In this document: positions 1-64,000 of the stretch, piece after piece
How the letters are laid out: every line of letters starts with the position of its first letter
How positions within the stretch are numbered: the stretch's first letter is position 1
IMG/VR virus record: IMGVR_UViG_3300017971_004694
Direction: 5' to 3' (one strand)
Origin: a virus
DNA: 64,000 nt
Notes under the pieces: model-generated
What the model was told of the DNA's origin: nothing
The model's database searches: none
The model's input: the letters and a program-made list of their open reading frames with translations, nothing else
Made by a program: the position numbers and the translations under genes

Positions 1-553
1 TGTCTTTGGGATCTTCGCCGCTTTCAGTCACCCAAGAAGGCTGCGGAACTTTTTCAAGCTCGCTTTTTGGAACAAGCCCCTTCTTTTCCGCTTGCTCTTT
101 TACGCCAAGCAGATAAGCAGCAATCTTGCTATAGCCTTCGTCAAAATCTCTCATGATTTTGGGCACATCTTTCGTGTAGAAGTTTTGAAGTTCGGCAACC
201 TTATTTCTCCAATCAAAAAGCTCATGGTTTTTAAGGTGCTTCTTAATCTCCTTGTTTATATTTTGCATATCATCAAGGCGCTCTTCTAATTCTTCTTGTG
301 CCTCCTTGGCTCTTCTAAACAACTCTTTATATTCGCCATAGAAGAACATTTTGATTTTGCCTTTAAGGCGTTTCCAAATGGTTGAAAAAATACCTGCCTG
401 CTTTTTGAGATCGCCATCAAACGCGGCGCACTTAACAACATACTCATCTAGTAGGCTGGCTGCCTCAACCTCACCAATTTCATCGAAGAAGTTGGCCATG
501 GCCACTGCCTCTTCAGGTGTAGGTGGTTCAGGAACTCCTCTTTTATAAGCCAT
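1..553 (-). CDS. Hypothetical head-cluster protein, partial (runs off left edge)
   Basis: Not in ORF track; hand translation from ATG 553 (MAYKRGVPEPPTPEEAVAMANFFDEIGEVEAASLLDEYVVKCAA...) stays open to position 1, directly after the portal stop. Confidence 0.8.
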   Translation of the reverse strand, partial: MAYKRGVPEPPTPEEAVAMANFFDEIGEVEAASLLDEYVVKCAAFDGDLKKQAGIFSTIWKRLKGKIKMFFYGEYKELFRRAKEAQEELEERLDDMQNINKEIKKHLKNHELFDWRNKVAELQNFYTKDVPKIMRDFDEGYSKIAAYLLGVKEQAEKKGLVPKSELEKVPQPSWVTESGEDPKD

Positions 554-565
554 AAGTTTCCTCCA

Positions 566-2536
566 TTATATTCCTCCGAGGCCACCGCCTCCACCGCCGC
601 CTGGGCCACCAGGACCAAGTGGCGGGGCTCCGCCTGGAACTTCTGGTGCGCCACCGCCAGGAGGCCCACCACCCATCTCTCCACCAGGAGGCGGCGCAAG
701 TTCGCCAAGACCACCAGGCATTGCCATCTCTCCGCCAGGAGGCGGCATGCCAGGCATTCCAGCTGCCTCTGGCGGAGCACCAGCTGCTGCGCGTTCCTTA
801 TCATCGATGGGTTCCATAACTTCCTTCTCTGGATCTAGAGTTCTAAGCTCAGCAATTGTCATCTTCCTGAGACTTTCATTTTCTCTGTTTCTAATTTCAT
901 CATTGATCATCTCTTGCCTGATACTGACTCTTTCATCCTCATAGCTAAGACCAAGGCTCTTGTATAGAGTCTGTAGCGACACCTGCTTGTTGGCCACAAG
1001 ACCAGAGATGTTGGCAATGTAATCCTGAAGGTCATATAGATTCATTTGGTTCCACTCAACCTCGGGAACAATAAGTCTCTTTGTGCCACCCTCGTAGTCA
1101 TAGAAGTCATTAATCTCGCTAATAGGCGCGAAGATTTTACTCTGTAGCCACTGAGCCATCATATGCCTGCAGTTAAAGTAGCGCTGTCTCAATACTTCCA
1201 AACCAATGGAAGCAGAGGCATACACTGCACTCTCAGTATCTACGACCGCTGGGGGCACCATCAAACCTGTGTAGATGTTTTTGATGATTAGCTCCATGTC
1301 GGGGCCAATATCTAATACCTGACCAGAAGCGCCGACTCTTTCCACGGTGACACCGGCATGTGTGATCAACTTGAAATCTTTATCATATTGGGCTTCCTCA
1401 AACATTTGGCGGAAAAATTCCAAGTCTTCCTGAGTTGCTCTGTATTCACCATCAGTGTTTCCGCCAACCTTAACGATGGTTATTGGATTAACAAGGCCGT
1501 CTGCCTGGGCAAACTTGGCCTCTCTTAGTTTATCATAAAGCATTAGGTCTTTGAAGGTGCTTACAATAACACTCGTCCCTCTAACATCATACGGGCTCGA
1601 AAGCATCTTCAAATGCGAAACATTAAAGTTGTCCAAAGGAATATCTTCACCCTTTCTTACGTGATAGATAATCTTCTCTGGTATTTGCTTTCTAAGCTGA
1701 ACATCCGCAGGGTTGCTACTCATCACAAGCCTTTGGAGAACAGCGTCAGGCTTTAGTGAAACAATTGGCTCGCCTGATAGAACCGTCTTCTTGACGTGTA
1801 TATAGTCTGGGTTCTGGATTACAATATTGCTCCACTTACCCGTTTCCTCGTTAAGTTCTGCATATGGGAACACTTCTCCCATCTTCCAGTATTCCAACGA
1901 CAAATCTCCAAGCGCCTGCATAAGTGACATCTCTTCAGCCATATCTTCAAAGAATTGAAGAACCTTTTTGTTGTGGCACTTGAAGTTAATCTTGCTTATT
2001 GGATATGTCGCGTGCAACGTAATTGCGTTTCTAACTATTGGGTGCAACTGGAAAAAGTTTCTAATCCAGGCATTTACCGTAATCCTGTCTCGCGGCAGGT
2101 TAAGGTTGGCCATTATAAACAATGGCGAATAAACTTCTGGAGCAAGTCGCTCAACAGAAGAGCCCGCTGTAGTTCCAGCGCCAGTACTTGAAGAGCTAAA
2201 GGCTGCCCCTTGTGCTTGTTTAACAAAAGCTTCGCTGTGGGCAATAGCACCTACAGCAGTGGCGGTGTTGCTAAACGATTTCTTATCTTCGCTCCTTCCT
2301 GGAAGCCAAGCCCCACGTTGTAGATTTTCTGGGTCGGTGGTTCGTGGTGCATCACCACTTTTGTAAAGATTGCTTGCACCATAATTTCTTCCCTCTTGCA
2401 TATCTCCACCTTCAATTTCTCTTTCAATTGCCTCCTTTCTAAATTGAGACAGACCATCAGCAGACTTTGGGGAGATCCTCAAAGTTTGCTTTTGGTCGGT
2501 GGGTCCTCTGGACCCTCTTCTCTTACCATCGATCAT
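566..2536 (-). CDS. Phage portal protein
   Basis: Adjacent to terminase; helical core (NLNLPRDRITVNAWIRNFFQLHPIVRNAI...EYWKMGEVFPY) consistent with portal; Pro/Gly-rich C-tail. Confidence 0.7.
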   Translation of the reverse strand: MIDGKRRGSRGPTDQKQTLRISPKSADGLSQFRKEAIEREIEGGDMQEGRNYGASNLYKSGDAPRTTDPENLQRGAWLPGRSEDKKSFSNTATAVGAIAHSEAFVKQAQGAAFSSSSTGAGTTAGSSVERLAPEVYSPLFIMANLNLPRDRITVNAWIRNFFQLHPIVRNAITLHATYPISKINFKCHNKKVLQFFEDMAEEMSLMQALGDLSLEYWKMGEVFPYAELNEETGKWSNIVIQNPDYIHVKKTVLSGEPIVSLKPDAVLQRLVMSSNPADVQLRKQIPEKIIYHVRKGEDIPLDNFNVSHLKMLSSPYDVRGTSVIVSTFKDLMLYDKLREAKFAQADGLVNPITIVKVGGNTDGEYRATQEDLEFFRQMFEEAQYDKDFKLITHAGVTVERVGASGQVLDIGPDMELIIKNIYTGLMVPPAVVDTESAVYASASIGLEVLRQRYFNCRHMMAQWLQSKIFAPISEINDFYDYEGGTKRLIVPEVEWNQMNLYDLQDYIANISGLVANKQVSLQTLYKSLGLSYEDERVSIRQEMINDEIRNRENESLRKMTIAELRTLDPEKEVMEPIDDKERAAAGAPPEAAGMPGMPPPGGEMAMPGGLGELAPPPGGEMGGGPPGGGAPEVPGGAPPLGPGGPGGGGGGGLGGI

Positions 2537-2549
2537 TAGTATTCACCTC

Positions 2550-4400
2550 TTACAGTCTTTTTGGAAAATAAGCCAAAATTGGCTTGGGAAGCATAGAGCG
2601 CTCGGCTGCGTGGGCAGTTAGTTTAAAACCTTTGGTCTTATCATACTTATACGCCAGATAGGCATATATGAGCGCCATGAGCCCGTCGTTCTGGCTCTTT
2701 CCCTTTACATATGTTTTATGCGGCTCACCCCTACGGGTGACCCATTTGCTCTCCATGGAAGTGCAGTGCTTCACGAGCCAAGCAATTCTTTCATAACTGG
2801 CCCAAGGAAATCTAAACCTGCCCTTTCTGAGGAGAGCGAAAATCTCTTCAATAATCTTGTCTTTATCTACCACTACTTCCATCTCATCTTTGTTATACTT
2901 AACGCCGCCAGCAACCATGCTTGAACTCCTAACGGTCTTATATTTTTCTCCATAAGTAACTTTCAATTCTCCCGAGAGATCCTCGGCAAAGCCGATGTCG
3001 CCCATGGCTGAGCGAGCACCATAAAGTCTAAACATATTGTCCACAAACTCTTTCTTGGATTCAAAATTAGATTGCTTGAGCTTGGCTGCATACTCAATTA
3101 CGAATCTTTCGTCGTGATCGACAGACAGGACCAAGCCACAAGAGAAAGAGTGGCCTCGCTTAACACCATCAATATCAGGCTTACCACCCCAGTCAAACCC
3201 CAAATATACGTGCTTGTCGCCGTGTGGGATGGACTTAGCCATGTGTCTGTCGGGATCCCTGCACATAGTATAAATCTCTTCGAAGGTAATGGGCATCCCT
3301 TCACCAGAGTGAAACTCTCCTAAAACCTCATTATTCCAAGCGATCTCAGAGTTAATTGGGTTATTTTCTGGCTTCTCCTTAACGATTACTTCTTTCGTGA
3401 ATTCTGGAATAAATAGCTGATTGAAATGAAAACCAATTACATCAGCGTTTTCTCTGCCCGGTGTTGCAATCCACTTGCCTCTTTCTACTGCATCAATTTT
3501 ACTCTGCTCTTCTCCACAAGAGGGACACTTAACCATATTCTCATACAACCATATTTCAGTTTCCCACTTGTCGGATCCTGGTGTGTAAAGAAGGAAGTAG
3601 GCATTGCAGTTTCCACACTTAAGATAGTATCTGCGCTGATCCGAGTTCTCCCACATACGCCAGAAGAAAGTTCCTTTTTGTCGCGGAGTTCCAAAAAATA
3701 CTTGAACGCCGCCAGGTTGCGGGCCAAACTGGGCACGAGTGAGACACTTAATAGTCTTACCAATCGCCACCTCGGTCATATCCTGAACCTCGTCAAAGAA
3801 TATAACGTCAAGGGTTCTACCAAGAACTCTGGTTCCCTCATTACCAATGGAATCACACCAGAGCGTATTGGCGTGCTTGAATTGCTTATAAAGCAACGTG
3901 TCGGTTGAATCTTTTGTGCCCGCTTTTTGAGCCTCTACGAAAGGTCTCAGTTTTCCAGGTTGTCTCTTGAAATCAAAATCAGGAGTGGCCACAGAGTTAT
4001 TAATCATCTTTTCAAGTTTGTCTTTTGAGAAAGAGTGCATGATTTCCAACTGTGGAAAAGCGTGTAACACTCTCACCGGAGGAATATTATTCACTCCAAA
4101 CATCCCACTGGAAACTAAGTAAAGTTCCACTGCTGAAGCCATGGTTGTAGCGCCCACCTGACGGCCCTTAACTATTACGATGGGTTTTCCGCTGTTTGAC
4201 ATCGCCACGGTCACAATGTGGCGATAAATATCGGCAATGAATTTCCATCCATTGTTCGTAATTCGCATAGGAGCGCCGTCCAATGTAAGATAGGTCTCCG
4301 CAAAGGAGACCGGATCCAACTTCATTAGCTCTCTTTTTAATGAATCAAAACTGTTTTCTGGGCGCCAAATATCATTGGCGTTCAACATCTTGGTAACCAT
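2550..4400 (-). CDS. Terminase large subunit (lambda GpA-like)
   Basis: Walker A-like KGRQVGATT, Walker B FFDEVQD, CxxC..CxxC zinc motif, C-terminal nuclease GFDWG; start refined to ATG 4400 right after upstream stop. Confidence 0.9.
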   Translation of the reverse strand: MVTKMLNANDIWRPENSFDSLKRELMKLDPVSFAETYLTLDGAPMRITNNGWKFIADIYRHIVTVAMSNSGKPIVIVKGRQVGATTMASAVELYLVSSGMFGVNNIPPVRVLHAFPQLEIMHSFSKDKLEKMINNSVATPDFDFKRQPGKLRPFVEAQKAGTKDSTDTLLYKQFKHANTLWCDSIGNEGTRVLGRTLDVIFFDEVQDMTEVAIGKTIKCLTRAQFGPQPGGVQVFFGTPRQKGTFFWRMWENSDQRRYYLKCGNCNAYFLLYTPGSDKWETEIWLYENMVKCPSCGEEQSKIDAVERGKWIATPGRENADVIGFHFNQLFIPEFTKEVIVKEKPENNPINSEIAWNNEVLGEFHSGEGMPITFEEIYTMCRDPDRHMAKSIPHGDKHVYLGFDWGGKPDIDGVKRGHSFSCGLVLSVDHDERFVIEYAAKLKQSNFESKKEFVDNMFRLYGARSAMGDIGFAEDLSGELKVTYGEKYKTVRSSSMVAGGVKYNKDEMEVVVDKDKIIEEIFALLRKGRFRFPWASYERIAWLVKHCTSMESKWVTRRGEPHKTYVKGKSQNDGLMALIYAYLAYKYDKTKGFKLTAHAAERSMLPKPILAYFPKRL

Positions 4401-4401
4401 T

Positions 4402-7017
4402 TTACACCTTGGCCGGCATGCTGAATACCTCGGCATTCTGATCGTCGTTCATATCCACTTCTTCGCTTCCACGACCAATTACATCATCGTCTTTGGAAGG
4501 TTTAGCTTCCGGCTTATTTTCTTTAATTTGTTCTTTCACATACTCCTTAATCTCCTCTAATTCTTTGTCCGTTAAATTCTCTGGGCGACTCTTGATCATC
4601 TGCATAAGAGCAGGAGTGTCTACATGACCCTCACGAGATTCGCAAACATTTTTAATATGCTTCTTGATTCCTGGGTGCTTTTCGAATACGCTTTTCTCGT
4701 CACCATCACCATCATTAGCCATTTGTCCATCGTCGGCTTCTTCATCACTTAGATCAGTTATACCATACACATCCTCGAACTTGCCTAGGCCCCAATCCTT
4801 AATATTTTGAAGTAGGTCGCGTATTTCAAGCTCCCTTTCTCTCATTCTTTCTATAACGTGTTTCGGTAAAACTTCAGACAACTTTTCTCTATGAGAGGCC
4901 CACTTGTAATCCTCTAGGTCTTTGACATCTTTATCAAGCAGCTCAGGATCTATTGGCTCTTTGGTGTTAAATGGCTTGACCCATACAGCAATATTCGCAA
5001 TATTTCCCCTAATGCCTCTGAAATCATAATTGTCGCGAAGGTTTTCCATTTTTGCTGCAAATTCCAACCCTTTGCCTCTTGTTGCTGGTGTGGAAAACAA
5101 AATTTCATATACTATGTCTGGACCTCTTGAAGTCTCAACCATGAAAGCTCGTTTTAGCTCCCCAAAGTCACCAAGAGCATCTAAATCTTCAGAATATATG
5201 TTTATTGGAACGCCCCCAACACCTAGAAGCCAGTATGAGTTTTCACCATGAACCTCCTCCAGCGTGGGTTTTTCTTCCATTGGGGTTGGTTCTGGCTCTG
5301 GTTCCTCAAACCTTTCCCTTTCTTTTCTGGCCTCATACTCTTCAACCGTAGGGAAGGGGGACTTGGGCTGAAGCATCGTGCCCGCTCTAGGAGGCAGCTT
5401 ATGGCTTCTCCATGGCCCTGCCACGGGTGCGGTTTCTCTTGGCGTATACCACTTGATTGCTCGCTTTGAAAGTTGGAATCCAACATCCCTGCTGGAAAGT
5501 CTAACATCATCAGCCATCTCGCTTGGATCCCACTTCTTTCCTTTGTGGCGCTCATAATCAACCTTTTTGGCCACTCTCTGTGCAGCATCTTCCACAAACT
5601 CACCCTGAGCATCAGCTTCCCCTGCGTGCTGCTCGGAAAGCGCGTCATCAAAAACATCCAAAAATTCCTCTGGAGAAGCATCTATGTTTTCGTATGCCTT
5701 GCGGGCAGTTTGCCTTGTTGGCTTAGCCCCCTTAACTTGTGCATCTGGAACGGGCTCAAAGCCGTCTGGAGCCTTGTACACACCCATGGCTTTTTCCGCA
5801 TATTCCTTTCGTGCTTTGTTATTGCGATCTGGCCTCAATATATTTTCGACTTCTTTGTTAGTATATTCCCGAATCTTACGGCTGTCTGTTCCTATATCAA
5901 TCCAGTAATATGCCTCATCATCTATTCTCTGGCGTATCTCACTCTTTTTATAAGGAAAGGCTTCTGGAAACTCTCCTGTTTCTGCAAACTCTCTAACAAG
6001 CTGAGCCTTAGTAAGCTCAGCCTGCGACTTGCTGTTAAAGAAACCCATGGGTTCGTGGCCCCAAGTTAAAAGGAACCAGCCGCGTTCCACGCCCCACTCG
6101 CCAATATCCGTTGGTCTTAGCCCCACTCGCTTTGCTTTTTCTTTCACTCTTGTCTCAAATGTCGCCTTAGCTTTTTCCCATTTGGCTTTTTCTTCTGGGC
6201 TCGTAGCCAATCCTGGATTCTTTACAACTTGAGCAAGTTGCAGATCGGACCACATTTCCACAGGCATAATGGGCATGCGCGTCAGTTCTTCTAATATGAT
6301 TTCATCAGCAAGCTTCCTGATTCTACTATCTATTAATATGGCTGCTTTGAATTTACCCTCATCCTCCAGCTTATTGGCCAACACAATAAGATCTTCAATA
6401 AGATCTGCCTTCACTTCGGCTTCTTCAGCGTCTTCCTTGGTCTTATGAATCGTGCCATCTGGGTGATTCGGTGGGCTATAGATCGTATACATTTTTAGTG
6501 GCTTAGTTTTCGAGGCGTTTATTACATTGTGCTTTGTGCCACCAGGAACGATGATTGCCTCATCTTCCTTAACACTCTTTTTAGTGCCGTTCAAGACAAA
6601 AGTTGCCTCACCTTCCTCGACGCGGAAGAACTGATCAACGGTTTTATGCACCTCTTCACCAATCTCTTCCCCTCCTTGTAAAGTCATCAACACAAGCTGA
6701 GCATGTTTTCCTGTGAACAGCACTTTGCGGAAAGATTTATTTTTCTCCGTTTGCTCTTCAATTGGTCCAACATAGCCAGCAGCGCTCTCGCTTTTCAACG
6801 ACGCTTGCTTTTCAATCATATTTAGCCCAACACGATCACACAACTCTTCCACCTTGGCCTCAACAGCCTCCTTGGCTTCCTTGTGTTTGTTCTTCCCCCT
6901 GAAAATCTCTTTGATGTCATCAAAGGGGGAGCTACTTTTAAGCTGCTTGTCCGCAAAGCCTTTCAACCAATCAGGCAAAGGCGCAGATGGAGCATACTCA
7001 CGATCATTAGAACCCAT
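4402..7017 (-). CDS. Large head-cluster protein with embedded cupin domain
   Basis: Cupin motifs EEVH..VDQFFRVEEG and VPGGTKHNVIN at about 6455-6735; rest charged/unknown; start refined to ATG 7017 (GGAG upstream). Confidence 0.7.
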   Translation of the reverse strand: MGSNDREYAPSAPLPDWLKGFADKQLKSSSPFDDIKEIFRGKNKHKEAKEAVEAKVEELCDRVGLNMIEKQASLKSESAAGYVGPIEEQTEKNKSFRKVLFTGKHAQLVLMTLQGGEEIGEEVHKTVDQFFRVEEGEATFVLNGTKKSVKEDEAIIVPGGTKHNVINASKTKPLKMYTIYSPPNHPDGTIHKTKEDAEEAEVKADLIEDLIVLANKLEDEGKFKAAILIDSRIRKLADEIILEELTRMPIMPVEMWSDLQLAQVVKNPGLATSPEEKAKWEKAKATFETRVKEKAKRVGLRPTDIGEWGVERGWFLLTWGHEPMGFFNSKSQAELTKAQLVREFAETGEFPEAFPYKKSEIRQRIDDEAYYWIDIGTDSRKIREYTNKEVENILRPDRNNKARKEYAEKAMGVYKAPDGFEPVPDAQVKGAKPTRQTARKAYENIDASPEEFLDVFDDALSEQHAGEADAQGEFVEDAAQRVAKKVDYERHKGKKWDPSEMADDVRLSSRDVGFQLSKRAIKWYTPRETAPVAGPWRSHKLPPRAGTMLQPKSPFPTVEEYEARKERERFEEPEPEPTPMEEKPTLEEVHGENSYWLLGVGGVPINIYSEDLDALGDFGELKRAFMVETSRGPDIVYEILFSTPATRGKGLEFAAKMENLRDNYDFRGIRGNIANIAVWVKPFNTKEPIDPELLDKDVKDLEDYKWASHREKLSEVLPKHVIERMRERELEIRDLLQNIKDWGLGKFEDVYGITDLSDEEADDGQMANDGDGDEKSVFEKHPGIKKHIKNVCESREGHVDTPALMQMIKSRPENLTDKELEEIKEYVKEQIKENKPEAKPSKDDDVIGRGSEEVDMNDDQNAEVFSMPAKV

Positions 7018-7032
7018 TTTCAGCACTCTCCA

Positions 7033-7854
7033 TTATCCGTAGTATTGGCTCTGCCATTCTCCAAACCCTTCGGTTCTGGTAGGATCATTATCGTCGCCAA
7101 GACGCAGACGATCTTTGAACTCTGGGTATCCCATATCAGCTAGAATCTGAAGAATTTCCAACTCCTCACGATCCTCCATCTTGTACTTCTTTTTGGCATC
7201 CTTCCAAAGCTCTTCAAGATTTCTACCACCAGACACCTTGCCGTTAATCAAAGCGCTAGCAATGGCCCTCTGGAACGGCGTAATGAGCATTTGGAATCCA
7301 TTGAAGTGTGGAGCCGTAGCTTCCTTCTTAAGATCAGGATCCTCTTCTTCGCCGCGACGACGCATCTTTTTCCTTTCCTTCTTGAGGTTCTTAAGACCCT
7401 CAAGCGCATCTTCTAGCTCATCAATATTTTGCTCTATGACCTTACGCATGGCGTCAATGCTCTTAACATTGATGACGCCATCGTAATCAGAATGCATAGC
7501 ATTTGAGATATAAGCATTGAGCTTTTTGAACTGCCCAAGTGCCCTTTCCATCTCGGACAAATTACCCCTAATTTGAGATGGCTTAGGGATGCGCTGTAGG
7601 TCTTTAGTCAAGAAGACCAGGAAGTGCTCGGGTTTCTTGGAAACACGCCAATCCTTACTTTCCTCTTTTTTTGGACATGGAGCATTGCCAAAGCCACGGG
7701 GACCAAGACCAAGGCCCATTCCTGGGCCAAGACCAAACCCATCTACGGCTTCTGCCGTTAGAGGAGATTCAATCTCATCCTCGGCAATGGAGATGACCTC
7801 TTTTTCCAAATCGTTTTCGCCTACTGTGAAGACACTCTCTTCTTTTACCATCAT
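7033..7854 (-). CDS. Hypothetical head-cluster protein
   Basis: Long ORF in operon; GGAGG RBS before ATG 7854; coiled-coil centre. Confidence 0.75.
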   Translation of the reverse strand: MMVKEESVFTVGENDLEKEVISIAEDEIESPLTAEAVDGFGLGPGMGLGLGPRGFGNAPCPKKEESKDWRVSKKPEHFLVFLTKDLQRIPKPSQIRGNLSEMERALGQFKKLNAYISNAMHSDYDGVINVKSIDAMRKVIEQNIDELEDALEGLKNLKKERKKMRRRGEEEDPDLKKEATAPHFNGFQMLITPFQRAIASALINGKVSGGRNLEELWKDAKKKYKMEDREELEILQILADMGYPEFKDRLRLGDDNDPTRTEGFGEWQSQYYG

Positions 7855-7865
7855 TATTTCCTCCA

Positions 7866-8039
7866 TTACATGGATAGTTTTTCTATAACTTTTTCGAGAT
7901 CTTCAATAACTCTCTTCTGTAATTCCAATAATTCATCGACCTTTCCATTTAGGGATCGTTCCAAAACCTCAACAATGGAGAGGGCTCTTGGTTCTTTACT
8001 CTTTGCAGCAAGAGCCAGCATCTCTTCTCCGTTGGCCAT
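7866..8039 (-). CDS. Small coiled-coil protein (57 aa)
   Basis: Not in ORF track; fills the gap exactly, TAATG coupling to upstream gene; MANGEEMLALAAKSKEPRALSIVEVLERSLNGKVDELLELQKRVIEDLEKVIEKLSM. Confidence 0.7.
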   Translation of the reverse strand: MANGEEMLALAAKSKEPRALSIVEVLERSLNGKVDELLELQKRVIEDLEKVIEKLSM

Positions 8040-8476
8040 TATTTTGAACCTCCATTAGGAAACTTTCTCAAAGCAGAAATCAAGTCTCCCAATCGCTCAG
8101 TCATTATCTTATTGGAACTGATAAGATCGGTCATTTTATCTACAACAATAGATTGTCCGCCCTTTATATCGTCCAAGTTGTCGTCTAACTCTTTCTTAAC
8201 CATTTCCAGACAACTGTGATTTTCTCTAATTAGTTTCATAAGCTCCGGTGGAATGATCCACATTGGGGTGCGATTCTCGTCATAAACATCATGCATTTCG
8301 AAAAGGTTTTTGGAATAATCGCGAGATTCCTGGAGCAACTCCTCTTGTTTTTCAGTAAGGCCTGGTTCGGGTTCCTTACTTTTCTTATACTTTGTTATAA
8401 AAAACTCCACCACCCTGATCAAAGCCCAAGCCATGCCCAAAAAAAGCGCTGTTAAAGCAGGACCCTCGATAGTCAT
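8039..8476 (-). CDS. Membrane-anchored hypothetical protein
   Basis: Single N-terminal hydrophobic helix (ALTALFLGMAWALIRVVEFFI) followed by KYKK and coiled coil. Confidence 0.65.
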   Translation of the reverse strand: MTIEGPALTALFLGMAWALIRVVEFFITKYKKSKEPEPGLTEKQEELLQESRDYSKNLFEMHDVYDENRTPMWIIPPELMKLIRENHSCLEMVKKELDDNLDDIKGGQSIVVDKMTDLISSNKIMTERLGDLISALRKFPNGGSK

Positions 8477-8485
8477 ATAACCCTC

Positions 8486-9109
8486 CTAATTTTTGCCTTG
8501 CTCTCTGGATAGTTGGCCTGCCTTTGCTGGATCCGTTCTCTCATCCTCAAACTTTCGCTTACACGCATCCATTTTATTTTCCAGATCCAATCTTTCTTCG
8601 GTAGTTAATTTCTCGCCAGTCTCAAGCTTTCTCTTAATTTCCTTGGAGAGAGCCTCTTTAACAAGTTTGCCATGCTCCGTGCCTATCAACGAGAATAAAC
8701 CCTCGAAAAGATTACGGCTTTGATTGTTGTCCGCATAAAAGCCAAGCGGAAAAGCATATAGGCCATCGAGACCGATCCCGGCAAAAGTCTGTGCATATAG
8801 AGGACTTCCCTGAAATGCTGGAGCATGCATTCCGGCACCCACATCTCCAAAGTCACAATTTACCGCGTCTTTGCCTTCAATTATGTCAGCGGCGTATAAA
8901 CAACGGCTATTAGTTTTGTGGTATATATAAACTCTCTGATTTGCTTTCTTGGTCTGCTCGCGCCTTTCTTCAGGCACCATTTCTAACGGGCACATGTGAG
9001 CAACGCAGTTGCCCGCATAATTGCACCCTCCAGTGATAGGGAGCCCGAAAGGGCATTGCCTATCTCCTTTTGTGTCGCTGCGAATATAGCACTTCTTTTT
9101 AATGGTCAT
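8486..9109 (-). CDS. Cys-rich hypothetical protein
   Basis: In-operon ORF; several Cys in N-terminal half. Confidence 0.7.
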   Translation of the reverse strand: MTIKKKCYIRSDTKGDRQCPFGLPITGGCNYAGNCVAHMCPLEMVPEERREQTKKANQRVYIYHKTNSRCLYAADIIEGKDAVNCDFGDVGAGMHAPAFQGSPLYAQTFAGIGLDGLYAFPLGFYADNNQSRNLFEGLFSLIGTEHGKLVKEALSKEIKRKLETGEKLTTEERLDLENKMDACKRKFEDERTDPAKAGQLSREQGKN

Positions 9110-9113
9110 TGTT

Positions 9114-10250
9114 TTATCCCTTCTGCTCTTTCACTACTGACACATTTTTATATTTATTCTTCCATTCAGCAATTTTGGTCTGCCTCTGTTGTTCTAATTT
9201 AGAAGCATCCGTGCCCTGCACCTTAAGCGCATCGACAACAGCAGAAGTTTCGTTATTTACCAATCTTGCCATAAGCACTATGGATCCCATAATCTTGAGG
9301 TCGCTGGTAAATGCCGTATAAGTGTTTGCTTGTGCGGCCTTCTTCATCTTTCCCTTTACTTTCTCCAAGCATTTTTCAAGACACTTAAGATTGGTCTTCA
9401 ATATTTCATCAGCGCCCTTCTTTGTGCCTTTGTCATCTTTTGCCTTTCCAAGTTCAAACATCCTGCCCTCAAGTGCTATTTTTAGGGCTTGTAGATCTTT
9501 TGCACTCAAGCCATCTAAATCTTTATCTTTCAAAGGCTTCAGGTCATCTATTTGCTTTCTTAGCTTGTTCACTTTGGCCTTATTTTCTTTAATGTCCAGG
9601 GCGGCTCTCTTTTTCCTGCCCCTTCTCTTTTTCCTTATCTCTGGAACCTTCTGAAGCAGTTTCGAGTAATCTATAAATTCTTTGACCACATCTCTGCTCA
9701 CATCTCTGGCTTCCGACTCGCGCCACCTCTTTCTTTCTTTTCTGAACTCTTCGATACTTCCAACCTCTTCCAGCCCCTCATCGGAGTATAGAAGCGGCTC
9801 CTTTTCAAACTTCTTCACATCATCGGGGCCAATGGGGACAAAGTGGCCGTCTTTAGAGATTCCAGTAAGTTCCGTTATTCTCTTCATCCTTTCCTTCACA
9901 GAAGCTTTCTTGAGTCCCATCTCGCCCTTGGTTGGTCCCTCGCTCCACATCTGGTTACGCTCTTTTTTGGTCTCCTCTCTCCACTCCCTCCACTCTTTAA
10001 TGCCTCCTGGGAATCTTGCCAAGAAGTCACCTACCTTTCCGTAATAAGGAGAGTTCTCATAAGACGCATAATCCATTTGCCTTCTCCAAGGATTTGGAGT
10101 TTTACCATCGTTATGTGGCCTGTAGTGCGCTATACAATGTTTCCTGGCAAAACATTCAAACTGAGCTTCAAGGCGTTTGATAGACGTTTCATCCTCGGAA
10201 TCATATACAGCCTCGGCCAATTTTAACAAACGATACAAAGAGTTAGACAT
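9114..10250 (-). CDS. Hypothetical charged protein (head cluster)
   Basis: In-operon ORF with several K-x-A motifs. Confidence 0.7.
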   Translation of the reverse strand: MSNSLYRLLKLAEAVYDSEDETSIKRLEAQFECFARKHCIAHYRPHNDGKTPNPWRRQMDYASYENSPYYGKVGDFLARFPGGIKEWREWREETKKERNQMWSEGPTKGEMGLKKASVKERMKRITELTGISKDGHFVPIGPDDVKKFEKEPLLYSDEGLEEVGSIEEFRKERKRWRESEARDVSRDVVKEFIDYSKLLQKVPEIRKKRRGRKKRAALDIKENKAKVNKLRKQIDDLKPLKDKDLDGLSAKDLQALKIALEGRMFELGKAKDDKGTKKGADEILKTNLKCLEKCLEKVKGKMKKAAQANTYTAFTSDLKIMGSIVLMARLVNNETSAVVDALKVQGTDASKLEQQRQTKIAEWKNKYKNVSVVKEQKG

Positions 10251-11030
10251 TTATATCTCCCATCCATCAAGTAAGTGTTGAACCATTCTTTTCTTAGCCA
10301 GCTCTACAGTCATTAACTTACTCAGCGGCAACACTGGTAGTAATTTAAACTCTACTAATAAATCAAGAGCTTTTTGTGAATCAGCTTTCAACATTTCATT
10401 AACTTGCTTTTTGATATATCCCAGAGAAATATCTTTGATATTCCCCTTATATTTCTCAATAGCGTCCTTAAGTTCATCGTCAATTTTAAGGTCAAACTTA
10501 ATAGACAATTTGAGCGCTCGAATGATTCTGCGAGGATCGTATCCTATTGTAAGCTCTGCATTTACCGGCGTTCTTAGCACTCGATTTTTAATATCTTCCA
10601 ATCCCTTACCTGTTCTATCTATGAGATCTTTTTTCAAATCAGTGGGTTGGAGCAAAGTATTTATGGTGAAGTCTCTACTATACACTTCTTTGTCCAAGTC
10701 AGTCGGATCCTCTATACCCATCTTTTTGAGTTCCTCGGTTATTCCAGGAAGCACAAAGTTGTTAGAGAAATCCAACCTAATGTTCTTGAAGTCCAAAGAA
10801 GAGTGGCCATCTTCATACGATCTGTAATTGGCGGCGGGCCATTCTTTGCTGGCCATAAGACCCAACACATATGATCCTCTATCTCCGGTGGTGATGTCAA
10901 TATCACTAGCGCCTGAGATGTCCATGCCAAAAGCCTTGTCTCTTGGCAGACCGCCAACTATATAAGGAGTGGCTAGATCCTTCCCCTTTGCTATTGCTTC
11001 TAGCGTGCTTAGAAGATCCTGAACAAGCAT
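10251..11030 (-). CDS. Class II nucleotidyltransferase (CCA-adding/poly(A) polymerase head-neck family)
   Basis: Motif A YIVGGLPRD...DID, motif B SRDFTIN, motif D YDPRRIIRA; no HD domain. Confidence 0.85.
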   Translation of the reverse strand: MLVQDLLSTLEAIAKGKDLATPYIVGGLPRDKAFGMDISGASDIDITTGDRGSYVLGLMASKEWPAANYRSYEDGHSSLDFKNIRLDFSNNFVLPGITEELKKMGIEDPTDLDKEVYSRDFTINTLLQPTDLKKDLIDRTGKGLEDIKNRVLRTPVNAELTIGYDPRRIIRALKLSIKFDLKIDDELKDAIEKYKGNIKDISLGYIKKQVNEMLKADSQKALDLLVEFKLLPVLPLSKLMTVELAKKRMVQHLLDGWEI

Positions 11031-11033
11031 TTA

Positions 11034-12689
11034 TTACGCTCCTGGTACTGGGGGCGCCCCTTCTGCTGGAGGTGCCTCTGGAGGAGGTGCCTCTGGAGGA
11101 GGTGCAGCCATCTCTGCCGCTGTCTCAGCTGGAACAGGCGCTTCTTCTTCCTCAACCTCAAACATCTCTTCTTCCTTCATTTCTACTGATGGTGCCTCGG
11201 CACCTTCTTCGCCCTCTTCTTTAAGTCCGCCCTTCAACTTATTAATTATTTTTTCAATTCTCGTAGCCACATATAGATTAAGCTCCAGGGCTTTTGCCTG
11301 AGCCTCACCCAGTTCTGGAAAGTGTGATGCAATATTCAAGCCGTCAAGCATCATGTCTGCTTTGGACAATTCCCTGACGAACTCTCTTTCGCTAAGCTTT
11401 TGAGCCAAAGGCTCAAGAACGCCCAGAACATCTTTGACGGTCTTGCCCTCAAAGGGGCCACCCTCGGCTGCTTCTGGTGGCGCCTCTTCCTCCGGAGGTG
11501 GTGGCGGCGCTTCAGGTGGCGGCAGTTTTTCTTCTACGCCTGCGGGCACGCCCGCACCTTCCTCTGCCCCTTCCTCGGCTGGAGGAGGAGGTGGCAACTC
11601 TTCCATACCACCCATCATCTCTTCCATAGGAGGCATACCTTCCTCTTCTGGCTTCTTTTTGCTTTCGTATTCCCTTCCAGTGAGGGCCTTCTCGATTTGT
11701 GAAGCCACATCACCAGCGGGTGCTGGCGGCTGTGCTACTTTGCGAAGTGCATGCGCTCCCTCATAAAAACCCTCTTTTTCAAGCTTATTTGCCGTGCGAA
11801 TTATACAATCTTGCATGGTCGTTGCAGTTTTAAGAGGAATGATTTCCCTCTGCAAAAACGAAAGCATTTCATCAAGATGAGTCCATTTATCAACGGGCCA
11901 AACATTAGCGAACTCTCTAAGCAGCTTTCTTGCTGAATCAAGCCTGCTTATTAACCCACGCTTAGAATCATCTACCGTTCTTTCCACCTTTCTTGGTCTG
12001 CCCGGTCTTCTTGTCTTGGCCAGTTCTATTTTTGGTTCCACTTCTGCCTTAGGTTTTGACTCCGGTTCTGGCTTTTGTTCTTCTTCAAATATTTCCCCTT
12101 TAAAAGGAATAGAGGGCGGAGTAAACTCGGCGGCAGATTTTTGTAGATTATACTTTTCCTGATCGCCGTTTTCATAATATCTTGCCCAACCTTCAAAGTC
12201 GAATTTTTCCATTGGGTCCCATCCCTCCGTAACTTTTTGAGTGGCTTCAGCACGACCTTTACCCCTCTTCATGGCGGCGTATATAGAAGCAAGCGCTTGG
12301 ATCCATTTAGCTATATCTCTGAGCGGCCCTTTGTTTGAGCTTCTTATTCCAATATTGTTGGGATAAGCGACCGTCTCTTTATTTTGCAGGGCCTCATGAA
12401 CCGCCCTGCGAATGTCGGTTAGATCTACTTTCTCTTCATCGCGAAGTTTGGCGAAGGCACAAGCGAGCACCTTTTCTTTGGGCACAGCCTCTTCCAGCTC
12501 AAACTCCTCAACCAAATCTTCATAAAAGTTGTCCAAATAAAAATATAGGTTTCTTTCTCTGTCGCTCTTGGCTCCCAATTCTGACAGCATGCCAGCATCA
12601 CCATGAGCCAATTCCCACAGCTCTTCGGTCATGCCTTCGTCGGACATATTAATCAAAACATCTTTAGCATAATTAGTCGCCATATCCAT
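11034..12689 (-). CDS. Acidic Pro/Glu-rich head-cluster protein (scaffold-like)
   Basis: Low-complexity P/E/A tracts, shared helical module, K-x-A motifs. Confidence 0.7.
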   Translation of the reverse strand: MDMATNYAKDVLINMSDEGMTEELWELAHGDAGMLSELGAKSDRERNLYFYLDNFYEDLVEEFELEEAVPKEKVLACAFAKLRDEEKVDLTDIRRAVHEALQNKETVAYPNNIGIRSSNKGPLRDIAKWIQALASIYAAMKRGKGRAEATQKVTEGWDPMEKFDFEGWARYYENGDQEKYNLQKSAAEFTPPSIPFKGEIFEEEQKPEPESKPKAEVEPKIELAKTRRPGRPRKVERTVDDSKRGLISRLDSARKLLREFANVWPVDKWTHLDEMLSFLQREIIPLKTATTMQDCIIRTANKLEKEGFYEGAHALRKVAQPPAPAGDVASQIEKALTGREYESKKKPEEEGMPPMEEMMGGMEELPPPPPAEEGAEEGAGVPAGVEEKLPPPEAPPPPPEEEAPPEAAEGGPFEGKTVKDVLGVLEPLAQKLSEREFVRELSKADMMLDGLNIASHFPELGEAQAKALELNLYVATRIEKIINKLKGGLKEEGEEGAEAPSVEMKEEEMFEVEEEEAPVPAETAAEMAAPPPEAPPPEAPPAEGAPPVPGA

Positions 12690-13422
12690 CCTCTATTTCG
12701 GCTTCCAGCATTTTCACATCTGTATGTATTTTCTCAAACTTGGCTGGCTTATTGCGATATGAAAGATCCCTCATCTTCACGTCCAGCCTTTCAAGGAACT
12801 TCGCCGCCAGTCCAGGATCCATCTCCATCATCGTCTCTCTTACAGCCTCTCTAATCAAGGCCATCTGGTCTTCAATAACAGTCACATTAATATTGGTCTC
12901 TATCCTTTGGTCGGCAACCTTGTCTATATATTTAGCCCACTTCTCAATTACCGCAATATAAGTGGTGAAATATCCCTGCAAGTTTCTTTCTTGGTTTGTA
13001 GTCGCCTCACCATCTTGAGCCTTGTTGAAAAGATCTTCCATTCGGGACTCAATTACTAAAGAAAGCTTTGCCAATTGCTCTCTAATATCCAGGTGTAAAT
13101 CTACAGCCTCTTTAACTTTCTCTTTGTAAGAAGGTAGATACTTAACTTGCGTGTGCTCCTTTTTAACATCCTTTTCTAACTTTTGTTCTCTGGCCACGTC
13201 TTTCATGTATTTGAGAGCTTCACCATCAACCGCCAGATGCTCTTTTCTAAACTTCTGCAATGTGCCGGGAGAAAGCCACTTGTCTTTTTCATCTGGAAAC
13301 ATTTCCTTAAGTGCTTCCGACAGCTTCCTTACTCCCATTGGCCCCTTGAGCATCTTCACAATCCAATTTTTTTTCGGATGCCCCATCACTTTCGGGAACG
13401 TTTGTTTTTTCTTTTTAGGCAT
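12673..13422 (-). CDS. Hypothetical helical protein, possible terminase small subunit
   Basis: Basic N-terminus, helical body, upstream of packaging genes; start refined to MPKKKK (ATG 13422); function is inference only. Confidence 0.5.
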   Translation of the reverse strand: MPKKKKQTFPKVMGHPKKNWIVKMLKGPMGVRKLSEALKEMFPDEKDKWLSPGTLQKFRKEHLAVDGEALKYMKDVAREQKLEKDVKKEHTQVKYLPSYKEKVKEAVDLHLDIREQLAKLSLVIESRMEDLFNKAQDGEATTNQERNLQGYFTTYIAVIEKWAKYIDKVADQRIETNINVTVIEDQMALIREAVRETMMEMDPGLAAKFLERLDVKMRDLSYRNKPAKFEKIHTDVKMLEAEIEDGYGD

Positions 13423-13441
13423 TTTTTCTCTCATAAAAAAG

Positions 13442-13490
13442 GCCCAACTAGACACTCTTACTGTAATGCCTATAAGAGATCCAATTGGGC
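13442..13490 (-). promoter_or_regulatory. Long RNA hairpin followed by U6; loop complementary to downstream start codon
   Basis: Stems gcccaa/uugggc and cucuua/uaagag; loop UAGGCAUU (13465-13472) matches AAUGCCUA (13416-13423). Confidence 0.6.
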
Positions 13491-13499
13491 GTTCTCACC

Positions 13500-14516
13500 T
13501 TAAGTAAGTCTGGACAACACATCTGATCTTGAATCGTAAAAGCGCATAGGTATTCCGCCATAATTGCTTTCCATGGGTGTCTGCGCCGCTACGCTGCCGC
13601 CCGGAACCCCTTGGCCCTCATAATTAACATAGCCGGTCTCATAATTGTATTCCTTGCCGTCTAAAGGACATTGATAAGTATGATCATCGATCCTAACCGC
13701 CTGAACTCCTATGTGATCTGGACAGTATCTTGTAGAGAGCGATCCTTCATGTATGGGCTGAAGCGGAGGTTGGTTCTCACTTGCTTTCCCAGCTTGAGGA
13801 CAATATCCATAATCCTCGGCAGTCTTAATTAGCCCAAGACTCTCATCAACTTTGTCAGCCAGTGCATAGAAACCGTTTTCATCTAACCAATTGGCAAGCC
13901 TAGTTAAATCATAGGTGGCGCTGGAGAAAGTTTGAACATCTTTTATTCTATCAGCGTGTTTCCACAGCACCTTAGCCATGTGACGCATATCTTCGTAAAT
14001 TTTCGGTTTTAATTCTTCAGTTTTGCCCCACTCAAGCTGATCCGCATGTTGCTTCAACCTCTCAGCTATTAGGCCCATCAACGTGGCTAGCACATAACCG
14101 TCGCCTCTGCTCTCCGAAATAACCTCATATTCTTTCTCTTTCTCCTTGCTTTTTCTGGCCTTCTCAATTGGGATAATATCAGCCTCGTCAGCTTTTTTAA
14201 CCAAAGCCACCATGTCAGTAATCTTATCGGCCAGAGCATGAAATCCACTTTCATCAAGATAGTCAGCGAACTTAACCAACTCTTCAACAGAAGAAGAAGC
14301 GACCTTGGCTTTTTGATGCGCTGCCATTAATTTTTGCTGATAGTTCCTCACGAACTGCCCAAGATGGCCAACATTTTCAACCATCCTGTTAATGGCGGCT
14401 TGCCGCTGCTGAGGAGTTCCAGTATTTACCTGCCTCGTCAGCGGCACAAGATTCATACCATGGAACTGGGTTAAGTTCCTTAGCAGTTCTTGCAGAACCT
14501 CCTGATAAGGATTCAT
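13500..14516 (-). CDS. Head-cluster protein with two helical modules and C-terminal CPDH/CPLD motif
   Basis: Two copies of L..LA..LD..G...AD module; RYCPDH...YQCPLDG. Confidence 0.7.
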   Translation of the reverse strand: MNPYQEVLQELLRNLTQFHGMNLVPLTRQVNTGTPQQRQAAINRMVENVGHLGQFVRNYQQKLMAAHQKAKVASSSVEELVKFADYLDESGFHALADKITDMVALVKKADEADIIPIEKARKSKEKEKEYEVISESRGDGYVLATLMGLIAERLKQHADQLEWGKTEELKPKIYEDMRHMAKVLWKHADRIKDVQTFSSATYDLTRLANWLDENGFYALADKVDESLGLIKTAEDYGYCPQAGKASENQPPLQPIHEGSLSTRYCPDHIGVQAVRIDDHTYQCPLDGKEYNYETGYVNYEGQGVPGGSVAAQTPMESNYGGIPMRFYDSRSDVLSRLT

Positions 14517-14518
14517 TA

Positions 14519-16198
14519 TTAGTCACCTACCAAAACCTTAGCGTTGCTGAAGAAAGCTCCCTCCTCATTTTGCTTCTGTCTGGCATCATAAGTGGACTTA
14601 AGGTGATAAACACCATTTTCATCCCTTACAAGATCATGAGCGGGGCGACCCAACTTCTTATGGATTGGGTAAAGTGAGTTAGGCGTCCTAACAAACTGGC
14701 TACTATCGTCAAAAGACTGGGCCAATTTTTCTCTAACATCACCAATATTCATAAGCATTTCGTGGTAATCAGCAATCACATTTCTGTAGGTTTCCTCATC
14801 AAACTTCTGGGCAACAACTTCAATTGCCTCATCACAAGCTGGGAAGTTATTTTCCATAGCGGACTTCACAATAACATCCTTAAGTTCTGACAGGTTAAGG
14901 CCATAGAGACTGCTGTCGCTAGCGACGATAGTCTCGTTCCTCATGCCAGTTTTACTCAGCACGAAGGCTTGAAGTTTCGCGGCGGAGAAATCATCAACGT
15001 AATTGCCATGAGCAAACACAGAAGGTAGAAGTGGAATACCACCGTTCATTTCCGTGGGAAGCTCAATGGTTAGTTTGCCGTTAGGCGTGTGTAGATCGGC
15101 TTCGCAGATAAAGCCATCTGACATAGATGCGGCTACTCTAATCTGGGATCCCTTGAATCCCATGGAGGCAAGTTCAGCAACCAACATCCCTTTTGCCAAC
15201 CTCACAGAAGCCTGCGGGTAACCAAGTGTGGTTTCCAGCACACTCTCCTCGACCTCAGATGCAATAACCTTGAGTGGCTCAGGTGGCGCAGTCCTGGGGA
15301 TTTCCACGTCTTTAAGGTCATTAGACGGATCTGGCAAAGAAGCGAAGACACCAGTTCCAGAGAGACCTTCACTGCCGTTGGCTTCGGGGATTCCGGAAGC
15401 AACCTTGGTGAATTCCTCTTCGGATACGGCATTTTTCACATTGCCAGTAATAACGTCTAGGGAGTTGAGAATTGTTGATACTTCTGGTAGGCGCTCTTCG
15501 CGAAGTGATGCTCTTGATATATAGTTGTCTAGGTTTGGTCTGCTAAGTTCATCGAAACGATCTCCAGCTACAAACACGCTAGGAAGCTGCTGTCCAGATG
15601 CATCAGCCGGGACATAGACTCTCACGGCGCCCTGGTTGGTGTCCAAATCGGACGCAAACACTAGGAACCTTGAATTCCCACCGGCTAGTTTTACTCTGGC
15701 TCTATCAAAACCCAGGGTTCTTAATTCCATTTCCACTTTGCTCCGGGCGAAGACAGCATTTTGTGGATCATACTTATTAGATGTGGGCTCAAAAAAGTGA
15801 TCAAATCCTTCCTTAACTTCTTGTTCAATATCATAGTTAAGAAAGCCTTCGGTCGGATCTCTCATTTTCCCAATATACTCCTCATTAACCACCTGAGCCT
15901 TAGGCCCTTCGGATATGAGTAAGTCTCCAAGAACCTCTCTAAATCGGGTTCCAGAAGCATTGAGTCCAACTAACTCTTGATAGAGCTTCTCCACATCGCC
16001 CTGACTAATAAGCTGTTCAGGGTTTTTAGTATGGATTTGATCCACAACATTCGCCATAGCCTTAATTACAGTGTCCTGGGGGTTTTCTTCCGCAGCCACT
16101 TGCAGCCTTTCGTTAAGATCACTAAGCAGAAACCTCTTGCCTTCCGTTAATTTAGCCAGCGCCAACTCTGCTTGTTCTTTTAGAGAGGTAATACTCAT
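14519..16198 (-). CDS. Hypothetical virion protein with internal domain duplication
   Basis: Two homologous units each ending LPSVF; start refined to ATG 16198 (GGAGG RBS). Confidence 0.7.
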   Translation of the reverse strand: MSITSLKEQAELALAKLTEGKRFLLSDLNERLQVAAEENPQDTVIKAMANVVDQIHTKNPEQLISQGDVEKLYQELVGLNASGTRFREVLGDLLISEGPKAQVVNEEYIGKMRDPTEGFLNYDIEQEVKEGFDHFFEPTSNKYDPQNAVFARSKVEMELRTLGFDRARVKLAGGNSRFLVFASDLDTNQGAVRVYVPADASGQQLPSVFVAGDRFDELSRPNLDNYISRASLREERLPEVSTILNSLDVITGNVKNAVSEEEFTKVASGIPEANGSEGLSGTGVFASLPDPSNDLKDVEIPRTAPPEPLKVIASEVEESVLETTLGYPQASVRLAKGMLVAELASMGFKGSQIRVAASMSDGFICEADLHTPNGKLTIELPTEMNGGIPLLPSVFAHGNYVDDFSAAKLQAFVLSKTGMRNETIVASDSSLYGLNLSELKDVIVKSAMENNFPACDEAIEVVAQKFDEETYRNVIADYHEMLMNIGDVREKLAQSFDDSSQFVRTPNSLYPIHKKLGRPAHDLVRDENGVYHLKSTYDARQKQNEEGAFFSNAKVLVGD

Positions 16199-16297
16199 TT
16201 TACTCGCCTCCAAGTATATTTAGTCTTTCGATTTGCTATATTAATATATGTCTTTATCAATTTTTTCAACTTCTCTTTCCATTGTTATTCTGAGATA

Positions 16298-18466
16298 TTA
16301 TTCGTCATCCGCCTCAAGCTCTTCAAAGTATTCTTCAGCGGTCGGCAGAAACTCTGATTTTGAGAAACCCTTGCTGTGATATAGATGGGTTGGCTTCTTG
16401 GTGCCAAACTCACTTTCAGCAATGTCGGCAAGCTCCATCTTAAGTTCGTTCAGTTTTTCTCTGAGGATGCTCTTCTCATTTTCAGGCGTATCTTGTCTTC
16501 TAAGCCTGTGCTTGATGTCCCTCATATCGTCCAGTATTTCATCGATTCTTTCAGCACCAGGCTTTTCCTCTTCTTCCTCAAAGGACAGTTCTTCTCCTGG
16601 TTCCAACTGCTCCTCTTCCGCAAGCTCTCTGAAACTAAGAGGAACCCCCTCAGGTTCGTCCACGAGCTGCATCCCTTCCTCATCGGGCTCCTCTTCCTTA
16701 GCCTCTTCTCTTTCTTCAAGCTCTTCTACCATTCTTCTAAGCATGCCCACATTGCCAGAGCCTGCTTCCACATCATATATAAGACCAGACAAATCAACAG
16801 CTTCCTCGCTGCCTGGGTCTAAGTAATGTTCAAGAGCGTAATAGGCTTTCTCCAAAAGCTCTTCGTCTTTGTCTTCAACTTTCTGCTCACACTGGCCACA
16901 CATGGATCTTTTAGAAAGACAAAGATCATCGGCGGCTTTGACAGGGATTCCAACACAATCGCATTCGCCTGGGGAACCACCACATATATTACATTTGGGG
17001 CACATACATCCCTCTGGTGATTTTCCACACTTGGGGCAATTTTTACACTTACACAATTTGCCAGGGTCGCCACATTTGGGGCAGATGCACTCACACAATT
17101 CTTTGGGACTACCACACTGCAAACAAGTTTTTATGTCTTCAGCCATTTTGGAAAGCTCAAGATCTAAGAAAGCAAGGCTCCATTGATCGGCGGCAAGGAG
17201 TCCAGGCTCCATACACTCGCTCTCGGTTTCTTCTATACCAAGCTCGGATTCTCCGGTTTCCACGCTAGATGGTTCTTTCGAATACTCTGGATCCCAAGGA
17301 ATATATCTACCATCATCTTCCATCTCTTTTTTCCAAACCTTAAATGCTCGCTCAGGTGCATCTTTAATGGCGTTGGCCATTCTCCATCGCAGCTTTTCTA
17401 TTTTTTCTGGAGTGTTTACATCATACTTAACTTCACTCCAGGACTGATAAGCAATAAATATTCTCTTCTGGTCGTGGGTGAGATCCAACTCTTCCAGTAT
17501 TTCTTCTGCGGTGGGCTCCTTTTCCTTTTCACCAAAAGGCCAAACCGCATGCTTTTTGAGCCTAATCATATGATTGGCCATGGCCCATTGATCGGAAGCT
17601 TCGGCTTCGTCTTCCTCGTCATATTCGTCCCACCACGCATGGGGCTGCTCAAGCATCGGCAAGCTGCCATATTCAAGCGTCCCCAATCTTTTGCCAACCG
17701 CAGCAAGCTCAGAAACATCAACAATAAATACACCCTGCTCATCATTGGAGACCCCAATCATTCTGGGATTCACATCTTTGCCTTCTGCATCTTTCACCAT
17801 GCACTCAACCGAATCCCACCTCTCGCCTTCCAATGGTTCCTCTTTGACTGAAACATCACCCATGCCCTCACCATAAGGAATAGAGCTAAGTTTGTATCCA
17901 TTAGGATAAGAAGTTAAATAGCTGAATCCATGAGTGGTTGGCCTATATTCTACGGAGCCACCACTCTGCTCTAAAATAGACTTTATCTCCTCGGCTGTAA
18001 AATCATCCCAGGCGACAATCTCTTTTAAAGCGGCTTGCTTATCAGAAGGAAGACTAAAATAAAAACTCCTAATAAACTTCTGGTCGCTATTAAGTCTCTC
18101 ATAAATGGTATCCCTAAGCATCCAAGCTTCTTTTGTATTAGTGGCTCCATACTCTTTACAGGCCACGCGCTTGATAGGAATATTTTGATAAGCGACAGTG
18201 ATGTTCTCTTCTTTCTTATCGAGCATAACTTTCCAGTTGCTCGTCACCACATTTTCCTCATCGCCTATATCAAAAGTGCGAACAAGGAACTCGCCATCGT
18301 CATTAGACTGAATCTGCCAGAGTTCCTCGGGGCCACTGTCTTTAAATCGCACCATATCAAAAGCAACTCTAATGATACGGTGCTCGTTCCCCTTTAGTGG
18401 GATGCGGCTTGTGTCCGGATCCACGACATTGCTAAGGGACTTATAATCTAGTTCAAACTTTTCCAT
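16298..18466 (-). CDS. Acidic head-cluster protein with tandem Cys-rich array
   Basis: Four CxxCG-x5-CxC units at 16954-17125; GGAG RBS. Confidence 0.75.
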   Translation of the reverse strand: MEKFELDYKSLSNVVDPDTSRIPLKGNEHRIIRVAFDMVRFKDSGPEELWQIQSNDDGEFLVRTFDIGDEENVVTSNWKVMLDKKEENITVAYQNIPIKRVACKEYGATNTKEAWMLRDTIYERLNSDQKFIRSFYFSLPSDKQAALKEIVAWDDFTAEEIKSILEQSGGSVEYRPTTHGFSYLTSYPNGYKLSSIPYGEGMGDVSVKEEPLEGERWDSVECMVKDAEGKDVNPRMIGVSNDEQGVFIVDVSELAAVGKRLGTLEYGSLPMLEQPHAWWDEYDEEDEAEASDQWAMANHMIRLKKHAVWPFGEKEKEPTAEEILEELDLTHDQKRIFIAYQSWSEVKYDVNTPEKIEKLRWRMANAIKDAPERAFKVWKKEMEDDGRYIPWDPEYSKEPSSVETGESELGIEETESECMEPGLLAADQWSLAFLDLELSKMAEDIKTCLQCGSPKELCECICPKCGDPGKLCKCKNCPKCGKSPEGCMCPKCNICGGSPGECDCVGIPVKAADDLCLSKRSMCGQCEQKVEDKDEELLEKAYYALEHYLDPGSEEAVDLSGLIYDVEAGSGNVGMLRRMVEELEEREEAKEEEPDEEGMQLVDEPEGVPLSFRELAEEEQLEPGEELSFEEEEEKPGAERIDEILDDMRDIKHRLRRQDTPENEKSILREKLNELKMELADIAESEFGTKKPTHLYHSKGFSKSEFLPTAEEYFEELEADDE

Positions 18467-18521
18467 AGTGAATGATCTCCTAATGAAAAATAATTACACG
18501 TATTCGTTAATAATATTGGGA

Positions 18522-18530
18522 TATTGATAG
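18522..18530 (-). promoter_or_regulatory. Putative phage promoter core CTATCAATA
   Basis: Same or 1-mismatch motif in several other intergenic gaps upstream of genes. Confidence 0.5.
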
Positions 18531-18708
18531 AAACTCATACACAATGTTCAGCACTCCGCTGCGCGTATCAGTGTTTTGGCCAGCAATCTAATACGCGTAA
18601 AATCCCGAAATTAAAGAAAATGATATAAATCCGCGATATTATTGTTTTGACGCACCGAGTCGCATACGATTTTTGAGCAAAAAATGGCCATGGCTGTGGC
18701 ATGAAGAC

Positions 18709-18741
18709 AAAAAAATGGCCGGGGCGCGTGGCCCCGGCCAT
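18709..18741 (-). terminator. Rho-independent terminator
   Basis: 11-bp GC-rich stem (atggccggggc/gccccggccat) followed by a U run on minus strand, just after gene 18762..19301. Confidence 0.85.
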
Positions 18742-18761
18742 ATAAGCGTAATTATTAAATT

Positions 18762-19301
18762 TTATTCTTCCCAACTATCTTCTAGAGGATCTCGCGTTCT
18801 CAAGTCTTCTATTTTGCTAAGTATTTCCAATATATTTTCGTCATCAGCACAGAGCTTCTTGAGTTTCTTTATAGCGCCGCCATACCGCTTTTTGCCGTTG
18901 GCGTAATCTATATTTCCCATGAGAAGCTTATGAACCGTGGTTTGATGTATTCCTAAATCCTCAGCTATTTGAGTTTGTGTTTTGCCCTGCAACCGCAACA
19001 GCACTACCTCTCGCTGTCGCTTCGTAAGGTCATTATTCACAATCCTCAAGACTTCCTCTATAAGTTGTTGTCTCAAGTCGTAGAATTCCTCCGAATATTT
19101 TGCAAGATTAACCTGTGCCCCCAAGCCATTGGCCATAGGGAAGTCATTTAAGATGACTGGATCCACAGAAATCTCAACAATTTTATATTGATAAGAGTCC
19201 GATTTGTTTTTTTTACGGGGCATTAACAAAACCTCAGCGGTAGTAATATTATCTTTCACACTTTCTTCTTCATCACTCCCATAAGGGTTCAACATTATCA
19301 T
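18762..19301 (-). CDS. Sigma-70 region 4 / LuxR-type HTH transcription regulator
   Basis: LTKRQREVVLLRLQGKTQTQIAEDLGIHQTTVHKLL. Confidence 0.75.
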   Translation of the reverse strand: MIMLNPYGSDEEESVKDNITTAEVLLMPRKKNKSDSYQYKIVEISVDPVILNDFPMANGLGAQVNLAKYSEEFYDLRQQLIEEVLRIVNNDLTKRQREVVLLRLQGKTQTQIAEDLGIHQTTVHKLLMGNIDYANGKKRYGGAIKKLKKLCADDENILEILSKIEDLRTRDPLEDSWEE

Positions 19302-20043
19302 AACTTTCCTTTTCCTCTAATTTAGAAAGCAGATTTTCCAAAGGGTGTGTTCTAAGATATTGATCTATATCCTTAATGTCCTTGGGAAACGGGTTTGCCG
19401 CTCGCAGTGTGATTCCATCATATTGTCTTCTGTTGACTATTTTGGTGGCCTTTTCCTGTGCATCTTCTTCGTTGTCCAGCAAAAGAACAATGCTGTCTGT
19501 ATAGCGAGAGAGCAAAGCTATGTGCCTTGCGGATAGGAACGAGCCACAAGTGGCCGCAACGTTCTCCATGCCCTTCTGATGCGGCATAATTACGTCGTAG
19601 TATCCTTCTACCACATAAACTTTGTTTTCCTTGATTACGCTGTCCTTCGCAAAGTTGAGGCCATACAAGTGTTGAGTCTTTGGATAGACTGAGTTCATGT
19701 ATTTGGGGATGCCCTGGCGGTCTCTCTCCTCTTCAGACATCATTGTTCTGCCCGCTAGTGCTACATAGTTCCCATATACATCTCTGATAGGCATCACCAG
19801 GTTCCAAAGCCTAAACATACTCTTAGACGCATGCTTAATAAGACCCGCTGCTCGTAGCTCCTTGGGATCTACTATTTCAAACAATTCCCTCAAATCATGA
19901 GGGAATAGTCCAATCTGAAACTTCTCAATAGAATCAAGAGTAAGTTGCCTCTTCTCCGTCAAATATTTTAAAGTCTTGTCATCTTTCAGCAGCCTTTTCC
20001 GACAAAATTTCGCCACTTGCTCAACAATTTTGTCTTGTTCCAC
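19273..20043 (-). CDS. dnaG: DnaG-type primase catalytic core (TOPRIM), lacking zinc-binding domain
   Basis: YLTEKRQL..IEKFQIG, VALAGR, KYMNS, VVEGYYDV, LLLDNE. Confidence 0.8.
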   Translation of the reverse strand: MEQDKIVEQVAKFCRKRLLKDDKTLKYLTEKRQLTLDSIEKFQIGLFPHDLRELFEIVDPKELRAAGLIKHASKSMFRLWNLVMPIRDVYGNYVALAGRTMMSEEERDRQGIPKYMNSVYPKTQHLYGLNFAKDSVIKENKVYVVEGYYDVIMPHQKGMENVAATCGSFLSARHIALLSRYTDSIVLLLDNEEDAQEKATKIVNRRQYDGITLRAANPFPKDIKDIDQYLRTHPLENLLSKLEEKESYDNVEPLWE

Positions 20044-20373
20044 TTATTCCTCTTTTTCTTCATCTTCCAAGTGCATCTCCAAGCCTTTTAGAAATGCGGC
20101 AGTCACCCGAACTTGCGTTCCGCAAGTCTTACAGAACGCCTGACCATTTTCGATATAGAGTGGCCTGCCCGCTCTACACTGGTGGCACTGTGCCTGGAAG
20201 GCCGTCTTAGGGCTGCGCATAACTTGCTTGGCATCCTCAAGCGCCTTCTTGATAAAACTTGTGATTCCCTCAATTGGATTCTCACATGCTTCACAAATCA
20301 CCTCGCCGGTTGCTTTGTTAAGCTTTGCTTCAGTTTGCTGTAGGCAGCCTTTCTTCGTGCAGTTAATTAACAT
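20044..20373 (-). CDS. Double zinc-ribbon protein
   Basis: CTKKGC, CEAC, CHQC, CKTC. Confidence 0.7.
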   Translation of the reverse strand: MLINCTKKGCLQQTEAKLNKATGEVICEACENPIEGITSFIKKALEDAKQVMRSPKTAFQAQCHQCRAGRPLYIENGQAFCKTCGTQVRVTAAFLKGLEMHLEDEEKEE

Positions 20374-21479
20374 TACTCTTCCTCCTCTATTGGTTCCTCT
20401 GCTTTTGCACCAGAGGCTCTTGCTTCATTAGCCTTTTGAACAAGTTCCTCAGTAATTCCCTTTTGTTCAATATAATCATAAAAGTTTTTCTTTCCCTTTA
20501 TCTTCTGGTCGCCATATTCATACATCACATTGTTTGGTCTTACCACTACTCCATATTTTATAGCCAAGTCCGCCGCTTCAATGTGTCTATTGGTCAAACC
20601 CTCTGTATATCTAATATCAAACTCCCCAGAACGGAAAGGGGGCGCAACCTTATTCTTATCTATACGAGCCTTTACTCTGTGGCCAACTTGCACATCACCT
20701 TCCGTAATCCTAGTGTCAGCGGACGACAAGGGCAAGAAGTGAACCATTACAGAGCAGTAGTGCTTCCAAGCAGAGCCGCCCGTTGTGGTGGTTGGATCGC
20801 CCCACATCTTACCAGGGTCGGTCCTAACTTGATTGATGGCGATGAACACAACTCCGGTCTCAGACAGCAATGGCGTTAGTTTCCTAAGCTCTGGCGGCAA
20901 GAATCTTCCCATCAGGGCCATGTTGTTTTTACCAGACACGCTCGCTAGCTCCATCGGAGGAGCCACAGCAGCTATACTGTCCAATATAATTAGGCCAAGC
21001 CCCGACTCCTCTGCGCCGCCCTGAACTCTAACCAAATCCAGAAGGCCAGGTTTCAGTTTATTTTTGCCTGGTTCCTTATGCGGAACTCCACATAGCCTAG
21101 AGAATATCTTTGCGCCGTTATTTTCTTTATACAATATCAAACGATCAGGGCTTGTATCCACTCCAAGTAGCTTGGCCCAATCCATATCGAAAGTATATTC
21201 TGCGTCTATAAAGAGAACATAGTTTTTTGGATCCTTCTGCTGCCACTCTCTAGCGGCCATGAGACTCATGAGAGTCTTGCCGCTGCTCTCTTTTCCGGCA
21301 TACTGAGTAATCCTGCCCATGGGCAAGCCACCAACCCCCAGGGCGTCATCTACGGCTGGGCTCCCTGATGTTATTGCTTTTACATCAGCAATCAGGTCGT
21401 CATCTCCTCTATAAAATCCATCATCTCCATATTGTTTGATCATCTCGGACCATAGTGCTTCTACTTTGCTTTTAGCCAT
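20373..21479 (-). CDS. recA: RecA/UvsX-like recombinase
   Basis: Walker A GKESSGKT, FIDAE, LDSIAA, INQVR, GGSAWKHY, KNKVAPPFR. Confidence 0.92.
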   Translation of the reverse strand: MAKSKVEALWSEMIKQYGDDGFYRGDDDLIADVKAITSGSPAVDDALGVGGLPMGRITQYAGKESSGKTLMSLMAAREWQQKDPKNYVLFIDAEYTFDMDWAKLLGVDTSPDRLILYKENNGAKIFSRLCGVPHKEPGKNKLKPGLLDLVRVQGGAEESGLGLIILDSIAAVAPPMELASVSGKNNMALMGRFLPPELRKLTPLLSETGVVFIAINQVRTDPGKMWGDPTTTTGGSAWKHYCSVMVHFLPLSSADTRITEGDVQVGHRVKARIDKNKVAPPFRSGEFDIRYTEGLTNRHIEAADLAIKYGVVVRPNNVMYEYGDQKIKGKKNFYDYIEQKGITEELVQKANEARASGAKAEEPIEEEE

Positions 21480-22441
21480 TATTTTTGTTCTCCTTTTTCT
21501 AATGATTTTTTAAGCTTACTGAGCAATTCGGTTTGTTCTTCAGTGAGATTTTTGGGCAATTCTATTTTAACTTCTATTAGGTGATCACCCCAATGGCCAA
21601 ATTTATCCTTCATACCTCCGTCTTTAATTCGTATGACTGAGCTGGGTTGTGTGCCTGGAGCAATCTTTAGTTTCTTTTTACCTCCCAGAGTTTTTATTTC
21701 TATCGTATTTCCAAGTAAAGCATCAAACATACTTATTTTTAGTGAACTTAATATATCAGATCCATTATCCATCAGGCGGAACTCTTTGTGCGGAGCGTAT
21801 ATTACCACAAAGTCAATTTCTTTCGTGGCTGGTATTACCTGACCATACGCTGTGCCCGCAGGGATCGAGATTTCTATTTCATCTGAAACAATCTTGCCCC
21901 CACGACCATTGCACTCTTCACAATGACCCTTAACTTCTTTACCCATGCCCCTGCAATATCCGCAGGAGCTTCGCATCTTAATGACACCCCTATCTACAAT
22001 CTGCTCACCAAGTCCGTTGCAATTAGGGCAGTTCTTGTCTCCAAAGAGGATGCCCTGGGTGCATTTATCGCAATTAACCGTAGTGTCTATCCTAACCTTC
22101 TTCTTGCCGCCATTAAAAGCATCTTCCATGGGGACGGCAATATTTGCCGTTCTTTTCCGTTGTCTTCTAACTCTTGGGTTTTGAAACGGGCTTTGAAAGC
22201 CAAAACCCCCAAATGTTTGACTAAACAGATCGTTTAAGTCTTGCATGGGGTTAGGGCCATGAACCGTGCCATTCTTAATCGAATCATAAGCGGCATTGAT
22301 TTCTTTGAACTTTTCTTCTGCGTCCTTGCTTCCCTGATTCTTATCAGGATGCCATTTCTGGGCAAGCTCTTTCCAAGCTTTCTTGGCATCTTCCTTAGAG
22401 GCTCCTGGGCTCAAGCCTAGCACTTTATACGGATCTTGCAT
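21479..22441 (-). CDS. dnaJ: DnaJ co-chaperone
   Basis: J-domain with HPD, short G/F region, four CxxCxGxG-type repeats, C-terminal domain. Confidence 0.92.
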   Translation of the reverse strand: MQDPYKVLGLSPGASKEDAKKAWKELAQKWHPDKNQGSKDAEEKFKEINAAYDSIKNGTVHGPNPMQDLNDLFSQTFGGFGFQSPFQNPRVRRQRKRTANIAVPMEDAFNGGKKKVRIDTTVNCDKCTQGILFGDKNCPNCNGLGEQIVDRGVIKMRSSCGYCRGMGKEVKGHCEECNGRGGKIVSDEIEISIPAGTAYGQVIPATKEIDFVVIYAPHKEFRLMDNGSDILSSLKISMFDALLGNTIEIKTLGGKKKLKIAPGTQPSSVIRIKDGGMKDKFGHWGDHLIEVKIELPKNLTEEQTELLSKLKKSLEKGEQK

Positions 22442-23042
22442 CTTTCAACTCCAGAACACATGCCCAAGCGGCTGCAATTCCATCAGCCTCGTCATAAGCT
22501 TCTTTGGCTACATTGCCCTTTCTATTTATGAGTGTTTCAAATGTCGGTTCCAGTTTGTCGATAATCAGATCTGGTATTCCTTCTTTTTCTATCTTCTTGG
22601 GAAGCTTACAAGCATTCTTGATAATCTTTCTAATCGTCTGGGACGGATAGAATATAATCTCTGCATCGCTATTTTTATGAGCAGAGAGGGCTGCGACTCT
22701 GTTGAACGTAGCTAAAATCGTGATTGTCTTTGCCTGAGACTTCCCTTTCATGAATAACAATATGTCTTCTATGGAAACGTGCGTGGGCTCAAGCTCCTCG
22801 CACAGGGTCTTTATAGTTTCATAGACGCCATCCAGTCGCTCTATAAGTCCATGTTTGCTGTCGAGCGGCTTGATATGGCCATAAGCTAATAGATGGGGCT
22901 CGTCGTTCAAGTCAACAAGACCCCATCCAATTGTAGATGAACTACAATCTAATCCCAATACTTTAATGTCAGCTTTAGAATCGGCTACTTTAACGAGCCG
23001 ACTCTTTTTTATACATTTCTCTTCTTTTTCTAATTTCCTCAT
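22425..23042 (-). CDS. RuvC-like Holliday junction resolvase
   Basis: VLGLDCSSSTIGWG, IED, DEADGIAAA; start uncertain. Confidence 0.75.
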   Translation of the reverse strand: MRKLEKEEKCIKKSRLVKVADSKADIKVLGLDCSSSTIGWGLVDLNDEPHLLAYGHIKPLDSKHGLIERLDGVYETIKTLCEELEPTHVSIEDILLFMKGKSQAKTITILATFNRVAALSAHKNSDAEIIFYPSQTIRKIIKNACKLPKKIEKEGIPDLIIDKLEPTFETLINRKGNVAKEAYDEADGIAAAWACVLELKDARSV

Positions 23043-23427
23043 TAATATCTAATCTGTGAAAGACTCCCATGGTTTTACCTTCTAAGACCCTTTTATCATA
23101 CAACCTTTTCATATTAACTATATCATTGACGCGCCTCTGGTCGATATTACCACACCTCTCAACCTCGGGCTCTACTTTGCACAGCTTAGAAAGAGCATCA
23201 ATTATATAATCCCTATGTTCGCCAGACATAAATTCAAGTAGATTATCTATGTGTTCCCATTTACTCCAATAAGAACTCACTCTTTCTTTTGCTTTGGACA
23301 TCTTTTTGTCCCAAGTTTCCTTGTCGTCATCAACATTTAGGTCGCTGATCAATGCCTTCATAAATTCTTCAAACATCTCTCTTTCGTTTTCCCACCTTCT
23401 CATTTCTTCTATCCAATTGTCAGACAT
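22990..23427 (-). CDS. Hypothetical protein, paralog of neighbour
   Basis: Shares MKAL..DDD..W.K.M and KR..DKR...G.FHR.D with 23429..23755. Confidence 0.7.
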   Translation of the reverse strand: MSDNWIEEMRRWENEREMFEEFMKALISDLNVDDDKETWDKKMSKAKERVSSYWSKWEHIDNLLEFMSGEHRDYIIDALSKLCKVEPEVERCGNIDQRRVNDIVNMKRLYDKRVLEGKTMGVFHRLDINEEIRKRREMYKKESAR

Positions 23428-23428
23428 C

Positions 23429-23755
23429 TCAATCACCTTCTTCGGGGTCTATTCTATGAAAGCACCCTATACTACCCTTTTTTATATGTCTTTTATCACT
23501 ATCTCTTTTTGCATTGATAAGCTTATCTATAATCTTTTGATCCACAACACTGTCAAAGGATTCCATGCGATTCGCAAAGTCGGCTATTTTCAACAAAGTT
23601 TCTTCGACATTTTCTACATTAGTGCTTTTCATCCCAACAAGTTGTCGAACTTCGTCCATCGTTTTGCGCCACCCCTCGTCATCGTCTGGGTTCAAATTTT
23701 TCAGAGCTTTCATTACTTTTCGAATTCTTTCAATTTCTTTATCATTTTCAGACAT
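23429..23755 (-). CDS. Hypothetical protein, paralog of neighbour
   Basis: See above; start refined to MSEND. Confidence 0.7.
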   Translation of the reverse strand: MSENDKEIERIRKVMKALKNLNPDDDEGWRKTMDEVRQLVGMKSTNVENVEETLLKIADFANRMESFDSVVDQKIIDKLINAKRDSDKRHIKKGSIGCFHRIDPEEGD

Positions 23756-23765
23756 CTCAATCACC

Positions 23766-24365
23766 TCAGTTGGGCTCGGGATCTGCTTCCTCAAGCTCAT
23801 TTATTAAATCACTCAGTTTATGACCTATAAGACCAATGTCTTTCTCATTTATTTTCTCGAACTCCTGACAACTCTTAACGAAATCAGCTTCAAGCTTTCT
23901 GCCTGAGCCCATTAAAGATTTGTGTAAGTCTGCCCAAGAGCCGTTGTAGTTCTGATCCCTGATGGCCGCGAGCCTTTCAGGATAGAACTCTTGTATGTTG
24001 AATTCTGAGAACATAGATAAATCTACCACTGAGAAGTCCAGCTGCTTATTAAAGTCATCTGCGAACTTTTTGATGTCTGCTAAACACGCGCATATCTTAT
24101 GTAAATACTTATTAAGCGACCTTGAGGTGGGCATTATTGTTCCTACATAGAAGGTCATTATGGGGTCATCTGGACTATCAAAATTGGGTGGAGAGCACCC
24201 AAAGCCATGACTGTGAGTGATTTCCATAATCTTGAATATCAACTTCTGACTTATGTGATCGCGATCAAATATAACCTGTGCCTCAATCCTTGGGGGCCTG
24301 GACATAAAGTGAAGCACATTAAACTCTTCCAGCTCAATTATCTCTACATCAATAGGTTTGTCCAT
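23766..24365 (-). CDS. Hypothetical protein
   Basis: In-operon ORF. Confidence 0.7.
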   Translation of the reverse strand: MDKPIDVEIIELEEFNVLHFMSRPPRIEAQVIFDRDHISQKLIFKIMEITHSHGFGCSPPNFDSPDDPIMTFYVGTIMPTSRSLNKYLHKICACLADIKKFADDFNKQLDFSVVDLSMFSEFNIQEFYPERLAAIRDQNYNGSWADLHKSLMGSGRKLEADFVKSCQEFEKINEKDIGLIGHKLSDLINELEEADPEPN

Positions 24366-24387
24366 ATATTATACTCACAAAATAAGT

Positions 24388-24430
24388 GCCGCTGGGCTCC
24401 AGGCCACGTTGAAGTTTGGAGCCCAGCGGC
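24388..24430. promoter_or_regulatory. Perfect 14-bp hairpin downstream of ssb with 15-nt loop
   Basis: gccgctgggctcca / tggagcccagcggc; T5 on plus side, weaker U tract on minus side. Confidence 0.75.
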
Positions 24431-24449
24431 TTTTTGCTACTATTGCTGC

Positions 24450-25097
24450 TTACAGTTCATCTCCGAAGTTGAAATCATCGTCACTAATGGACGGCTTCGA
24501 ATCAGCTGAAACGGTCTTGGTTCCAACGGCATACTGGGCACCAGTCCCATTATCACCGGAGGCTCCCATCTTTTCCAGCACTTCTTCGGGAGTGAGTGGC
24601 TGGGTGAACTTGGTAATGTCCACGCGCTCGAAAAAGCCCTTGGCCAGCGCCTTCTCCTCATCGGTCAATGGAGACTTGTTAGGATCACCCATCACCGTGT
24701 AAAGAGGCTGAGAGCCCTTAGGGCCCCTGTTGACGCTGATATCATAGGCAGTCACGTCTCCCCACTTGGGGTTGTTCACATGCTTCTTGATACCCAGATA
24801 AATCTGACTGGAAATCTCCAGAATCTTGGGCTGACCGGATTTGCGATCCAGAACACCCAGGTACCAACGGCACTGAGTCTTCTCACCCTTTTTGCAAAGG
24901 GGGCAATTCTCAATAGCGCAACGAATCTTACGAGTCGATCCGCTAGCGTCCTTAACCCAATGGACGACGAACTGGTAAGGCTTAGTAAGGACTCTCACCT
25001 CATTATCACCTTGCTCCAAGTTCATGAAATCATTTCCACCAGAAACATTTCCTTCGTCCCAATCTACCTGTCCGTATTTAATCTCTGCGTTTGCCAT
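24450..25097 (-). CDS. Single-stranded DNA-binding protein (gp32-like)
   Basis: F..L..GDNEVRVL, HW, CxxxxCPLC zinc site, acidic aromatic C-tail SDDDFNFGDEL; start refined to ATG 25097 (AAGGAG RBS). Confidence 0.8.
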   Translation of the reverse strand: MANAEIKYGQVDWDEGNVSGGNDFMNLEQGDNEVRVLTKPYQFVVHWVKDASGSTRKIRCAIENCPLCKKGEKTQCRWYLGVLDRKSGQPKILEISSQIYLGIKKHVNNPKWGDVTAYDISVNRGPKGSQPLYTVMGDPNKSPLTDEEKALAKGFFERVDITKFTQPLTPEEVLEKMGASGDNGTGAQYAVGTKTVSADSKPSISDDDFNFGDEL

Positions 25098-25214
25098 AAT
25101 TTTTCTCCTTGTTGCCCTTGGTGCTCTCTCGGCACATAATCGGGCGGTTAGATTTTTGATATGTTTTGCAAAAGACTTCAACTCCTTTGACGAACATATC
25201 TTTCAACGTGGCCT
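25098..25214 (-). ncRNA. Structured ssb 5' leader (candidate cis-regulatory RNA)
   Basis: Hairpin 25158-25200, nested stems 25114-25145, and a 13-nt element complementary to the downstream hairpin loop. Confidence 0.55.
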
Positions 25215-25458
25215 ATCTTTGTTTATACATTAAACTTCTTACATGATCAATGTTACTTCCGTGAATCCATTCTTCAACGAGGTCTCGCTCGCCAGGCTCT
25301 GCAAGTTTCTTCTCCATATCCGGATCTGAAACCCAAAATCCAACTCCATGAAACCATGAACCCTCAAAAGGAGGCCCCTTCTTTACAACAACGAACACCT
25401 TCTTGGTTTCCTTCGTATATGCAGCCCAATATAAATCTTCTCTTTTTATCTCTACCAT
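25213..25458 (-). CDS. Hypothetical protein
   Basis: In-operon ORF. Confidence 0.6.
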   Translation of the reverse strand: MVEIKREDLYWAAYTKETKKVFVVVKKGPPFEGSWFHGVGFWVSDPDMEKKLAEPGERDLVEEWIHGSNIDHVRSLMYKQR

Positions 25459-25970
25459 TCTTTCTCTCCCCAGCTTGTTTTATCGGTGGTTACTTCAGAA
25501 AAGCCAGCAGATCGCATATGTTGCTGCTCCGCCTTGAGCTTATCTTTCATATACTGATGTGATTTCAGAAACCACTTATGCTTGTCTTCAAACCAGTGCT
25601 TCACAGTCTCGGCTTTCATCAAAGCCTCACAAGCCTCTACATAATCAGGATGACTTTCAGCATAAGCCTTTCTTTCCTCTACTGTCTTATGCCCCTCACC
25701 CTTGGCTGCTAAATATAGCTTCTGTCTCGTTGTATTTTTCTCAAGCTTCATCTTTTGCGTATGATGAATAAGAGCCGAATGAATTTCGCTACATCTATCA
25801 GCCGCCCTCAGATATACGCCCGCGAGTTTTTCAGCAATGGCTATATCAATATTAGTATCTTGAGGCAATTGCTCCGACATCTCTTTGAACTCCGATATAT
25901 CTATATTCATCGGGTCAAATGTGTCTAGTGCCAATGACTCTTTAAGCGTCAGACTTTTTTCCTCGGTCAT
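25452..25970 (-). CDS. Coiled-coil protein, possibly UvsY-like recombination mediator
   Basis: All-helical, KTVEERKAYAESHPDY resembles UvsY-type segment; near ssb and recA. Confidence 0.45.
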   Translation of the reverse strand: MTEEKSLTLKESLALDTFDPMNIDISEFKEMSEQLPQDTNIDIAIAEKLAGVYLRAADRCSEIHSALIHHTQKMKLEKNTTRQKLYLAAKGEGHKTVEERKAYAESHPDYVEACEALMKAETVKHWFEDKHKWFLKSHQYMKDKLKAEQQHMRSAGFSEVTTDKTSWGEKEW

Positions 25971-26235
25971 TTAATATTTCCCTTACCTGTCTTTCTACGC
26001 GCCTAAGGCGCTGGTTTATCATCAGATTTTGCAGAAAAAATATAACGCCCCAGCCAATCTGTCTCCCCGGAGGCGTTTTGATTAGAATAATGCAACCATC
26101 GCCATCCACTTCAAACATGTCTCTAAACTGATCTTTGCCTGAATACGTTCCATAAGTAAAAGACTCAACAATCTTTTTGTATTCTTCGTATTCTGCATTA
26201 GTCATATCGACTTGCTTGTAGTCAACGACTTTCAT
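25942..26235 (-). CDS. Hypothetical protein
   Basis: In-operon ORF. Confidence 0.65.
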   Translation of the reverse strand: MKVVDYKQVDMTNAEYEEYKKIVESFTYGTYSGKDQFRDMFEVDGDGCIILIKTPPGRQIGWGVIFFLQNLMINQRLRRVERQVREILNDRGKKSDA

Positions 26236-26858
26236 TAACCACTCCTACGAACCGATCCAGAACCCGACTTCAAAGCCTGCTGCTGTTTGGCCAATCTCAA
26301 CAATCTCTCTTGTTCCAGCCTGGGGTTTCCATCAAGTTCGGAATCGCTCATATGACCGCCACCACCCTTTGCTCCAAGTTGAGATAGGACATTGGCCATA
26401 TTGGCATGTTCATCCTCCACAGGCCCTTCCTGGTCCATCCCAGCAGCCACTACAGCCGCCTGGTCCACCATACTATACTTTTCCCTAACAGCCTGCTCAA
26501 AAAGTTGCTCTCGCGTCTTGGGATCTATACCTTCCATCTGGGAAACATTAATAATGTCTGCGTCTTCCACCTCTTCAGTCACAACTTCTCTATTTGAAAG
26601 TTCCTGTTTCTGCCGCCTTGGCGGAGCCTTACGCTGCACAAGAGGAGAAATTTCATATTTGACCGCCAAGGCAGTCGCCAGCTTCCTCACGGTGCCCTCG
26701 CGCAAGGCCACTTCAGAGGAAATTGTCTGCTCAAGATCTTCTATTAGAGCAAGTAGTTCCTCATCCATGATTTGATTGCCGCAAGAAGGGCATACATTTT
26801 GAGCAATTGCGTGCTTAAGCTCTGGTGATATTTCAAAATTACAAGATCTGCATTTCAT
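26235..26858 (-). CDS. Zinc-ribbon hypothetical protein
   Basis: N-terminal CRSC...CPSC. Confidence 0.7.
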   Translation of the reverse strand: MKCRSCNFEISPELKHAIAQNVCPSCGNQIMDEELLALIEDLEQTISSEVALREGTVRKLATALAVKYEISPLVQRKAPPRRQKQELSNREVVTEEVEDADIINVSQMEGIDPKTREQLFEQAVREKYSMVDQAAVVAAGMDQEGPVEDEHANMANVLSQLGAKGGGGHMSDSELDGNPRLEQERLLRLAKQQQALKSGSGSVRRSG

Positions 26859-26892
26859 TTTCGTTCTACCTCTCTACCATAATTTAATGCCT

Positions 26893-26901
26893 TATTGATA
26901 G
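26893..26901 (-). promoter_or_regulatory. Putative phage promoter core CTATCAATA
   Basis: Intergenic, 35 nt upstream of ATG 26858. Confidence 0.5.
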
Positions 26902-26917
26902 ATAGTCAAGTCTTTTT

Positions 26918-29900
26918 CTACAATCCTTGCGCTTTTTCTATCTCTCGTAGCATAATGGTCTTTACTCCATTAAATTCGCTTACTTGGCATTTTGCTCTGA
27001 TTTGTCTTCCCTCCTTCATAATTTTCTTAGCAATTTCATACTGATCCGGCCAAACAGTCAATTCGGTTTCGCCACCATCCACGTCCGCCACACGATATTT
27101 AATCATCATTTGGCCCTTGTATCTTCCGCTTTTTATTTTGAACTCTCTCAACATATTTTTGACGAGGAACTCAACCATTATATTGTGGCGATCTGGCAGA
27201 ATCTTGAGTCTGGCCATGGGTGTTGTGCCCACACCCGTGAAGAAACCGGGAAACATATCATTTACATTCCCTGTGAGCAACTCTCCCAATACATCCTGCT
27301 CATGTCTCAAAAGCTCCTGTCTTGGCCACTCCTCTTCCTCAACCTTTATAGCGCACTCCTCAACAACCAGCTCGGCACCATAACCATCCTTTTTCTTGTT
27401 CCTGATGAAAGCGGTCATTTTATCTCTGTTCTTTTTAGCCCCATCATGAACTCCTTTGCGAGATAGATTAAAAGAATCAAAGCAACCAGCTTTGGCAAGA
27501 ACTTCCTGCCTGGTCTTGTTTATAATCCTGCCGTCAGTTTTATAGAGAAACTCCATAATGTTGGCGTAGGGCTGTTTATTTACAATTTCTGCAACAGCCT
27601 TTTCACCTAAGCCCTTAATAGCCGCAAAGCCCATAACTATTGATTCCTCATCAAGAACCTCATAGCTGGCTCCGCTTCTGTTAAGATCGGGCGGAATTAT
27701 CTTAATGCCCATTCTGCGGCACTCTTCCTTAGCCATGGCCACTTCTTCGTCCTTGTGAATGCCGCCGCGCTCAGTTTTTACTTTTAGATATGCAGCCAAA
27801 AAAGCTGCTGGATAATGACACTTTAGATATGCTGTGATATATCCATTGATAGAATAGAATACTGCGTGAGACTTATTAAAACCATAGCCGCTGAACTTAC
27901 CCACGACCTGATCCCAAAGATTCTTGGAGAATTCATATTCTACATCGTGTTTCTTCATCAAACCCTCGATGAAGTCCACCTCTAATTGAAGAGCCAGTTC
28001 TGGATTCTTGCCCTTGAGTTTCGTAAGCTTCCTCAAGCCATCCGCCTTATTGAGGTCCCAGCCTGCTACATCTTGGGCCACACCCATCAACTGCTCCTCC
28101 ATGACGCACAATCCATATGTAGGGGTGAGAGATTTTGTCAAACTTGGGTGCAGATATGAGATTTTCTTTCTTCCAAACCTACGATCAATATATTCTTGTC
28201 TTTCCTCCTTAGAACATGACGGACGGCCAAGGGCATTTACCATGGCAATGTCCAAGATATTGTTGGGTTTTACTTTTTTGCAAAGCGTCACCATCATCCC
28301 TGACTTGCCCAACTGGAAAACACATCTGGTATTTCCATTTTGAATCATCTTATAGGTTTCTTCATCGCCCATAGGAATATCTTCCATTCTTTCTGGGCCC
28401 TTCATTCCCAGACGCCTAATATTCTTGAAAGTTTCATCTATAACATCCAAGGTGGAAATGGCCAAGAAGTCCATTTTAATCAACCCAAGAGATTCACACC
28501 TATTCTTCTCATATTGGACGGCGACATCACCGTTCTTATCAACCCTTAGTGGCGCAAATTCGATAATCGGTATGTCTGAAATTACCATAGCCGCCGCATG
28601 TGTGGAGAATTCTTTAGGCATCCCAACAATTTGGTCAGCATATTCCATAAGTTCTGGGCACCTATCGGCAAATTTCCTTAGATCTGCCGAAAGCTCCATC
28701 GCTCTTTCCAGCGTCTTAACCCTCTTTCCTTTATTATCTTGTTCTGGAATAGCTTTCTTAATGGCCTCGGACACTCTCACATAGTTAGTTCCCTCAGGAA
28801 CAAGCCCAGGCATAACGTTCCTCATGGACTTTACCAAATCGGGAATGACACTTTTGGCTGTATATGAATTGATATTAGAAACTGTTGCACAATGATCATG
28901 GCCATATTTCTCTCGAACATAATTCTGAACTGCATCCCTCCCCGAGGAAGTAAAATCCGTATCGATGTCGGGGAGGTCGGTTTTATAAGCATTTTGAAAC
29001 CTCTCAAATAACAGACCATATTCTATTGGATCTACGCCATGAATACCCAGCAAATAAGCAACCATACAACCACCAACACTGCCTCGTCCTACGCCAACCA
29101 GTATGCCATTTTCTCTGGACCAATTGATAAAGTCGGCAGTAACCAACATATAAGATGAGAAGTCATTTGCTTCCAATACCTTAAGCTCATGAACCACCCT
29201 GTCCCAACGCTCTTTCCTTTCTTCTGTAGACATATGCCCAAACTTTTCCTTAAAGCCCTTGACAAGCCTGAAGCGCATGAACTCAACATCTTCCTTGAGC
29301 CCAGATGCCATCTTTGCCGTCTTGCGCCAATCAAGGAACTCATCATAGTCTTTTTCGACTTCAGGTTCGAACACAGGAAGGTGATTACCTGTGGTTTCCA
29401 TATAGTCCGGAGGCTCGCACATACCGGCGATCTTGACCGTATTTCCAAGTGCTTCATCGGCCACTTCAGTTCCATAGTGTTTGGATAGAAAGTCATATAC
29501 CTCTTCACCAGATTTGGCGTAGAACTCGTCTAACCCATATCGATGCCTATTGGGATCATCGACAGGAGCTTTAGAATTTATGGCCATAAGCGTGTCGTGG
29601 TATTTTTCGGAATCTCTGGTTAAGTAGTGTGTATCAACCGAAACCGTCAATGGAATGCCCAGCTTGTTGCCAAGCCTTATAAGACCTTCATTAATTATCT
29701 TTTGGTCTATTCGTTCGTTTTTAAGGTGATGTGGCTGTATCTCTACAAAGAAACGTTCGCCAAAAATATCGAGGAACCTAAGAGCCACTTCCTGTGCCTC
29801 GTCTAGCTTGTCATCCATAATCAGCACAGAAAGAGGGCCACTGCTACAAGCAGAAGTGCAGATAAGACCCTCATTGTGTTTCTCAAGCACTTCCCAGCTT

Positions 29901-30286
29901 ATCCTTGGGAATACCCTGCCCATCATTAAAACAAAATGTTGGAACCCAATATAGTTGGCCTTGAGAAGGTTCTTATAACCAACCTCATTTTGGGCCAAGA
30001 GGATCAGGTGCTTCCGCTTCTCAGTCCTCTTTCTTTTGCCTTCAGCCTGTATGAAATCATAGGAGTGGACAAAATACATCTCACATCCGGGAACAAATTG
30101 AACCCCAGTTCTTTTGTAAGCCTTGTGAGCATCAAAATGAGCTGCTAGGGTGCCGTGATCCGTTATAGCCAGGGCTTTTTGACCAAGTTCTTTCACCCTG
30201 TCAAAAAGCTCGTCAACGCCACACAAAGCATCCAGCATAGAACCCAAATTGGTGTGGGCATGTAGATTTACGAATTCAACGCTCAT
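26918..30286 (-). CDS. dnaE: DNA polymerase III alpha subunit (family C)
   Basis: PHP domain (HAH, TDHG, DTH), GRGS, PDIDTDF, KMDFL, GFNKSH, HhH and OB-fold; no intein evident. Confidence 0.96.
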   Translation of the reverse strand: MSVEFVNLHAHTNLGSMLDALCGVDELFDRVKELGQKALAITDHGTLAAHFDAHKAYKRTGVQFVPGCEMYFVHSYDFIQAEGKRKRTEKRKHLILLAQNEVGYKNLLKANYIGFQHFVLMMGRVFPRISWEVLEKHNEGLICTSACSSGPLSVLIMDDKLDEAQEVALRFLDIFGERFFVEIQPHHLKNERIDQKIINEGLIRLGNKLGIPLTVSVDTHYLTRDSEKYHDTLMAINSKAPVDDPNRHRYGLDEFYAKSGEEVYDFLSKHYGTEVADEALGNTVKIAGMCEPPDYMETTGNHLPVFEPEVEKDYDEFLDWRKTAKMASGLKEDVEFMRFRLVKGFKEKFGHMSTEERKERWDRVVHELKVLEANDFSSYMLVTADFINWSRENGILVGVGRGSVGGCMVAYLLGIHGVDPIEYGLLFERFQNAYKTDLPDIDTDFTSSGRDAVQNYVREKYGHDHCATVSNINSYTAKSVIPDLVKSMRNVMPGLVPEGTNYVRVSEAIKKAIPEQDNKGKRVKTLERAMELSADLRKFADRCPELMEYADQIVGMPKEFSTHAAAMVISDIPIIEFAPLRVDKNGDVAVQYEKNRCESLGLIKMDFLAISTLDVIDETFKNIRRLGMKGPERMEDIPMGDEETYKMIQNGNTRCVFQLGKSGMMVTLCKKVKPNNILDIAMVNALGRPSCSKEERQEYIDRRFGRKKISYLHPSLTKSLTPTYGLCVMEEQLMGVAQDVAGWDLNKADGLRKLTKLKGKNPELALQLEVDFIEGLMKKHDVEYEFSKNLWDQVVGKFSGYGFNKSHAVFYSINGYITAYLKCHYPAAFLAAYLKVKTERGGIHKDEEVAMAKEECRRMGIKIIPPDLNRSGASYEVLDEESIVMGFAAIKGLGEKAVAEIVNKQPYANIMEFLYKTDGRIINKTRQEVLAKAGCFDSFNLSRKGVHDGAKKNRDKMTAFIRNKKKDGYGAELVVEECAIKVEEEEWPRQELLRHEQDVLGELLTGNVNDMFPGFFTGVGTTPMARLKILPDRHNIMVEFLVKNMLREFKIKSGRYKGQMMIKYRVADVDGGETELTVWPDQYEIAKKIMKEGRQIRAKCQVSEFNGVKTIMLREIEKAQGL

Positions 30287-30609
30287 TTTCCCTTCTTTCC
30301 GTGGACATAGGCCGCCAAGGCCGTTTCAAACCGTCTGACCACTTCAGCCACGTCTTTACTTTTCTTAAACGTAAGCTTTATTTCTCTCAACTTGTCTATA
30401 CCCACTATAGAGTAATTAGGAGTTTCTATTTTAACCATACGCGTCTTATTGAATGGACGACAATTCTTACCAAATGATTTCATGGCTCCTACTATACTCT
30501 CGTCCAGGCGCACTGGTAGTATATAGGTATATACCAAACTCCTCTTGCTACAAGAGCAACCAGAACGCACTTTGAATCTAACTTTTAGTTTTTTAAGCTG
30601 GTCAAGCAT
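30283..30609 (-). CDS. Hypothetical protein
   Basis: In-operon ORF. Confidence 0.65.
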   Translation of the reverse strand: MLDQLKKLKVRFKVRSGCSCSKRSLVYTYILPVRLDESIVGAMKSFGKNCRPFNKTRMVKIETPNYSIVGIDKLREIKLTFKKSKDVAEVVRRFETALAAYVHGKKGK

Positions 30610-30610
30610 A

Positions 30611-31012
30611 TTAAATATCGGCCCTAGCCATAACTAACTCAACGGGGCCATCCTCCCCACGCGCAGAATGAACGGCCAATGACTTAACCAGATCGCCGCC
30701 CTCGTCTTCATCTTCTTTCTCTACCTCAAGCACCAGCTTAATGAAGTCTTGTTTTACGGTGAAAGAAACAACAGTTAGATCATGAGAGTCAGTATCAGTG
30801 TTCTCAAAATCTCTAAGCAAGGAGGCGCTCACCGGAGTGGAATCTGCCGCCGTAGAATGAAGCTCAAGAGACTTTAGCACATCTCCAACATCTCCATCTC
30901 CAGCCCTAATGTCATCCTTGTTTCCCTTAAGAACCGCCTTAATCTTCTCTTTCTTAACCGTGAAAGTATCAACATAAAAACCCTGAACTGCTCTAATATT
31001 CGTGTCTACCAT
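30611..31012 (-). CDS. Hypothetical acidic protein
   Basis: In-operon ORF, GGAG RBS. Confidence 0.65.
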   Translation of the reverse strand: MVDTNIRAVQGFYVDTFTVKKEKIKAVLKGNKDDIRAGDGDVGDVLKSLELHSTAADSTPVSASLLRDFENTDTDSHDLTVVSFTVKQDFIKLVLEVEKEDEDEGGDLVKSLAVHSARGEDGPVELVMARADI

Positions 31013-31022
31013 TTTTTGCTCC

Positions 31023-32321
31023 TTATCCCAGCGGATTCTCGGGAATCTCGCAGTTGTCGCCCGCTTCTTCTACGGGTTCTTCCTCAGTCTCGATCTGAGC
31101 CTGATTCAAAATTAGATCAAAAACTTTCCTATGCTTAATGGCGGCTATGACACCATCCATCAAACCTTCTTTTTGAATGTGGTCTTGGAGAGCCAACCTG
31201 CCCATATTCAGCCTCTCAGCTTCAGATTTTATAACCAAATCAAGCTCTTCTTGGGTGACCTTCATATTTTCAGCTTTGTAAATGGCTTCTAGAATAAACG
31301 ACCTTCTAATGTTCCTCTCAGCCATATCCCTGATGCGCTTTTTGGTTTCCTCATCAGGCTGGGATGCTTGAAGCTGGCCATATGTATGTTTCTCTTCATC
31401 TTCAACCCACTGCTCGGGAACTTCAAATTCGTGTGTTTCTACAAGCTTGTCTACAACCTGCTCTTCAAGAACTTGCCTTACTTGGTTCTCAGCTCTCTGC
31501 TTCGCATCCTTCTTGAACAATTCCATAAGCTCTTCATGGGAGGGGGCTTGCATCTTTTCAACAAGTTCCTCCTCATTGGGCTCTCTTCTTTCTGTGGCGA
31601 CAATAAGCTCAATTCTCACATCAGCTTCCTTGCCAGCATGCTCATGACCTTCAGGCATGGTGATTTTCTCAGTCTTCATCTTGCCAACCTTCATGCCAAC
31701 CAGATTCTCGCCAAACGGAGGTTCCTGCCCCTCGGCTATCAAGAAGTTGTTGCCCTCGCCTTTGGTAATCTCCTTTCCATCAATATGGACCCAGAAATTC
31801 ACTGTAGCCACAGAATTGAGCACAACCTCCTCAATCTTGGTCTCAACCATGTGTTGCGACCTTGCCTCTTCTATAATGTGTTCGAGGATGTGTTCTTCAT
31901 CCATTTTGGGTTGTGTAAGTTGCATGCCCACATAGCCACTTGGGACAATCTCGGGCTTGATTTCTGCATATATTTCACAGCAAAAAGTCCCGTCCATTTC
32001 AAAGTCCGCCTTTTCAATTTTGGGCTCGCCCAAGGGCTCTATCTTTTGTTCAAAACAAGCATAGAAGAAAGCCTCTTGAGATAGAATTGAAGACGCGGCA
32101 GCCTTCACATCATTGGGATGGTAAAGATCTACAAGGTGATCCGGAGCCTTCCCCTTCCTAAAGCCCTTGATTTGAACTTGCTTTCCGATTATATTACAAG
32201 CTCTTTTCATGGCCGCCTTAACAATTTCAATATCGGAGACTATTGTAAGCTTGCGCTTCAACCCTCCGAGATTCTCCATGGTTACTACGTGGTGCAGTTT
32301 ATCTTGTTCTTCTTCTGGCAT
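31023..32321 (-). CDS. tig: Trigger factor
   Basis: Ribosome-binding signature GFRKGKAP, FKBP-like middle domain, helical C-domain, 432 aa. Confidence 0.9.
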   Translation of the reverse strand: MPEEEQDKLHHVVTMENLGGLKRKLTIVSDIEIVKAAMKRACNIIGKQVQIKGFRKGKAPDHLVDLYHPNDVKAAASSILSQEAFFYACFEQKIEPLGEPKIEKADFEMDGTFCCEIYAEIKPEIVPSGYVGMQLTQPKMDEEHILEHIIEEARSQHMVETKIEEVVLNSVATVNFWVHIDGKEITKGEGNNFLIAEGQEPPFGENLVGMKVGKMKTEKITMPEGHEHAGKEADVRIELIVATERREPNEEELVEKMQAPSHEELMELFKKDAKQRAENQVRQVLEEQVVDKLVETHEFEVPEQWVEDEEKHTYGQLQASQPDEETKKRIRDMAERNIRRSFILEAIYKAENMKVTQEELDLVIKSEAERLNMGRLALQDHIQKEGLMDGVIAAIKHRKVFDLILNQAQIETEEEPVEEAGDNCEIPENPLG

Positions 32322-33936
32322 CTTCTTGCTCCTTTACAATTTTCTTGGCTTTCTCAAGCATAGTTTTTCTTCCTTCCCAAAAAGAGTTGTCTCTCGTATC
32401 AGTCCTCTCTTCCATGATAATTCTATCGATTATATCCTTAAGCGTCCTAGAGCGCAACCTCAATATCCTCTGTATTGGCGCATGTGTGCAGTGGCCAGGC
32501 ATCATTATTGCCTCGACTTTAACTATATCACCGGGTTTTAGTTCTGATTTGTGAGAAATATGAATTGAATGCCACCTTAATAGTCTGATGTCTTCCGTAT
32601 AATCCTTATTGTGCGCCGATATTGATAGAATCCTAGCCAGCCGTGGCCGTATCTTACCCTTAGCTGGCTTAATGTTAGAGCAATTTGATATAGACATTTT
32701 GGAAGAAACTTCCGCTTTGAATACAGACTTGGGACCACCAGAAAACTTCGGCGGCTTGCAGAACCACTTCAAGTCTTTCAGGCTCTTAATTTGAGGGCGC
32801 ATCTTGTTGATTCTATCCATGCTTTCTTCAAGAATATCCATCCAGATGTAAAATATGGACTGATGTATGCTGCCATCTTGGCCCCTGATCACATTGGTGA
32901 ATTTCTTTTTCGATTGCTCTGGAAATCTAAGCGCCTCCTTTTTGGTCGTGTCTCTTTCATGCTCAGTCCAACCAAAGAAATACAAAGAAGCATCTTTCCA
33001 GCAATTGGCCATCCAATTGGCGACAGCCATATAAAAACACCAAGAAATGAAGTTAGAGAAAGTATTTATGTTGAGTCTAGACATCTTGATGATGATTTCT
33101 TCTAATAATATCTCTATTCTCTGCTTATTTAGTATTTCGTCATCCGGACTGAATTGATTAGCGGTCAGTTTTGGGGCCACACTCTCATCATCCAAAGTCA
33201 GTTCATCTGGTTTTACCCAAATGTGCATTGTAGGCAGTTCTTCATCTACATCGACTTGGAAATACACAAAGCGCTTTATTTCCTCTATACTCTTTTTAGC
33301 TTCAGCTATTTCTTCAGGGTCATCTGAATTCTTCACCAACATCTTAAGATTTTCTAATTTATCTCTACAGGTCGGACAAGAATAACAATCCAAACCCTCA
33401 TAAATAAGAACAACCTTGCGGCCACCAATTAAACAGCCTGGGCAAGCAGGAACAACCCTAGATCTATAGCCCAACTCTGCTCCGATGTCTCTTAGCGTAT
33501 TGTTCTTAATCGACTCGGTTATATAGGCTCCTGGCGGCTTTATATTCTCGCCGTCATACCACTTGCCCTCTAGATATTGTCTAAGTGCTTTTGAGGTTGT
33601 ATCAATAACCCTGGCTATAACAGAACGGCTCATCGGCAAGTCATCAATGCTTATTCCTAGCCTCTCAGCTTCTTTTCTTTGCTCGCTATTAATAATAGGG
33701 AAGGGAAGCCCTTTTCTCTTTCCGCTTTTCCACTTAACCTCGTCGAACCATCTTTTACCAAACAATAAGATGGCGTTAGGTAGAATCCAGGAGTTGAATA
33801 GCGCTTCGTTTTCTCGGATTTCTTTCCAGTTTTGCGGGTCGCCTATGATTTCGTTGAAGGCATCTTTAGAGCCTACGCTTTCATAGGTTTTTTGTATGCC
33901 TAACTTTTCAGGCACAGGCCACAACTTTCTCATCAC
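32299..33936 (-). CDS. Hypothetical protein with zinc finger; possible divergent sigma-like factor
   Basis: CPGC...CPTC; SPDDEILNKQRIEILLEEI resembles a sigma region 3-4 linker. Confidence 0.55.
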   Translation of the reverse strand: MMRKLWPVPEKLGIQKTYESVGSKDAFNEIIGDPQNWKEIRENEALFNSWILPNAILLFGKRWFDEVKWKSGKRKGLPFPIINSEQRKEAERLGISIDDLPMSRSVIARVIDTTSKALRQYLEGKWYDGENIKPPGAYITESIKNNTLRDIGAELGYRSRVVPACPGCLIGGRKVVLIYEGLDCYSCPTCRDKLENLKMLVKNSDDPEEIAEAKKSIEEIKRFVYFQVDVDEELPTMHIWVKPDELTLDDESVAPKLTANQFSPDDEILNKQRIEILLEEIIIKMSRLNINTFSNFISWCFYMAVANWMANCWKDASLYFFGWTEHERDTTKKEALRFPEQSKKKFTNVIRGQDGSIHQSIFYIWMDILEESMDRINKMRPQIKSLKDLKWFCKPPKFSGGPKSVFKAEVSSKMSISNCSNIKPAKGKIRPRLARILSISAHNKDYTEDIRLLRWHSIHISHKSELKPGDIVKVEAIMMPGHCTHAPIQRILRLRSRTLKDIIDRIIMEERTDTRDNSFWEGRKTMLEKAKKIVKEQEDARRRTR

Positions 33937-33948
33937 TTTCCTTTCTTT

Positions 33949-34710
33949 CTACCAACTATTAAAACAAGGACCCTTGAAATCGCACCAGTCGCAGAGGATA
34001 GTTGGCTTTGTAATCCAACGCTCTTCTTCTGTGATTGCCTCTGCGGCTTCCAGAAGCTCTCTCTTTTGTTTCTCAACATCTTCCTTGCTGAAATCATAGC
34101 TAATGTGCATATTCCCGAATCTAAGCATAATGTAAGAACCACGGAATCTATCTACCTCTGGGAACTTGTCCAAAAGATAGATTCCATATATTCTAAGCTG
34201 CTCTGGATCCATATACTTGGGATTCTTACTCGTTTTGTAATCTTTAATGTGGTATACCCCATCTGCGTCTCGATCCAGTCTGTCGATAATACCACGAATC
34301 TCGTATTTTTCGTTAAGAGGAAGCGTAAAGTCTTTCTCCAGCTCCAATATCTCGGAACCAATTCCCTTTTCCTCAATAGCATTCAGGTATTGAACCAAAA
34401 TATCACGAGTGGTAAGCAACACTTCCGGATCCAACGAGCCTTTCTTCTCCATCTGATCTCGCTGCTTCTTAAAAGACTTTTTCATGAGACGCGCCAAGTT
34501 GCGTTTTCTCTTGCTGTCTTTTCTGTAGCTCTTGTGGAAATAATCAAGCGCACCGTGAGCAAGGGTTCCAATATCAAAGTGATCCCATTGCTTTCTGGGC
34601 AGCTTCTCCACATAGTTGTAGTAATACTTACGAGGACATTGATGGTAAGTCTTTACTTTTGAGGCTGACAAGGTGAGAATAATTGAATCTCTATCTTCTG
34701 GCTTTTTCAT
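33949..34710 (-). CDS. PD-(D/E)XK nuclease, AddB/Cas4-like with Fe-S cysteines
   Basis: LSAS..TY.QCPRKY, GIIDRLD, IKDYKTS, QLRIY, CDWCDFKGPC. Confidence 0.88.
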   Translation of the reverse strand: MKKPEDRDSIILTLSASKVKTYHQCPRKYYYNYVEKLPRKQWDHFDIGTLAHGALDYFHKSYRKDSKRKRNLARLMKKSFKKQRDQMEKKGSLDPEVLLTTRDILVQYLNAIEEKGIGSEILELEKDFTLPLNEKYEIRGIIDRLDRDADGVYHIKDYKTSKNPKYMDPEQLRIYGIYLLDKFPEVDRFRGSYIMLRFGNMHISYDFSKEDVEKQKRELLEAAEAITEEERWITKPTILCDWCDFKGPCFNSW

Positions 34711-34719
34711 GTCTTTTCC

Positions 34720-35628
34720 TTAGATGATCATGCTTCTTCTGTTATACACCCAGCGAAACACTAATGGCTGGCCTGTTTGTCTTCTGTCTCCTAAAGCTTG
34801 TGGAACTTGTGTAGGATCATAATTTTGAATGCTCTTGATCCATCTTTGTTCATTCATATCAAGGTAATAAGCGACTGCTATGCCCTTATCTGGATTATAG
34901 AAGGTTCTTAAATGACTTCCAGATATATAGGGGCTTGAGCCCAAAAGCTCACGGCCCTGAAGATATTTGACTACATCAACAGAACTACCCCATGGCCTAT
35001 TGATAGGATATACCGACTCGTCTCCATATCCATCTCTTCCATCCAGAACGATATATAGAGATCTGGGATTAAAGAATACGTTGTCGTCATTTGGCGAAGA
35101 TGCCTCGGGATCCACCGCAGAGGCAAGCTCTCTTTGTTCTGCCGGAACTGGCCCTAGCGTGACACATGTTCCTGGTCCATAGCCATCTGGCCCTGTTCTT
35201 GAGCATTTTATTTCGTAACATTTTAAAAGCTTGTCTGCATATCTAGCCGGTATTATAACTTCACCAATATCGTCGGGTTTATAACCATCAAGAACTACGG
35301 GATCAACACCATAAGCATCAACTACGACGCTTGCCCCACCATCAGCGGGAAGTCTCCTTGGGGCGCTAAGCTCCGAAGAATCGGTAGAATAAACTACGCT
35401 TAGCCTACCAGTATCAGCACCACTGACGGCAAGAACTCTTAGACGAACCGTGCCAGTTGTAGGCAAATCAATGGGAGCCAAATATATCTGAGAGAATAGA
35501 TTTGGCTCAGTGCCATCCAACGTAAAGAAGATGGTAGCCGGAACATTTGTGGTAAGTATTACATTATTAGGAATTCCGGATATAAAAAACGGACCCTGCT
35601 GGATAGCTGTGATGGTAATAACGGCCAT
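34720..35628 (-). CDS. Putative virion protein with Fn3-associated (chitobiase C-terminal-like) domain
   Basis: PATIFFTLDGTEP motif; three DGY motifs. Confidence 0.65.
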   Translation of the reverse strand: MAVITITAIQQGPFFISGIPNNVILTTNVPATIFFTLDGTEPNLFSQIYLAPIDLPTTGTVRLRVLAVSGADTGRLSVVYSTDSSELSAPRRLPADGGASVVVDAYGVDPVVLDGYKPDDIGEVIIPARYADKLLKCYEIKCSRTGPDGYGPGTCVTLGPVPAEQRELASAVDPEASSPNDDNVFFNPRSLYIVLDGRDGYGDESVYPINRPWGSSVDVVKYLQGRELLGSSPYISGSHLRTFYNPDKGIAVAYYLDMNEQRWIKSIQNYDPTQVPQALGDRRQTGQPLVFRWVYNRRSMII

Positions 35629-35644
35629 TTATACTAGACGCTCC

Positions 35645-36055
35645 TTATTTCACTAGTCTTAGGAATCCTTTGTGCTCGCTCTTCGAATCTGACTCGTTAA
35701 ATATGATTTGAGCCACTCTTCTCACAATAGAGGCCATTTCTCTCCAGCGATTATCGTAGGTTCCATGTTCTTCAATCTTCCTGGCTCTCTCCAAAGCTTC
35801 ATCGTGGAGGCCCATTAGTTCATCCTCAATCTCCATGCCTGTAAGCTTGAGATTGATTTGTTGCGCCTTATCCTGTCTGGCTGCCTGCAAAACCAATTCA
35901 TAGAAAGCATCAGGAGTAGTGTCCACATACTTAGAAAAAAACATATCAATTTTGTCTGGGACAAACTCTTTTTCCATTTCAATGCTTCCTTTCGTTTCTT
36001 GTGGCGGAAACCAGAACTTGATAAAGAATTCAAATATGTTAAACAGTATTTTCAT
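35645..36055 (-). CDS. Hypothetical protein
   Basis: In-operon ORF; start uncertain. Confidence 0.6.
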   Translation of the reverse strand: MKILFNIFEFFIKFWFPPQETKGSIEMEKEFVPDKIDMFFSKYVDTTPDAFYELVLQAARQDKAQQINLKLTGMEIEDELMGLHDEALERARKIEEHGTYDNRWREMASIVRRVAQIIFNESDSKSEHKGFLRLVK

Positions 36056-36230
36056 CTTTAGGTTCGGGTCCTCTGTAAATAACTACATACTGCTCGGCGC
36101 GTTTCTTCCAACGGCACTTGTGAATAAAATCCATTAGATTGAAATCACGACTTAATTCTTTGTACCAGAAACTAAGAGCTTTGCGCACAGCTCTATGTAG
36201 TTCTAGGTCTATCCACTGCTTAATGATCAT
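36039..36230 (-). CDS. Small hypothetical protein
   Basis: AAGGAGG RBS upstream. Confidence 0.7.
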   Translation of the reverse strand: MIIKQWIDLELHRAVRKALSFWYKELSRDFNLMDFIHKCRWKKRAEQYVVIYRGPEPKDENTV

Positions 36231-36279
36231 TAGACACCTCCTTGGGCGTCAACGACCATATGGACATCGGACGCCCGAT

Positions 36280-36900
36280 CTACGTTCGTTCAGGGGGTTT
36301 TTCGCTACTATCCGAGTCCATTACTCCTCCTAGAATTACTTTCTCGTAAAACTTTTCTAACTCTGTATGTGTTTCTTCTAATGTATTGGAAGTATTCCAA
36401 AACTTAGGGTGATGTATAACATCCTTTAAGTTTATCTTAGTTCCGGGGATCCTATCCAAAGCTAATTCCTCTTTGTAATTCCTCAGGACCAATATTAGAT
36501 TGGCATCAGCAAAGTGCGTAAAGTATGTGCATTCCATTTGCGTTCTAACATCGGAAATAACTGCACGTTTCACACCACTATCCCCTATGGCCTTGAGAGT
36601 CAAGTGCATAAAATGCGTGGGATTTTCAACCTCTTTGCATTTCTCAGCACTAAACTTCCATAGTCCATCGCGAATCTTTTGTTCAAGCTCGGTGCCTCTT
36701 GCTGCCTTGAACTGCTCTTCGCTATAGCCACTTTCAGCGTAATAGCCCTTCTTAATTTCGTCTGCTACAGCAAACTTGGCAAAACCTTTCTCAACAAGAA
36801 AATCGGCAACAGTATCTTTGCCCGCGCCCGGAGCGCCTATCAGGCCAATAATGTTGATGTCCCAAAAGGGATTGTCTTTAAAAGTCATACTCTTCCCCAT
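36280..36900 (-). CDS. Deoxynucleoside monophosphate kinase (T4 gp1-like)
   Basis: P-loop GAPGAGKDT, FAVADEIK, ISDVR. Confidence 0.8.
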   Translation of the reverse strand: MGKSMTFKDNPFWDINIIGLIGAPGAGKDTVADFLVEKGFAKFAVADEIKKGYYAESGYSEEQFKAARGTELEQKIRDGLWKFSAEKCKEVENPTHFMHLTLKAIGDSGVKRAVISDVRTQMECTYFTHFADANLILVLRNYKEELALDRIPGTKINLKDVIHHPKFWNTSNTLEETHTELEKFYEKVILGGVMDSDSSEKPPERT

Positions 36901-36921
36901 TAATACTGATAAATTGATAGT

Positions 36922-39039
36922 TTATCTCAACACACTACCAGATGGCCCCATGTGGACCGTTATTACATGCTCGAACTTTTCTTTCATATATTCATTATGG
37001 GTAATTACTAATATCTTGAATTCATTAGACAATTTGGCGATGGCCTCAGCAAGTGCCTCAAGGCCATGTCGATCAAGAGCTTGATCCACCTCATCAAAAA
37101 GTAGGAACCTCACATTGCTTCCAACACGGCGCATCAATAATTGGCTCAGAGCCAGCCTAATAGCTATGGAAATTCTGACCTGTTCCCCACCACTAACATC
37201 CTCAAAGTCATACTTCTCACCGTCCATATCTATAACAATATCAAAGTCTTCCTTCCAAGAGCCCGTCCCGGTCTGTCTCTGGGTTACAAAATCAATCGAG
37301 ATGGGTCTGTAGTATATGTTCCTAAGAATCGAATTGGCGAATTGCCTCAAGTCTTCGGTAATGTTCTCCAAGATAATGGCCTGAATTCCATCTTTGCCGA
37401 AAGCCTTGGTAAGCTTAGAATACACAGCCATGTTCGCTGAAACAACCTCAAGCTCTCCCTCAATCGTCTCCTTTTCTGATTGTCTCCTCTCTAATCTACT
37501 TCCATATCCTTTGATATTTCCCTGTTCGATACTCAGCCTTATCAGCTCCTCGCGCAGCTCAGGCAAACTAACACTGGGATCGTCGTCTTCAGCCCCACCC
37601 AAGTGCATTTGTATGATTTTTGCACGCTCATTTAGATCTGACCACTCTTTTGCAATAATAGCAAAATCTCTTTGGGCTGCCTCATTGCTTCTAGTAAGCT
37701 CCGAGATTGTTCCCATATGCTTGGAAATAATAAGCCCAGTTCTCTCTATCTCCACAAGCGCACTATTAGCTTTTTCTACAACACTTTTCTCTCTGTTAAT
37801 TTCCCTTTCAAGCTCACGAGCTTTGATTTTTTCTTCTTTTATGCACCCTTCTAGGAACTTCTTCTTGGCCTTGCGCCTTTTTGCAACGCCCTTTGGATTC
37901 TCCATTTCGGTCAAACAAACTGGGCACTCTGTTCCAGGCTCAAGAGAGGTTAGTCTTGCTAGGTCTATCTCATACTGGCTTATTTTCCTGTCGCGTTCAT
38001 TCTTTTCTCTAACCTTTTCTTCCAGAGCCACAACATCACAGCTCCACCGTGGAGCGTTCTTGCCCGTCTTCTGCTTGTATAGGCTCCTTATCTTACTACT
38101 ATCTTCATGCGGAACAGCTAAGGCTTCTAAATAGTAAGCCACAAGCTTATCTTCTAAGCTACTACAATCATTATGAGCAATAGCTATTCCTGAGTTGTTA
38201 GATTTCACTCTTTCTTTAAGAGTATTTCTTTGTTCTAATATCTCCTCACTTCTTTTCTTAATTTGATGGAGTTCGCCGGCAAGTTGTTTTTTACTACCAA
38301 GAGGACCAGAACAATTCGCCAGATTTTTTTCTAACTTTTCTATTTCATTTTTGACTCTGGAAACTTGCTCTTCGCTATTTCTCAGCTTCTTTGTATTTTC
38401 AGCTATTTCCTCTTCCACATTTTTAAGTGGATCCAGCCTGTCGTCCAGAATCTTTTTCTTTTCTTCTAATTTCTTCTCGGCGCCTTTAGAAATCTTTTGA
38501 AATTCGTCCCAAATGCCTATCTGTAAAGCTTCCTTCAGTATCTCCTTGCGCTTACTTACTCGGGCATAGGCAAAACCAGACAAATCGTTCTGCCTGAAAT
38601 ACACGATGTTGACGAAAGTATCATCATTCATGCCCACCGTTTCTATAATCTTTCTGTTTGTAGCACTGGGAGTGTCACAAGTATAGCCCTCTGGCTTGTA
38701 TTCATCTCCAACCTTTTTAGTGAAATCCAGCGTGATGATGCCGCTCTTCGCATTCAAGGTTCTAATTATTTTGTATTCTTCATCGTCAACAGAGAATATA
38801 AGTTCCACTTTGCAAGAGGGCTTGCCCCTCTTTACCACTTTGCTCTTGGTACTATACTTACACTTACCATACAGAGCAAATCGTATGGCCTCCATAATAG
38901 AACTTTTGCCTACACCGTTCGCTATATCCGAGTTACCTTCGAAAGAACCCACCACAAGTGCAGAGTTAAATACTGTGAAGTCCAACACAGAATAAATATG
39001 AGACACGAAGTTCTCAAGAGTTAGTTTGATGGGAATCAT
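36922..39039 (-). CDS. sbcC: SbcC/Rad50-like SMC ATPase
   Basis: NGVGKSS, Q-loop FRQ, CPVC zinc hook, SGGEQ, LLFDE, H-loop ITH. Confidence 0.92.
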   Translation of the reverse strand: MIPIKLTLENFVSHIYSVLDFTVFNSALVVGSFEGNSDIANGVGKSSIMEAIRFALYGKCKYSTKSKVVKRGKPSCKVELIFSVDDEEYKIIRTLNAKSGIITLDFTKKVGDEYKPEGYTCDTPSATNRKIIETVGMNDDTFVNIVYFRQNDLSGFAYARVSKRKEILKEALQIGIWDEFQKISKGAEKKLEEKKKILDDRLDPLKNVEEEIAENTKKLRNSEEQVSRVKNEIEKLEKNLANCSGPLGSKKQLAGELHQIKKRSEEILEQRNTLKERVKSNNSGIAIAHNDCSSLEDKLVAYYLEALAVPHEDSSKIRSLYKQKTGKNAPRWSCDVVALEEKVREKNERDRKISQYEIDLARLTSLEPGTECPVCLTEMENPKGVAKRRKAKKKFLEGCIKEEKIKARELEREINREKSVVEKANSALVEIERTGLIISKHMGTISELTRSNEAAQRDFAIIAKEWSDLNERAKIIQMHLGGAEDDDPSVSLPELREELIRLSIEQGNIKGYGSRLERRQSEKETIEGELEVVSANMAVYSKLTKAFGKDGIQAIILENITEDLRQFANSILRNIYYRPISIDFVTQRQTGTGSWKEDFDIVIDMDGEKYDFEDVSGGEQVRISIAIRLALSQLLMRRVGSNVRFLLFDEVDQALDRHGLEALAEAIAKLSNEFKILVITHNEYMKEKFEHVITVHMGPSGSVLR

Positions 39040-40241
39040 TATTTTCTCCTGTCTCTGATTATTCTCGTCCCCACTTCTTTCATCCGCTCTTTTATAGCCA
39101 GATCTTCTTCTAACTCAAGAAACTCGTTGAAAGCTGCCTCAAGATCAAGGCTTTCTGTAATGCTAGATCTTCTAAGCTGTCTTTTGGAAATAACTTGTGG
39201 GTATATTCCAACACAATGATGAACCAGAAGCTTTTTCTTTATGAAGCGTCGTATACTATCCCTGCTGAAGTCAAAAATCGACTTCTCGTTCATTACTACA
39301 GTTATTCTAACTATACTACCAATCATATTATTATCACTAGAGAAATCCTCAAGATATTCTTTTGTTGACTGAGTGGCCTCTTTGCCGCCATCTACCGAGG
39401 TCTGATCTACGATTATATCATATATGGGGCGCGATGGGAGTTTTTCAAAGTTGAAAAGCAGCTTGTCTTTGGTATACTCTATCATTAACAGATACTTATC
39501 GTATCTGCCCTCCCCGAAATCACGAGCTTCCATTTGTCCCACATAGGCAATTAGTGGATCTTTCTTGATAATCTGGTGCGGATGAACGTGGCCCATAATG
39601 GCTGCCTGTAGATCATCAAACATAGCACAAGGTAAAACTACCTCTCCAGACTCTCCTTCAAGCACGGTACCTCCCAACTTAGTTTCCTGAAGCATCATGT
39701 GGCCTATTAGAATAGAAGGGTATTGTTTGGGAAGCCCCCTAAGCTCATATTGCAGACGGTCATTAAGACGAGCCACCGCCTCGTCATTTGAGGCACAATC
39801 AAGCATCTGTCTCGTTCTAAATGGAAAGAATATCAGATTAATTCTCTCCTCTGTGTCATCGCTACAACTCAAGCTTCCTATGTCTGGATATACATGAACC
39901 ATTGGGAGCTTCAACGAGCGAAGAACATCAATCGTGGTTGTCTTTTGCTCCCTGATAATATCATGGTTGCCCACCAAAATATGAGTATGAATCCCAAGTT
40001 CGGTGAGCCTACGCATCTTCTTAGAGAACAGGCTAAGTTCTGAAGCTGCTGGGCGGCGGTGCTCGAAAATATCCCCGGTAATTACGAAATGTTTCACATG
40101 GTTGTTCACCATATAGTCCACAGAGAAATCAAATGTGTTCGAGAAATCGAGAAGTCTCGTATTTAAGTGGGTTCGCGCATCAGTTTTGCCTAGGGAATAG
40201 CCGCCGCCAAAGTGAGTATCGCCAAGAACTACTATTTTCAT
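39039..40241 (-). CDS. sbcD: SbcD/Mre11-like nuclease
   Basis: GDTH, TGD, GNHD, GHVH metallophosphoesterase motifs; coupled to sbcC. Confidence 0.92.
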   Translation of the reverse strand: MKIVVLGDTHFGGGYSLGKTDARTHLNTRLLDFSNTFDFSVDYMVNNHVKHFVITGDIFEHRRPAASELSLFSKKMRRLTELGIHTHILVGNHDIIREQKTTTIDVLRSLKLPMVHVYPDIGSLSCSDDTEERINLIFFPFRTRQMLDCASNDEAVARLNDRLQYELRGLPKQYPSILIGHMMLQETKLGGTVLEGESGEVVLPCAMFDDLQAAIMGHVHPHQIIKKDPLIAYVGQMEARDFGEGRYDKYLLMIEYTKDKLLFNFEKLPSRPIYDIIVDQTSVDGGKEATQSTKEYLEDFSSDNNMIGSIVRITVVMNEKSIFDFSRDSIRRFIKKKLLVHHCVGIYPQVISKRQLRRSSITESLDLEAAFNEFLELEEDLAIKERMKEVGTRIIRDRRK

Positions 40242-40876
40242 TATTCTCCTTTACTACGAATCCTGTTTTTAACGCTTTTTTTAACCTTCTCGCAAAGCTC
40301 CTGCGCATATTCCCAGTCTTCATAACCAATGTTGGTCAAGAATCCATCAACTTTGGTTGCGACCTTCTCCATCCACTTCAGTTCTTTATCAAAACTTTCA
40401 GTGCCTATAAATCTTCTCATATAGTTGCGCAGGACATCACTTATCTCAAACAAGAAAGGTTCAATATTCTTAACTGGTTCGGGAGTGGGAATAGAATCTA
40501 ACTGAAGCTCATCCCAATTTCCGTCTTTGTCTATAATGCCGGCTCTCTTAGCCAGCTTGGTAAGTGCTATATGATCTGGAACGCCCTCCATATGCTGAAC
40601 AAAATCTATGGGAGTTCCAGATTGTAAACACCCGAAACAAAAAAATGAGTTTGTTGTCCTAGAGACAAAAAGTGAGGGCGTTCTTTCTCTTGTTCCAGGA
40701 CCCTTGCCAGAATGAAAAGGGCAATAAGTTCTATGAGTAAACTGGCCTGTAGGCTTGGGTTCCAATACCAGCCCAGCTTCTCGCATTAAATCAACTATAT
40801 TGATCTTAGCAAATACTGCGCTGCGAAACTTCCATATCTTTCCTGGGTTTTCTAACCACTCCATAGTTTTCTCCAC
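40241..40876 (-). CDS. Stand-alone CHC2 primase-type zinc-binding domain protein
   Basis: CPFH...ERTPSLFV....FFCFGC..SG..IDFV....G....A...LA. Confidence 0.85.
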   Translation of the reverse strand: MEKTMEWLENPGKIWKFRSAVFAKINIVDLMREAGLVLEPKPTGQFTHRTYCPFHSGKGPGTRERTPSLFVSRTTNSFFCFGCLQSGTPIDFVQHMEGVPDHIALTKLAKRAGIIDKDGNWDELQLDSIPTPEPVKNIEPFLFEISDVLRNYMRRFIGTESFDKELKWMEKVATKVDGFLTNIGYEDWEYAQELCEKVKKSVKNRIRSKGE

Positions 40877-41904
40877 CAGCGTGTTCGCCCATTAACATTA
40901 GCAACAATATCATCTTCTTCGATCAGAGCACCCTTAAACCGCTTAAAGCTGTGCTCCGCACAATCTATAATAGCATCGCCCTTTCCAACTAGGTTCTCAG
41001 CACCGTTCCTATCAAGTATTATCCTACTATTAACAGATTCACTCACTTTGCAGCTGATTTTTGCTGGAAAGTTTGCCTTGATAGAGCCGGTAATGATATC
41101 AACCGACGGACGCTGAGTGGCCACAACGAGATGAATTCCACAAGCTCTTGATTTCTGGGCTAAAGCACAGATTAGTTCTTGCGATTCTTTCTTGGAGATC
41201 ATCATTAGATCCGCAAGCTCGTCAATAACTACAACTATATAGGGCATTTTACGGTTATATTCACTAATCTTGCGAACGCCAGCTTTTTCAAGCCTGGCGA
41301 ACCTTGAATCCATCTCTTTCACTAAAGCTTCCAACAGCTTGAGCGAACTCTCTGTATCCTTAGCTATTGGGCCAAACAGATTGTTAAGACCATGATAATA
41401 AGAAAACTCCACTCTCTTGGGGTCTATAAGAGCGATGAGGAGCTGTGAGTTCCCCATGAGCAGGCTATTTATTACACATTGAAGCATTACAGACTTACCT
41501 GAGCCTGTAGCCCCTCCTATGAGCAGGTGGGGCATCTCTGTGAGGTCTGCTACAAGCGGTTCCCCTTTGCGTAGCTTTCCTAGAACCAAGGGGAGTTTAG
41601 CATTGCTTTCCAGAAATTCTTTGCTACTCACCACATCCTTGAAGGGCACAGACTTCTGCTCCTCAATCATAACCTCCATGCGGATGATGCCTTCCTTGGT
41701 AATAGGATAGATCAATGGATCGGAGAGAGCCGTTAGAGCAAGAGCTATTTCAACCGAGCGGCTCTCTAGTTGTTTATATGTTCCGCCATCTGTTAGTGAT
41801 ATATCAAAAATTAGGAAGGAGTCTTCTTTCTTACATGACTTTACGTTTGCTTTAAGCTTTAACTTAGTGAATAGGTTTTCTAGAGTTTTAATGGCCTCGT
41901 CCAT
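40852..41904 (-). CDS. FtsK/SpoIIIE-like ATPase domain protein
   Basis: PHLLIGGATGSGKS, IDPKRVE, IDELADL, ATQRPS; no membrane or gamma domain. Confidence 0.88.
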   Translation of the reverse strand: MDEAIKTLENLFTKLKLKANVKSCKKEDSFLIFDISLTDGGTYKQLESRSVEIALALTALSDPLIYPITKEGIIRMEVMIEEQKSVPFKDVVSSKEFLESNAKLPLVLGKLRKGEPLVADLTEMPHLLIGGATGSGKSVMLQCVINSLLMGNSQLLIALIDPKRVEFSYYHGLNNLFGPIAKDTESSLKLLEALVKEMDSRFARLEKAGVRKISEYNRKMPYIVVVIDELADLMMISKKESQELICALAQKSRACGIHLVVATQRPSVDIITGSIKANFPAKISCKVSESVNSRIILDRNGAENLVGKGDAIIDCAEHSFKRFKGALIEEDDIVANVNGRTRWWRKLWSG

Positions 41905-42095
41905 TACTTCCTTTCTTGAGAGTCAAGTTCCTTTTTAATTCTCTCACACAAGTCAATCAAAAGGCCGTATGTATGTTTAGCACCTGGGTCGTCTTCACCA
42001 TGAAATTTTCTGTGCAGCTTCTGGTAATCTGCATGTTGTTCATCAAGCTCAGTTAATATGCGACCAATAACTTCCTCATATTTCTTAGGAGACAT
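41904..42095 (-). CDS. Small hypothetical protein
   Basis: In-operon; start refined to MSPKK. Confidence 0.6.
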   Translation of the reverse strand: MSPKKYEEVIGRILTELDEQHADYQKLHRKFHGEDDPGAKHTYGLLIDLCERIKKELDSQERK

Positions 42096-42570
42096 CTTCT
42101 TTCTTCTCCAGATCATTAACCTTCTCTTCTAATTGGTGGATTTTGTAAGCCAGATGATTGCCCGCATATCTCACAGATAGGGCAACTCGAACGGCAAAGA
42201 TACAAACAGCTAAAGATCCTTCACCTCTGCTAAACCTATCTATTTCACCAGCCGCACTAACCATACGAGAAATTACATCTTGCTCGTTGGTCTTTTCTTT
42301 TACAGAGCGATTCTCAGGCAGTTTGCCATCCTTCATTAGCTCATTAAACTCACGCATAGACGACATAAGGTCTTGTCTAAGCTCGTTCAGCCTCATCACA
42401 ATCTTGCTGGCATCCTCAGTTGGGGGAGGAAGCTCCTGGCCTGGCCTATCTTTGGCCGCGCCCGTTTGAACCTCAGGAGGCCTTCTTTCTTCGGGCGGCT
42501 TTCTTGGTTTGTTTTTTAGCTTTACGGCCCCCTTTGCTGGCCTTATTTCTTCCAGTTTCTTTTCCGGCAT
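42085..42570 (-). CDS. Hypothetical protein
   Basis: GAGGAG RBS. Confidence 0.7.
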   Translation of the reverse strand: MPEKKLEEIRPAKGAVKLKNKPRKPPEERRPPEVQTGAAKDRPGQELPPPTEDASKIVMRLNELRQDLMSSMREFNELMKDGKLPENRSVKEKTNEQDVISRMVSAAGEIDRFSRGEGSLAVCIFAVRVALSVRYAGNHLAYKIHQLEEKVNDLEKKEDVS

Positions 42571-43141
42571 TTTTTATTATCTCCTCTATTATTGGTGTAT
42601 ATTTGTTCATCTTCGAACACTTCTCGCACTGCGAGCCAAGAGAAAACCCATCTTCTTCGCTAAAAACTCTGTAAATACAGCATATGTTACTAACAAAGTG
42701 TTGGAGTGCTCCACAGAAAAAGAAATCTGGCTCGACTTGTTCTTTCAATGTTTCTACATGTTCCTTCTTGAAAGCCTCTCTAATCTTATCCATTTTGGTC
42801 TTCGCTTTCTCAAACTTCTTCTTTTCTTCTTTTTTGAGCGCCCTCTCTATTTTTTTCTTCTCTTTCTCTATCTTCTTTTTCTCTCGTTCTTTCTTCTTCT
42901 CTAGTTTTTCGCGCTCTAATTGGTTCTTTTTCCTAGTGGCCCATCTGAGCCACTTGGTTTCGGTTTTCGCCATTTTGCGCATTATGCTAAGAGCAGCAAG
43001 GGAGGGAACTTTGGGAAGTCTTTCCTCAATTAGGGCAAGCCTTTCCTTAGTGTTTTCTGCATCTTTCCAGCACTCATAAAGAACATCCAATTGCTTCTTT
43101 GTCAGCGCCTTTGTTTTTTTCTTTTTCTTCCTTTTAGCCAT
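42473..43141 (-). CDS. Lys-rich hypothetical protein
   Basis: Highly basic coiled coil, CxxC near C-terminus. Confidence 0.65.
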   Translation of the reverse strand: MAKRKKKKKTKALTKKQLDVLYECWKDAENTKERLALIEERLPKVPSLAALSIMRKMAKTETKWLRWATRKKNQLEREKLEKKKEREKKKIEKEKKKIERALKKEEKKKFEKAKTKMDKIREAFKKEHVETLKEQVEPDFFFCGALQHFVSNICCIYRVFSEEDGFSLGSQCEKCSKMNKYTPIIEEIIKNAGKETGRNKASKGGRKAKKQTKKAARRKKAS

Positions 43142-43585
43142 TTATATATCTTCTTTTCGAAGCTCTTCGTTAATTGCTTTCACAGTATCCCACAATAGAC
43201 TATTATCATGGTCGGCGTCCCAATCATCAAGTAGCTTTCCACCTATTACATGAGCGATCTCATGAGTAAAAGCGCTGCGGTATATTTTTCCTCGCCAAGC
43301 CACTTTGCAAGTGAGACCAACGACAAGCCCGCTATACACCTGGCCGCTGTGTGAAACAACCGTGTTCAACTTCCCGGTGCTCGGACTGGGCGCAATGTCG
43401 TTCCACCATTCCACCGTAATTTTGCTGATCGTAGCCTTTATATCTTCTAACTTAAGTTTCTCAGCGAATTTGTCAACTAAAATCTTCAAAGCCTGATCAT
43501 GAACCGCATCCGGCGGAAGGCCGGGAATTTTACGCCGGTCGATCTTACATCCCTGAGAAGTCTTGGGCTTTCTGGAAAAGCACAT
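43142..43585 (-). CDS. Zincin-type metallopeptidase-like protein
   Basis: HEIAH (HExxH) followed by DH. Confidence 0.65.
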   Translation of the reverse strand: MCFSRKPKTSQGCKIDRRKIPGLPPDAVHDQALKILVDKFAEKLKLEDIKATISKITVEWWNDIAPSPSTGKLNTVVSHSGQVYSGLVVGLTCKVAWRGKIYRSAFTHEIAHVIGGKLLDDWDADHDNSLLWDTVKAINEELRKEDI

Positions 43586-43586
43586 G

Positions 43587-44033
43587 TTACCTCACTGATT
43601 TTATTGAACAACTCACTGTCTCGTTGTCTGGAACCATCCTTGCAAAGCCATAAACCATGAAAGTTCTGTCGCTTCTGGCCTTGACTATTCTTTCTAGCTC
43701 GCCAAACACATGAGCCTCAGGATCCTGATACTCTACATTGACATTAGTTCCACTGCTCAGTTTTAGATTTAATGACTTTTGAGGAGAGAAATCACATCTA
43801 ACTCGAACTCGAACATCCGTGTATTTCTTATTAACTACCCTAACAGTAATGGATCTCAGGCTAGAGCGTGGCCCAAACATGACGCCCACTGGATAGTTAT
43901 TTGCCCATGTGTAATCTGGATCGATATAAACATCTGGGGCTTTACTATGATTGAAACTAGACTTCGTTGTTGCACAGGAACCCGCAAATGCTAGTGCAAG
44001 TATCATACTTAAAACTACGAACAATTTTCTCAT
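43587..44033 (-). CDS. Putative lipoprotein
   Basis: MRKLFVVLSMILALAFAGSC signal/lipobox; start refined to ATG 44033 (AAGGAG RBS). Confidence 0.75.
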   Translation of the reverse strand: MRKLFVVLSMILALAFAGSCATTKSSFNHSKAPDVYIDPDYTWANNYPVGVMFGPRSSLRSITVRVVNKKYTDVRVRVRCDFSPQKSLNLKLSSGTNVNVEYQDPEAHVFGELERIVKARSDRTFMVYGFARMVPDNETVSCSIKSVR

Positions 44034-44080
44034 CTTTTCTCCTTTCGGGTTAAAGGCGCAGAGCGCCAAATTACATACAC

Positions 44081-45901
44081 TTATGGTCTATATACTTTAA
44101 TTCTTCTATATAATATGCGCAAAGTTGTATTATCGAGGCCATTTGTAGTTATACCTATGCCACATTTTCCAGTGCTATGTGACGTGTCTACTATCATTCG
44201 GAAATCACCTGAAGATGCTCCCTGTGCATTATAACCTAGGATTTGTCCCTCTGCTCTAATACGTCCTACACCGCCACGACCTACACTGTCTGCTGGGCCA
44301 GGATTGCTTAAAATATCGCTATAAGATTCAGATCCAACGCATTTTGTTAAATCAAAGTCGGTCCCAGAACCAACATAACGCGCAAGATAAACATTGTCTG
44401 TTCCAGATGCGCGACAAAAAACGAATGGCCCGTGTGTCCCAGCTCCTATACTTACTGTCATCCAATCCGTTTCAACAATCACATCTTCGATATCAGGTAA
44501 ATCAAATGGCAAATAAATAGCTTGTTGAGCGCCTGTACCAGTTCCAACGGCCAGTGTAATATCAATCCAAGAAAGCCCGTAAAGATTAGAAACTGTAATT
44601 GCGCTACTTCCAACATTAACAATACTGCCAACCCAACCATTGGCATCCAAGTCGGGCAAATATCCATCGTATAGAAATTGACTAAGATCGGTGCCATTCC
44701 ATTCGGTTATTAAAGTTGGGCCTCCTGGCATAACTGAGCCCTTGACAGTCATCTGAGTGGCGAACCCATAATCATCCATATAATGTAATTCAGTATAACC
44801 ATCCACTTTTTGTGCATACAGGGCACCATAGCCCTCTTCATAAGGTGGATCTGATACTTTTTCGGGGAGAGGTAGATATCCATCTACTAATCCGGAACCA
44901 CCAGATATTTCAATGTCTGCCGTGCCATTGTTATCAGTTACAGCAACCCCAGAACCAAAAAAGTTAAACGCTTGTGGCTGGCCTATTAAATTATAGCCGT
45001 CATCTTGGATAGGGACCAGACCGCCACGAAAGCGAATCACTTTTAACTTTGTGCCCGATGGCACTGCAGCACTATTACTGCTAACTTTAATTTGAATTTT
45101 TATGTTCTTCGTTCCTGCCGTAAGCTTTGGTGTAATCACGGGGCCAAAAGAGCCAGCACCAAGAGATTCATAACCACTACTTTCACCAATTACGTCACTA
45201 GAAGGTATTAGAACCCCGCCTACATTATACTGCACATCAACTCTATTTGCCCCACCACTTCTGGTCAATCTGCCTTCTAGAAATATCATAATTTGTTCAT
45301 TGTTAAAAACATCAACATTAAGAGACAGAGCATCACCGCCACCATTATCAACATCTACAAATGATGTTGATGAGGTATTAAATTGGGCTAAAAGTTCTAC
45401 GGAATCCACCAGTATCCCGCCGGCTCCAGAGCCAGTGACAGCAGTAAGCATTAAGACTGGAGGATGATCTTGCGATGCTGTAACCTGAAAAGAAGTTCCG
45501 GCTAGAAGTTTCCCGTATGCCTTAACAGTATGGCTACCTGCAGAAAGCTCTACAACGTCGCGAAAAACCGGCTCTGTATAATTTCCGGTTGTGGGGCGTG
45601 TTTGCCACTGCTCGTTATAACCAATTGTTTGTTCGTTAGCCTCTCCTTCATCAAATACCAGTTTAATTTGGCCAGAAGAATTAGCACTTGGAGCGATTAA
45701 TTCCCCGCTGAATTGGATAGAGTATAGGCCGCTAACTTTTGCAGTAAAAGATAGAGAGCCGCTTTCCGGCATAATTTGATAGTCGGTGCCAAGTGGAGTA
45801 GTAACTACAAGATTGCTAGAAGGAACTCCATCAGACAATACGATTACATCGCCTGGCGCAGAAAATATTGCATCGCCTAGCTGATCAATTTTAATGGTCA
45901 T
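44081..45901 (-). CDS. Modular fibre/receptor-binding-like protein (paralog 1)
   Basis: Beta-rich; N-terminus MTIKIDQLGDAIFSAPG identical to paralog 2; unique beta-sandwich-like C-terminus. Confidence 0.7.
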   Translation of the reverse strand: MTIKIDQLGDAIFSAPGDVIVLSDGVPSSNLVVTTPLGTDYQIMPESGSLSFTAKVSGLYSIQFSGELIAPSANSSGQIKLVFDEGEANEQTIGYNEQWQTRPTTGNYTEPVFRDVVELSAGSHTVKAYGKLLAGTSFQVTASQDHPPVLMLTAVTGSGAGGILVDSVELLAQFNTSSTSFVDVDNGGGDALSLNVDVFNNEQIMIFLEGRLTRSGGANRVDVQYNVGGVLIPSSDVIGESSGYESLGAGSFGPVITPKLTAGTKNIKIQIKVSSNSAAVPSGTKLKVIRFRGGLVPIQDDGYNLIGQPQAFNFFGSGVAVTDNNGTADIEISGGSGLVDGYLPLPEKVSDPPYEEGYGALYAQKVDGYTELHYMDDYGFATQMTVKGSVMPGGPTLITEWNGTDLSQFLYDGYLPDLDANGWVGSIVNVGSSAITVSNLYGLSWIDITLAVGTGTGAQQAIYLPFDLPDIEDVIVETDWMTVSIGAGTHGPFVFCRASGTDNVYLARYVGSGTDFDLTKCVGSESYSDILSNPGPADSVGRGGVGRIRAEGQILGYNAQGASSGDFRMIVDTSHSTGKCGIGITTNGLDNTTLRILYRRIKVYRP

Positions 45902-45936
45902 ATGTTATGAAAACCTCTATTAAAAAATCTCCTTTC

Positions 45937-48900
45937 TTATCCTGGAAATTGCCAAACAGCAGATCTGCCTGGTATTCCTGCAGTTGATGCATTCATGGTA
46001 AGTGTGCCAACCGAAGCGACTCTAAGTCCAATTTCAACAGTATGCGGCCCAACGGTCAAATGTTCATCTCTAAGTGAACCTGAAATTCCTCCCCAAGCAC
46101 CAGATGCTATATAGGTAGCAGCGAAACGTCGCCAAGTGCCACTATCTATACGATACCCTAGCCAAGGCGTAGAAGCACCGGAACTTGAAAGAGACATGGA
46201 AGCCTCAATTAGAATTTCATCTCCATCTCTTATTACAATATTATGCGTATTTATTGTAACAAAAGATGTAGTAATACTTCCCACATCTGCGGAGTTTTTC
46301 TGAGCGTCTACAAGTGTTCCCCTAATGCCTTGGTTAGTAATCTGTGTAGACAGGCCATAGTCATCCATATAATGCAACTCGGTATAGCCGTCCACTTCTT
46401 TCGTATAAATTAAACCAGCGTCATCTAGTGGAGATGGGTCAGACATCTCATCCAAATTTACATAGCCATCTGGGAATACTGTGATTTCAGCAGCGCCATT
46501 GCTATCAGTTACACCTATATTGTTGCCAGTAAAGTTAAACGCCTGCGGTTGACCCAATAAGTCGTAGCCATCATTTTGAATTGGAACAAGGCCGCCGCGA
46601 TATCTTGTAATAAAGAGCGACGATACACCTCTTGTTGCATCGCCTTCGATTGCTAGTGTACCTGAAGAGACATATGCCTGAGCCTTGATTGTATGCGAAC
46701 CCGCAGATAGTCCGGCAATCGGAATGGCTATATCAAGGTTGGTACCTCCCGACGAATACGAAGCGCGTACGGATTCGTCAACAGGCGTACCATCTAGCAC
46801 TATGCGAGACCATGCGCCTGCAGCGGTAGAGGTCGTCGCCGTCGCCCGCAGATATACAAAGACCGTTTCGTCTTCAGACGTATCAAAGGTGAGTTCGAGC
46901 TTATTCGCGCCATCGTCAATATCGGTCCAAGTACCTCCGATACCAGTTTGATCGGTTGTCAACGAAATGCTATCTGTCAGGCTGCCTCCAGCCCCAGAGC
47001 CGGTGACGGCCTGAAGCCGGATAAATGGAGCACCAACGGGTCCGCTGCCCCCATTTATGTCCATATCATTGGTATATGAACCAGCAGTCACTTCTTTACA
47101 ATATGCCGTTACTTTATGTACACCAGCAACCAAATTAACATGACCTTCAAATACTGTATGATCCCAACCACCAGGAGCCTTCCGCGTCTGCCAGTCTTCA
47201 TTGTATCCGACGGACTGCTCTTCAGCCTCTCCCTCATCGAACACGAGTCTGAACTGTGCCGATGTGTGAGATTGACCACTGGGAACATTGACTATTACCC
47301 CAAGCATTGCTCGATATATACCAGATACCCTGGCAGTAAATTCCATATATGCATCAGGGCCAGCTGGGTCAGGAATTATCTGATTTTCGGCTCCGCTACC
47401 ATTTATGTCGATATTGGCTGATGGCTGGCCGTCGCTAATTTCAATGTAGTCGCCTGGTGCAGCAATGGCCCCATTTCCAAGTCGCCCCTGAACAGTAATC
47501 TGTGTCTCATTACCAGAACTATCACGACTAAATAATTCTGTAACACCGTTACTATCTTTAGCATAAAGAGATAAACTACCTACTTGCTGCGATAGTTCAA
47601 CCCCCTCCAATAATCTTATGCCTCTCAAAGAGTTATAAGTAGCAAGATATCCATCTTGGGTGATCTGAGTAACTTGACCATAATTATCCATAAAGAATAG
47701 TTCAGAAGTGCCATACGCATCATCATTCTTAGCATAAAGAAATCCACGATCATCGTCGGTGGCGTTTGGATCTGTGATTTCGGACAGGCTAACATAACCA
47801 TCAAGATCAAGTGCTTCGTCACCAGAAGCGTCTATTTGAACCGCGCCAGCATCAGCAGTTATCGCTCTGCCGCCTATATATGCCTGATCAAGTGTGCTCG
47901 CACCAGAAATCATGGAAGATTCCAGATCAGCAAGATACCCATCGACATAACCCCTAACAATAACAAGAAATGAAATTGGGCCCACATTTTGAGAGCCCCA
48001 TCTAAAATAAGCATCTCCATTGTGCAACGGCACCAAGGCCCTATTAGCATCACGCGCACTAAGATCACAACTTATAAAAGCTCCAGGGCTTGCTCCAGAT
48101 ATTGTTGGAGTATACAAAACTTCGCCGCTTTCAATAAAAAGATCATATATCTCACCGCCATCCGTATCCATATTGGCTGAAAAATCAACCTGCGCCGCAG
48201 AAATTGGCACTGCATCCCTTAGATCGTTTTGTGTGCCGCCACCTGGACCTGCACCAGATGTACTAAAAGAATACCATGTGTTTGCTGTTGGTGTTATCTC
48301 TGTTGCCCCACCACTACCACTATCATACAACCACAATGTACTATCTGTGGCATCTGGATAATCAAACTTGTTGCCAGTTTGACTTACTATTCTTAACTTA
48401 GAAGAACCATCAATATAATAAACAGCCCCTAAGTATTTATAAATCGAATAATCTGCTGGCCCAAACCCAGGGTGCTGGTCAGAAGCTATAATACCAAAAT
48501 AACCAGAATTATTAGTATCAGGAACTGCATAATTATAATACCATGTGCCACTAGTAAGAGCAGCGCTAGGTTCGCGCCCGCCCAATCCCGTAGTGCTTAT
48601 ATCCATCGAGATAGGGCTAGTTGCCTGATAGCGCACCCCATTATTAAATGTCAGCCGCAAATCATCGTTAGCTCCTGGTGCTGCCACATATTCATACTGA
48701 TTGTCGCTAACATTATCCACAATAGGAGCATTTTCTGGTTGAATATAGCCGCCTCGGAATCTTATTACTTGTAACCTAGCTCCCGCCAAAATTTGTATTG
48801 AAGTTGAAGAAGTTTGCGCCTGAACCATAATGGTCACAGAACCGGCTGAAAGTTCACCAGTGATTACTGGGGTAAATGAACCAAGTGCTGTTGTGTACCC

Positions 48901-50193
48901 CGATGAATTACTTTCTCCCTGTACTGATAAAGGATATGCAGTTGCCCCTACCAAATACTGAATATCGATTCTGTTTGCGCCACCAGAATGAACAGATTTA
49001 CCTGACAGCACTAGCATAATGCGCTCGCCTTCAACAACATCTACAGTTACCGACAGAGAATCCCCACTACCATTATCAACATCAACGAATGAGGTGCTGG
49101 ATGTTGTGAAAGTCGATGCCAAAGCCACCTCTTCGACCAGTATACCTTCTGCTACGCCATTAAAGTTTATCGTAGCGGTCCCATCAATATCTGTAATGTC
49201 AACATTGGGTCCAACAAAATCAAATGCCTGTGGCTGTCCCACAATATCATAACCATCTTTCCGAATTGGAACAAGACCGCCACGGAATCTCCGCACCCAG
49301 GTACTACATTTTGGATAATATCCCCAACCAGACAGCCACTCGGTATCACCACCTAAAAAGTTCATGGGCTGGTTGTTTACCTCACCTGCAAAATCAATTG
49401 TATGACTACCAGCTGATAGCGTAAGAATCTTGGTGCCAACAAAAGTATATTCGTATTCGTTGGAGCAGAAGTCGCACATTACCCATGATCCTGAGTCAAC
49501 ACGATATAACACCGACCGGCCTGTTGGGGTACTTATGTTCTTATAGGTAGGAATAAACCAACCAATCTCTACCTGTTCATCCTGATAGGTAGTAAATGTT
49601 AAAGACAAATCAGTCAGTAGCGTTGCCGTAGCATTAACAGATATAGTCTGGTCAGATGTTTTTTCTGCTGTGCTCAGTAATGTACCCCCAGCTCCAGAAC
49701 CCGAAATTAACTGCAACGTTACTTGAGGAGCAAGAACAGGAACAAGACCAACGATCCTCCACGCAGTTCCGTTAGTTTCTTGTCCATACACTTTAAGCGT
49801 GTGAGTACCAGCCGTTAAATCTACTTCTCCGGAAAGTGTTGGCAAAACATATGCGTTGCTCGCTGTGCGAACTTCCCAGTCAGAGTCATCGCCAACTGTT
49901 TGTTCTGCACTGTCATTTTCATCAAATAGAAGTTTATATCGCACACTTACAGCGCCAGTACCAAATAACGTTATATTGACTGTAACCAAATATTTTCCAG
50001 CTACAGGAACATCAAAAGTATGATAATTAGTATCTCCAGAGCCACCAGGTGGCGTATCAGGCCATGGTGAAACCTGCACAGAGCCAGCAGGAGCATCATA
50101 GTTGACTCCTGGAGGATTTTCACCGTGTATAACTATTAGAGAGCCTGGGGCAGAAAATATGGCATCTCCTAATTGATCGATTTTAATGGTCAT
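45937..50193 (-). CDS. Modular fibre-like protein (paralog 2)
   Basis: Repeated RFRGGLVPI..DG..QPQAF.F.G and ELF.MD..G..TQIT modules. Confidence 0.75.
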   Translation of the reverse strand: MTIKIDQLGDAIFSAPGSLIVIHGENPPGVNYDAPAGSVQVSPWPDTPPGGSGDTNYHTFDVPVAGKYLVTVNITLFGTGAVSVRYKLLFDENDSAEQTVGDDSDWEVRTASNAYVLPTLSGEVDLTAGTHTLKVYGQETNGTAWRIVGLVPVLAPQVTLQLISGSGAGGTLLSTAEKTSDQTISVNATATLLTDLSLTFTTYQDEQVEIGWFIPTYKNISTPTGRSVLYRVDSGSWVMCDFCSNEYEYTFVGTKILTLSAGSHTIDFAGEVNNQPMNFLGGDTEWLSGWGYYPKCSTWVRRFRGGLVPIRKDGYDIVGQPQAFDFVGPNVDITDIDGTATINFNGVAEGILVEEVALASTFTTSSTSFVDVDNGSGDSLSVTVDVVEGERIMLVLSGKSVHSGGANRIDIQYLVGATAYPLSVQGESNSSGYTTALGSFTPVITGELSAGSVTIMVQAQTSSTSIQILAGARLQVIRFRGGYIQPENAPIVDNVSDNQYEYVAAPGANDDLRLTFNNGVRYQATSPISMDISTTGLGGREPSAALTSGTWYYNYAVPDTNNSGYFGIIASDQHPGFGPADYSIYKYLGAVYYIDGSSKLRIVSQTGNKFDYPDATDSTLWLYDSGSGGATEITPTANTWYSFSTSGAGPGGGTQNDLRDAVPISAAQVDFSANMDTDGGEIYDLFIESGEVLYTPTISGASPGAFISCDLSARDANRALVPLHNGDAYFRWGSQNVGPISFLVIVRGYVDGYLADLESSMISGASTLDQAYIGGRAITADAGAVQIDASGDEALDLDGYVSLSEITDPNATDDDRGFLYAKNDDAYGTSELFFMDNYGQVTQITQDGYLATYNSLRGIRLLEGVELSQQVGSLSLYAKDSNGVTELFSRDSSGNETQITVQGRLGNGAIAAPGDYIEISDGQPSANIDINGSGAENQIIPDPAGPDAYMEFTARVSGIYRAMLGVIVNVPSGQSHTSAQFRLVFDEGEAEEQSVGYNEDWQTRKAPGGWDHTVFEGHVNLVAGVHKVTAYCKEVTAGSYTNDMDINGGSGPVGAPFIRLQAVTGSGAGGSLTDSISLTTDQTGIGGTWTDIDDGANKLELTFDTSEDETVFVYLRATATTSTAAGAWSRIVLDGTPVDESVRASYSSGGTNLDIAIPIAGLSAGSHTIKAQAYVSSGTLAIEGDATRGVSSLFITRYRGGLVPIQNDGYDLLGQPQAFNFTGNNIGVTDSNGAAEITVFPDGYVNLDEMSDPSPLDDAGLIYTKEVDGYTELHYMDDYGLSTQITNQGIRGTLVDAQKNSADVGSITTSFVTINTHNIVIRDGDEILIEASMSLSSSGASTPWLGYRIDSGTWRRFAATYIASGAWGGISGSLRDEHLTVGPHTVEIGLRVASVGTLTMNASTAGIPGRSAVWQFPG

Positions 50194-50235
50194 GTTTTAA
50201 AAAACCTCTGTTTTATGCTCTGCCTTTCTCCTTTC

Positions 50236-52296
50236 TTATGATCTGTATATGGCAATATACCAATCGCCAGATGAGCCCGAAGCTACAAATTCCGCCCTAT
50301 TAAGCGACGTATTATAAGTCCATTCGATTTTACTAACTCCAAGAGAGCTAACATATCGCATTAATACGCCATTCCTATAAACATCCAAATCTCTTAAAGA
50401 ACGCCTACTAGGTGCAATCATTGGCACTTGTGAAAGCTGAATGAATGTTTCAGTTCCATCTGTAGATGCCGGATCCAACTCATCTTCATAAGCAGTTGCG
50501 CCTATATTGAGTTTTCCATTATTTGTAATTTGCACTGATTGACCAGCATGATTCATATAGAATAATTCAAGGGCTGCAGGATTGTATCCGTCATAGGCAT
50601 CTAAAACGTAAATCTCACCCTTGTTAAACTGCGGCTGCGGATCTTCAATCAAATAATGTAAACCAAGGTAGCCGTCAAGGTTCATAGCCTCATAGGCATC
50701 ATATGCGTCAACATGGAAAGGTGTTCCTGGTACTATAACAATAGTATTTCCACTGTTATAAGCTTGCTGAAGAGTTCCACCACCTGCACCACCTGGTAAG
50801 TTGCCAACTTGAACTTTCTTTTTATTATTGGAATCGGCACTATCTTCTATAAGAAGCAAATCAGCTGCCACTGGAACTGCCTTTGCTGCTATGGCAGCAA
50901 TTTCGCCAGCAACATTGTCATGAATTGCATCCGGATCGTTTCCGCCACCCCCAATTATAGAGCCCTTATCGGTAATTTGTATTGCAGATCCGTAGCTATC
51001 CATATAATGGAATTCTGTATATCCATCGATATCTTTCGTATACATAATTCCAATATCTGGAGATGGAGTCGGATCGGGAATTTCTCCCAACGCCAAATAT
51101 CCATCGGCTATAATATTGTCACCAGTTCCTCGTACTTGCACTGCTCCAAGAACAGGATTGTTGATTTCAGCGGTTCCTGCTGGATCTCCTGGCCCAGTGC
51201 CTGTATCAATAGTAATGTCTATATTGTGCGTGCCAGCAGATAAATTAGTAACAACATATGAGAAAGATACGTTAGTTGCTTCCAATCCGCCACCGAGAAC
51301 AGCCGCTAATATTGTAGTATAATAAGTATATACGGTAGTGCTCCCTACCGTTAAATGAATATATATATTTTCATATGGATTTGGTGGCACAGTAGTTGGC
51401 TTAACCGAACCTGAAAAAGATACCAGTATATCTTCTCCAGCCTTTGTTGTAATGCTTGTGAAAACAACAGGAGGAGAAGGAAATGAACCAGTTGGTATGC
51501 CTGTTGCTCCTTTTAGTGCATCGTCAACAGTGCCAACCAAACCGGACCCCATATCTGACATTTGATACGCCTGTCCATAATCGTCCATAAAGAACAACTG
51601 GTTATATCCATCTACCGACTTCACATATAATAGGCCCTTTCCAGGAATTGGCTCAGGATCATAGCCATCGACAAGTCCGATGTAGCCGTCTATATTAAGT
51701 GCCTCGTAGCCGTATGCGTCAACAATAATTGGTCCATCTACTAAATAGAGATCAGCACCATTAAGATAAGCCTGCTGTAATGTAAGAGAGCCACCGCCAC
51801 CACCGCTAATTTGTCCATTACTAGTTATCTGTATATCATTACCTGAGCTGTCACGCGCAAAAAGCTCAGTATTACCGGAGACTGTTTTTGCAAACAGCGT
51901 GAAGCTACCAGGCTGGTTAGGTAGATCTTCGCCCTCAAGAAGTCTAACGCCACGGAGGCTGTTATAAGTAGCTAAATACCCATCTTGCGTAATTTGAGTT
52001 ACTTGACCATAACTGTCTATAAAGAATAATTCGGTTGTACCGTATGCATCGTCTTCTTTCGTATATATGCTGCCATAATTGTCCAATGTGGGAGGATCCA
52101 CATCCCTTTCTGGCATAGGCAAGTAACCATTAACTAATCCAGAACCTCCAGAAGCAACTCCAAATTCGAGTCCATCTTCTCCAGCTTTTACTATTATTGC
52201 TTTGCCACTCTGTCCAGCATAACTGCTAGGAGTATCCAGCAAATCTGTAAATTCTGAATAGCCATCGTCAATCTGAAAAGGCTGTAATTTAACCAC
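50236..52296 (-). CDS. Modular fibre-like protein (paralog 3)
   Basis: Same modules; GTG start with GGAGG RBS. Confidence 0.75.
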   Translation of the reverse strand: MVKLQPFQIDDGYSEFTDLLDTPSSYAGQSGKAIIVKAGEDGLEFGVASGGSGLVNGYLPMPERDVDPPTLDNYGSIYTKEDDAYGTTELFFIDSYGQVTQITQDGYLATYNSLRGVRLLEGEDLPNQPGSFTLFAKTVSGNTELFARDSSGNDIQITSNGQISGGGGGSLTLQQAYLNGADLYLVDGPIIVDAYGYEALNIDGYIGLVDGYDPEPIPGKGLLYVKSVDGYNQLFFMDDYGQAYQMSDMGSGLVGTVDDALKGATGIPTGSFPSPPVVFTSITTKAGEDILVSFSGSVKPTTVPPNPYENIYIHLTVGSTTVYTYYTTILAAVLGGGLEATNVSFSYVVTNLSAGTHNIDITIDTGTGPGDPAGTAEINNPVLGAVQVRGTGDNIIADGYLALGEIPDPTPSPDIGIMYTKDIDGYTEFHYMDSYGSAIQITDKGSIIGGGGNDPDAIHDNVAGEIAAIAAKAVPVAADLLLIEDSADSNNKKKVQVGNLPGGAGGGTLQQAYNSGNTIVIVPGTPFHVDAYDAYEAMNLDGYLGLHYLIEDPQPQFNKGEIYVLDAYDGYNPAALELFYMNHAGQSVQITNNGKLNIGATAYEDELDPASTDGTETFIQLSQVPMIAPSRRSLRDLDVYRNGVLMRYVSSLGVSKIEWTYNTSLNRAEFVASGSSGDWYIAIYRS

Positions 52297-52378
52297 TTTG
52301 TGGTACCTCCGAGAAAATATATTTCTTAAACCTTACCTTTCTATTATCTATGAATTCCTGGCAGAAAAATTGCACTCT

Positions 52379-52417
52379 CTACCACTCGGAAATTTGAAAT
52401 GATTTTACCTTTGCCAC
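52379..52417 (-). pseudogene. Vestigial 12-codon paralog start (MAKVKSFQISEW)
   Basis: RBS region and N-terminus mirror those of 50236..52296 (GGAGGTAAACCTCAAAGTG vs GGAGGTACCACAAAGTG; MVKLQPFQID). Confidence 0.55.
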
Positions 52418-52458
52418 TTTGAGGTTTACCTCCGGTAAATATTTATATTTCTCCTTCC

Positions 52459-55400
52459 TTAACTTACTATAGCCCTATCAGTAACGCGGCGCCAATTAGT
52501 CCCATCAGAAAATGCCGGAACTGCGCCACCAGATTCGTCTGGCACAAAAACCATTTGTCCGGCTGGAGACGCAGCTGGCAATTGTGCTACATTATAGCTA
52601 GGCAACAGATTATAAAGCGCCCCTCTTCTCGTAATTTGAACGGACTCATCATAATTATCTACGTGATGAAGCTCAGAATACCCATCTACATCTTTGGAAT
52701 ACAACAAACTGGCGTTGTCCAAACCTACCGGATCGGAAATTTCATCCAGAGTAATATATCCATCTATCTCAAGTGCTTCATCACCTGATGCATCAATAAT
52801 AACAGAACCAGCATCAGCTGTGATCAACCTTCCCGCTCCAGGGCCACCCTCATCATATGCTTGGTCAAGCGTATTATGAGTTACAGCAAGCGAGCCGCCT
52901 TGAGTAATTTGCGTAATTTGACCCGAATGATCCATATATAATAGTTCTAGGCCATAACCAGGGACATCATATACAAACAACTGCCCCTTGTTAAATTGCG
53001 CATCTGGATAACCATCCAAATAATGTAAACCAAGATAGCCATCAAGATTTAGTGCTTCGTAAGAATCATATGCGTCAATGTGTACTGGCACCCCAGGCCA
53101 AACTATTATCGTGTTTCCGTTGGCATAGGCTTGCTGCAAGGTTACATTGTGCGGGTTAGAAGTATCATTGGCATGATTGTTAAAAACCGATAGTGTTGCA
53201 TAGCTATCAAGCAACGTCTTTTCAGCAAGAGGATCAATATCCGCCAAAGTGGCATAGCTATCAAGCAACGTCTTTTCAGCAAGAGGATCAATATCCACCA
53301 AAGTGGCATAGCTATCAAGCAACGTCTTTTCAGCAAGAGGATCAATATCCACCAAAGTGGCATAGCTATCAAGAAGCGCCTTTTCAGCAAGAGGATCAAT
53401 ATCCACCAAAGTGGCATAGCTATCAAGAAGCGTGCTATCAATAAGAGTTGCATCTGATACCAAAGCATTAAGCTCAGCAAGAGTGCTACTGGTGTGTTCC
53501 GAACCACCCAAAGCGTGCTTGGCTAGAGTTCCACCCTGAGTAATTTGTGTAACCACCCCAGCATGATCCATGTAGAGCAGTTCGAGCCCAGAACCAGGAA
53601 CATCAAATACGAACAATTGACCTTTATCAAACTGAGCATCTGGGTAGCCGTCAAGATAATGTAAACCAAGGTAGCCATCAAGATTAAGGGCCTCATAAGA
53701 ATCATAGGCATCAATGTGAACTGGCATTCCAGGTATTATTATAATGCTGTTTCCACTAATATAAGCTTGTTGAAGCGTTACATTGTGAGGGTTGGACATA
53801 TCCGAAGTATGATTTGTTAAAGCCGTTGTTGTCGCATAACTATCAAGTAGCGTATCATCAATAAGGGTTGCGTCCGACACCAAAGCATTGAGTTCAGCAA
53901 GAGTGCTGCTGGTATGTTCAATTCCACCCAAAGCGTGTTTGACCAGAGTTCCATCCTGAGTCAATCTTACCGCAACACCATAATTATCCATATAGAATAG
54001 CTCAGTATAGCCGTCCATAAGCTTCCCGTATAGATAACCGTCATATCCATCTGGATCCACTGATGGATCTGCCACCTGCTGTTCTATTCTTATATAATCA
54101 AGATCTCCAATTTGTATATCTGCTACGCCATTATTATCAGCTACTATAACCCTGCCTGTAAAGTTAAAGGCGGCTGGAATATCAACAATGGTTGTTCCCT
54201 CATCTTGAATTGGAACCAAACCACCACGGAACTGTAGAACTTGTAGTGTTCCATAGGCATCAACGGTTAAAGTGCCAGCGCCATCCTTCATTATTTGAAA
54301 GCTGGCTGTGTGATTTCCAGCCGTAAGAGGTGGTGTTACATAGCTCTTACTAATGTCTTTAGCTTGGCTCAAACCTTCTCTTACACCGTCTTGATATCTA
54401 TATCCATCAACAGCAAAAGAAGTAAAAGCATTAACAACAGAGGTTGTACTAATACTTCCACTATAGACAAGCAGAACTTCTTCATTTTCTACAGTATCAA
54501 AGCTCACATTGAGTTCGGTAACAGTTTCCCAAGTATCTACGGACACATAGTTTTTACTAACTGTGAGCATAGTTTGGTCAGACAAAGCGCCGCCTGCTCC
54601 AGAACCTGCAAGATTTATAGCCACAAGGTTTACATAATCATCTGTGTTGATTTGAGCACCTGAGCCGCCGCCGTCATTCTGGTATTGTACAGTAATCTTG
54701 TGATTTCCGAAGCCCATTTCAACCATATGAGTAGTAAAAGAAGCGGAATAGTGCTCACCAGAAGTAACACTAATAATATTCCAAGCATCATTATCAGTTG
54801 GTTCTATAATTTGTTCTGTAAATCCATTGTAGTCGCCTTTATCTACAATAACACGGAAATTGGTGCGTTGAGAAACTCCAGAAGCCTGATACACCTGGAC
54901 ATTGAACGTAAGAATGTAGCTGCCCGCCACAACAGCATCAAAATATCCGTCGGCTCCAGTTATATCTACGAAGGATGTAGATGTTAGACCAACGGCAACA
55001 GAAGGTACGAATTCTATTACTGCGTCTGCGAATCCAGAGTTGGTAACAGCAGTGGTATTTAGTCTGCCACCAAGCGTTACCTGTGTCTCATTCCCGCCAC
55101 TATCTTTTGTAAATAGCTCGGTTATACCGTTGCTGAGTTTGGCGTAGAGTGAAACTCTTCCAACCTGATCTGTAAATTCTGTTCCCTCAAGAAGACTTAC
55201 GCCTCTAAGAGAATTGTAAGTGGCCAAATATCCGTCTTGTGTAATTTGAGTGATCTGGCCACTGTCATCCATATAAAATAGTTCAGAGGTTCCGTATGCG
55301 TCATCATTTTTGGAATATAGGAAACCCTTGTTGGCTACATTTGTAGGATCAGTAATCTCATTGAGCAGCATATAGCCGTCAAGTTCCAGCGCATCATTTC

Positions 55401-57831
55401 CAGAAGCATCCATAACCACAGCGCCTGCGTCTGTTGTTATTACTCTGCCAGCTCCTGCGCCACCTTGATCATATGCCTGGTTCAAAGTGTTAGCGCCAAG
55501 AGTTGATCCATCCTGGGTAATCTGCACTTCGTTGCCAGCAGCATCCTGGTAGAAAAGCTCTGTGTCGCCGCCATCATCTTTTGCATAGATGTGGCCTTCA
55601 TTTGGTAATCCTGTGGGAGCAGCTATTTCAGCAAGACTCAAATATCCATCAATGCCAATAGCTTCGTCGCCACCGGCATTTACAATAACTCCACCAGAGT
55701 CTGCTGTAATAATCCTGCCTGCTCCAGCACCACCTTCATCATAGGCTTGATCCAGGGTATTACCATCACCTCCAACAGGAGAGCCCTTGTTGGTAATTTG
55801 TGTAGCAAGACCGTAATCGTCCATGTAGAACAATTCGGTGTATCCGTCAATTTCTCTGGAATATACCAATCCAGCATCTGCAAGATTGGATGGGTTAGAA
55901 ATCTCATCTAATGTTAAATAACCATCTATTTCAATAGCCTCATTCCCCGAGGCATTAATAATCACAGCACCAGCATCGGCAGTAATAACTCTGCCCATAT
56001 TGTATGCCTGATCCAACGAGTTAATGGCAATTTCCGGATCGGTTTTATACCTTGCGGCATACCAAGTTCCGGCTACGCCAGAAGCAACGAACTCAATGCG
56101 GTTTAGTGTAGCATTATATGTCCATTCAGTCTTGCTGGCTCCCAGAACAGCCACCCAACGCATTCTTGCGCCATTCTGGAAAACATCCAAAGCATAGCCA
56201 GAAGGCATATTATTTTGAACCATAGGAGTTCCAGTAAGCGGCAGAGAGGTCTCAATTCCGGTAGTAGTTGCCGGATTAAGCTCGTCAAACTGCTCTAATA
56301 CGGTGTAGCCGTCTATGCCAAGATAGCCATCTGAGGTTATTTGGATTACATTGCCATCGCCATCCTTGTAGAAAAGCTCGGTGTTGCTGGCAATTTCCTT
56401 GGTGTACAGAAAGCCCTTATAAGGGGCAGTAGTAGGATCGGAAGGCTGCATGAATAGTCCGACACCTCTAAGGCTCTCAAAAGTGTCTAAATATCCATCG
56501 TTTGTAATACGAGTTATAGCACCAGCATCATCTATGTAATGAAGCTCTACTGCTCCGTCCACGGTTTTTGCGTATAGGTAGCCATCGTTAGCTGTTGAAG
56601 CAGTTGGATCAGCACCTTGCGTTGGTAGAGCCAAAAACTCTTCGGTTTCTACAACAAGCTTTTCGTCGCCGCCGGGATTTAACTCATCAAATACAATGTT
56701 CAAACCAGGGGACATCTTATCTTCAAGAAATCCTGGTGTTGTATCTGTAGCGCTTTTCTTAAGCTCATAGGCGTCCGCGAGTGCGGACATATTTAAGAAG
56801 CCGTTTTTGGTAATCTGAACGACATTGCCAGAATCATCTTTATAGAAAAGCTCTGTGTCACCGGAGTCATCCTTGGTATATACGCTTCCAACCCCAACTT
56901 CTACGACAGGATCAGAGGCTATTTCACTAAGGGCGAGATAACCATCAAGCAGGCGAACATTGCCTGACGTAAGCAGTACGTCTCCAGTATCTGCCAACAG
57001 AGCGTAATTGAAGGGCAACGTGCCGCTTGTAGCTTTGTATGCCACCATGAGGCCACTTACTGGAACGCCAGGATCCAGTGTCTCGGCACGGAAAAGATCA
57101 GTCTCAGAATCTGACGCATTGCCAGGCAAAATATCCACATAAGAATAGACGCCCAAAGCTGTGAACCCACCTGCGGGTAGGGCGCTTATAAGCTGCGAAG
57201 CTACCGAAATCGGCTCGGTATATCCATCCTGGGCAAGTGCAAATCTTACTCCAATTTGGTTATTTACGTCTACGGCAGTTATGTCGGTCTCAAGAATTGG
57301 TTCTTGGTTTAGATCTCCAGTAGCAGCTAGGCTAAGTCCACTATCACCCCCGGATACATTCAGAAGAATAGGTCCAGAGTCAACGGCAATAATTCTTCCA
57401 GAACCTGCGCCCCCTTCGTCATACGCCTGATCAAGAGTATTTCCTATGGCAGAGTTGGTATCAATGGCAACAAAGGCATCATACATGGCCTTGGACCAAC
57501 CAATTGTTGATCCGTATTCGTCTTCCTCTCCTGTAGCTGGTATACGGATATTGAGATTGGCAGTTCTGACCGCAGCTATGGCGATGTCCGTCACTGAGCC
57601 GTTTACTGTGAGGCGGATTCGATAGGAACCTACACTATCTACTGTTTTTAGAGTAGGGGTTTTGGTTGTTGGGTTCTGGATCCAAGCGGCTGAGCCTGGT
57701 GGAGCAGACAAAAGCGCCCAGAGCCTCGTAGAAGCGCCTACTCCTACATCATTCAGATTTACGTCAACGCCTAGCGGCAAATTAGTAACGCTGCCGACTT
57801 GACCGTTAATTTCTATGATTGCTGTGGCCAT
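52459..57831 (-). CDS. Long modular tail-fibre-like protein (paralog 4)
   Basis: Ig/PKD-like N-terminus, many TLDQAY and ELFY.D modules, C-terminal AFSDGTNWRRVTDRAIVS. Confidence 0.8.
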   Translation of the reverse strand: MATAIIEINGQVGSVTNLPLGVDVNLNDVGVGASTRLWALLSAPPGSAAWIQNPTTKTPTLKTVDSVGSYRIRLTVNGSVTDIAIAAVRTANLNIRIPATGEEDEYGSTIGWSKAMYDAFVAIDTNSAIGNTLDQAYDEGGAGSGRIIAVDSGPILLNVSGGDSGLSLAATGDLNQEPILETDITAVDVNNQIGVRFALAQDGYTEPISVASQLISALPAGGFTALGVYSYVDILPGNASDSETDLFRAETLDPGVPVSGLMVAYKATSGTLPFNYALLADTGDVLLTSGNVRLLDGYLALSEIASDPVVEVGVGSVYTKDDSGDTELFYKDDSGNVVQITKNGFLNMSALADAYELKKSATDTTPGFLEDKMSPGLNIVFDELNPGGDEKLVVETEEFLALPTQGADPTASTANDGYLYAKTVDGAVELHYIDDAGAITRITNDGYLDTFESLRGVGLFMQPSDPTTAPYKGFLYTKEIASNTELFYKDGDGNVIQITSDGYLGIDGYTVLEQFDELNPATTTGIETSLPLTGTPMVQNNMPSGYALDVFQNGARMRWVAVLGASKTEWTYNATLNRIEFVASGVAGTWYAARYKTDPEIAINSLDQAYNMGRVITADAGAVIINASGNEAIEIDGYLTLDEISNPSNLADAGLVYSREIDGYTELFYMDDYGLATQITNKGSPVGGDGNTLDQAYDEGGAGAGRIITADSGGVIVNAGGDEAIGIDGYLSLAEIAAPTGLPNEGHIYAKDDGGDTELFYQDAAGNEVQITQDGSTLGANTLNQAYDQGGAGAGRVITTDAGAVVMDASGNDALELDGYMLLNEITDPTNVANKGFLYSKNDDAYGTSELFYMDDSGQITQITQDGYLATYNSLRGVSLLEGTEFTDQVGRVSLYAKLSNGITELFTKDSGGNETQVTLGGRLNTTAVTNSGFADAVIEFVPSVAVGLTSTSFVDITGADGYFDAVVAGSYILTFNVQVYQASGVSQRTNFRVIVDKGDYNGFTEQIIEPTDNDAWNIISVTSGEHYSASFTTHMVEMGFGNHKITVQYQNDGGGSGAQINTDDYVNLVAINLAGSGAGGALSDQTMLTVSKNYVSVDTWETVTELNVSFDTVENEEVLLVYSGSISTTSVVNAFTSFAVDGYRYQDGVREGLSQAKDISKSYVTPPLTAGNHTASFQIMKDGAGTLTVDAYGTLQVLQFRGGLVPIQDEGTTIVDIPAAFNFTGRVIVADNNGVADIQIGDLDYIRIEQQVADPSVDPDGYDGYLYGKLMDGYTELFYMDNYGVAVRLTQDGTLVKHALGGIEHTSSTLAELNALVSDATLIDDTLLDSYATTTALTNHTSDMSNPHNVTLQQAYISGNSIIIIPGMPVHIDAYDSYEALNLDGYLGLHYLDGYPDAQFDKGQLFVFDVPGSGLELLYMDHAGVVTQITQGGTLAKHALGGSEHTSSTLAELNALVSDATLIDSTLLDSYATLVDIDPLAEKALLDSYATLVDIDPLAEKTLLDSYATLVDIDPLAEKTLLDSYATLADIDPLAEKTLLDSYATLSVFNNHANDTSNPHNVTLQQAYANGNTIIVWPGVPVHIDAYDSYEALNLDGYLGLHYLDGYPDAQFNKGQLFVYDVPGYGLELLYMDHSGQITQITQGGSLAVTHNTLDQAYDEGGPGAGRLITADAGSVIIDASGDEALEIDGYITLDEISDPVGLDNASLLYSKDVDGYSELHHVDNYDESVQITRRGALYNLLPSYNVAQLPAASPAGQMVFVPDESGGAVPAFSDGTNWRRVTDRAIVS
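53198..53430. repeat. 54-bp tandem coding repeat (4 full units plus partial)
   Basis: gcatagctatcaag recurs at 53198, 53252, 53306, 53360, 53414; encodes LLDSYATLVDIDPLAEK(T/A). Confidence 0.95.
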
Positions 57832-57890
57832 TTAAGAATAATCCTCCTGCCGTATCTCTCTGGATATGGATTTCCATTAATATTTTAGAA

Positions 57891-57899
57891 TATTAATAG
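57891..57899 (-). promoter_or_regulatory. Putative phage promoter core CTATTAATA
   Basis: Intergenic, 60 nt upstream of fibre operon. Confidence 0.5.
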
Positions 57900-57915
57900 A
57901 TACGGCAGGATAGGA

Positions 57916-59829
57916 TTATATGTCTAATCTAGCTTTTAAAGCCCCTTCTTCAATGAGCATTCTCCTTGGTTCAACTGCTTTGCCCATAAGGATGCCAAAA
58001 ATCCTATCAGCTTCTAAATAATCAGTAATTTCCATTTTCACAAGTTCCCTAGTTTTTGGATCCATGGTTGTATTCCACAACTGAGTAGGGCTCATTTCTC
58101 CAAGCCCCTTAAATCTTTGGATATTCCCCTTAAACTTCTTTTCTTTGATAAAATCTTTGAGAGACTTATCATCTTTTAAATAATAGCTTTTTCCGCGAAT
58201 ATCTATTCTGTAAAGTGGAGGTTGAGCCACATATATGTTGCCGTTCATAATCAACTGAGGCATCTGTCTGAAGAAAAAGGTCAACAATAATGCGCGGATG
58301 TGAGAGCCATCAACATCTGAGTCAGTCATTATGATAATTTTGTTGTAGCGAATCTTAGCTAAATCGATGCTTCTACCAATTCCAACACCTATGGCTGTGA
58401 TAAGATTACCGATTTCCTTGTTGCTCATCATTTTACTGAACTCGTTCTTCTCGATGTTGAGAACTTTACCACGAAGAGGCAGAATAGCTTGAAACATTCT
58501 GTCCCTGCCCTGCTTGGCTGAACCACCAGCTGAATCTCCCTCGACAATAAATATTTCACAAATTTCTGGATCTTTGGAACTGCAATCCGCAAGTTTCCCA
58601 GGAAGCAGCATTCCGCCATCCTTGAGCACGGATTTTCTAACTGCCTCCTTGGCTTTCTTGGCTGCCTCTCTGGCCTTGAAGGCATTTACACATCGAGTCA
58701 CTATTTTCTTGGAAAGTGGTGGATTTTTCTCCAAATAGTCCATAAGTTTCTCAGCAACAGTGCTCTCTACAGCCGTCCTGGCGTCCTCAGACACCAATTT
58801 TTCCTTGGTCTGCGAGCTAAACTTGGGGTTTGGGTGCCTGATGCTAAGAACTGCTATTAAGCCTTCCCTAATGTCGTCTCCAGACAGCGAGATTTTAAGG
58901 GATTTTGGGAGATCCGAGCTTGCTATGAAGCCATTTACGGTTCGAGTTATAGCAGTTTTGAAGCCAACCACATGAGATCCGCCGTCTGGGTTGGGGATAT
59001 TATTCGTATAACACTGCAATATTTCATCATCTTCCGCGCTGTCGAGCCACTGGAAAGCAACATCTACTACAATTTTGGATCCATTGCCAACTTCTTGCGT
59101 AAATTCAAAGGGTTTGGTTAATAGTTTGCCTGGAGCAAGAAACTCCACGAAGTTAGAGATGCCCTCATCGCTTCCAAACACCTCTTTATCTTTAGCTTTT
59201 TCATCAATGAACTCAATGGTTAGGCCCTTACAGAGAAAAGAAAGCTCTCTGAGCTTTTGTTTTACTCTTTCGCCGTCGAACTTAATTACATGATGGAATA
59301 TGTTGTTGTTGGGGACAAATCTAATTGTGGTTCCTCTGCCCTTTCCAGTTTTTTCATCCACGCCCGCCACTTTTTTACCTTTTTCGTAGGCAACGGTGTA
59401 TTCTTTGCCGTCTCTACGCACAGTTGCCCTGAGACGAGTCGAAAGAGCATTAACAACGGACACACCAACTCCATGTAATCCACCAGAGACAGCGTAAGCC
59501 TTTTTGTCAAACTTTCCTCCAGCATGTAGCTTTGTGAGAACGGCCTCCAGCGCCGTCATCTTTTCCTCTTTCATGTATTTCACAGGGATGCCACGACCAT
59601 TATCGGCTACGGAGGCGGATCCGTCCTTGTGGAGGGAAACCACAATCTTGTCGCAGTGACCAACCATGAACTCATCTACGCTATTGTCGAACACTTCCAT
59701 GATCATGTGGTGGTACCCAGTGCCGTCTTCTGTGTTGCCGATATACATGCCTGGATTCTGCACGACTCCTTCAAGACCCTTGAGAACCTTGATGTCATCG
59801 TAGCTGTCTTTCTTTTTTCTTGGCGTCAT
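57916..59829 (-). CDS. gyrB: Type IIA topoisomerase B subunit (GyrB-like)
   Basis: EVFDNSVDE, DNGRGIP, LHAGGKF, GGLHGVG, VEGDSAGG, PLRGK, MTDSDVDG, RFKGLGEM. Confidence 0.95.
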   Translation of the reverse strand: MTPRKKKDSYDDIKVLKGLEGVVQNPGMYIGNTEDGTGYHHMIMEVFDNSVDEFMVGHCDKIVVSLHKDGSASVADNGRGIPVKYMKEEKMTALEAVLTKLHAGGKFDKKAYAVSGGLHGVGVSVVNALSTRLRATVRRDGKEYTVAYEKGKKVAGVDEKTGKGRGTTIRFVPNNNIFHHVIKFDGERVKQKLRELSFLCKGLTIEFIDEKAKDKEVFGSDEGISNFVEFLAPGKLLTKPFEFTQEVGNGSKIVVDVAFQWLDSAEDDEILQCYTNNIPNPDGGSHVVGFKTAITRTVNGFIASSDLPKSLKISLSGDDIREGLIAVLSIRHPNPKFSSQTKEKLVSEDARTAVESTVAEKLMDYLEKNPPLSKKIVTRCVNAFKAREAAKKAKEAVRKSVLKDGGMLLPGKLADCSSKDPEICEIFIVEGDSAGGSAKQGRDRMFQAILPLRGKVLNIEKNEFSKMMSNKEIGNLITAIGVGIGRSIDLAKIRYNKIIIMTDSDVDGSHIRALLLTFFFRQMPQLIMNGNIYVAQPPLYRIDIRGKSYYLKDDKSLKDFIKEKKFKGNIQRFKGLGEMSPTQLWNTTMDPKTRELVKMEITDYLEADRIFGILMGKAVEPRRMLIEEGALKARLDI

Positions 59830-59832
59830 TAA

Positions 59833-60249
59833 TTACCCCGTGCGCTTCTTCTCCAATTTTTTGGATATATTTTCTAATACGGTTCGTATCTCCAAGCCCT
59901 CATACCTGGCCAGGGTGAGGGCCATCATCACAACGTCGCAGATTTCCTCTTCAAGCATATCATCTGCACTTACATCACCAAACTTTTTCTTCTTGTTGGT
60001 GGAGCCATTTTCAAACTCAATCGCCTCTGCGTATTCTCCAATCTCTTCCATGAGTTTCCTGAATAGCCTATCTCTATTCTCATTTTCCCATATCTTCCAT
60101 CTTCTCAAGAGATCGGCTATGTCGTCGTCAGCATAATCTACCAGATCACCAGTGCCCATTTCATATTCAACATCACGGGCCAAAACCTTTCGCTCGTTCT
60201 CTTTGATTTCTGCCCATCTATCATAATGGGTGTCTTTTCTCCAGGCCAT
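59833..60249 (-). CDS. MazG-like nucleotide pyrophosphohydrolase
   Basis: KLMEEIGEYAEAI...EEICDV; start refined to MAWRK. Confidence 0.75.
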   Translation of the reverse strand: MAWRKDTHYDRWAEIKENERKVLARDVEYEMGTGDLVDYADDDIADLLRRWKIWENENRDRLFRKLMEEIGEYAEAIEFENGSTNKKKKFGDVSADDMLEEEICDVVMMALTLARYEGLEIRTVLENISKKLEKKRTG

Positions 60250-60250
60250 T

Positions 60251-60424
60251 TTAATTTCCCTCATCTGTATGCGGATTTTTCTCCGAAATGAAATACTCTT
60301 CATTTAACCACTTATACAAATCTAAGTTTTTGCACAAGAGACAGCAGAAAGGAAAGTTTCCATTTTCCTTTGCTTTATCTACATCATGATTTTTCTTGCA
60401 TCCTGGACAAACTATAGTTTTCAC
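60251..60424 (-). CDS. yacG: YacG-like DNA gyrase inhibitor (57 aa)
   Basis: Not in ORF track; GTG start, GAGGAGG RBS; MKTIVCPGCKKNHDVDKAKENGNFPFCCLLCKNLDLYKWLNEEYFISEKNPHTDEGN. Confidence 0.85.
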   Translation of the reverse strand: MKTIVCPGCKKNHDVDKAKENGNFPFCCLLCKNLDLYKWLNEEYFISEKNPHTDEGN

Positions 60425-60609
60425 CCCTCCTCCTCGATTTTCATAAACTCATCTATCTCTTCTTCTGTATGTCCGACGCTCGGGTAACAACAATATTTGG
60501 TGTTTGCTTCTAACATATTAGAGATGTTTTCCTTATCTTTGTCGCTCAAAATAACCATAATTGGTTGGTCTTCAGCATCGTATATCGTATCACCAATTTT
60601 TACCTTCAT
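60421..60609 (-). CDS. Small hypothetical protein
   Basis: GGAG RBS; stop overlaps yacG start (GTGA). Confidence 0.7.
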   Translation of the reverse strand: MKVKIGDTIYDAEDQPIMVILSDKDKENISNMLEANTKYCCYPSVGHTEEEIDEFMKIEEEG

Positions 60610-61342
60610 TTACTTCTCCTTGTTTAACTTCTTTCCACGGATCAAAGTGGCCGTGTTTCCACAGCTTATAATGAGTCTTCTTGTGCGCCATTTTTTCTTT
60701 GTTCTCATATTCCAGATAATCCTCAAGAGTCTTTCCATCTTTTAAGAACTCCTGATATTGATTGTGGCAGAAAAGGCAATATTGGAAATATCCAAAGTTC
60801 TCTCTGTGTAGTGTAGTAGGGCCATGTTCAATTACTCCAAGCCGATGCTTGGGACTATAATAGCCTGCGTTCTGTTCCCAATCATAATAGCTAAACTTCT
60901 CAACAGTCGCAAGCATGGCCATCACACTATCTCTCATTACCTTTGCGAGGATGCTTGCTGCACCGACTTGCCAGATCGTTTCATCTGCCTTAATTACGGC
61001 TTCCTGCTGAATATCGACATTTGGAATCTCATAATTCCCATCGACTATGATCTTATCGATTCTATGATTTTCTTTTAGCTTATCCACAGCCCGCTTCATC
61101 GCGAGGAAACGAGCCCAGAAGATATTCATCTCCTCGATTTTCTTGGGAGAGGCTGTGCCGAAAGCGTGTGGAAGAACAACGCTTAAATATTTGTAAAGCT
61201 CTTCCCGTTTCTTCTTGGAAAGCTTCTTACTGTCTTTCACGCCTTTAATTAATGGGGCATCTGCTCGTGAAATTACGGCACATGCTAAAACGGGCCCTGC
61301 TATGGACCCGTATCCTACTTCATCGACATATACTATATTCAT
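60590..61342 (-). CDS. rnhB: Ribonuclease HII
   Basis: VDEVG.G..AGP, DSKKLS, VDG, KAD, AASILAKV.RD, N.GY, HR..F. Confidence 0.92.
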   Translation of the reverse strand: MNIVYVDEVGYGSIAGPVLACAVISRADAPLIKGVKDSKKLSKKKREELYKYLSVVLPHAFGTASPKKIEEMNIFWARFLAMKRAVDKLKENHRIDKIIVDGNYEIPNVDIQQEAVIKADETIWQVGAASILAKVMRDSVMAMLATVEKFSYYDWEQNAGYYSPKHRLGVIEHGPTTLHRENFGYFQYCLFCHNQYQEFLKDGKTLEDYLEYENKEKMAHKKTHYKLWKHGHFDPWKEVKQGEVNEGKNW

Positions 61343-61554
61343 ACTGTCGCCTCTCTAAATGTTCTCCGCCGCCAATACAATCCAGCAGATATGGTAAGCT
61401 CTTTTTGAACAAAGTAGAAAAACAAATGATCGAAGGTTGGAAACAGTGCGATGGTTATTTGATGAGAATAGTCATTACCATAAAACTTTCTTTTTTCATA
61501 GTTTTTGTATTCAGGCCAAGGATTAGGTCGCTTTTTCCTGCCTGTTATTTCCAT
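61339..61554 (-). CDS. Small hypothetical protein
   Basis: Coupled ORF chain. Confidence 0.55.
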   Translation of the reverse strand: MEITGRKKRPNPWPEYKNYEKRKFYGNDYSHQITIALFPTFDHLFFYFVQKELTISAGLYWRRRTFREATV

Positions 61555-61826
61555 TCCCTATCCCTTATTAGCTTCTTAAGCCACTTGAAAATGCCGGGGG
61601 TCTCATCATCTCCAAAATTGCCCCAAAACGTGCCGGCGCTGCCAAGGAGTTTCTCTTGGGAGTCCTGCAACCTCTTATAATCTTCCCATAACCCAGCCCT
61701 TCTAAGAGGATCGGCTACATTACCCCAGGTTGTTCTCTCGCCCTTCTCCGCAGCCGCTCTTAATATTTCTATCTTTTGGTCTTCCAAGTCCAGATATTCG
61801 TCCATCAATTCAACTAATCTTTCCAT
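61545..61826 (-). CDS. Small hypothetical protein
   Basis: Coupled ORF chain. Confidence 0.6.
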   Translation of the reverse strand: MERLVELMDEYLDLEDQKIEILRAAAEKGERTTWGNVADPLRRAGLWEDYKRLQDSQEKLLGSAGTFWGNFGDDETPGIFKWLKKLIRDREWK

Positions 61827-62071
61827 GAATCCGTCCTTCTATGTTTCATCTCTTCATATCGCTCGCTTTCTAATTCCTCCAGCCTGCGAAGCTTTCCTTT
61901 GTAGTGCGCCACCGCTTCCCAAAGCCGAAACAACCATTCACTCACTTTTCTCGCTTCCTCTGCCGCGAATTCATCATCAACATCGATGGCAAGTTGCATG
62001 ATTTCCTTTTCCCTACAATTCATTTCATCAATTAACTTACTAACTTGTCTGTAATATTCTCTGTCTTTCAT
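61814..62071 (-). CDS. Small hypothetical protein
   Basis: Coupled ORF chain. Confidence 0.6.
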   Translation of the reverse strand: MKDREYYRQVSKLIDEMNCREKEIMQLAIDVDDEFAAEEARKVSEWLFRLWEAVAHYKGKLRRLEELESERYEEMKHRRTDSWKD

Positions 62072-62397
62072 TTCACTTCCTCTATTCTTATCATAGTATT
62101 ACCACACTTGGGACAGGTCAAATACTCACCGAAATCATTTGGAAAATCTTCAACAGTCTCATAAAGCTCTTCGAATATTTTAGAACCATTGGGATCACAA
62201 TGAACGAGGTATAGAAAACTTGGATGTTTTGCTTTGTCCCAGCGCTGTCTAATGTTGCTCATGAGAACTTCTGCTGCCGAGTCATTAGGAAACTTTTTAA
62301 TTGTAACGTGGGCATCTCTGATAAAAACAGTATGACAGCCACTAATAACATGCGCAAATGCTCTACTTGGGTCTATAGTGCTATTTAGTATTTTCAT
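62068..62397 (-). CDS. Hypothetical protein with C-terminal CPKC
   Basis: ATGA coupling. Confidence 0.6.
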   Translation of the reverse strand: MKILNSTIDPSRAFAHVISGCHTVFIRDAHVTIKKFPNDSAAEVLMSNIRQRWDKAKHPSFLYLVHCDPNGSKIFEELYETVEDFPNDFGEYLTCPKCGNTMIRIEEVK

Positions 62398-62867
62398 AGA
62401 ATCCCCAATTTTCTCACTTGGATTAAACTTAATTGTCGGGTTGGTTTAGTTCTTGGGGTAAGGCCACCCACCACATCATCGGATTCTATAAATCTGTAAT
62501 GGATTTCAGGAAACTTTAGACTATCGATTATTATGAACCCCTTTATTCTATTTAGTTTGTCTATGTATTTCTCTTCATCATACTTTCTGCCCTGCCCTAT
62601 CATATAAGATGGAACAAACTTGACGCCATATTTCGTGAGTATCCTGACTTCATAGAGCAGTTCCTCGCTACTTACATCATAGAATCCCCCTTCATCATCG
62701 TTGTAGTCCAGATTTTCATATGCCTTGGTAAGTAATCCAGCAGCAATAGTGCCGAGAACTCTACCATCCACGCCCTTGAGGTTTATCAGAAGCTCCAAAG
62801 TAGTTTTTATATCATCCGGCAGCGGGTCAACACACAAAACCCTTTCTTTAATTGGTTCAAAAATCAT
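62394..62867 (-). CDS. Hypothetical protein, possible endonuclease partner of MTase
   Basis: Overlaps MTase stop; YDV...YEVR spacing like PD-(D/E)xK. Confidence 0.45.
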   Translation of the reverse strand: MIFEPIKERVLCVDPLPDDIKTTLELLINLKGVDGRVLGTIAAGLLTKAYENLDYNDDEGGFYDVSSEELLYEVRILTKYGVKFVPSYMIGQGRKYDEEKYIDKLNRIKGFIIIDSLKFPEIHYRFIESDDVVGGLTPRTKPTRQLSLIQVRKLGIL

Positions 62868-63678
62868 ATCTTTCCTCCACCAATCTTATAAGCTCTCTTT
62901 TAGAAAGTGAGCGAACACCTGCCGTATTATTTATTATCTTCGAAAAATCTATCGAGTTGATAATACTAACAAGCTCATCTGTTTCAAGCTCTTTAGACTT
63001 GATAAAGTAGTTGCTCTGCTCACTCATTTCGCTTATATTTACAAAAACTCTGCCGGTGCTTCCGCCTACCCTTCTAACCGCAAAATCACAATCTTCCTTT
63101 GTCGCAAAATCAAACAAATCTGTGGTGATTTTGAGCTTAACTATCTCTCTTTCAACCTCTCTCCTTTCCCATATTTGGAAAGCACAAGGCACATCTATCT
63201 CCTCGCCTTCATATATGAAAGACCTTTTTGGTATATCTTCGTCATGTATTAGGTGGAAGCTTTTGTGAAGTCTATTTTGGACGCTTATTTTTCTAAAGGT
63301 TCTTGGAAGTATAAAAGCTATGTAAGTGGAGAACTCGGCAGCGTGGTTGAAAAATCTAACGGCAATGCTGGCGTTTCTCCCAAAAGGGGGATTACCAAAA
63401 CAACAAACCTTCTCGCCATTTAGATTGGCGCCTTCTGGATGGAAGGCAAAGAAATCCATTTCAACAATGGAGGGATGGGCGGGATACTTATCAATCGCTA
63501 TGCAGTAGCCATCTATCTGTCGTGAAAAACTTCCATTTCCCGCTGATGGCTCAATGAACACATCTATGTCGCTGATTTTGGATAGGATAGAAATTATGCA
63601 TTTTCTTGCGACATCTACCTTGGTGTAGTATTTATCATGAACCGAATTGGTCTTATACTTTCTTTTTTCTTTAGTCAT
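62857..63678 (-). CDS. SAM-dependent amino-DNA methyltransferase (N6-adenine-like)
   Basis: Motif I FIEPSAGNG, motif IV GNPPF, FILP. Confidence 0.85.
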   Translation of the reverse strand: MTKEKRKYKTNSVHDKYYTKVDVARKCIISILSKISDIDVFIEPSAGNGSFSRQIDGYCIAIDKYPAHPSIVEMDFFAFHPEGANLNGEKVCCFGNPPFGRNASIAVRFFNHAAEFSTYIAFILPRTFRKISVQNRLHKSFHLIHDEDIPKRSFIYEGEEIDVPCAFQIWERREVEREIVKLKITTDLFDFATKEDCDFAVRRVGGSTGRVFVNISEMSEQSNYFIKSKELETDELVSIINSIDFSKIINNTAGVRSLSKRELIRLVEERYDF

Positions 63679-63696
63679 GTCTTACAAATCTCGCTC

Positions 63697-63924
63697 CTAT
63701 TGAGGTCCCGGCACGCCAAAAGCAGGCGTCTCCCGACCTCTATTGGGCACATTATCTTTGCCCCTTGGGCTGCTTGAAAAGGTGAAGTCGAAATTGAGCT
63801 TTCCGGATTCCAGAAGTTCCAGAAACTCATCCCAGCTCTCTTCTACCTTTTCGGCCATCTCCAGTTTCCCTTCTCTTACCAACTGGACGGTTAAGCCGTT
63901 TAAAAATTGAGCATACTTGTTCAT
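63697..63924 (-). CDS. Small hypothetical protein
   Basis: GGAGG RBS before ATG 63924. Confidence 0.65.
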   Translation of the reverse strand: MNKYAQFLNGLTVQLVREGKLEMAEKVEESWDEFLELLESGKLNFDFTFSSSPRGKDNVPNRGRETPAFGVPGPQ

Positions 63925-63952
63925 TACAATCCTCCACATACCTATGAAGAAT

Positions 63953-63961
63953 TATTGATAG
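63953..63961 (-). promoter_or_regulatory. Putative phage promoter core CTATCAATA
   Basis: 29 nt upstream of ATG 63924. Confidence 0.5.
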
Positions 63962-64000
63962 GTTATAACTATTTGATTACTTTAAGAAAACGCCTCCCAG

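Follow-up and report, generated by a model that had tools for sequence, protein, structure and literature searches.

Covariation supports a gene-spanning pairing between the leader and the 3' hairpin loop of a phage ssb mRNA

Introduction

Does the mRNA of a phage single-stranded-DNA-binding protein (SSB) fold back so that its leader pairs with the loop of a hairpin behind its own stop codon, and what would such a pairing be for? The question was raised by a window of 64,000 nucleotides, the whole stretch of DNA analysed here, from the 116-kb virus record of a large, uncultured phage. A sequence-only reading of this window had noticed that the loop of a hairpin downstream of ssb is complementary to the 5' edge of the ssb leader. 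It proposed an undescribed closed-loop mRNA switch, in which the loop has two mutually exclusive partners and SSB may be sensed, with a DNA-level inverted repeat as the alternative, and it looked to covariation across homologous ssb loci as a check.

Results

The genes of the ssb region are all on the minus strand. The ssb gene (24450..25097, minus strand) encodes a T4 gp32-type single-stranded-DNA-binding protein of 215 aa, followed by a stop codon. The product matched the SSB families of PHROG and showed no Pfam match and no PDB match by sequence. Its AlphaFold model (pLDDT 79) had the RB69 and T4 gp32 cores as best PDB matches in Foldseek, with a probability of 1.0 and a TM score of about 0.54. 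On this modelled fold, the product is an SSB of the gp32 family. No relative of the SSB was found in GTDB genome contigs, and blastn against GenBank phages gave no match.

The gene upstream of ssb (25213..25458, minus strand, 81 aa) and the gene downstream of it (23766..24365, minus strand, 199 aa) belong to no known family, and the small neighbours of ssb had no Pfam match. The C-terminus of the upstream ORF is kept in many relatives. The gene order from ssb to the downstream ORF was also found in relatives, and the flanking genes across the fetched loci were those for Pol III alpha, RuvC and DnaJ together with small unknown ORFs. The downstream ORF starts with an ATG at 24365, 22 nt past the hairpin, and across loci the next gene lies 10-25 nt 3' of the hairpin. 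This leaves no room for a promoter, so expression of the downstream ORF must depend on transcription that continues through the hairpin or begins inside ssb.

The structured ssb leader (25098..25214, minus strand) runs from 25214 to the ATG at 25097 and has the length of 117 nt that had been given for it. The Shine-Dalgarno sequence AAGGAG (25105..25110, minus strand) lies 7 nt 5' of the ATG (25097-25095). The leader contains a hairpin, H1 (GAUAUGUU...AACAUAUC; 25158..25200, minus strand), with the apical loop GUUGAAG at 25182-25176, and a hairpin with an H1-like outer stem (GAUGU/ACAUC type) was found again in most relatives. A second, start-proximal hairpin (25115..25144, minus strand) consists of CCC...GGG (25144-25142 / 25117-25115) around GUGC...GCAC (25135-25132 / 25124-25121). 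Explicit pair counts for this hairpin showed 85% of cells paired against 75% in shuffled alignments (0/500), with the variants GUAC/GUAC, GCAC/GUGC and GCC/GGC. An RNAalifold consensus of 18 divergent leaders returned no structure, reflecting the heterogeneity of the alignment. A pairing of the leader-arm GGCC with AUGGCC at the start codon, which appeared in MFE folds, was rejected as a 4-bp palindrome that is lost where the second codon is UCU, CCU or ACC.

The perfect 14-bp hairpin that had been described downstream of ssb is present. This hairpin, Y (24388..24430, minus strand), begins 19 nt past the ssb stop codon and has a G+C-rich stem (24430-24417 / 24401-24388) and a 15-nt loop (24416-24402), the first 3 nt of which form an unpaired 5' linker, AAC. 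In relatives the stem is 11-17 bp and the loop 10-26 nt. Of the usual features of an intrinsic terminator, hairpin Y has the G+C-rich stem, but its loop of 15 nt is not the short one of about 3-8 nt, and it was not called in a terminator consensus scan. The tail directly after it, ACUUAUUUUG (24378..24387, minus strand), is a weak U-tract, and termination at hairpin Y would therefore be leaky at best. Strong U-tracts occur in about half of the relatives (L018, L020, L021, L042, L043, L047 and L067); in L011, L012, L014, L015 and L062, as in the window, the tract is weak or missing. Stop-codon read-through stimulated by a pseudoknot was also considered and set aside; the spacing (5-19 nt) and the stop codon are variable, and the 24-codon in-frame extension in the window is unremarkable.

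The leader arm, AGGCCACGUUGAA (X5'; 25202..25214, minus strand), overlaps with its first bases the TAG stop (25215-25213) of the upstream ORF. The loop arm, UUCAACGUGGCCU (X3'; 24401..24413, minus strand), is its exact complement and continues straight into the 3' stem arm, the last base of the loop arm belonging to the closing pair of the hairpin Y stem. The complementarity that had been noted thus holds at 13 of 13 nt (25214-25202 with 24413-24401, mRNA sense), over a distance of about 790 nt. By itself this match is not significant, since 1.3 ± 1.5 exact 13-mer inverted repeats no more than 1 kb apart occurred per shuffled 64-kb window. The arm motif is present at only two sites in the 116-kb record. 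A second upstream near-copy, AGACCUCGUUGAA (25285-25273), lies inside the upstream ORF, is not kept in a 95%-identical relative (L062) and was set aside as chance. Among 17 large-loop hairpins on the same strand of the window, that of ssb alone had an outstanding upstream complement (z -4.9). Leader/loop pairing as a general habit of the phage was accordingly rejected, as 0/16 of the other hairpins had a comparable complement.

The conservation of the pairing with compensatory change in relatives places it far beyond chance. Homologous ssb loci numbered roughly 110, on contigs from sediment and groundwater samples. Our alignment (A5) contained 22 alignable loci with SSBs 54-95% identical; an earlier version had 17. 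In the 22 loci, 92.1% of the helix cells were paired, against 79.2% after shuffling (0/500), and sliding the partner by 1-3 columns left 27-39% paired. Helix positions 3-10 showed zero unpaired cells, and 12 of the 13 pairs had changes on both sides. The covariation that the sequence-only reading had looked to was thus found by pair counts: on a tree made from the ssb coding columns alone, positions 2-12 had changed from one Watson-Crick pair type to another at least 32 times independently. On the mRNA-sense strand the same positions comprised 223 Watson-Crick, 8 G:U, 1 A:C and 5 other pairs.

Change was already visible in L062, which carries one compensatory GC-to-AU change and one U:G. At the other extreme, L023 has a wholly different 12-bp helix in these positions, UGUGUUGGAAAU / AUUUCCAACACA. 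Where ssb follows a different upstream gene (L060, L015, L063 and L067), the pairing is still present. Among the distinct related loci holding both ends, the leader/loop helix was found in the 22 alignable loci and L023, and three lineages were without it. The related lineages without the pairing are L017, L045, L068 and L025-L027; L017 has lost the upstream partner and retains a large loop with a decayed motif. Judged by this pattern of pair changes, selection keeps the pairing and the acting strand is the mRNA sense. The 5' edge of the ssb mRNA very probably does pair with the loop of the 3' hairpin, with the pairing itself being what is selected. The covariation and the excess of G:U over A:C therefore support the part of the earlier proposal that placed a closed-loop pairing of leader and hairpin loop at the RNA level.

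The second partner of the loop fared differently. The 8-nt match is present, between GUUGAAGU in the apical loop of H1 (25175..25182, minus strand) and ACUUCAAC at 24415-24408. However, its duplex energy was within that of shuffled loops (z -0.6 in the window, mean z 0.05 over the 22 loci), and L062 was the only relative with one concordant change in the match. Being no better than shuffled loops and not kept in relatives, the second partner does not support mutually exclusive pairings or a two-state switch.

The gap between the loop arm and the 3' stem arm was -2 to +3 nt with a median of 0 in the 22 loci, and the 5' linker was 2-11 nt and A/U-rich. Because the loop arm adjoins the 3' stem arm without a gap, coaxial stacking of the two helices into a single rod is possible. 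The long-range helix is 8-16 bp with variable ends, and the two stems together make 20-31 bp across loci and about 27 bp in the window. On these dimensions, the stacked helices can form an H-type pseudoknot in which the whole ssb gene serves as the long connecting loop. With a linker of 2-3 nt, all 13 pairs and a fully closed 14-bp stem are probably incompatible, so that part of one helix would open or the outer pairs would be transient. The ribosome-binding site of ssb is outside the pairing, with the helix 60-120 nt away across loci and never overlapping it.

Discussion

In the explanation that we propose, the ssb mRNA would fold back so that 10-13 bases at the extreme 5' edge of its leader form a helix with the 3' portion of the large hairpin loop. 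The pairing would act in cis on a longer transcript of replication genes, delimiting and stabilising its ssb segment. RNases might be kept away from the 5' edge of the leader and from the 3' end, or a double-stranded site for processing might be formed. The demand for SSB is stoichiometric, and stabilisation of the ssb segment would therefore allow a far larger output than that of the neighbours. On a polycistronic RNA, the pairing would be disrupted by ribosomes that reach the end of the upstream ORF, whose stop codon is overlapped by the leader arm. Among the functions considered, cis stabilisation or processing of the ssb segment is the likeliest, a serious candidate that falls a little short of being probable; it is argued by analogy with the hbs mRNA of Bacillus subtilis and the gene 32 mRNA of T4, which follow a like principle. 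The pairing and this stabilising or processing function taken together we judge, partly by analogy, to be slightly on the probable side.

Alternatively, the hairpin could attenuate transcription from ssb into the recombination and chaperone genes behind it, with the pairing tuning termination and setting the ratio of SSB to downstream products. The leader might stiffen the nascent loop and delay closure of the stem, giving read-through, or it might aid folding and thereby termination. A good U-tract straight after the stem in about half of the loci, the lack of promoter room before the next gene, which requires some read-through, and loops of 10-26 nt, unusually large for intrinsic terminators, are consistent with such a role. 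However, the pairing is equally well kept in those loci, the window among them, where the U-tract is weak or absent, and the usual target of an antiterminator is a stem arm rather than the loop. These features make tuned termination rather improbable. The idea of SSB autoregulation, which the sequence-only reading had raised, is that free SSB opens or exploits the helix and so alters translation or decay of its own mRNA. An SSB of the gp32 type is a helix-destabilising, cooperative single-strand binder. In favour are the gp32 fold of the ssb product, a long and conserved structured leader with A-rich linkers, and the precedent of T4 gp32, which acts through a leader pseudoknot to repress its own mRNA (PMC3014915). 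On the other hand, the helix stays clear of the ribosome-binding site at all loci, the leader has neither a local T4-like pseudoknot nor a UUAAA-repeat tract, the leader and terminator loop of T4 gene 32 are not complementary, and the second partner needed for a two-state switch is not conserved. Autoregulation thus appears improbable.

Covariation cannot separate cis from trans pairing, and the hairpin might be released as a stable 3'-end fragment that pairs with the leader edge as a trans-acting small RNA in a feedback device. Loop-presented seeds are typical of antisense RNAs, and stable terminator hairpins often outlast their mRNAs. The terminator loops of small RNAs can also affect regulation (PMC11979758). 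However, nothing at the locus points to a separate RNA species, with neither promoter nor processing evidence, and pairing in cis is kinetically favoured, so that a trans-acting fragment seems highly improbable. The two 13-mers might also act as DNA, as paired protein sites for looping, as crossover sites for inversion or as a single-stranded-DNA structure. The enclosed gene does encode a DNA-binding protein, and inverted sites co-evolving with the specificity of a protein would also mimic compensatory change. This DNA-level role is nevertheless disfavoured by the 8 G:U against 1 A:C among mismatched positions on the mRNA strand, by the constant placement of one copy in a strong hairpin's loop, directly against the 3' arm, a geometry that is meaningless for duplex DNA, and by the co-orientation of ssb with the flanking genes in all loci fetched, where neither an inverted ssb nor an adjacent invertase or other recombinase or regulator gene was found. 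With a helix that varies from 8 to 16 bp in length and in its ends, and a wholly different sequence in L023, a DNA-level role is extremely improbable. A chance inverted repeat would be expected about once per window at the rate given above, but it is refuted by the at least 32 independent compensatory switches in 22 loci, and its probability is negligible.

As an RNA element, the ssb leader/loop pairing is apparently undescribed, as had been claimed for it. An Rfam search gave only sub-threshold miRNA-model noise on the hairpin in the window region and no match at the gathering score in 20 related loci, and at the T4 gene 32 locus the best leader/3' duplex was no better than shuffles (z +1.1), with a terminator loop of 5 nt. 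To our knowledge, natural, evolution-proven end-to-end pairings of mRNAs in bacteria or phages are very few, namely hbs, icaR and the hok-type toxins. The 5'/3'-UTR interaction of Bacillus subtilis hbs, proven by compensatory mutants, is a 14-bp pairing that limits RNase Y cleavage of the hbs mRNA (Braun, Durand & Condon 2017, PMC5737220). As in the ssb locus, a perfect helix of about 14 bp (-19 kcal/mol in hbs) joins the hairpin-structured leader and the 3' UTR of a short mRNA for an abundant DNA-binding protein. What the interaction modulates in hbs is endonuclease cleavage and mRNA stability, and it does not mask the ribosome-binding site. The ssb locus shares with hbs the complementary segments in 5' leader and 3' UTR and the selection with compensatory change. 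However, the 3' partner in hbs is a linear stretch just 5' of the terminator, so that hbs has no pseudoknot or coaxial stack, whereas that of ssb is a hairpin loop; the 5' partner in hbs comes after the second leader hairpin and that of ssb is the 5' edge of the leader. In addition, hbs is a cellular gene with experimental proof, and the ssb pairing is known from sequence comparison.

The gene 32 mRNA of T4 is RNase E-processed. It is cut from polycistronic RNA and exceptionally stable, being processed at -71 and the most stable T4 mRNA (PMC3014915), and the translational operator of gene 32 in T4, T2 and RB69 is a leader pseudoknot (PMC3014915, PMC535899). The two systems share the gp32-type SSB fold, a long regulatory leader and a coaxially stacked H-type pseudoknot, predicted in the case of ssb. 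In contrast, T4 has a local pseudoknot of about 30 nt at -67, and an unstructured A+U-rich tract behind it covers the ribosome-binding site, whereas the one here would span about 790 nt with the ribosome-binding site not involved. The ssb leader lacks a T4-type operator; it has nested hairpins (H1 and CCC/GGG-GUGC/GCAC), no UUAAA repeats and no Rfam match.

In hok and other type I toxin mRNAs the 5' end likewise pairs with the mRNA's own 3' end. In the hok mRNA of plasmid R1 (fbi element; Gerdes and colleagues), this end pairing reportedly locks the full-length RNA in a stable, compact form that is translationally inert until 3' trimming triggers refolding. There a terminal single strand pairs and a toxin is silenced, whereas the ssb partner is a hairpin loop, with no hint of silencing, and the product is an abundantly needed replication protein. 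The icaR mRNA of Staphylococcus aureus is another bacterial case of intramolecular 3'UTR-5'UTR pairing; its 3' UTR is said to pair with the Shine-Dalgarno region, creating an RNase III site and blocking translation. The ssb leader arm, in contrast, lies 60-120 nt 5' of the Shine-Dalgarno sequence. The 5' and 3' flanks of rRNA pair into an RNase III stalk that defines the segment to excise from a long RNA, and the minimum duplex length of RNase III is within reach of the 20-31-bp rod. However, rRNA stalks are a continuous long duplex, whereas the rod at ssb combines a hairpin stem with the loop-leader helix and is a processing site only putatively.

Beside the few pairings of this kind, the one at ssb has unusually clean comparative support and a distinct topology, in which the loop of a terminator-like hairpin is the 3' partner and the pseudoknot would enclose a whole gene. 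The gene that it flanks, for an SSB of the gp32 type, is the textbook example of post-transcriptional autoregulation in phages, yet the pairing differs from the T4 mechanism, which would make it a second solution to the large, controlled output of one replication protein from an operon. Short and modular as it is, the element could be used as a portable part for stabilising or insulating mRNAs. It is conceivable, although unlikely, that the gene-spanning pseudoknot is a new type of regulatory device, one that directs each transcript either to a long-lived monocistronic ssb mRNA or to read-through or decay. Such a pseudoknot would require a leader edge clear of ribosomes and a 3' hairpin not occupied by the terminating ribosome, and the device could therefore read out the translation state, or the free SSB level, of each ssb transcript. 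If this is the case, it would set the stoichiometry of SSB to the replisome in huge phages.

The ssb locus and its product

All genes near the pairing lie on the minus strand of the window. The ssb gene runs from an ATG at 25097 to a TAA at 24452-24450 and encodes 215 aa. Its 117-nt leader (25214-25098) starts with bases that overlap the TAG stop codon (25215-25213) of an 81-aa upstream ORF. The 3' hairpin begins 19 nt beyond the ssb stop codon and has a perfect, G+C-rich 14-bp stem (24430-24417 with 24401-24388) and a 15-nt loop. A poor U-tract (ACUUAUUUUG) comes next, and the ATG of a 199-aa ORF lies 22 nt past the hairpin. The module order is Pol III alpha, 3-4 small ORFs, ssb, 2-3 small ORFs, RuvC and DnaJ. 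At 21479-30286, the window carries a DnaE-like Pol III alpha (1122 aa), three small unknown ORFs, the optional 81-aa ORF, the gp32-type ssb, two or three small unknown ORFs, a RuvC-like resolvase and DnaJ, and this replication/recombination module order is conserved in contigs of up to 460 kb (huge phages).

The window SSB had no match in Pfam or among PDB sequences. It matched PHROG SSB families, and the only PDB structures to match its AlphaFold model (pLDDT 79) strongly were the RB69 and T4 gp32 cores (probability 1.0, TM about 0.54). The name ssb, given in the sequence-only reading, is therefore right, and the modelled product is a gp32-type SSB.

Pairing of the ssb leader with the 3' hairpin loop

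The leader arm (AGGCCACGUUGAA in mRNA sense, 25214-25202) forms the start of the leader. The loop arm (UUCAACGUGGCCU, 24413-24401) is its exact complement, and its last base belongs to the closing pair of the hairpin stem. By itself, this 13-nt match is not beyond chance, with 1.3 ± 1.5 exact inverted repeats of this length found within 1 kb per shuffled window. The case is somewhat strengthened by the uniqueness of the motif, found only in the leader and the loop in the whole 116-kb virus record, and by a scan of this strand of the window for hairpins (stem ≥10 bp, loop 9-30 nt). Among the 17 large-loop hairpins found, the ssb hairpin was the sole one with an outstanding upstream complement (z -4.9; others -2.6 to +1.9). 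One of these large-loop hairpins, at 13442-13490, is followed by U6, and nothing upstream of it complements the loop to a notable degree (z 0.7). A near-copy of the leader arm within the upstream ORF (AGACCUCGUUGAA, 25273-25285, 2 mismatches) could pair 16/20 with the loop region; it is not kept in the 95%-identical relative and is probably a chance match.

Relatives were recruited by the SSB protein. Viral and metagenome contigs gave 47-65% identity, closer relatives (88-95% identity) came from a large protein collection and their loci were fetched, and nothing similar was found in GenBank phages and GTDB genomes. Every main-clade locus with both ends has a hairpin 3' of ssb, with a stem of 13-17 bp (11-12 bp in three) and a loop of 10-26 nt. 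The loop complements the leader's 5' edge, and both sides change in concert. Leader and loop arms in relatives read GGCCGCGUA / UACGCGGCC, AGACCACAUUGU / ACAAUGUGGUCU, AGGUCGCGUUGAA / UUCAACGCGACCU, GGCCACGUCAA / UUGACGUGGCC and AACCGUGCC / GGCACGGUU, and one locus (L023) has an unrelated pair, UGUGUUGGAAAU / AUUUCCAACACA, at the same two positions. Cognate duplexes had energies of -15 to -25 kcal/mol (z -2.9 to -6.6 vs shuffled loops).

The alignment of 22 loci began at the leader arm's first base and ended at the last base of the loop arm. Standard pairs occupied 92.1% of cells vs 79.2 ± 1.3% with the 3' letters shuffled (0/500), and pairing dropped to 27-39% when the partner was slid by 1-3 columns. 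Double-sided changes occurred at 12 of the 13 pairs, in 49 cells, and no locus had an unpaired cell at positions 3-10. By parsimony on a maximum-likelihood tree built from ssb coding columns only, one type of Watson-Crick pair was exchanged for another at least 32 times at positions 2-12 (36 over all 13), so the signal does not go back to a single event. Two differences from the window are already present in the 95%-identical relative, namely a compensatory G-C to A-U change (position 8) and a U:G pair created by C-to-U (position 4). These counts support the closed-loop pairing of leader and 3' hairpin loop, and on these comparisons a chance match is extremely improbable.

The counts also bear on the strand on which the pairing acts. 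The 239 cells at positions 2-12 included 223 Watson-Crick pairs; 8 were G:U when read in mRNA sense, 1 was A:C and 5 were of other kinds. Every one of the four non-Watson-Crick pairs in the core (positions 3-10) was G:U. Read from the other strand, or in duplex DNA, these G:U pairs would be A:C mismatches. One arm always lies in a strong hairpin's loop and directly abuts the 3' stem arm, a placement meaningful for RNA folding and without meaning for a protein operator or crossover site. In all loci ssb and its neighbours point the same way, and no invertase gene was found next to ssb in the fetched loci. These features argue for RNA pairing on the mRNA-sense strand, which we hold to be very probable, and leave a role at the DNA level, the alternative raised in the sequence-only reading, with very little likelihood.

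Geometry and the surrounding leader

The gap between loop arm and 3' stem arm was -2 to +3 nt (median 0), and the unpaired 5' part of the loop, A/U-rich, was 2-11 nt (median 3.5). The long-range helix of 8-16 bp (median 12) and the stem of 11-17 bp sum to 20-31 bp. The strand order (leader arm, 5' stem arm, loop arm, 3' stem arm) is that of a predicted H-type pseudoknot; as a single strand runs unbroken through the two helices, they are expected to stack coaxially. The short linker would span the long-range helix across its deep groove. Where it has just 2-3 bases, pseudoknot geometry suggests that the stem probably cannot close fully while the outermost of the 13 pairs are formed.

The leader arm is the first element of the intergenic leader in all loci, overlapping the upstream stop codon, following it by up to 37 nt or, in three loci, falling within the final codons of the upstream ORF. 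It lies 60-120 nt ahead of the ATG and never touches the Shine-Dalgarno sequence. The pairing is kept with ssb despite a different upstream gene in four loci (L060, L015, L063, L067). In the three loci with an ORF-internal arm (L013:1375-1420, L046, L054), the leader arm and the 5' half of the leader hairpin H1 are coded in the last codons of the upstream ORF (IDHVESLMYRQRS, then stop). In the window (25202-25260), homologous codons (NIDHVRSLMYKQR, then stop) come first, followed by a similar non-coding copy with the arm and H1; this comparison suggests that a short duplication may have split coding from RNA function.

The rest of the leader is conserved too, with H1 (25158-25200) and a start-proximal hairpin (25115-25144; CCC...GGG around GUGC...GCAC). 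The latter was 85% paired vs 75% when shuffled (0/500), with compensatory variants. It lies 5 nt before the Shine-Dalgarno sequence and could serve as an operator for SSB or as a control on ribosome access.

The sequence-only reading had also proposed a two-state switch, in which the loop (24415-24408, ACUUCAAC) alternatively pairs over 8 nt with the apical loop of H1 (25182-25175, GUUGAAGU). The match is present in the sequence and goes back to GUUGAA being repeated in the leader. In the window, the energy of this duplex is unremarkable (z -0.6), and no second leader site was systematically complementary to the loop over the 22 loci (mean z 0.05; 1/22 below -2). One concordant change in the 95%-identical relative is insufficient as support. 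The switch is therefore not supported.

Loci with altered or absent pairing

In an 88% relative of the window ssb (L058:2152-2372), a G+C-rich insertion of ~190 nt, without an Rfam match, lies inside the 3' hairpin loop, so that the stem arms (GGCCUCUGGGCCA / UGGCCCAGAGGCC) are now ~190 nt apart. Just 7 bp of leader pairing are left, adjoining the 3' arm, and a different gene (297 aa) lies downstream. The insertion may be a small mobile or foreign element. The lineage of L017 (1300-2260; 243-kb contig), L016 and L035 differs upstream, where a separate hairpin precedes the ssb leader. It keeps an 18-nt loop (CAAGUAACGUUUAUUUUU) with a decayed motif and no partner found within 700 nt, which looks like decay once the leader arm had been lost. 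The pairing is also absent from L045, L068 and the more distant L025-L027, which have hairpins with small loops or other structures. T4 gene 32, which shares the gp32-type SSB, has a classic terminator with a 5-nt loop, for which no leader complement was found.

Possible function

Pairing of mRNA 5' and 3' ends is known from hbs, icaR and hok. The ssb element has such end pairing in common with them and differs in that its 3' partner is the loop of a terminator-like hairpin and the pseudoknot encloses the gene. We know of no description of such a loop as 3' partner, nor of a gene-enclosing pseudoknot of this sort or its conservation around a phage gp32-type gene, and Rfam 15 has no entry for the element.

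Beyond the pairing, its strand and its stacking-compatible geometry, the steps that we infer concern the fate of the mRNA. The pairing could control termination or read-through at the hairpin, which we consider unlikely; a part in SSB autoregulation seems less likely again, and action of the hairpin fragment in trans is improbable. Among the functions considered, we tentatively favour a cis-acting end-clamp, by protection or as a processed stalk, on the grounds of SSB demand, the position of the arms and two precedents. In B. subtilis hbs, a 14-bp helix between the 5'- and 3'-UTR slows cleavage at an RNase Y site that it overlaps, as compensatory mutants proved (PMC5737220). In T4, RNase E cuts gene 32 mRNAs out of polycistronic RNA at -71, and these become the most stable T4 mRNAs (PMC3014915). 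Inside a tightly packed, co-oriented replication module, SSB would be required in far greater amount than its neighbours, and the two arms lie exactly at both boundaries of the ssb segment. The end-clamp would shield the leader edge and the 3' end, or the 20-31-bp stalk may be processed (RNase III-like); either would give a long-lived ssb mRNA.

Follow-up and report, generated by a model that had tools for sequence, protein, structure and literature searches.

Asp-Gly-Tyr on the outer virion proteins of a huge-phage clade: a putative sequon for tyrosine O-glycosylation by a phage GT4 enzyme

In the outer particle proteins of an uncultured huge phage and its relatives, the tripeptide Asp-Gly-Tyr (DGY) occurs about 15-20 times as often as expected by chance. 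It is strict at its three positions, is gained and lost at homologous sites, is distributed over the outer proteins of the particle and co-occurs with a glycosyltransferase gene (GT4) located behind the tail genes, and this mark is a real clade trait, not a repeat artefact. DGY is probably a sequon for Tyr-O-glycosylation of outer virion proteins by the phage GT4, a putative role read from the sequences, and the sequon is relaxed to D-[G/A/S]-Y, rarely with Pro next, in the subclade of the genome considered here. The more far-reaching reading, namely a whole-particle Tyr-linked glycan coat in a widespread uncultured huge-phage clade, written at strict DGY by a soluble GT4, appears to us evenly balanced between right and wrong.

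The window analyzed is a stretch of 64,000 nucleotides within a 116-kb virus record (IMGVR_UViG_3300017971_004694), which is itself a fragment of a ~452-kb genome from sediment/seawater metagenomes. The major capsid protein of this phage is 52% identical to gp27 of phage G and has 396 capsid relatives in IMG/VR. Four DGY-rich minus-strand genes form a second appendage cluster adjoining gyrB (Table 1), the synteny is kept in relatives, and orthologues of the first gene after gyrB, encoding the 1790-aa protein, are found at the same position; the GyrB-like gene is outside the DGY mark. The four paralogues are presumably fibre proteins, as suggested by their composition, their modular repeats and weak PHROG tail-fibre matches (E 5e-4 and 5e-3). 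A Pfam search of the four returned zero matches, neither the 1790-aa protein nor the 942-aa tail protein has a match among cultured phages, and Atlas feature searches led to unnamed viral clusters only, the one hint, a weak one, being C1q (13% of the members of a single cluster). The 302-aa protein is unrelated to the ~65-aa module of the paralogues, and its orthologue in genome G004 has two DGY. Upstream of the window, the same record has further DGY-bearing genes in the vicinity of the capsid gene (L001:2985-5209, 6745-7059, 7223-7864), and over the record as a whole the low-Lys/Arg proteins hold 54 DGY vs 2.7 expected, the other proteins 8 vs 3.5. Within the 1790-aa gene, a tandem repeat of 18 aa (window 53150-53420, minus strand; ~4.5 copies, DSY in each) is the point at which public assemblies break.

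Table 1. Features of the window that carry or border the DGY mark
Feature	Position in window	Strand	Content
1790-aa appendage/fibre-type protein	52459..57831	-	22 DGY; 37 D-[small]-Y; 11 copies of the ~65-aa hairpin module
686-aa paralogue	50236..52296	-	9 DGY; 5 module copies
1418-aa paralogue	45937..50193	-	7 DGY; 3 module copies and other repeated domains
606-aa paralogue	44081..45901	-	4 DGY; 1 module copy
Example of a ~65-aa module copy	55753..55950	-	DGY at N-terminal strand and hairpin turn; D-x-Y at second turn
302-aa protein	34720..35628	-	N-terminal CHB_HEX_C/Fn3-associated Ig-like domain; 3 DGY
GyrB-like gene (named from its sequence)	57916..59829	-	0 DGY; synteny marker upstream of the DGY cluster

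A sequence-only reading of the window had counted 42 DGY in 4500 aa of the four paralogues (4, 7, 9 and 22) and three more in the 302-aa protein, against a composition-based expectation of about 2. The recount gave exactly these numbers in 4,500 aa, and the computed expectation is 2.16 for the four ORFs (Poisson log10 p = -38) and 0.11 for the 302-aa protein. In 2,000 shuffles the five proteins reached maxima of 3, 4, 4, 6 and 2, none near the observed counts, and DGY is the most over-represented tripeptide in these proteins. D-[G/A/S/D/N]-Y takes 74 of the 227 Tyr, and the count of DGF is zero. However, 33 of the 42 sites are located inside copies of one ~65-aa module, so that the shuffle statistic overstates independence; outside this module there are nine sites (seven independent) vs 1.05 expected (p about 1e-4).

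The mark extends well beyond the window and, contrary to its initial assignment to fibre proteins, beyond that class of protein. DGY-marked types comprise sheath, baseplate wedge, large baseplate and fibre-type proteins as well as a 213-aa head protein encoded near the capsid gene, these virion roles, like those of the unmarked proteins below, being assigned from gene order and sequence (Baseplate_J excepted). The 213-aa protein carries 89 DGY vs 3.2 expected, with the mark in 66 of 67 homologues; its homology to gp26 of phage G is weak (pairwise E 0.003), hence we only infer a "decoration" role for it. The major capsid protein has no DGY in 63 homologues (2.3 expected), the tape-measure-, tube- and hub-type genes have none, and the mark is absent from protease and inner-head proteins. 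Relatives picked by their capsid gene show the excess, as do the low-Lys/Arg proteins of two near-complete genomes (47 vs 3.7 and 85 vs 4.9 expected), and the GC content of DGY-bearing genomes spans 0.24-0.56. The tail module of phage G shows no excess (3 vs 2.1 expected). In the non-virion proteins of three genomes, avoidance of DGY was not seen (observed/expected 5/3.3, 12/10.1 and 7/8.2).

The behavior of the tripeptide is that of a short linear motif with little tolerance. In 308 outer tail proteins of relatives (455,000 aa), 1,426 DGY were counted, i.e., 14.6x the expectation, while DGF (1.1x), DGW (0.3x), EGY (0.3x) and NGY (1.1x) are not enriched and the other DGx tripeptides range from 1 to 2.3x, none higher. 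Upstream of 80 GT4 loci there are 901 DGY vs 54.5 expected, with permutations giving 36-97. Pro is avoided ~8-fold right after the Tyr of DGY, being found at +1 in 0.4% of cases, compared with 3.4% for other Tyr, 3.7% for xGY and 2.9% for DGx. A baseplate-associated family unrelated to the ~65-aa module, with 93 orthologues, has 528 DGY spread over 49 alignment columns, none of which is universal (maximum 65 of 93 orthologues), and Asp and Tyr covary in it with a pooled odds ratio of 16.9 vs 0.8 for the control. Homologous sites share ancestry, so the p-values for such site counts are inflated, but proteins unrelated to one another point the same way. A conserved baseplate-associated protein (L120:16180-19008, residues 599-670) also contains a dockerin-like/EF-hand Ca-binding pair (Pfam E 1e-8), which is unusual in a virion protein.

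The candidate writer is encoded next to the marked genes. The search for glycosyltransferases, one of the checks proposed in the sequence-only reading, found a GT4/GT2 block in relatives and none in the 116-kb fragment, which has no GT4 gene, so that its presence in this genome is suggested by the relatives. Among 20 large relatives, GT2 genes are present in 15 and GT4 genes in 15, clustered just past the last tail gene and hence linked to structural genes, and the sugar block at this position also has methyltransferase, aminotransferase and epimerase genes. The first gene of the block, a GT4, is the only gene common to all 11 sugar blocks examined; it is present in 11 of 11 large relatives, six of which were picked through GT4 itself, and almost all loci found by the tail gene and having enough downstream DNA have it as well. 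GT4 is absent from phage G. Cellular organisms have no close orthologue (best E 2e-29, identity at most 36%), and the neighborhoods of distant bacterial GT4 homologues bear no DGY mark (66 vs 44 expected; GDY 77). With two Rossmann domains, Pfam matches to PF00534/PF13439, conserved E-x7-E and H-x-R-K motifs and a model of GT-B fold (pLDDT 88), GT4 is predicted to be a phage-specific retaining GT-B enzyme. The structures nearest to the model are 7qsg and, second among PDB entries, chlorovirus B736L (PDB 3OY2; TM about 0.70, 14% identity), and viral glycosyltransferases are found in BFVD; the likeness to B736L and the viral enzymes is at family level only, and the fold neighbors act on varied acceptors.

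DGY and GT4 are also lost together. In a screen in which the most diverse tail-gene representatives were taken and then those without DGY, the DGY-free phages P0149, P0156, P0167/P0168 and P0170 had no GT4 at the slot after the tail gene. In a tree built without the DGY columns, these fall into four groups that branch separately from within the DGY-positive phages, and their sisters P0151, P0137, P0154 and P0173 have orthologous GT4 (344-409 bits) and a tail-region excess of DGY (13/0.9, 5/0.9, 7/1.2 and 7/1.3 observed/expected). The available tail DNA of the DGY-free lineages holds 1 DGY vs about 2 expected in total, these contigs being fragments with 0.1-0.9 expected DGY each, so that GT4 could lie elsewhere. 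One of these lineages (L333, L334) has its tail gene away from the baseplate operon, beside a VapE-like gene; this tail gene is longer (about 1,960 aa) and Gly/Ser-rich in P0168. The correspondence has exceptions: the excess is weak in the GT4-positive phages L312 (4/0.9), L330 (5/0.9) and L335 (3/0.5), and the DGY-rich locus L289 has no GT4 within 7 kb. L312/L225 (IMGVR 3300034198_033630, 3300032265_003945), in which GT4 looks intact (51 of 53 conserved residues) and the tail DGY count is 4/0.9, is a candidate for motif decay or change. In two phages that stay DGY-rich, the GT4 match is split over two frames (G031 (L316) C1:165172-166292; G029 C1:126306-127391), which reflects a frameshift, a sequencing error or an intron.

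The form of the enzyme and the breadth of the motif change together in the subclade closest to this genome, in which a fused double GT4 is found. There, DAY (25 vs 5.3 expected) and DSY (20 vs 7.7) are in excess, matching the relaxed D-[G/A/S]-Y of the window; in single-GT4 phages DSY is depleted (16 vs 73.5 expected). This motif shift is a single event.

Three-position strictness, Asp/Tyr covariation, avoidance of Pro at +1, turnover, restriction to the outer virion and co-loss with GT4 all favor an enzyme-read sequon of the kind proposed in the sequence-only reading. From the options listed there, O-glycosylation emerges as the favored one, while adhesion, cross-linking and metal binding leave the order of residues, the Pro rule and the co-loss unexplained. 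In the infected cell, GT4 would recognize DGY in exposed turns or loops and place a first sugar on the Tyr hydroxyl, which the variable downstream GT2/GT4, methyltransferase, aminotransferase and nucleotide-sugar epimerase genes might then serve to extend. The resulting glycan coat on head-associated, sheath, baseplate and fibre proteins could shield the particle or tune its adhesion in sediment, and selection would keep adding DGY sites for as long as the enzyme is kept and stop once it is lost. As DGY is not avoided in non-virion proteins, glycosylation by GT4 requires one more assumption: either the enzyme works on particles during their assembly, or sugars added at stray sites are tolerated.

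A different modification of the Tyr (phosphate, sulfate, AMP/UMP, oxidation or a cross-link), made by a host or an unrecognized phage enzyme, or a GT4 sugar on a neighboring residue such as the Asp, is an unlikely alternative. Kinases and sulfotransferases typically act at sites with acidic residues ahead of the Tyr, the lack of DGF enrichment makes the Tyr hydroxyl seem important, and the head module encodes a tyrosine phosphatase domain of the DSP type (L002:5604-7130, G000 24604-26130, upstream of the window), in a protein with an additional weak peptidoglycan-binding match. However, other families of Tyr-modifying enzymes are lacking or sporadic in the genomes searched. Sulfotransferase genes, which the sequence-only reading had also proposed to look for, were found in 0 of 5 genomes, Fic genes in 0 of 12, GT8 genes in 0 of 12 and genes for PMT (PF13231, a membrane GT-C family) in 0 of 5, these being four near-complete relatives and phage G; kinase matches are sporadic (3 of 12), and GT32/44-type DxD enzymes (PF04488) occur in 2 of 12 only, the conserved enzyme of the clade being a GT-B. 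A tyrosinase search was run without a positive control. In addition, the trait extends over the full GC range of the clade, which disfavors a single host enzyme.

DGY might instead be a docking motif for non-covalent binding by a phage decoration or chaperone protein or by a host surface factor, with GT4 merely a neighbor, which we consider rather improbable. Strictness over three residues and restriction to the surface suit a binding motif equally well, and so does the lack of DGY avoidance in cytoplasmic proteins. Against docking, no gene of the tail-linked block other than GT4 is common to all relatives, and in L331 and L334 the GT4 slot and DGY are lost while the neighboring conserved genes are kept. 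Moreover, with dozens of sites on each protein, spread over unrelated folds, stoichiometric occupancy would be difficult.

It is quite improbable that DGY serves unmodified as a structural or adhesive motif, i.e., an Asp-Gly tight turn with a packing or hydrogen-bonding Tyr, or a means of cation binding or mineral sticking. In favor of this idea, the sites cluster in the ~65-aa module and many follow a DG turn, one module column is nearly fixed (31 of 34 xGx sites), some sites of the baseplate family lie in dockerin/EF-hand-like loops, and the phage originates from sediment and seawater. The single-sequence fold of a 271-aa fibre segment is poor (pLDDT 39) and hints that DG forms a two-residue hairpin turn. 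However, DGY never coincides with either of the module's two structural Tyr columns, at least four DGY positions in the module are variable, and at homologous sites Asp and Tyr are gained or lost jointly, as seen in the D/Y tables for fixed-Gly (xGx) sites (10/0/1/35, 21/1/2/22 and 19/6/1/25). The alternation between Tyr-free and Tyr-bearing forms at homologous turns, described in the sequence-only reading, is real, while the form beginning with KEIDGY that is quoted there is a composite, the window having REIDGY and KEVDGY. PDB and PHROG searches with the module gave no significant match. Among 119 database homologues of the 686-aa protein, eight are DGY-rich (66 vs 3.3 expected) and the remaining 111 show no excess (7 vs 13.5 expected), most of the latter matching through another repeat; four of the 111, from other phages, carry the same hairpin module without DGY. 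The motif is thus neither confined to one conserved, buried position of a single repeat nor required there for the fold, for instance as a Ca-binding DxDxDG loop: DGY-free homologues exist, and the 49 sites of the baseplate family lie elsewhere. Sites in unrelated folds undergo turnover, the remaining DGx tripeptides reach no more than 2.3x, and adhesion needs neither the exact order, nor the rule on Pro at +1, nor co-loss with GT4. One 858-aa homologue (P0020) has six EGY (expected well under 1) and no DGY; in this other phage lineage the motif may have shifted, or the EGY may stem from a local repeat.

That the excess arises artificially from repeat expansion, composition or assembly, as the inflation of the window count by repeats might suggest, is so improbable as to be negligible, since the excess recurs outside the module in unrelated proteins, in capsid-picked relatives, at the 80 GT4 loci and in the 49-column baseplate family, ten different codon combinations encode DGY, which excludes a DNA repeat as its source, and contigs from public runs of three studies (two of which may be the source of the stretch) match it with at most four substitutions, so that the stretch is no assembly artefact.

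A sugar written on DGY by GT4 would have partial parallels only. Asp-led sequons are known from Campylobacter (D/E-X-N-X-S/T) and from Bacteroidota (D-(S/T)-(A/I/L/V/M/T)). DGY shares with them the short linear form, the upstream Asp and the disfavor of Pro beside the acceptor, but they use another acceptor residue, belong to periplasmic systems of the host, and Glu is no substitute in DGY. In mycobacteriophages Che8, Corndog and Myrna, phage-encoded glycosyltransferases are described as glycosylating the virion (Freeman et al., 2023, as related in PMC12363180 and PMC12619734), and as far as these accounts go, glycosyltransferases near structural genes and a proposed coating of outer virion proteins in the host cytoplasm are shared features. 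However, the mycobacteriophage glycans sit at the C-terminal ends of the capsid and tail tube subunits (PMC12619734), while DGY, known here from sequences, is a Tyr tripeptide inside the chain that recurs many times in the sheath, baseplate, fibre and head-associated proteins, and major capsid and tube are unmarked. Chloroviruses glycosylate their capsid by virus-encoded glycosyltransferases at atypical sequons (PMC9614988) and likewise have a multi-glycosyltransferase block with methyltransferases and sugar-nucleotide enzymes, but their glycans are N-linked to Asn of the major capsid protein and the host is eukaryotic. Since the targets differ from those of mycobacteriophage and chlorovirus glycosylation, the DGY clade is not counted as a member of either type. 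The Moraphages (PMC12619734) belong to a different lineage.

Bacterial Tyr O-glycosylation has precedents in S-layer glycoproteins (PMC4232325) and in the toxins PaTox, Afp18 and YeGT (PMC12645811, PMC11152714). In both, a Tyr hydroxyl carries the sugar, as is proposed for DGY. S-layer glycans, however, are put together outside the cytoplasm, on a lipid carrier, and the toxins, which are of the GT-A DxD type, modify a single Tyr of Rho GTPases; no enzyme of this type is conserved among the 12 genomes of the clade that were searched. The cytoplasmic Tyr glycosyltransferases known are GT-A DxD enzymes, not GT4 (PMC11152714). The sequence-only reading knew of no described phage system with this signature. 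Searches of the literature gave no hit on a DGY motif or on tyrosine glycosylation in phages, and the papers searched contain neither a DGY sequon nor a GT4 Tyr transferase.

If glycosylation of DGY by GT4 is confirmed, it would provide a new rule of protein glycosylation, with Tyr in DGY as acceptor and a soluble GT4 as writer, and this clade of phages of 400-500 kb, found in sediment, soil and water, would have dense virion glycosylation as a core trait. If the whole-particle coat holds as well, GT4 would become the first cytoplasmic Tyr-O-glycosyltransferase to be directed by a sequon, the breadth of which co-evolves with the enzyme, and DGY a minimal portable glyco-tag; a three-residue cytoplasmic tag could be of use in glycoengineering. 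The hypothesis can be tested without a phage isolate, as it would take one 380-aa enzyme and a short peptide. Whatever reads DGY, the mark is already of help in telling which of the many hypothetical genes in these phages encode outward-facing virion proteins.

Other genes of the window and of the sugar-block loci may be recorded here. The window encodes a phage trigger factor (31023-32321; Trigger_N and Trigger_C) and a DnaE-type DNA polymerase III alpha subunit (26918-30286). Behind the sugar-transferase block of several relatives, as in L330 (15815-17188) and L339 (19830-21185), lies a tubulin/TubZ-like gene.

Follow-up and report, generated by a model that had tools for sequence, protein, structure and literature searches.

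We analyzed a 64,000-nucleotide stretch of phage DNA (the window) and found a gene for a YacG-family protein in the same operon as the phage's own gene for DNA gyrase subunit B (GyrB). Judged from gene order and phylogeny, RNase HII ... yacG-(mazG)-gyrB-fibre is a vertically inherited block characteristic of a single clade of very large uncultured phages. The linkage, the lack of GyrA in related records and the residue patterns suggest, with about an even chance of being right, that YacG is the partner of the phage's own GyrB, which would work with GyrA of the host, and that it serves as a brake or guard of this hybrid enzyme. The source is a real huge phage with portal, large terminase, SbcCD and fibre genes, and all coding in the window is on a single strand. 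The record holding the window is 116 kb long and rated about 66% complete.

The yacG gene and its operon

The features of the block, with the evidence for each, are as follows.

57846..57909, no strand: inverted repeat (read directly from the sequence)
57916..59829, minus strand: gyrB, 637-aa DNA gyrase subunit B (NF004189, NF011501, four Pfam domains)
59833..60249, minus strand: MazG-like all-alpha NTP pyrophosphohydrolase (PF03819, phrog_715, gene order in relatives)
60251..60424, minus strand: yacG, 57-aa YacG-family zinc-finger protein (Pfam, profile, AF2/Foldseek, alignments)
60421..60609, minus strand: 62-aa ORF, function unassigned (no Pfam or PHROG match)
60590..61342, minus strand: RNase HII gene, conserved upstream neighbour (PF01351 at 115.8 bits)

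The initial annotation had described a 57-aa open reading frame with a YacG signature, and we confirmed the motifs CPGC...FPFCCLLC...DLYKW..EEYFI behind a GTG start. The product matched Pfam PF03884 (YacG) at 50.4 bits against a cut-off of 25.5 (E 1.8e-13), covering profile positions 2–50 of 52, and a six-frame profile search of the record recovered the same site at 49 bits. A profile of the ORF and 29 relatives retrieved the Escherichia coli YacG chains 4TMA_I and 1LV3_A with E about 8e-16. The direct phmmer comparison with E. coli YacG was weak (E 0.07), and the NCBIfam YacG equivalog models, which are proteobacterial, gave 32.6 and 32.2 bits, below their cut-offs of 83 and 79. The AlphaFold2 model (mean pLDDT 89) showed two short strands, a short helix at residues 15–21 and a longer helix at 29–40. 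When it was compared with the PDB using Foldseek, the top four matches were the four YacG chains of 4TMA (probability 0.98–1.00, TM 0.56–0.71); the E values were only about 0.04–0.08, as expected at such a small protein size. By sequence and predicted structure, the 57-aa gene product is a genuine YacG-family zinc-finger protein.

The phage protein has in common with E. coli YacG (PF03884; 1LV3, 4TMA) the family and the layout of a four-cysteine zinc finger followed by one helix. The zinc ligands Cys6, Cys9, Cys27 and Cys31 occupy the positions of E. coli Cys9, Cys12, Cys28 and Cys32, and phage Trp39 and Ile46 correspond in the alignment to E. coli Trp40 and Ile47. The Trp40 equivalent is invariant in all 30 alignment rows and in all phage copies. 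The equivalents of Asp36 and Pro26 are invariant too; at the position of Ile47 most sequences have Ile, with Val, Leu or Phe in four. E. coli Lys30 and Gln33 are replaced in the phage protein. In E. coli, loss of Trp40 abolishes binding to GyrB, Trp59 of the acidic C-terminal tail docks on GyrA, and a truncation of residues 52–65 still inhibits (PMC4083091). The YacG of the window has a short tail, ending 11 residues past Ile46 with no equivalent of Trp59, and relatives L017, L013, L016 and L023 end in FWRN or SWGN, that is, with a Trp like E. coli Trp59. Matches to the phage YacG were absent from 50,697 GenBank phage records (tblastn, E 0.01) and from the PHROGs families (E 0.001). Pattern scans of IMG/VR, one with the single YacG and one with RNase HII, gave no match.

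The operon order yacG-mazG-gyrB proposed in the initial annotation was correct, and the genes are tightly packed. MazG matched PF03819 at 35.5 bits (cut-off 22) and phrog_715, a MazG-like pyrophosphatase family. Its longest ORF begins at 60303, and the true start is likely the ATG at 60249, giving a protein of 138 aa; this ATG lies one base beyond the yacG stop, and gyrB starts three bases past the mazG stop. In relatives, too, MazG is found directly after YacG. On the other side of yacG, the TGA stop of the 62-aa ORF overlaps the yacG GTG start (GTGA). The 62-aa ORF found tblastn matches only in L013/L014, where they lie beside RNase HII rather than immediately before YacG, and the ORFs of 60–67 aa upstream of YacG in L004, L005 and L007 did not match it. 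The RNase HII gene itself precedes YacG in most of the related loci that extend far enough in this direction. A promoter and terminator scan gave nothing clear on the coding strand inside the block, and no tRNA genes were found within the 64-kb window. An 84-nt gap separates the gyrB stop from the gene for a 1790-aa fibre protein, and within it is a perfect inverted repeat of 12 bp, CCTGCCGTATCT / AGATACGGCAGG, whose arms are 40 nt apart.

The genomic setting differs from that in E. coli, where yacG lies beside zapD and coaE, about 3.8 Mb (map coordinate) from gyrB. The E. coli pair yacG-mutT was considered as a parallel to yacG-mazG and rejected, the two being convergent neighbours that form no operon.

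The phage GyrB is of the bacterial-type short form, without the proteobacterial insert, and has the complete set of Pfam domains (HATPase_c, DNA_gyraseB, Toprim, DNA_gyraseB_C). It scored 822 bits with NF004189 (cut-off 740) and 887 bits with NF011501 (cut-off 796); the score with the TIGR01059 equivalog was 813, under the cut-off of 882, and the ParE models scored lower. In its ATPase and TOPRIM domains, all the catalytic residues are intact (E42, N46, D73, K103, Y109, Q335, K337, E424, D498, D500 and D502).

Linkage of yacG and gyrB in related phages

We surveyed the linkage of yacG and gyrB in phages, and the order yacG-(mazG)-gyrB was present in every relative found, with GyrB identities from 86% down to 48%; those of the closest subclade are 73–86%. 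Contigs with a GyrB 64–73% identical carried YacG-MazG-GyrB, YacG-homing endonuclease-GyrB or YacG-GyrB, and the same arrangements were seen in IMG/VR records down to 48% GyrB identity. Some loci have homing endonucleases or a restriction-modification cassette lodged between the genes of the block; in L023, YacG and GyrB abut directly with nothing between them. In a tree of 87 GyrB sequences, built by FastTree only, all 14 YacG-linked GyrBs formed one clade with SH-like support of 100. All linked loci come from relatives, so that their conserved order counts as one inheritance event, not many independent associations.

Among 80 IMG/VR GyrB loci, YacG was found upstream in 9, GyrA adjoining in 33 and both in none. 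When whole records were searched, YacG scored above the cut-off in 8/8 clade records vs 0/41 other GyrB-carrying phage records. The huge-phage gyrases of the Bacillus phage G type also have a bacterial-type GyrB, but their gyrA directly follows and YacG is lacking (33/80 IMG/VR loci). The best named "phage" match to the GyrB, MT835476.1 ("Bacteriophage sp."), has gyrB followed by gyrA but lacks YacG, and was set aside as an apparent bacterial contig. Across phages more widely, GyrB occurs without GyrA in many genomes rated complete or nearly so.

The YacG docking surface on GyrB and the search for GyrA

We took the contact residues from the co-crystal of E. coli YacG and gyrase (4TMA; PMC4083091) and give them in E. 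coli numbering. The GyrB of the window retains Met461, His505, Leu509, Phe513, Arg516, Gln517, Phe777 and Leu780, with Tyr515 changed to Phe. His505, Leu509, Phe513, Arg516, Gln517, Phe777 and Leu780 are retained in all 14 clade GyrBs, as is the pocket for Trp40 (Met/Leu461, Leu509, Phe513, Arg516, Phe777). Gln517 is found in 14/14 members of the clade, whereas almost every other phage GyrB has Phe, Tyr, His or Cys at this position; Phe458 is clade-specific too and rare among other phage GyrBs. The likeness to the E. coli system covers both partners, with Trp40, Ile47, Asp36 and Pro26 matched in YacG and the docking pocket and Gln517 kept in GyrB. Retention of the docking residues could reflect descent from a YacG-bearing bacterial lineage, or needs of the TOPRIM fold.

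The C-terminal half of GyrB has five clade-specific positions, and four of them (457, 458, 517 and 520) lie in the QRDR loop, which is remodeled by YacG, or beside the docking strand. The clade's own changes in the loop and nearby are Arg457 to Glu, Glu520 to Gln and Gly540 to Arg, and the residue aligned with Asp481, a salt-bridge partner, is not Asp. The substitutions at 457, 520, 540 and 481 could alter the sensitivity to YacG. A complex prediction for GyrB residues 394–637 and YacG, both given as alignments and run without controls, scored 0.00 (mark 0.32) and counts neither for nor against binding.

In agreement with the initial annotation, no gyrA was present in the window, nor was one found in the 116-kb record (about 66% complete). 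The GyrA family PF00521 had no match in this record or in 8/8 related clade records, among them G002 (442 kb, 100% complete), G008 (84%) and G001 (75%), although the search recovered GyrA in 8 other phage records. A search with the E. coli GyrA protein was empty for G000 and the related G001, G002, G003 and G008. As the GyrB of the clade is complete and GyrA is absent from the records searched, its topoisomerase activity would need the GyrA of the host. The earlier reading had raised a hybrid enzyme, GyrB from the phage and GyrA from the host, as a side remark, and with no gyrA found, this has become the leading reading. E. coli YacG is chromosomal; the phage copy lacks the GyrA-docking Trp59, and its cognate enzyme would be the phage-GyrB/host-GyrA hybrid.

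The role of YacG in the phage

Because the docking surface is kept and YacG is retained with this GyrB throughout the clade, binding of YacG to the GyrB of the same phage is the likeliest mechanism. Trp39 would enter the hydrophobic pocket of GyrB, with the YacG helix and linker lying on the FFFRQM strand, and YacG would hold the free GyrB, or the phage-GyrB/host-GyrA hybrid, off the DNA. YacG would then be a built-in brake or guard for a borrowed enzyme rather than a weapon accompanied by an immune phage enzyme. As a brake, it could keep futile ATPase activity and breakage of DNA in check. YacG could also give protection from gyrase poisons, as has reportedly been seen for E. coli YacG, and it may act on the host gyrase as well, provided that the GyrB of the host presents the same surface. 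A self-timer or protector of the phage enzyme had been offered earlier as a secondary possibility, and it fits better than a resistant replacement.

A fuller version can be proposed tentatively, though we hold the chances to be against it: the clade may run a chimeric gyrase of phage GyrB and host GyrA with its own YacG as a dedicated switch. YacG would park GyrB or the hybrid closed and off DNA until needed and could shield it from the gyrase-poisoning toxins of host defence. If true, the chimera and its switch would be a first instance in which a virus has brought in, as one module, half of an essential host enzyme together with the natural regulator of that enzyme. Some huge phages may remodel the host gyrase by supplying only a B subunit of their own, not the whole enzyme.

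Among chromosomal regulators of gyrase, YacG is to our knowledge the sole one whose complex has been solved, and whether it naturally serves as inhibitor or protector is debated. The retention of YacG beside an orphan GyrB over deep divergence provides a natural experiment on this question. As the pocket that YacG occupies on GyrB is a drug site, natural variants of YacG and GyrB are useful comparative material.

The headline of the initial annotation was that YacG inhibits the host enzyme and a resistant enzyme replaces it: YacG would stop the gyrase containing host GyrB, and an insensitive phage GyrB would take the host GyrA and restore supercoiling for phage DNA only. Expressing an inhibitor together with a replacement subunit is in keeping with this idea, the clade substitutions at 457, 520 and 540 are in or beside the YacG contacts, and Asp481 is lost; E. 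coli YacG fails to inhibit a gyrase with only slightly altered TOPRIM residues (PMC4083091), so small changes can matter. The phage GyrB nevertheless keeps the docking residues, the opposite of the pattern of an escape enzyme. The Trp40 pocket, Gln517, His505 and Leu780 are retained by all 14 clade members, and Gln517 and Phe458 are kept specifically in the clade, although other phage GyrBs have lost them; these are the very residues at which an escape enzyme should differ. We consider this model unlikely. The possibility that the phage gyrase is an ordinary complete one, with gyrA in the missing third of the genome and YacG regulating a fully phage-encoded enzyme as in E. coli, appears very unlikely. 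Incompleteness of the record at 66%, the presence of an identical GyrB on a record from a 186.5-kb contig, and the encoding of both subunits by huge phages such as phage G (PMC12484599) would allow for it. GyrA was, however, found in 0/8 related records, one of them 100% complete and two at 75–84%, and phages with two subunits place gyrA directly after gyrB (33 loci), a position taken here by the fibre gene.

The last alternative, which we regard as quite unlikely, is that YacG serves to take over the host and is functionally unconnected with the phage GyrB: it would act only on the host gyrase, slowing host replication and transcription, as proposed for Gip and Igy, and gyrB would be nearby only through a shared DNA-metabolism block. 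Gip of the Corynebacterium prophage CGP3 and Igy of the Pseudomonas phage LUZ24 are listed in a review as the two known phage-derived gyrase inhibitors (PMC10886550). Like the phage YacG, they are small phage proteins of a kind linked to DNA gyrase, but their sequences are unrelated to YacG; they target the host gyrase (Gip binds GyrA), and no pairing with a phage gyrase subunit has been described. YacG-like genes annotated as putative host gyrase inhibitors are found in the P. aeruginosa prophage vB_PaeP-D14I (PMC10449497) and the Stromatodesulfovibrio provirus SNV1 (bioRxiv 10.64898/2026.08.12.739948), neither of which is said to carry GyrB. These are passing mentions in ordinary-sized temperate phages, with no link to a phage GyrB or a missing GyrA, and our literature search found phage YacG-like genes only mentioned in this way and no paper pairing YacG with an orphan GyrB. 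RNase HII, MazG, GyrB and the fibre gene are all syntenic across the clade, such that the linkage may be plain inheritance, and mobile genes have been freely inserted between yacG and gyrB. Against this stand the restriction of YacG to the clade records (8/8 vs 0/41), the docking surface retained on the phage GyrB and the abutting YacG and GyrB of L023.

Among cellular proteins, the nearest YacG comes from a Chlamydiota metagenome-assembled genome; its identity of 56% is too weak to name Chlamydiota as the host. The phage is very large, uncultured and from sediment. No RNA run is among the listed sequencing runs, and the DNA occurs in both sediment and seawater metagenomes.

A YacG family protein in a large phage

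We analyzed the minus strand of the window at 57916-60424 and found three tightly packed genes, in the order yacG-mazG-gyrB that the initial annotation had proposed:

60251-60424, minus strand: yacG ORF, 57 aa; its GTG start overlaps the TGA stop of an upstream 62-aa ORF (GTGA)
Longest ORF from 60303, likely start the ATG at 60249, minus strand: MazG-like gene, 1 base past the yacG stop
57916-59829, minus strand: gyrB, 637 aa; begins 3 bases past the MazG stop

The 57-aa protein (MKTIVCPGCKK...FPFCCLLCKNLDLYKWLNEEYFIS...) had been taken for YacG on its motif, and the HMM search proposed with that claim returned Pfam YacG (PF03884) at 50.4 bits (E 1.8e-13; cut-off 25.5), with the protein falling far under the strict proteobacterial YacG equivalog cut-offs of NCBIfam. 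A profile of this protein and 29 relatives matched both solved E. coli YacG entries (E ~8e-16), and the best Foldseek matches of its AlphaFold2 model (pLDDT 89) were the four YacG chains of the PDB entry 4TMA. Because the Pfam, profile and structural matches agree, the identification is correct and a chance motif is excluded. The MazG-like protein matched Pfam MazG at 35.5 bits (cut-off 22). All four Pfam domains of GyrB were detected in the third protein, which passed the cut-offs of NCBIfam gyrase B subfamilies (822 versus 740 and 887 versus 796), scored above the ParE models and kept every catalytic residue checked.

The window's IMG/VR record (116 kb, rated 66% complete, labeled "provirus") carries every gene on one strand, among them a portal, a large terminase, SbcCD-like nucleases and very large fibre-like proteins. 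It is a large phage, and a bacterial island is ruled out. Sediment and seawater metagenomes from three studies contain near-identical DNA, and an identical GyrB is recorded from a 186.5-kb contig.

Around the block, the 62-aa ORF (60421-60609, minus strand), translationally coupled to yacG through the GTGA overlap, has no family match; its sole tblastn match among related loci (L013/L014) adjoins RNase HII, not yacG. The short gap between gyrB and a 1790-aa fibre gene holds a perfect 12-bp inverted repeat with a 40-nt spacer (57846-57909), which could be a regulatory site where DNA-metabolism genes meet the fibre gene. A 273-aa protein (62857-63678, minus strand) gave a strong match to phrog_5172 (232 bits), a weak one to a DNA methyltransferase PHROG and none in a Pfam search.

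Linkage to an orphan GyrB

An exhaustive phmmer search gave 153 YacG-family representatives. In the three nearest of them (86%, 64% and 59% identical), MazG or a MazG remnant comes directly after YacG, and contigs with a 64-73% identical GyrB show the order RNase HII ... YacG-MazG-GyrB-fibre. Among 80 GyrB loci fetched from IMG/VR, YacG lay upstream of GyrB on the same strand in 9 and GyrA directly after GyrB in 33, and none had both YacG and GyrA. In whole-record searches, YacG scored above the cut-off in 8/8 records of the group versus 0/41 other GyrB-carrying records, so that the linkage, for which a survey had been suggested, held. All 14 YacG-linked GyrBs fell in a single clade with local support of 100 (FastTree, 87 GyrBs). 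The linkage and the tree together indicate that YacG and GyrB were co-inherited over a clade with GyrB identity down to 48%; because all linked loci are relatives, this counts as a single association kept over a long time and not as repeated independent cases.

The only further clade member, P0176, is labeled "MAG: DNA gyrase subunit B [Patescibacteria group bacterium]" at NCBI and lies on a 180-kb contig. At a tree distance of 0.0017, it matches exactly or almost exactly the GyrB (L019:10001-11911) of a YacG-clade viral contig of 244 kb in IMG/VR. Either phage DNA was binned into a CPR genome here, or the label weakly hints at the host.

The suggested search for gyrA with PF00521 gave no match in the window's 66%-complete record, nor in any of 8 related records, including G002 (442 kb, rated 100% complete), G008 (84%) and G001 (75%); elsewhere the same search did detect GyrA, in 8 further phage records and in 12 of the 14 genomes used as controls. 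Querying the window's record and four related ones with the E. coli GyrA protein likewise gave no match. Because no GyrA was found and the GyrB catalytic residues are kept, a working topoisomerase would need host GyrA. The absence of GyrA from the records searched agrees with the phage GyrB–host GyrA hybrid raised as a possibility in the initial annotation; that the two subunits act together we infer, for the window's phage from its relatives, its own record covering about two thirds of the genome.

A GyrB-like gene without a PF00521 GyrA and without YacG also occurs in seven phage records of 160-333 kb that are rated 99-100% complete (loci L027, L031, L036, L037, L051, L079 and L088 on G011, G015, G020, G021, G027, G034 and G039, respectively), and their GyrBs fall in at least two separate clades. 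Orphan GyrB thus seems to be widespread among large phages and not confined to the YacG clade. Both gyrase subunits are known to be encoded by huge phages such as phage G (PMC12484599). We rejected MT835476.1 (L002, L003; GenBank "UNVERIFIED: Bacteriophage sp.", 114 kb) as a phage; it looks like a bacterial contig, with gyrB followed by an 882-aa gyrA.

In a 2024 review of proteins that inhibit gyrase, Gip and Igy are the only ones listed as coming from phages (PMC10886550). YacG-like genes are mentioned in passing for a P. aeruginosa prophage (PMC10449497) and a Stromatodesulfovibrio provirus (bioRxiv 10.64898/2026.08.12.739948), and we found no description of a YacG–orphan GyrB module in the open-access literature.

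The docking surface and the role of YacG

In E. coli, YacG Trp40 enters a GyrB pocket of Met461, Leu509, Phe513, Phe777 and Arg516, Ile47 lies against His505, Leu509, Phe777 and Leu780, Asp36, Lys30 and Gln33 pair with Arg516, Asp481 and Gln517, respectively, and Trp18 and Pro26 rest on Tyr515. The substitution Trp40Val prevents binding altogether, while loss of residues 52-65 has hardly any effect (PMC4083091). In the alignment, the window's GyrB keeps all of these contact residues except Tyr515, which is Phe, and Asp481, which aligns within an indel region with something other than Asp. Among 86 aligned GyrBs, Gln517 is found in 14/14 of the YacG clade and in four E. coli-like sequences, nearly all others having Phe, Tyr, His or Cys; Phe777 and Phe513 are likewise present in 14/14 and variable outside. 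Only five positions in the GyrB C-terminal half are clade-specific, and four of them (457, 458, 517 and 520) lie in the QRDR loop remodeled by YacG or beside the docking strand, an enrichment that is only suggestive because the regions were defined post hoc. On the YacG side, every phage copy has the residues equivalent to Trp40, Asp36 and Pro26; at the position of Ile47 most have Ile and four have Val, Leu or Phe. Several phage YacGs end in FWRN or SWGN, matching E. coli Trp59, which docks on GyrA (PMC4083091); in the window's subclade the tail is shorter and lacks a Trp59 equivalent.

Judged from sequence, this pattern is what a cognate YacG–GyrB pair would show. The reading that we consider most likely, with about even credence, is that YacG binds the GyrB of its own phage, whether that subunit is free or joined to host GyrA in a hybrid, and would, by keeping the enzyme off DNA, serve as a brake or guard. 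Such a role fits the reported protection by E. coli YacG against gyrase poisons (PMC10886550) and the reported closing of the ATPase domains and DNA gate by YacG (PMC4083091). The initial annotation had instead proposed that YacG shuts off host gyrase while a resistant phage GyrB replaces it. The kept docking residues are the reverse of an escape pattern and argue against this; the clade's own changes Arg457Glu, Glu520Gln and Gly540Arg could still confer resistance, and we consider the proposal unlikely. That YacG is purely a host-takeover factor, its linkage with GyrB being inherited only, appears rather improbable; the single, long-kept association would fit this reading, while the docking residues retained on the phage GyrB speak against it. 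A complete phage gyrase, with gyrA in the unsampled part of the genome, is very improbable, the related records having yielded none.

Remodeling of the block in relatives

Between yacG and gyrB we observed MazG, a homing endonuclease or a C5-methylase cassette, and in L023 yacG directly abuts gyrB. In some of the contigs with a 64-73% identical GyrB, a DUF723/CapR homing-endonuclease-like gene stands in place of MazG or after it. A gene of this kind (DUF723/CapR/DUF4379) takes the place of MazG in L005:1496-2071, where a 14-residue C-terminal MazG remnant is retained, L007:4834-5754 and L010:1635-2555, and sits between MazG and GyrB in L015:9286-10011. In L020:6826-9961 and L021:6207-9390, two C5-cytosine methylases flank one gene, whose L020 copy gave a match to the NgoPII restriction endonuclease; in L069:7158-9991 we identified just one methylase. 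Clade GyrBs reach 935-1365 aa among P0163, P0164, P0168, P0172, P0175, L023:9989-12808 and L069:9995-14092, and in some relatives gyrB is interrupted by inteins, as the intein or LAGLIDADG domains (Pfam) of the P0163-P0175 proteins indicate. In L019, the third zinc-ligand Cys of YacG (9502-9828) is Asp (FPFDKEIC) and only 35 residues of MazG remain; this lineage may be losing the block.
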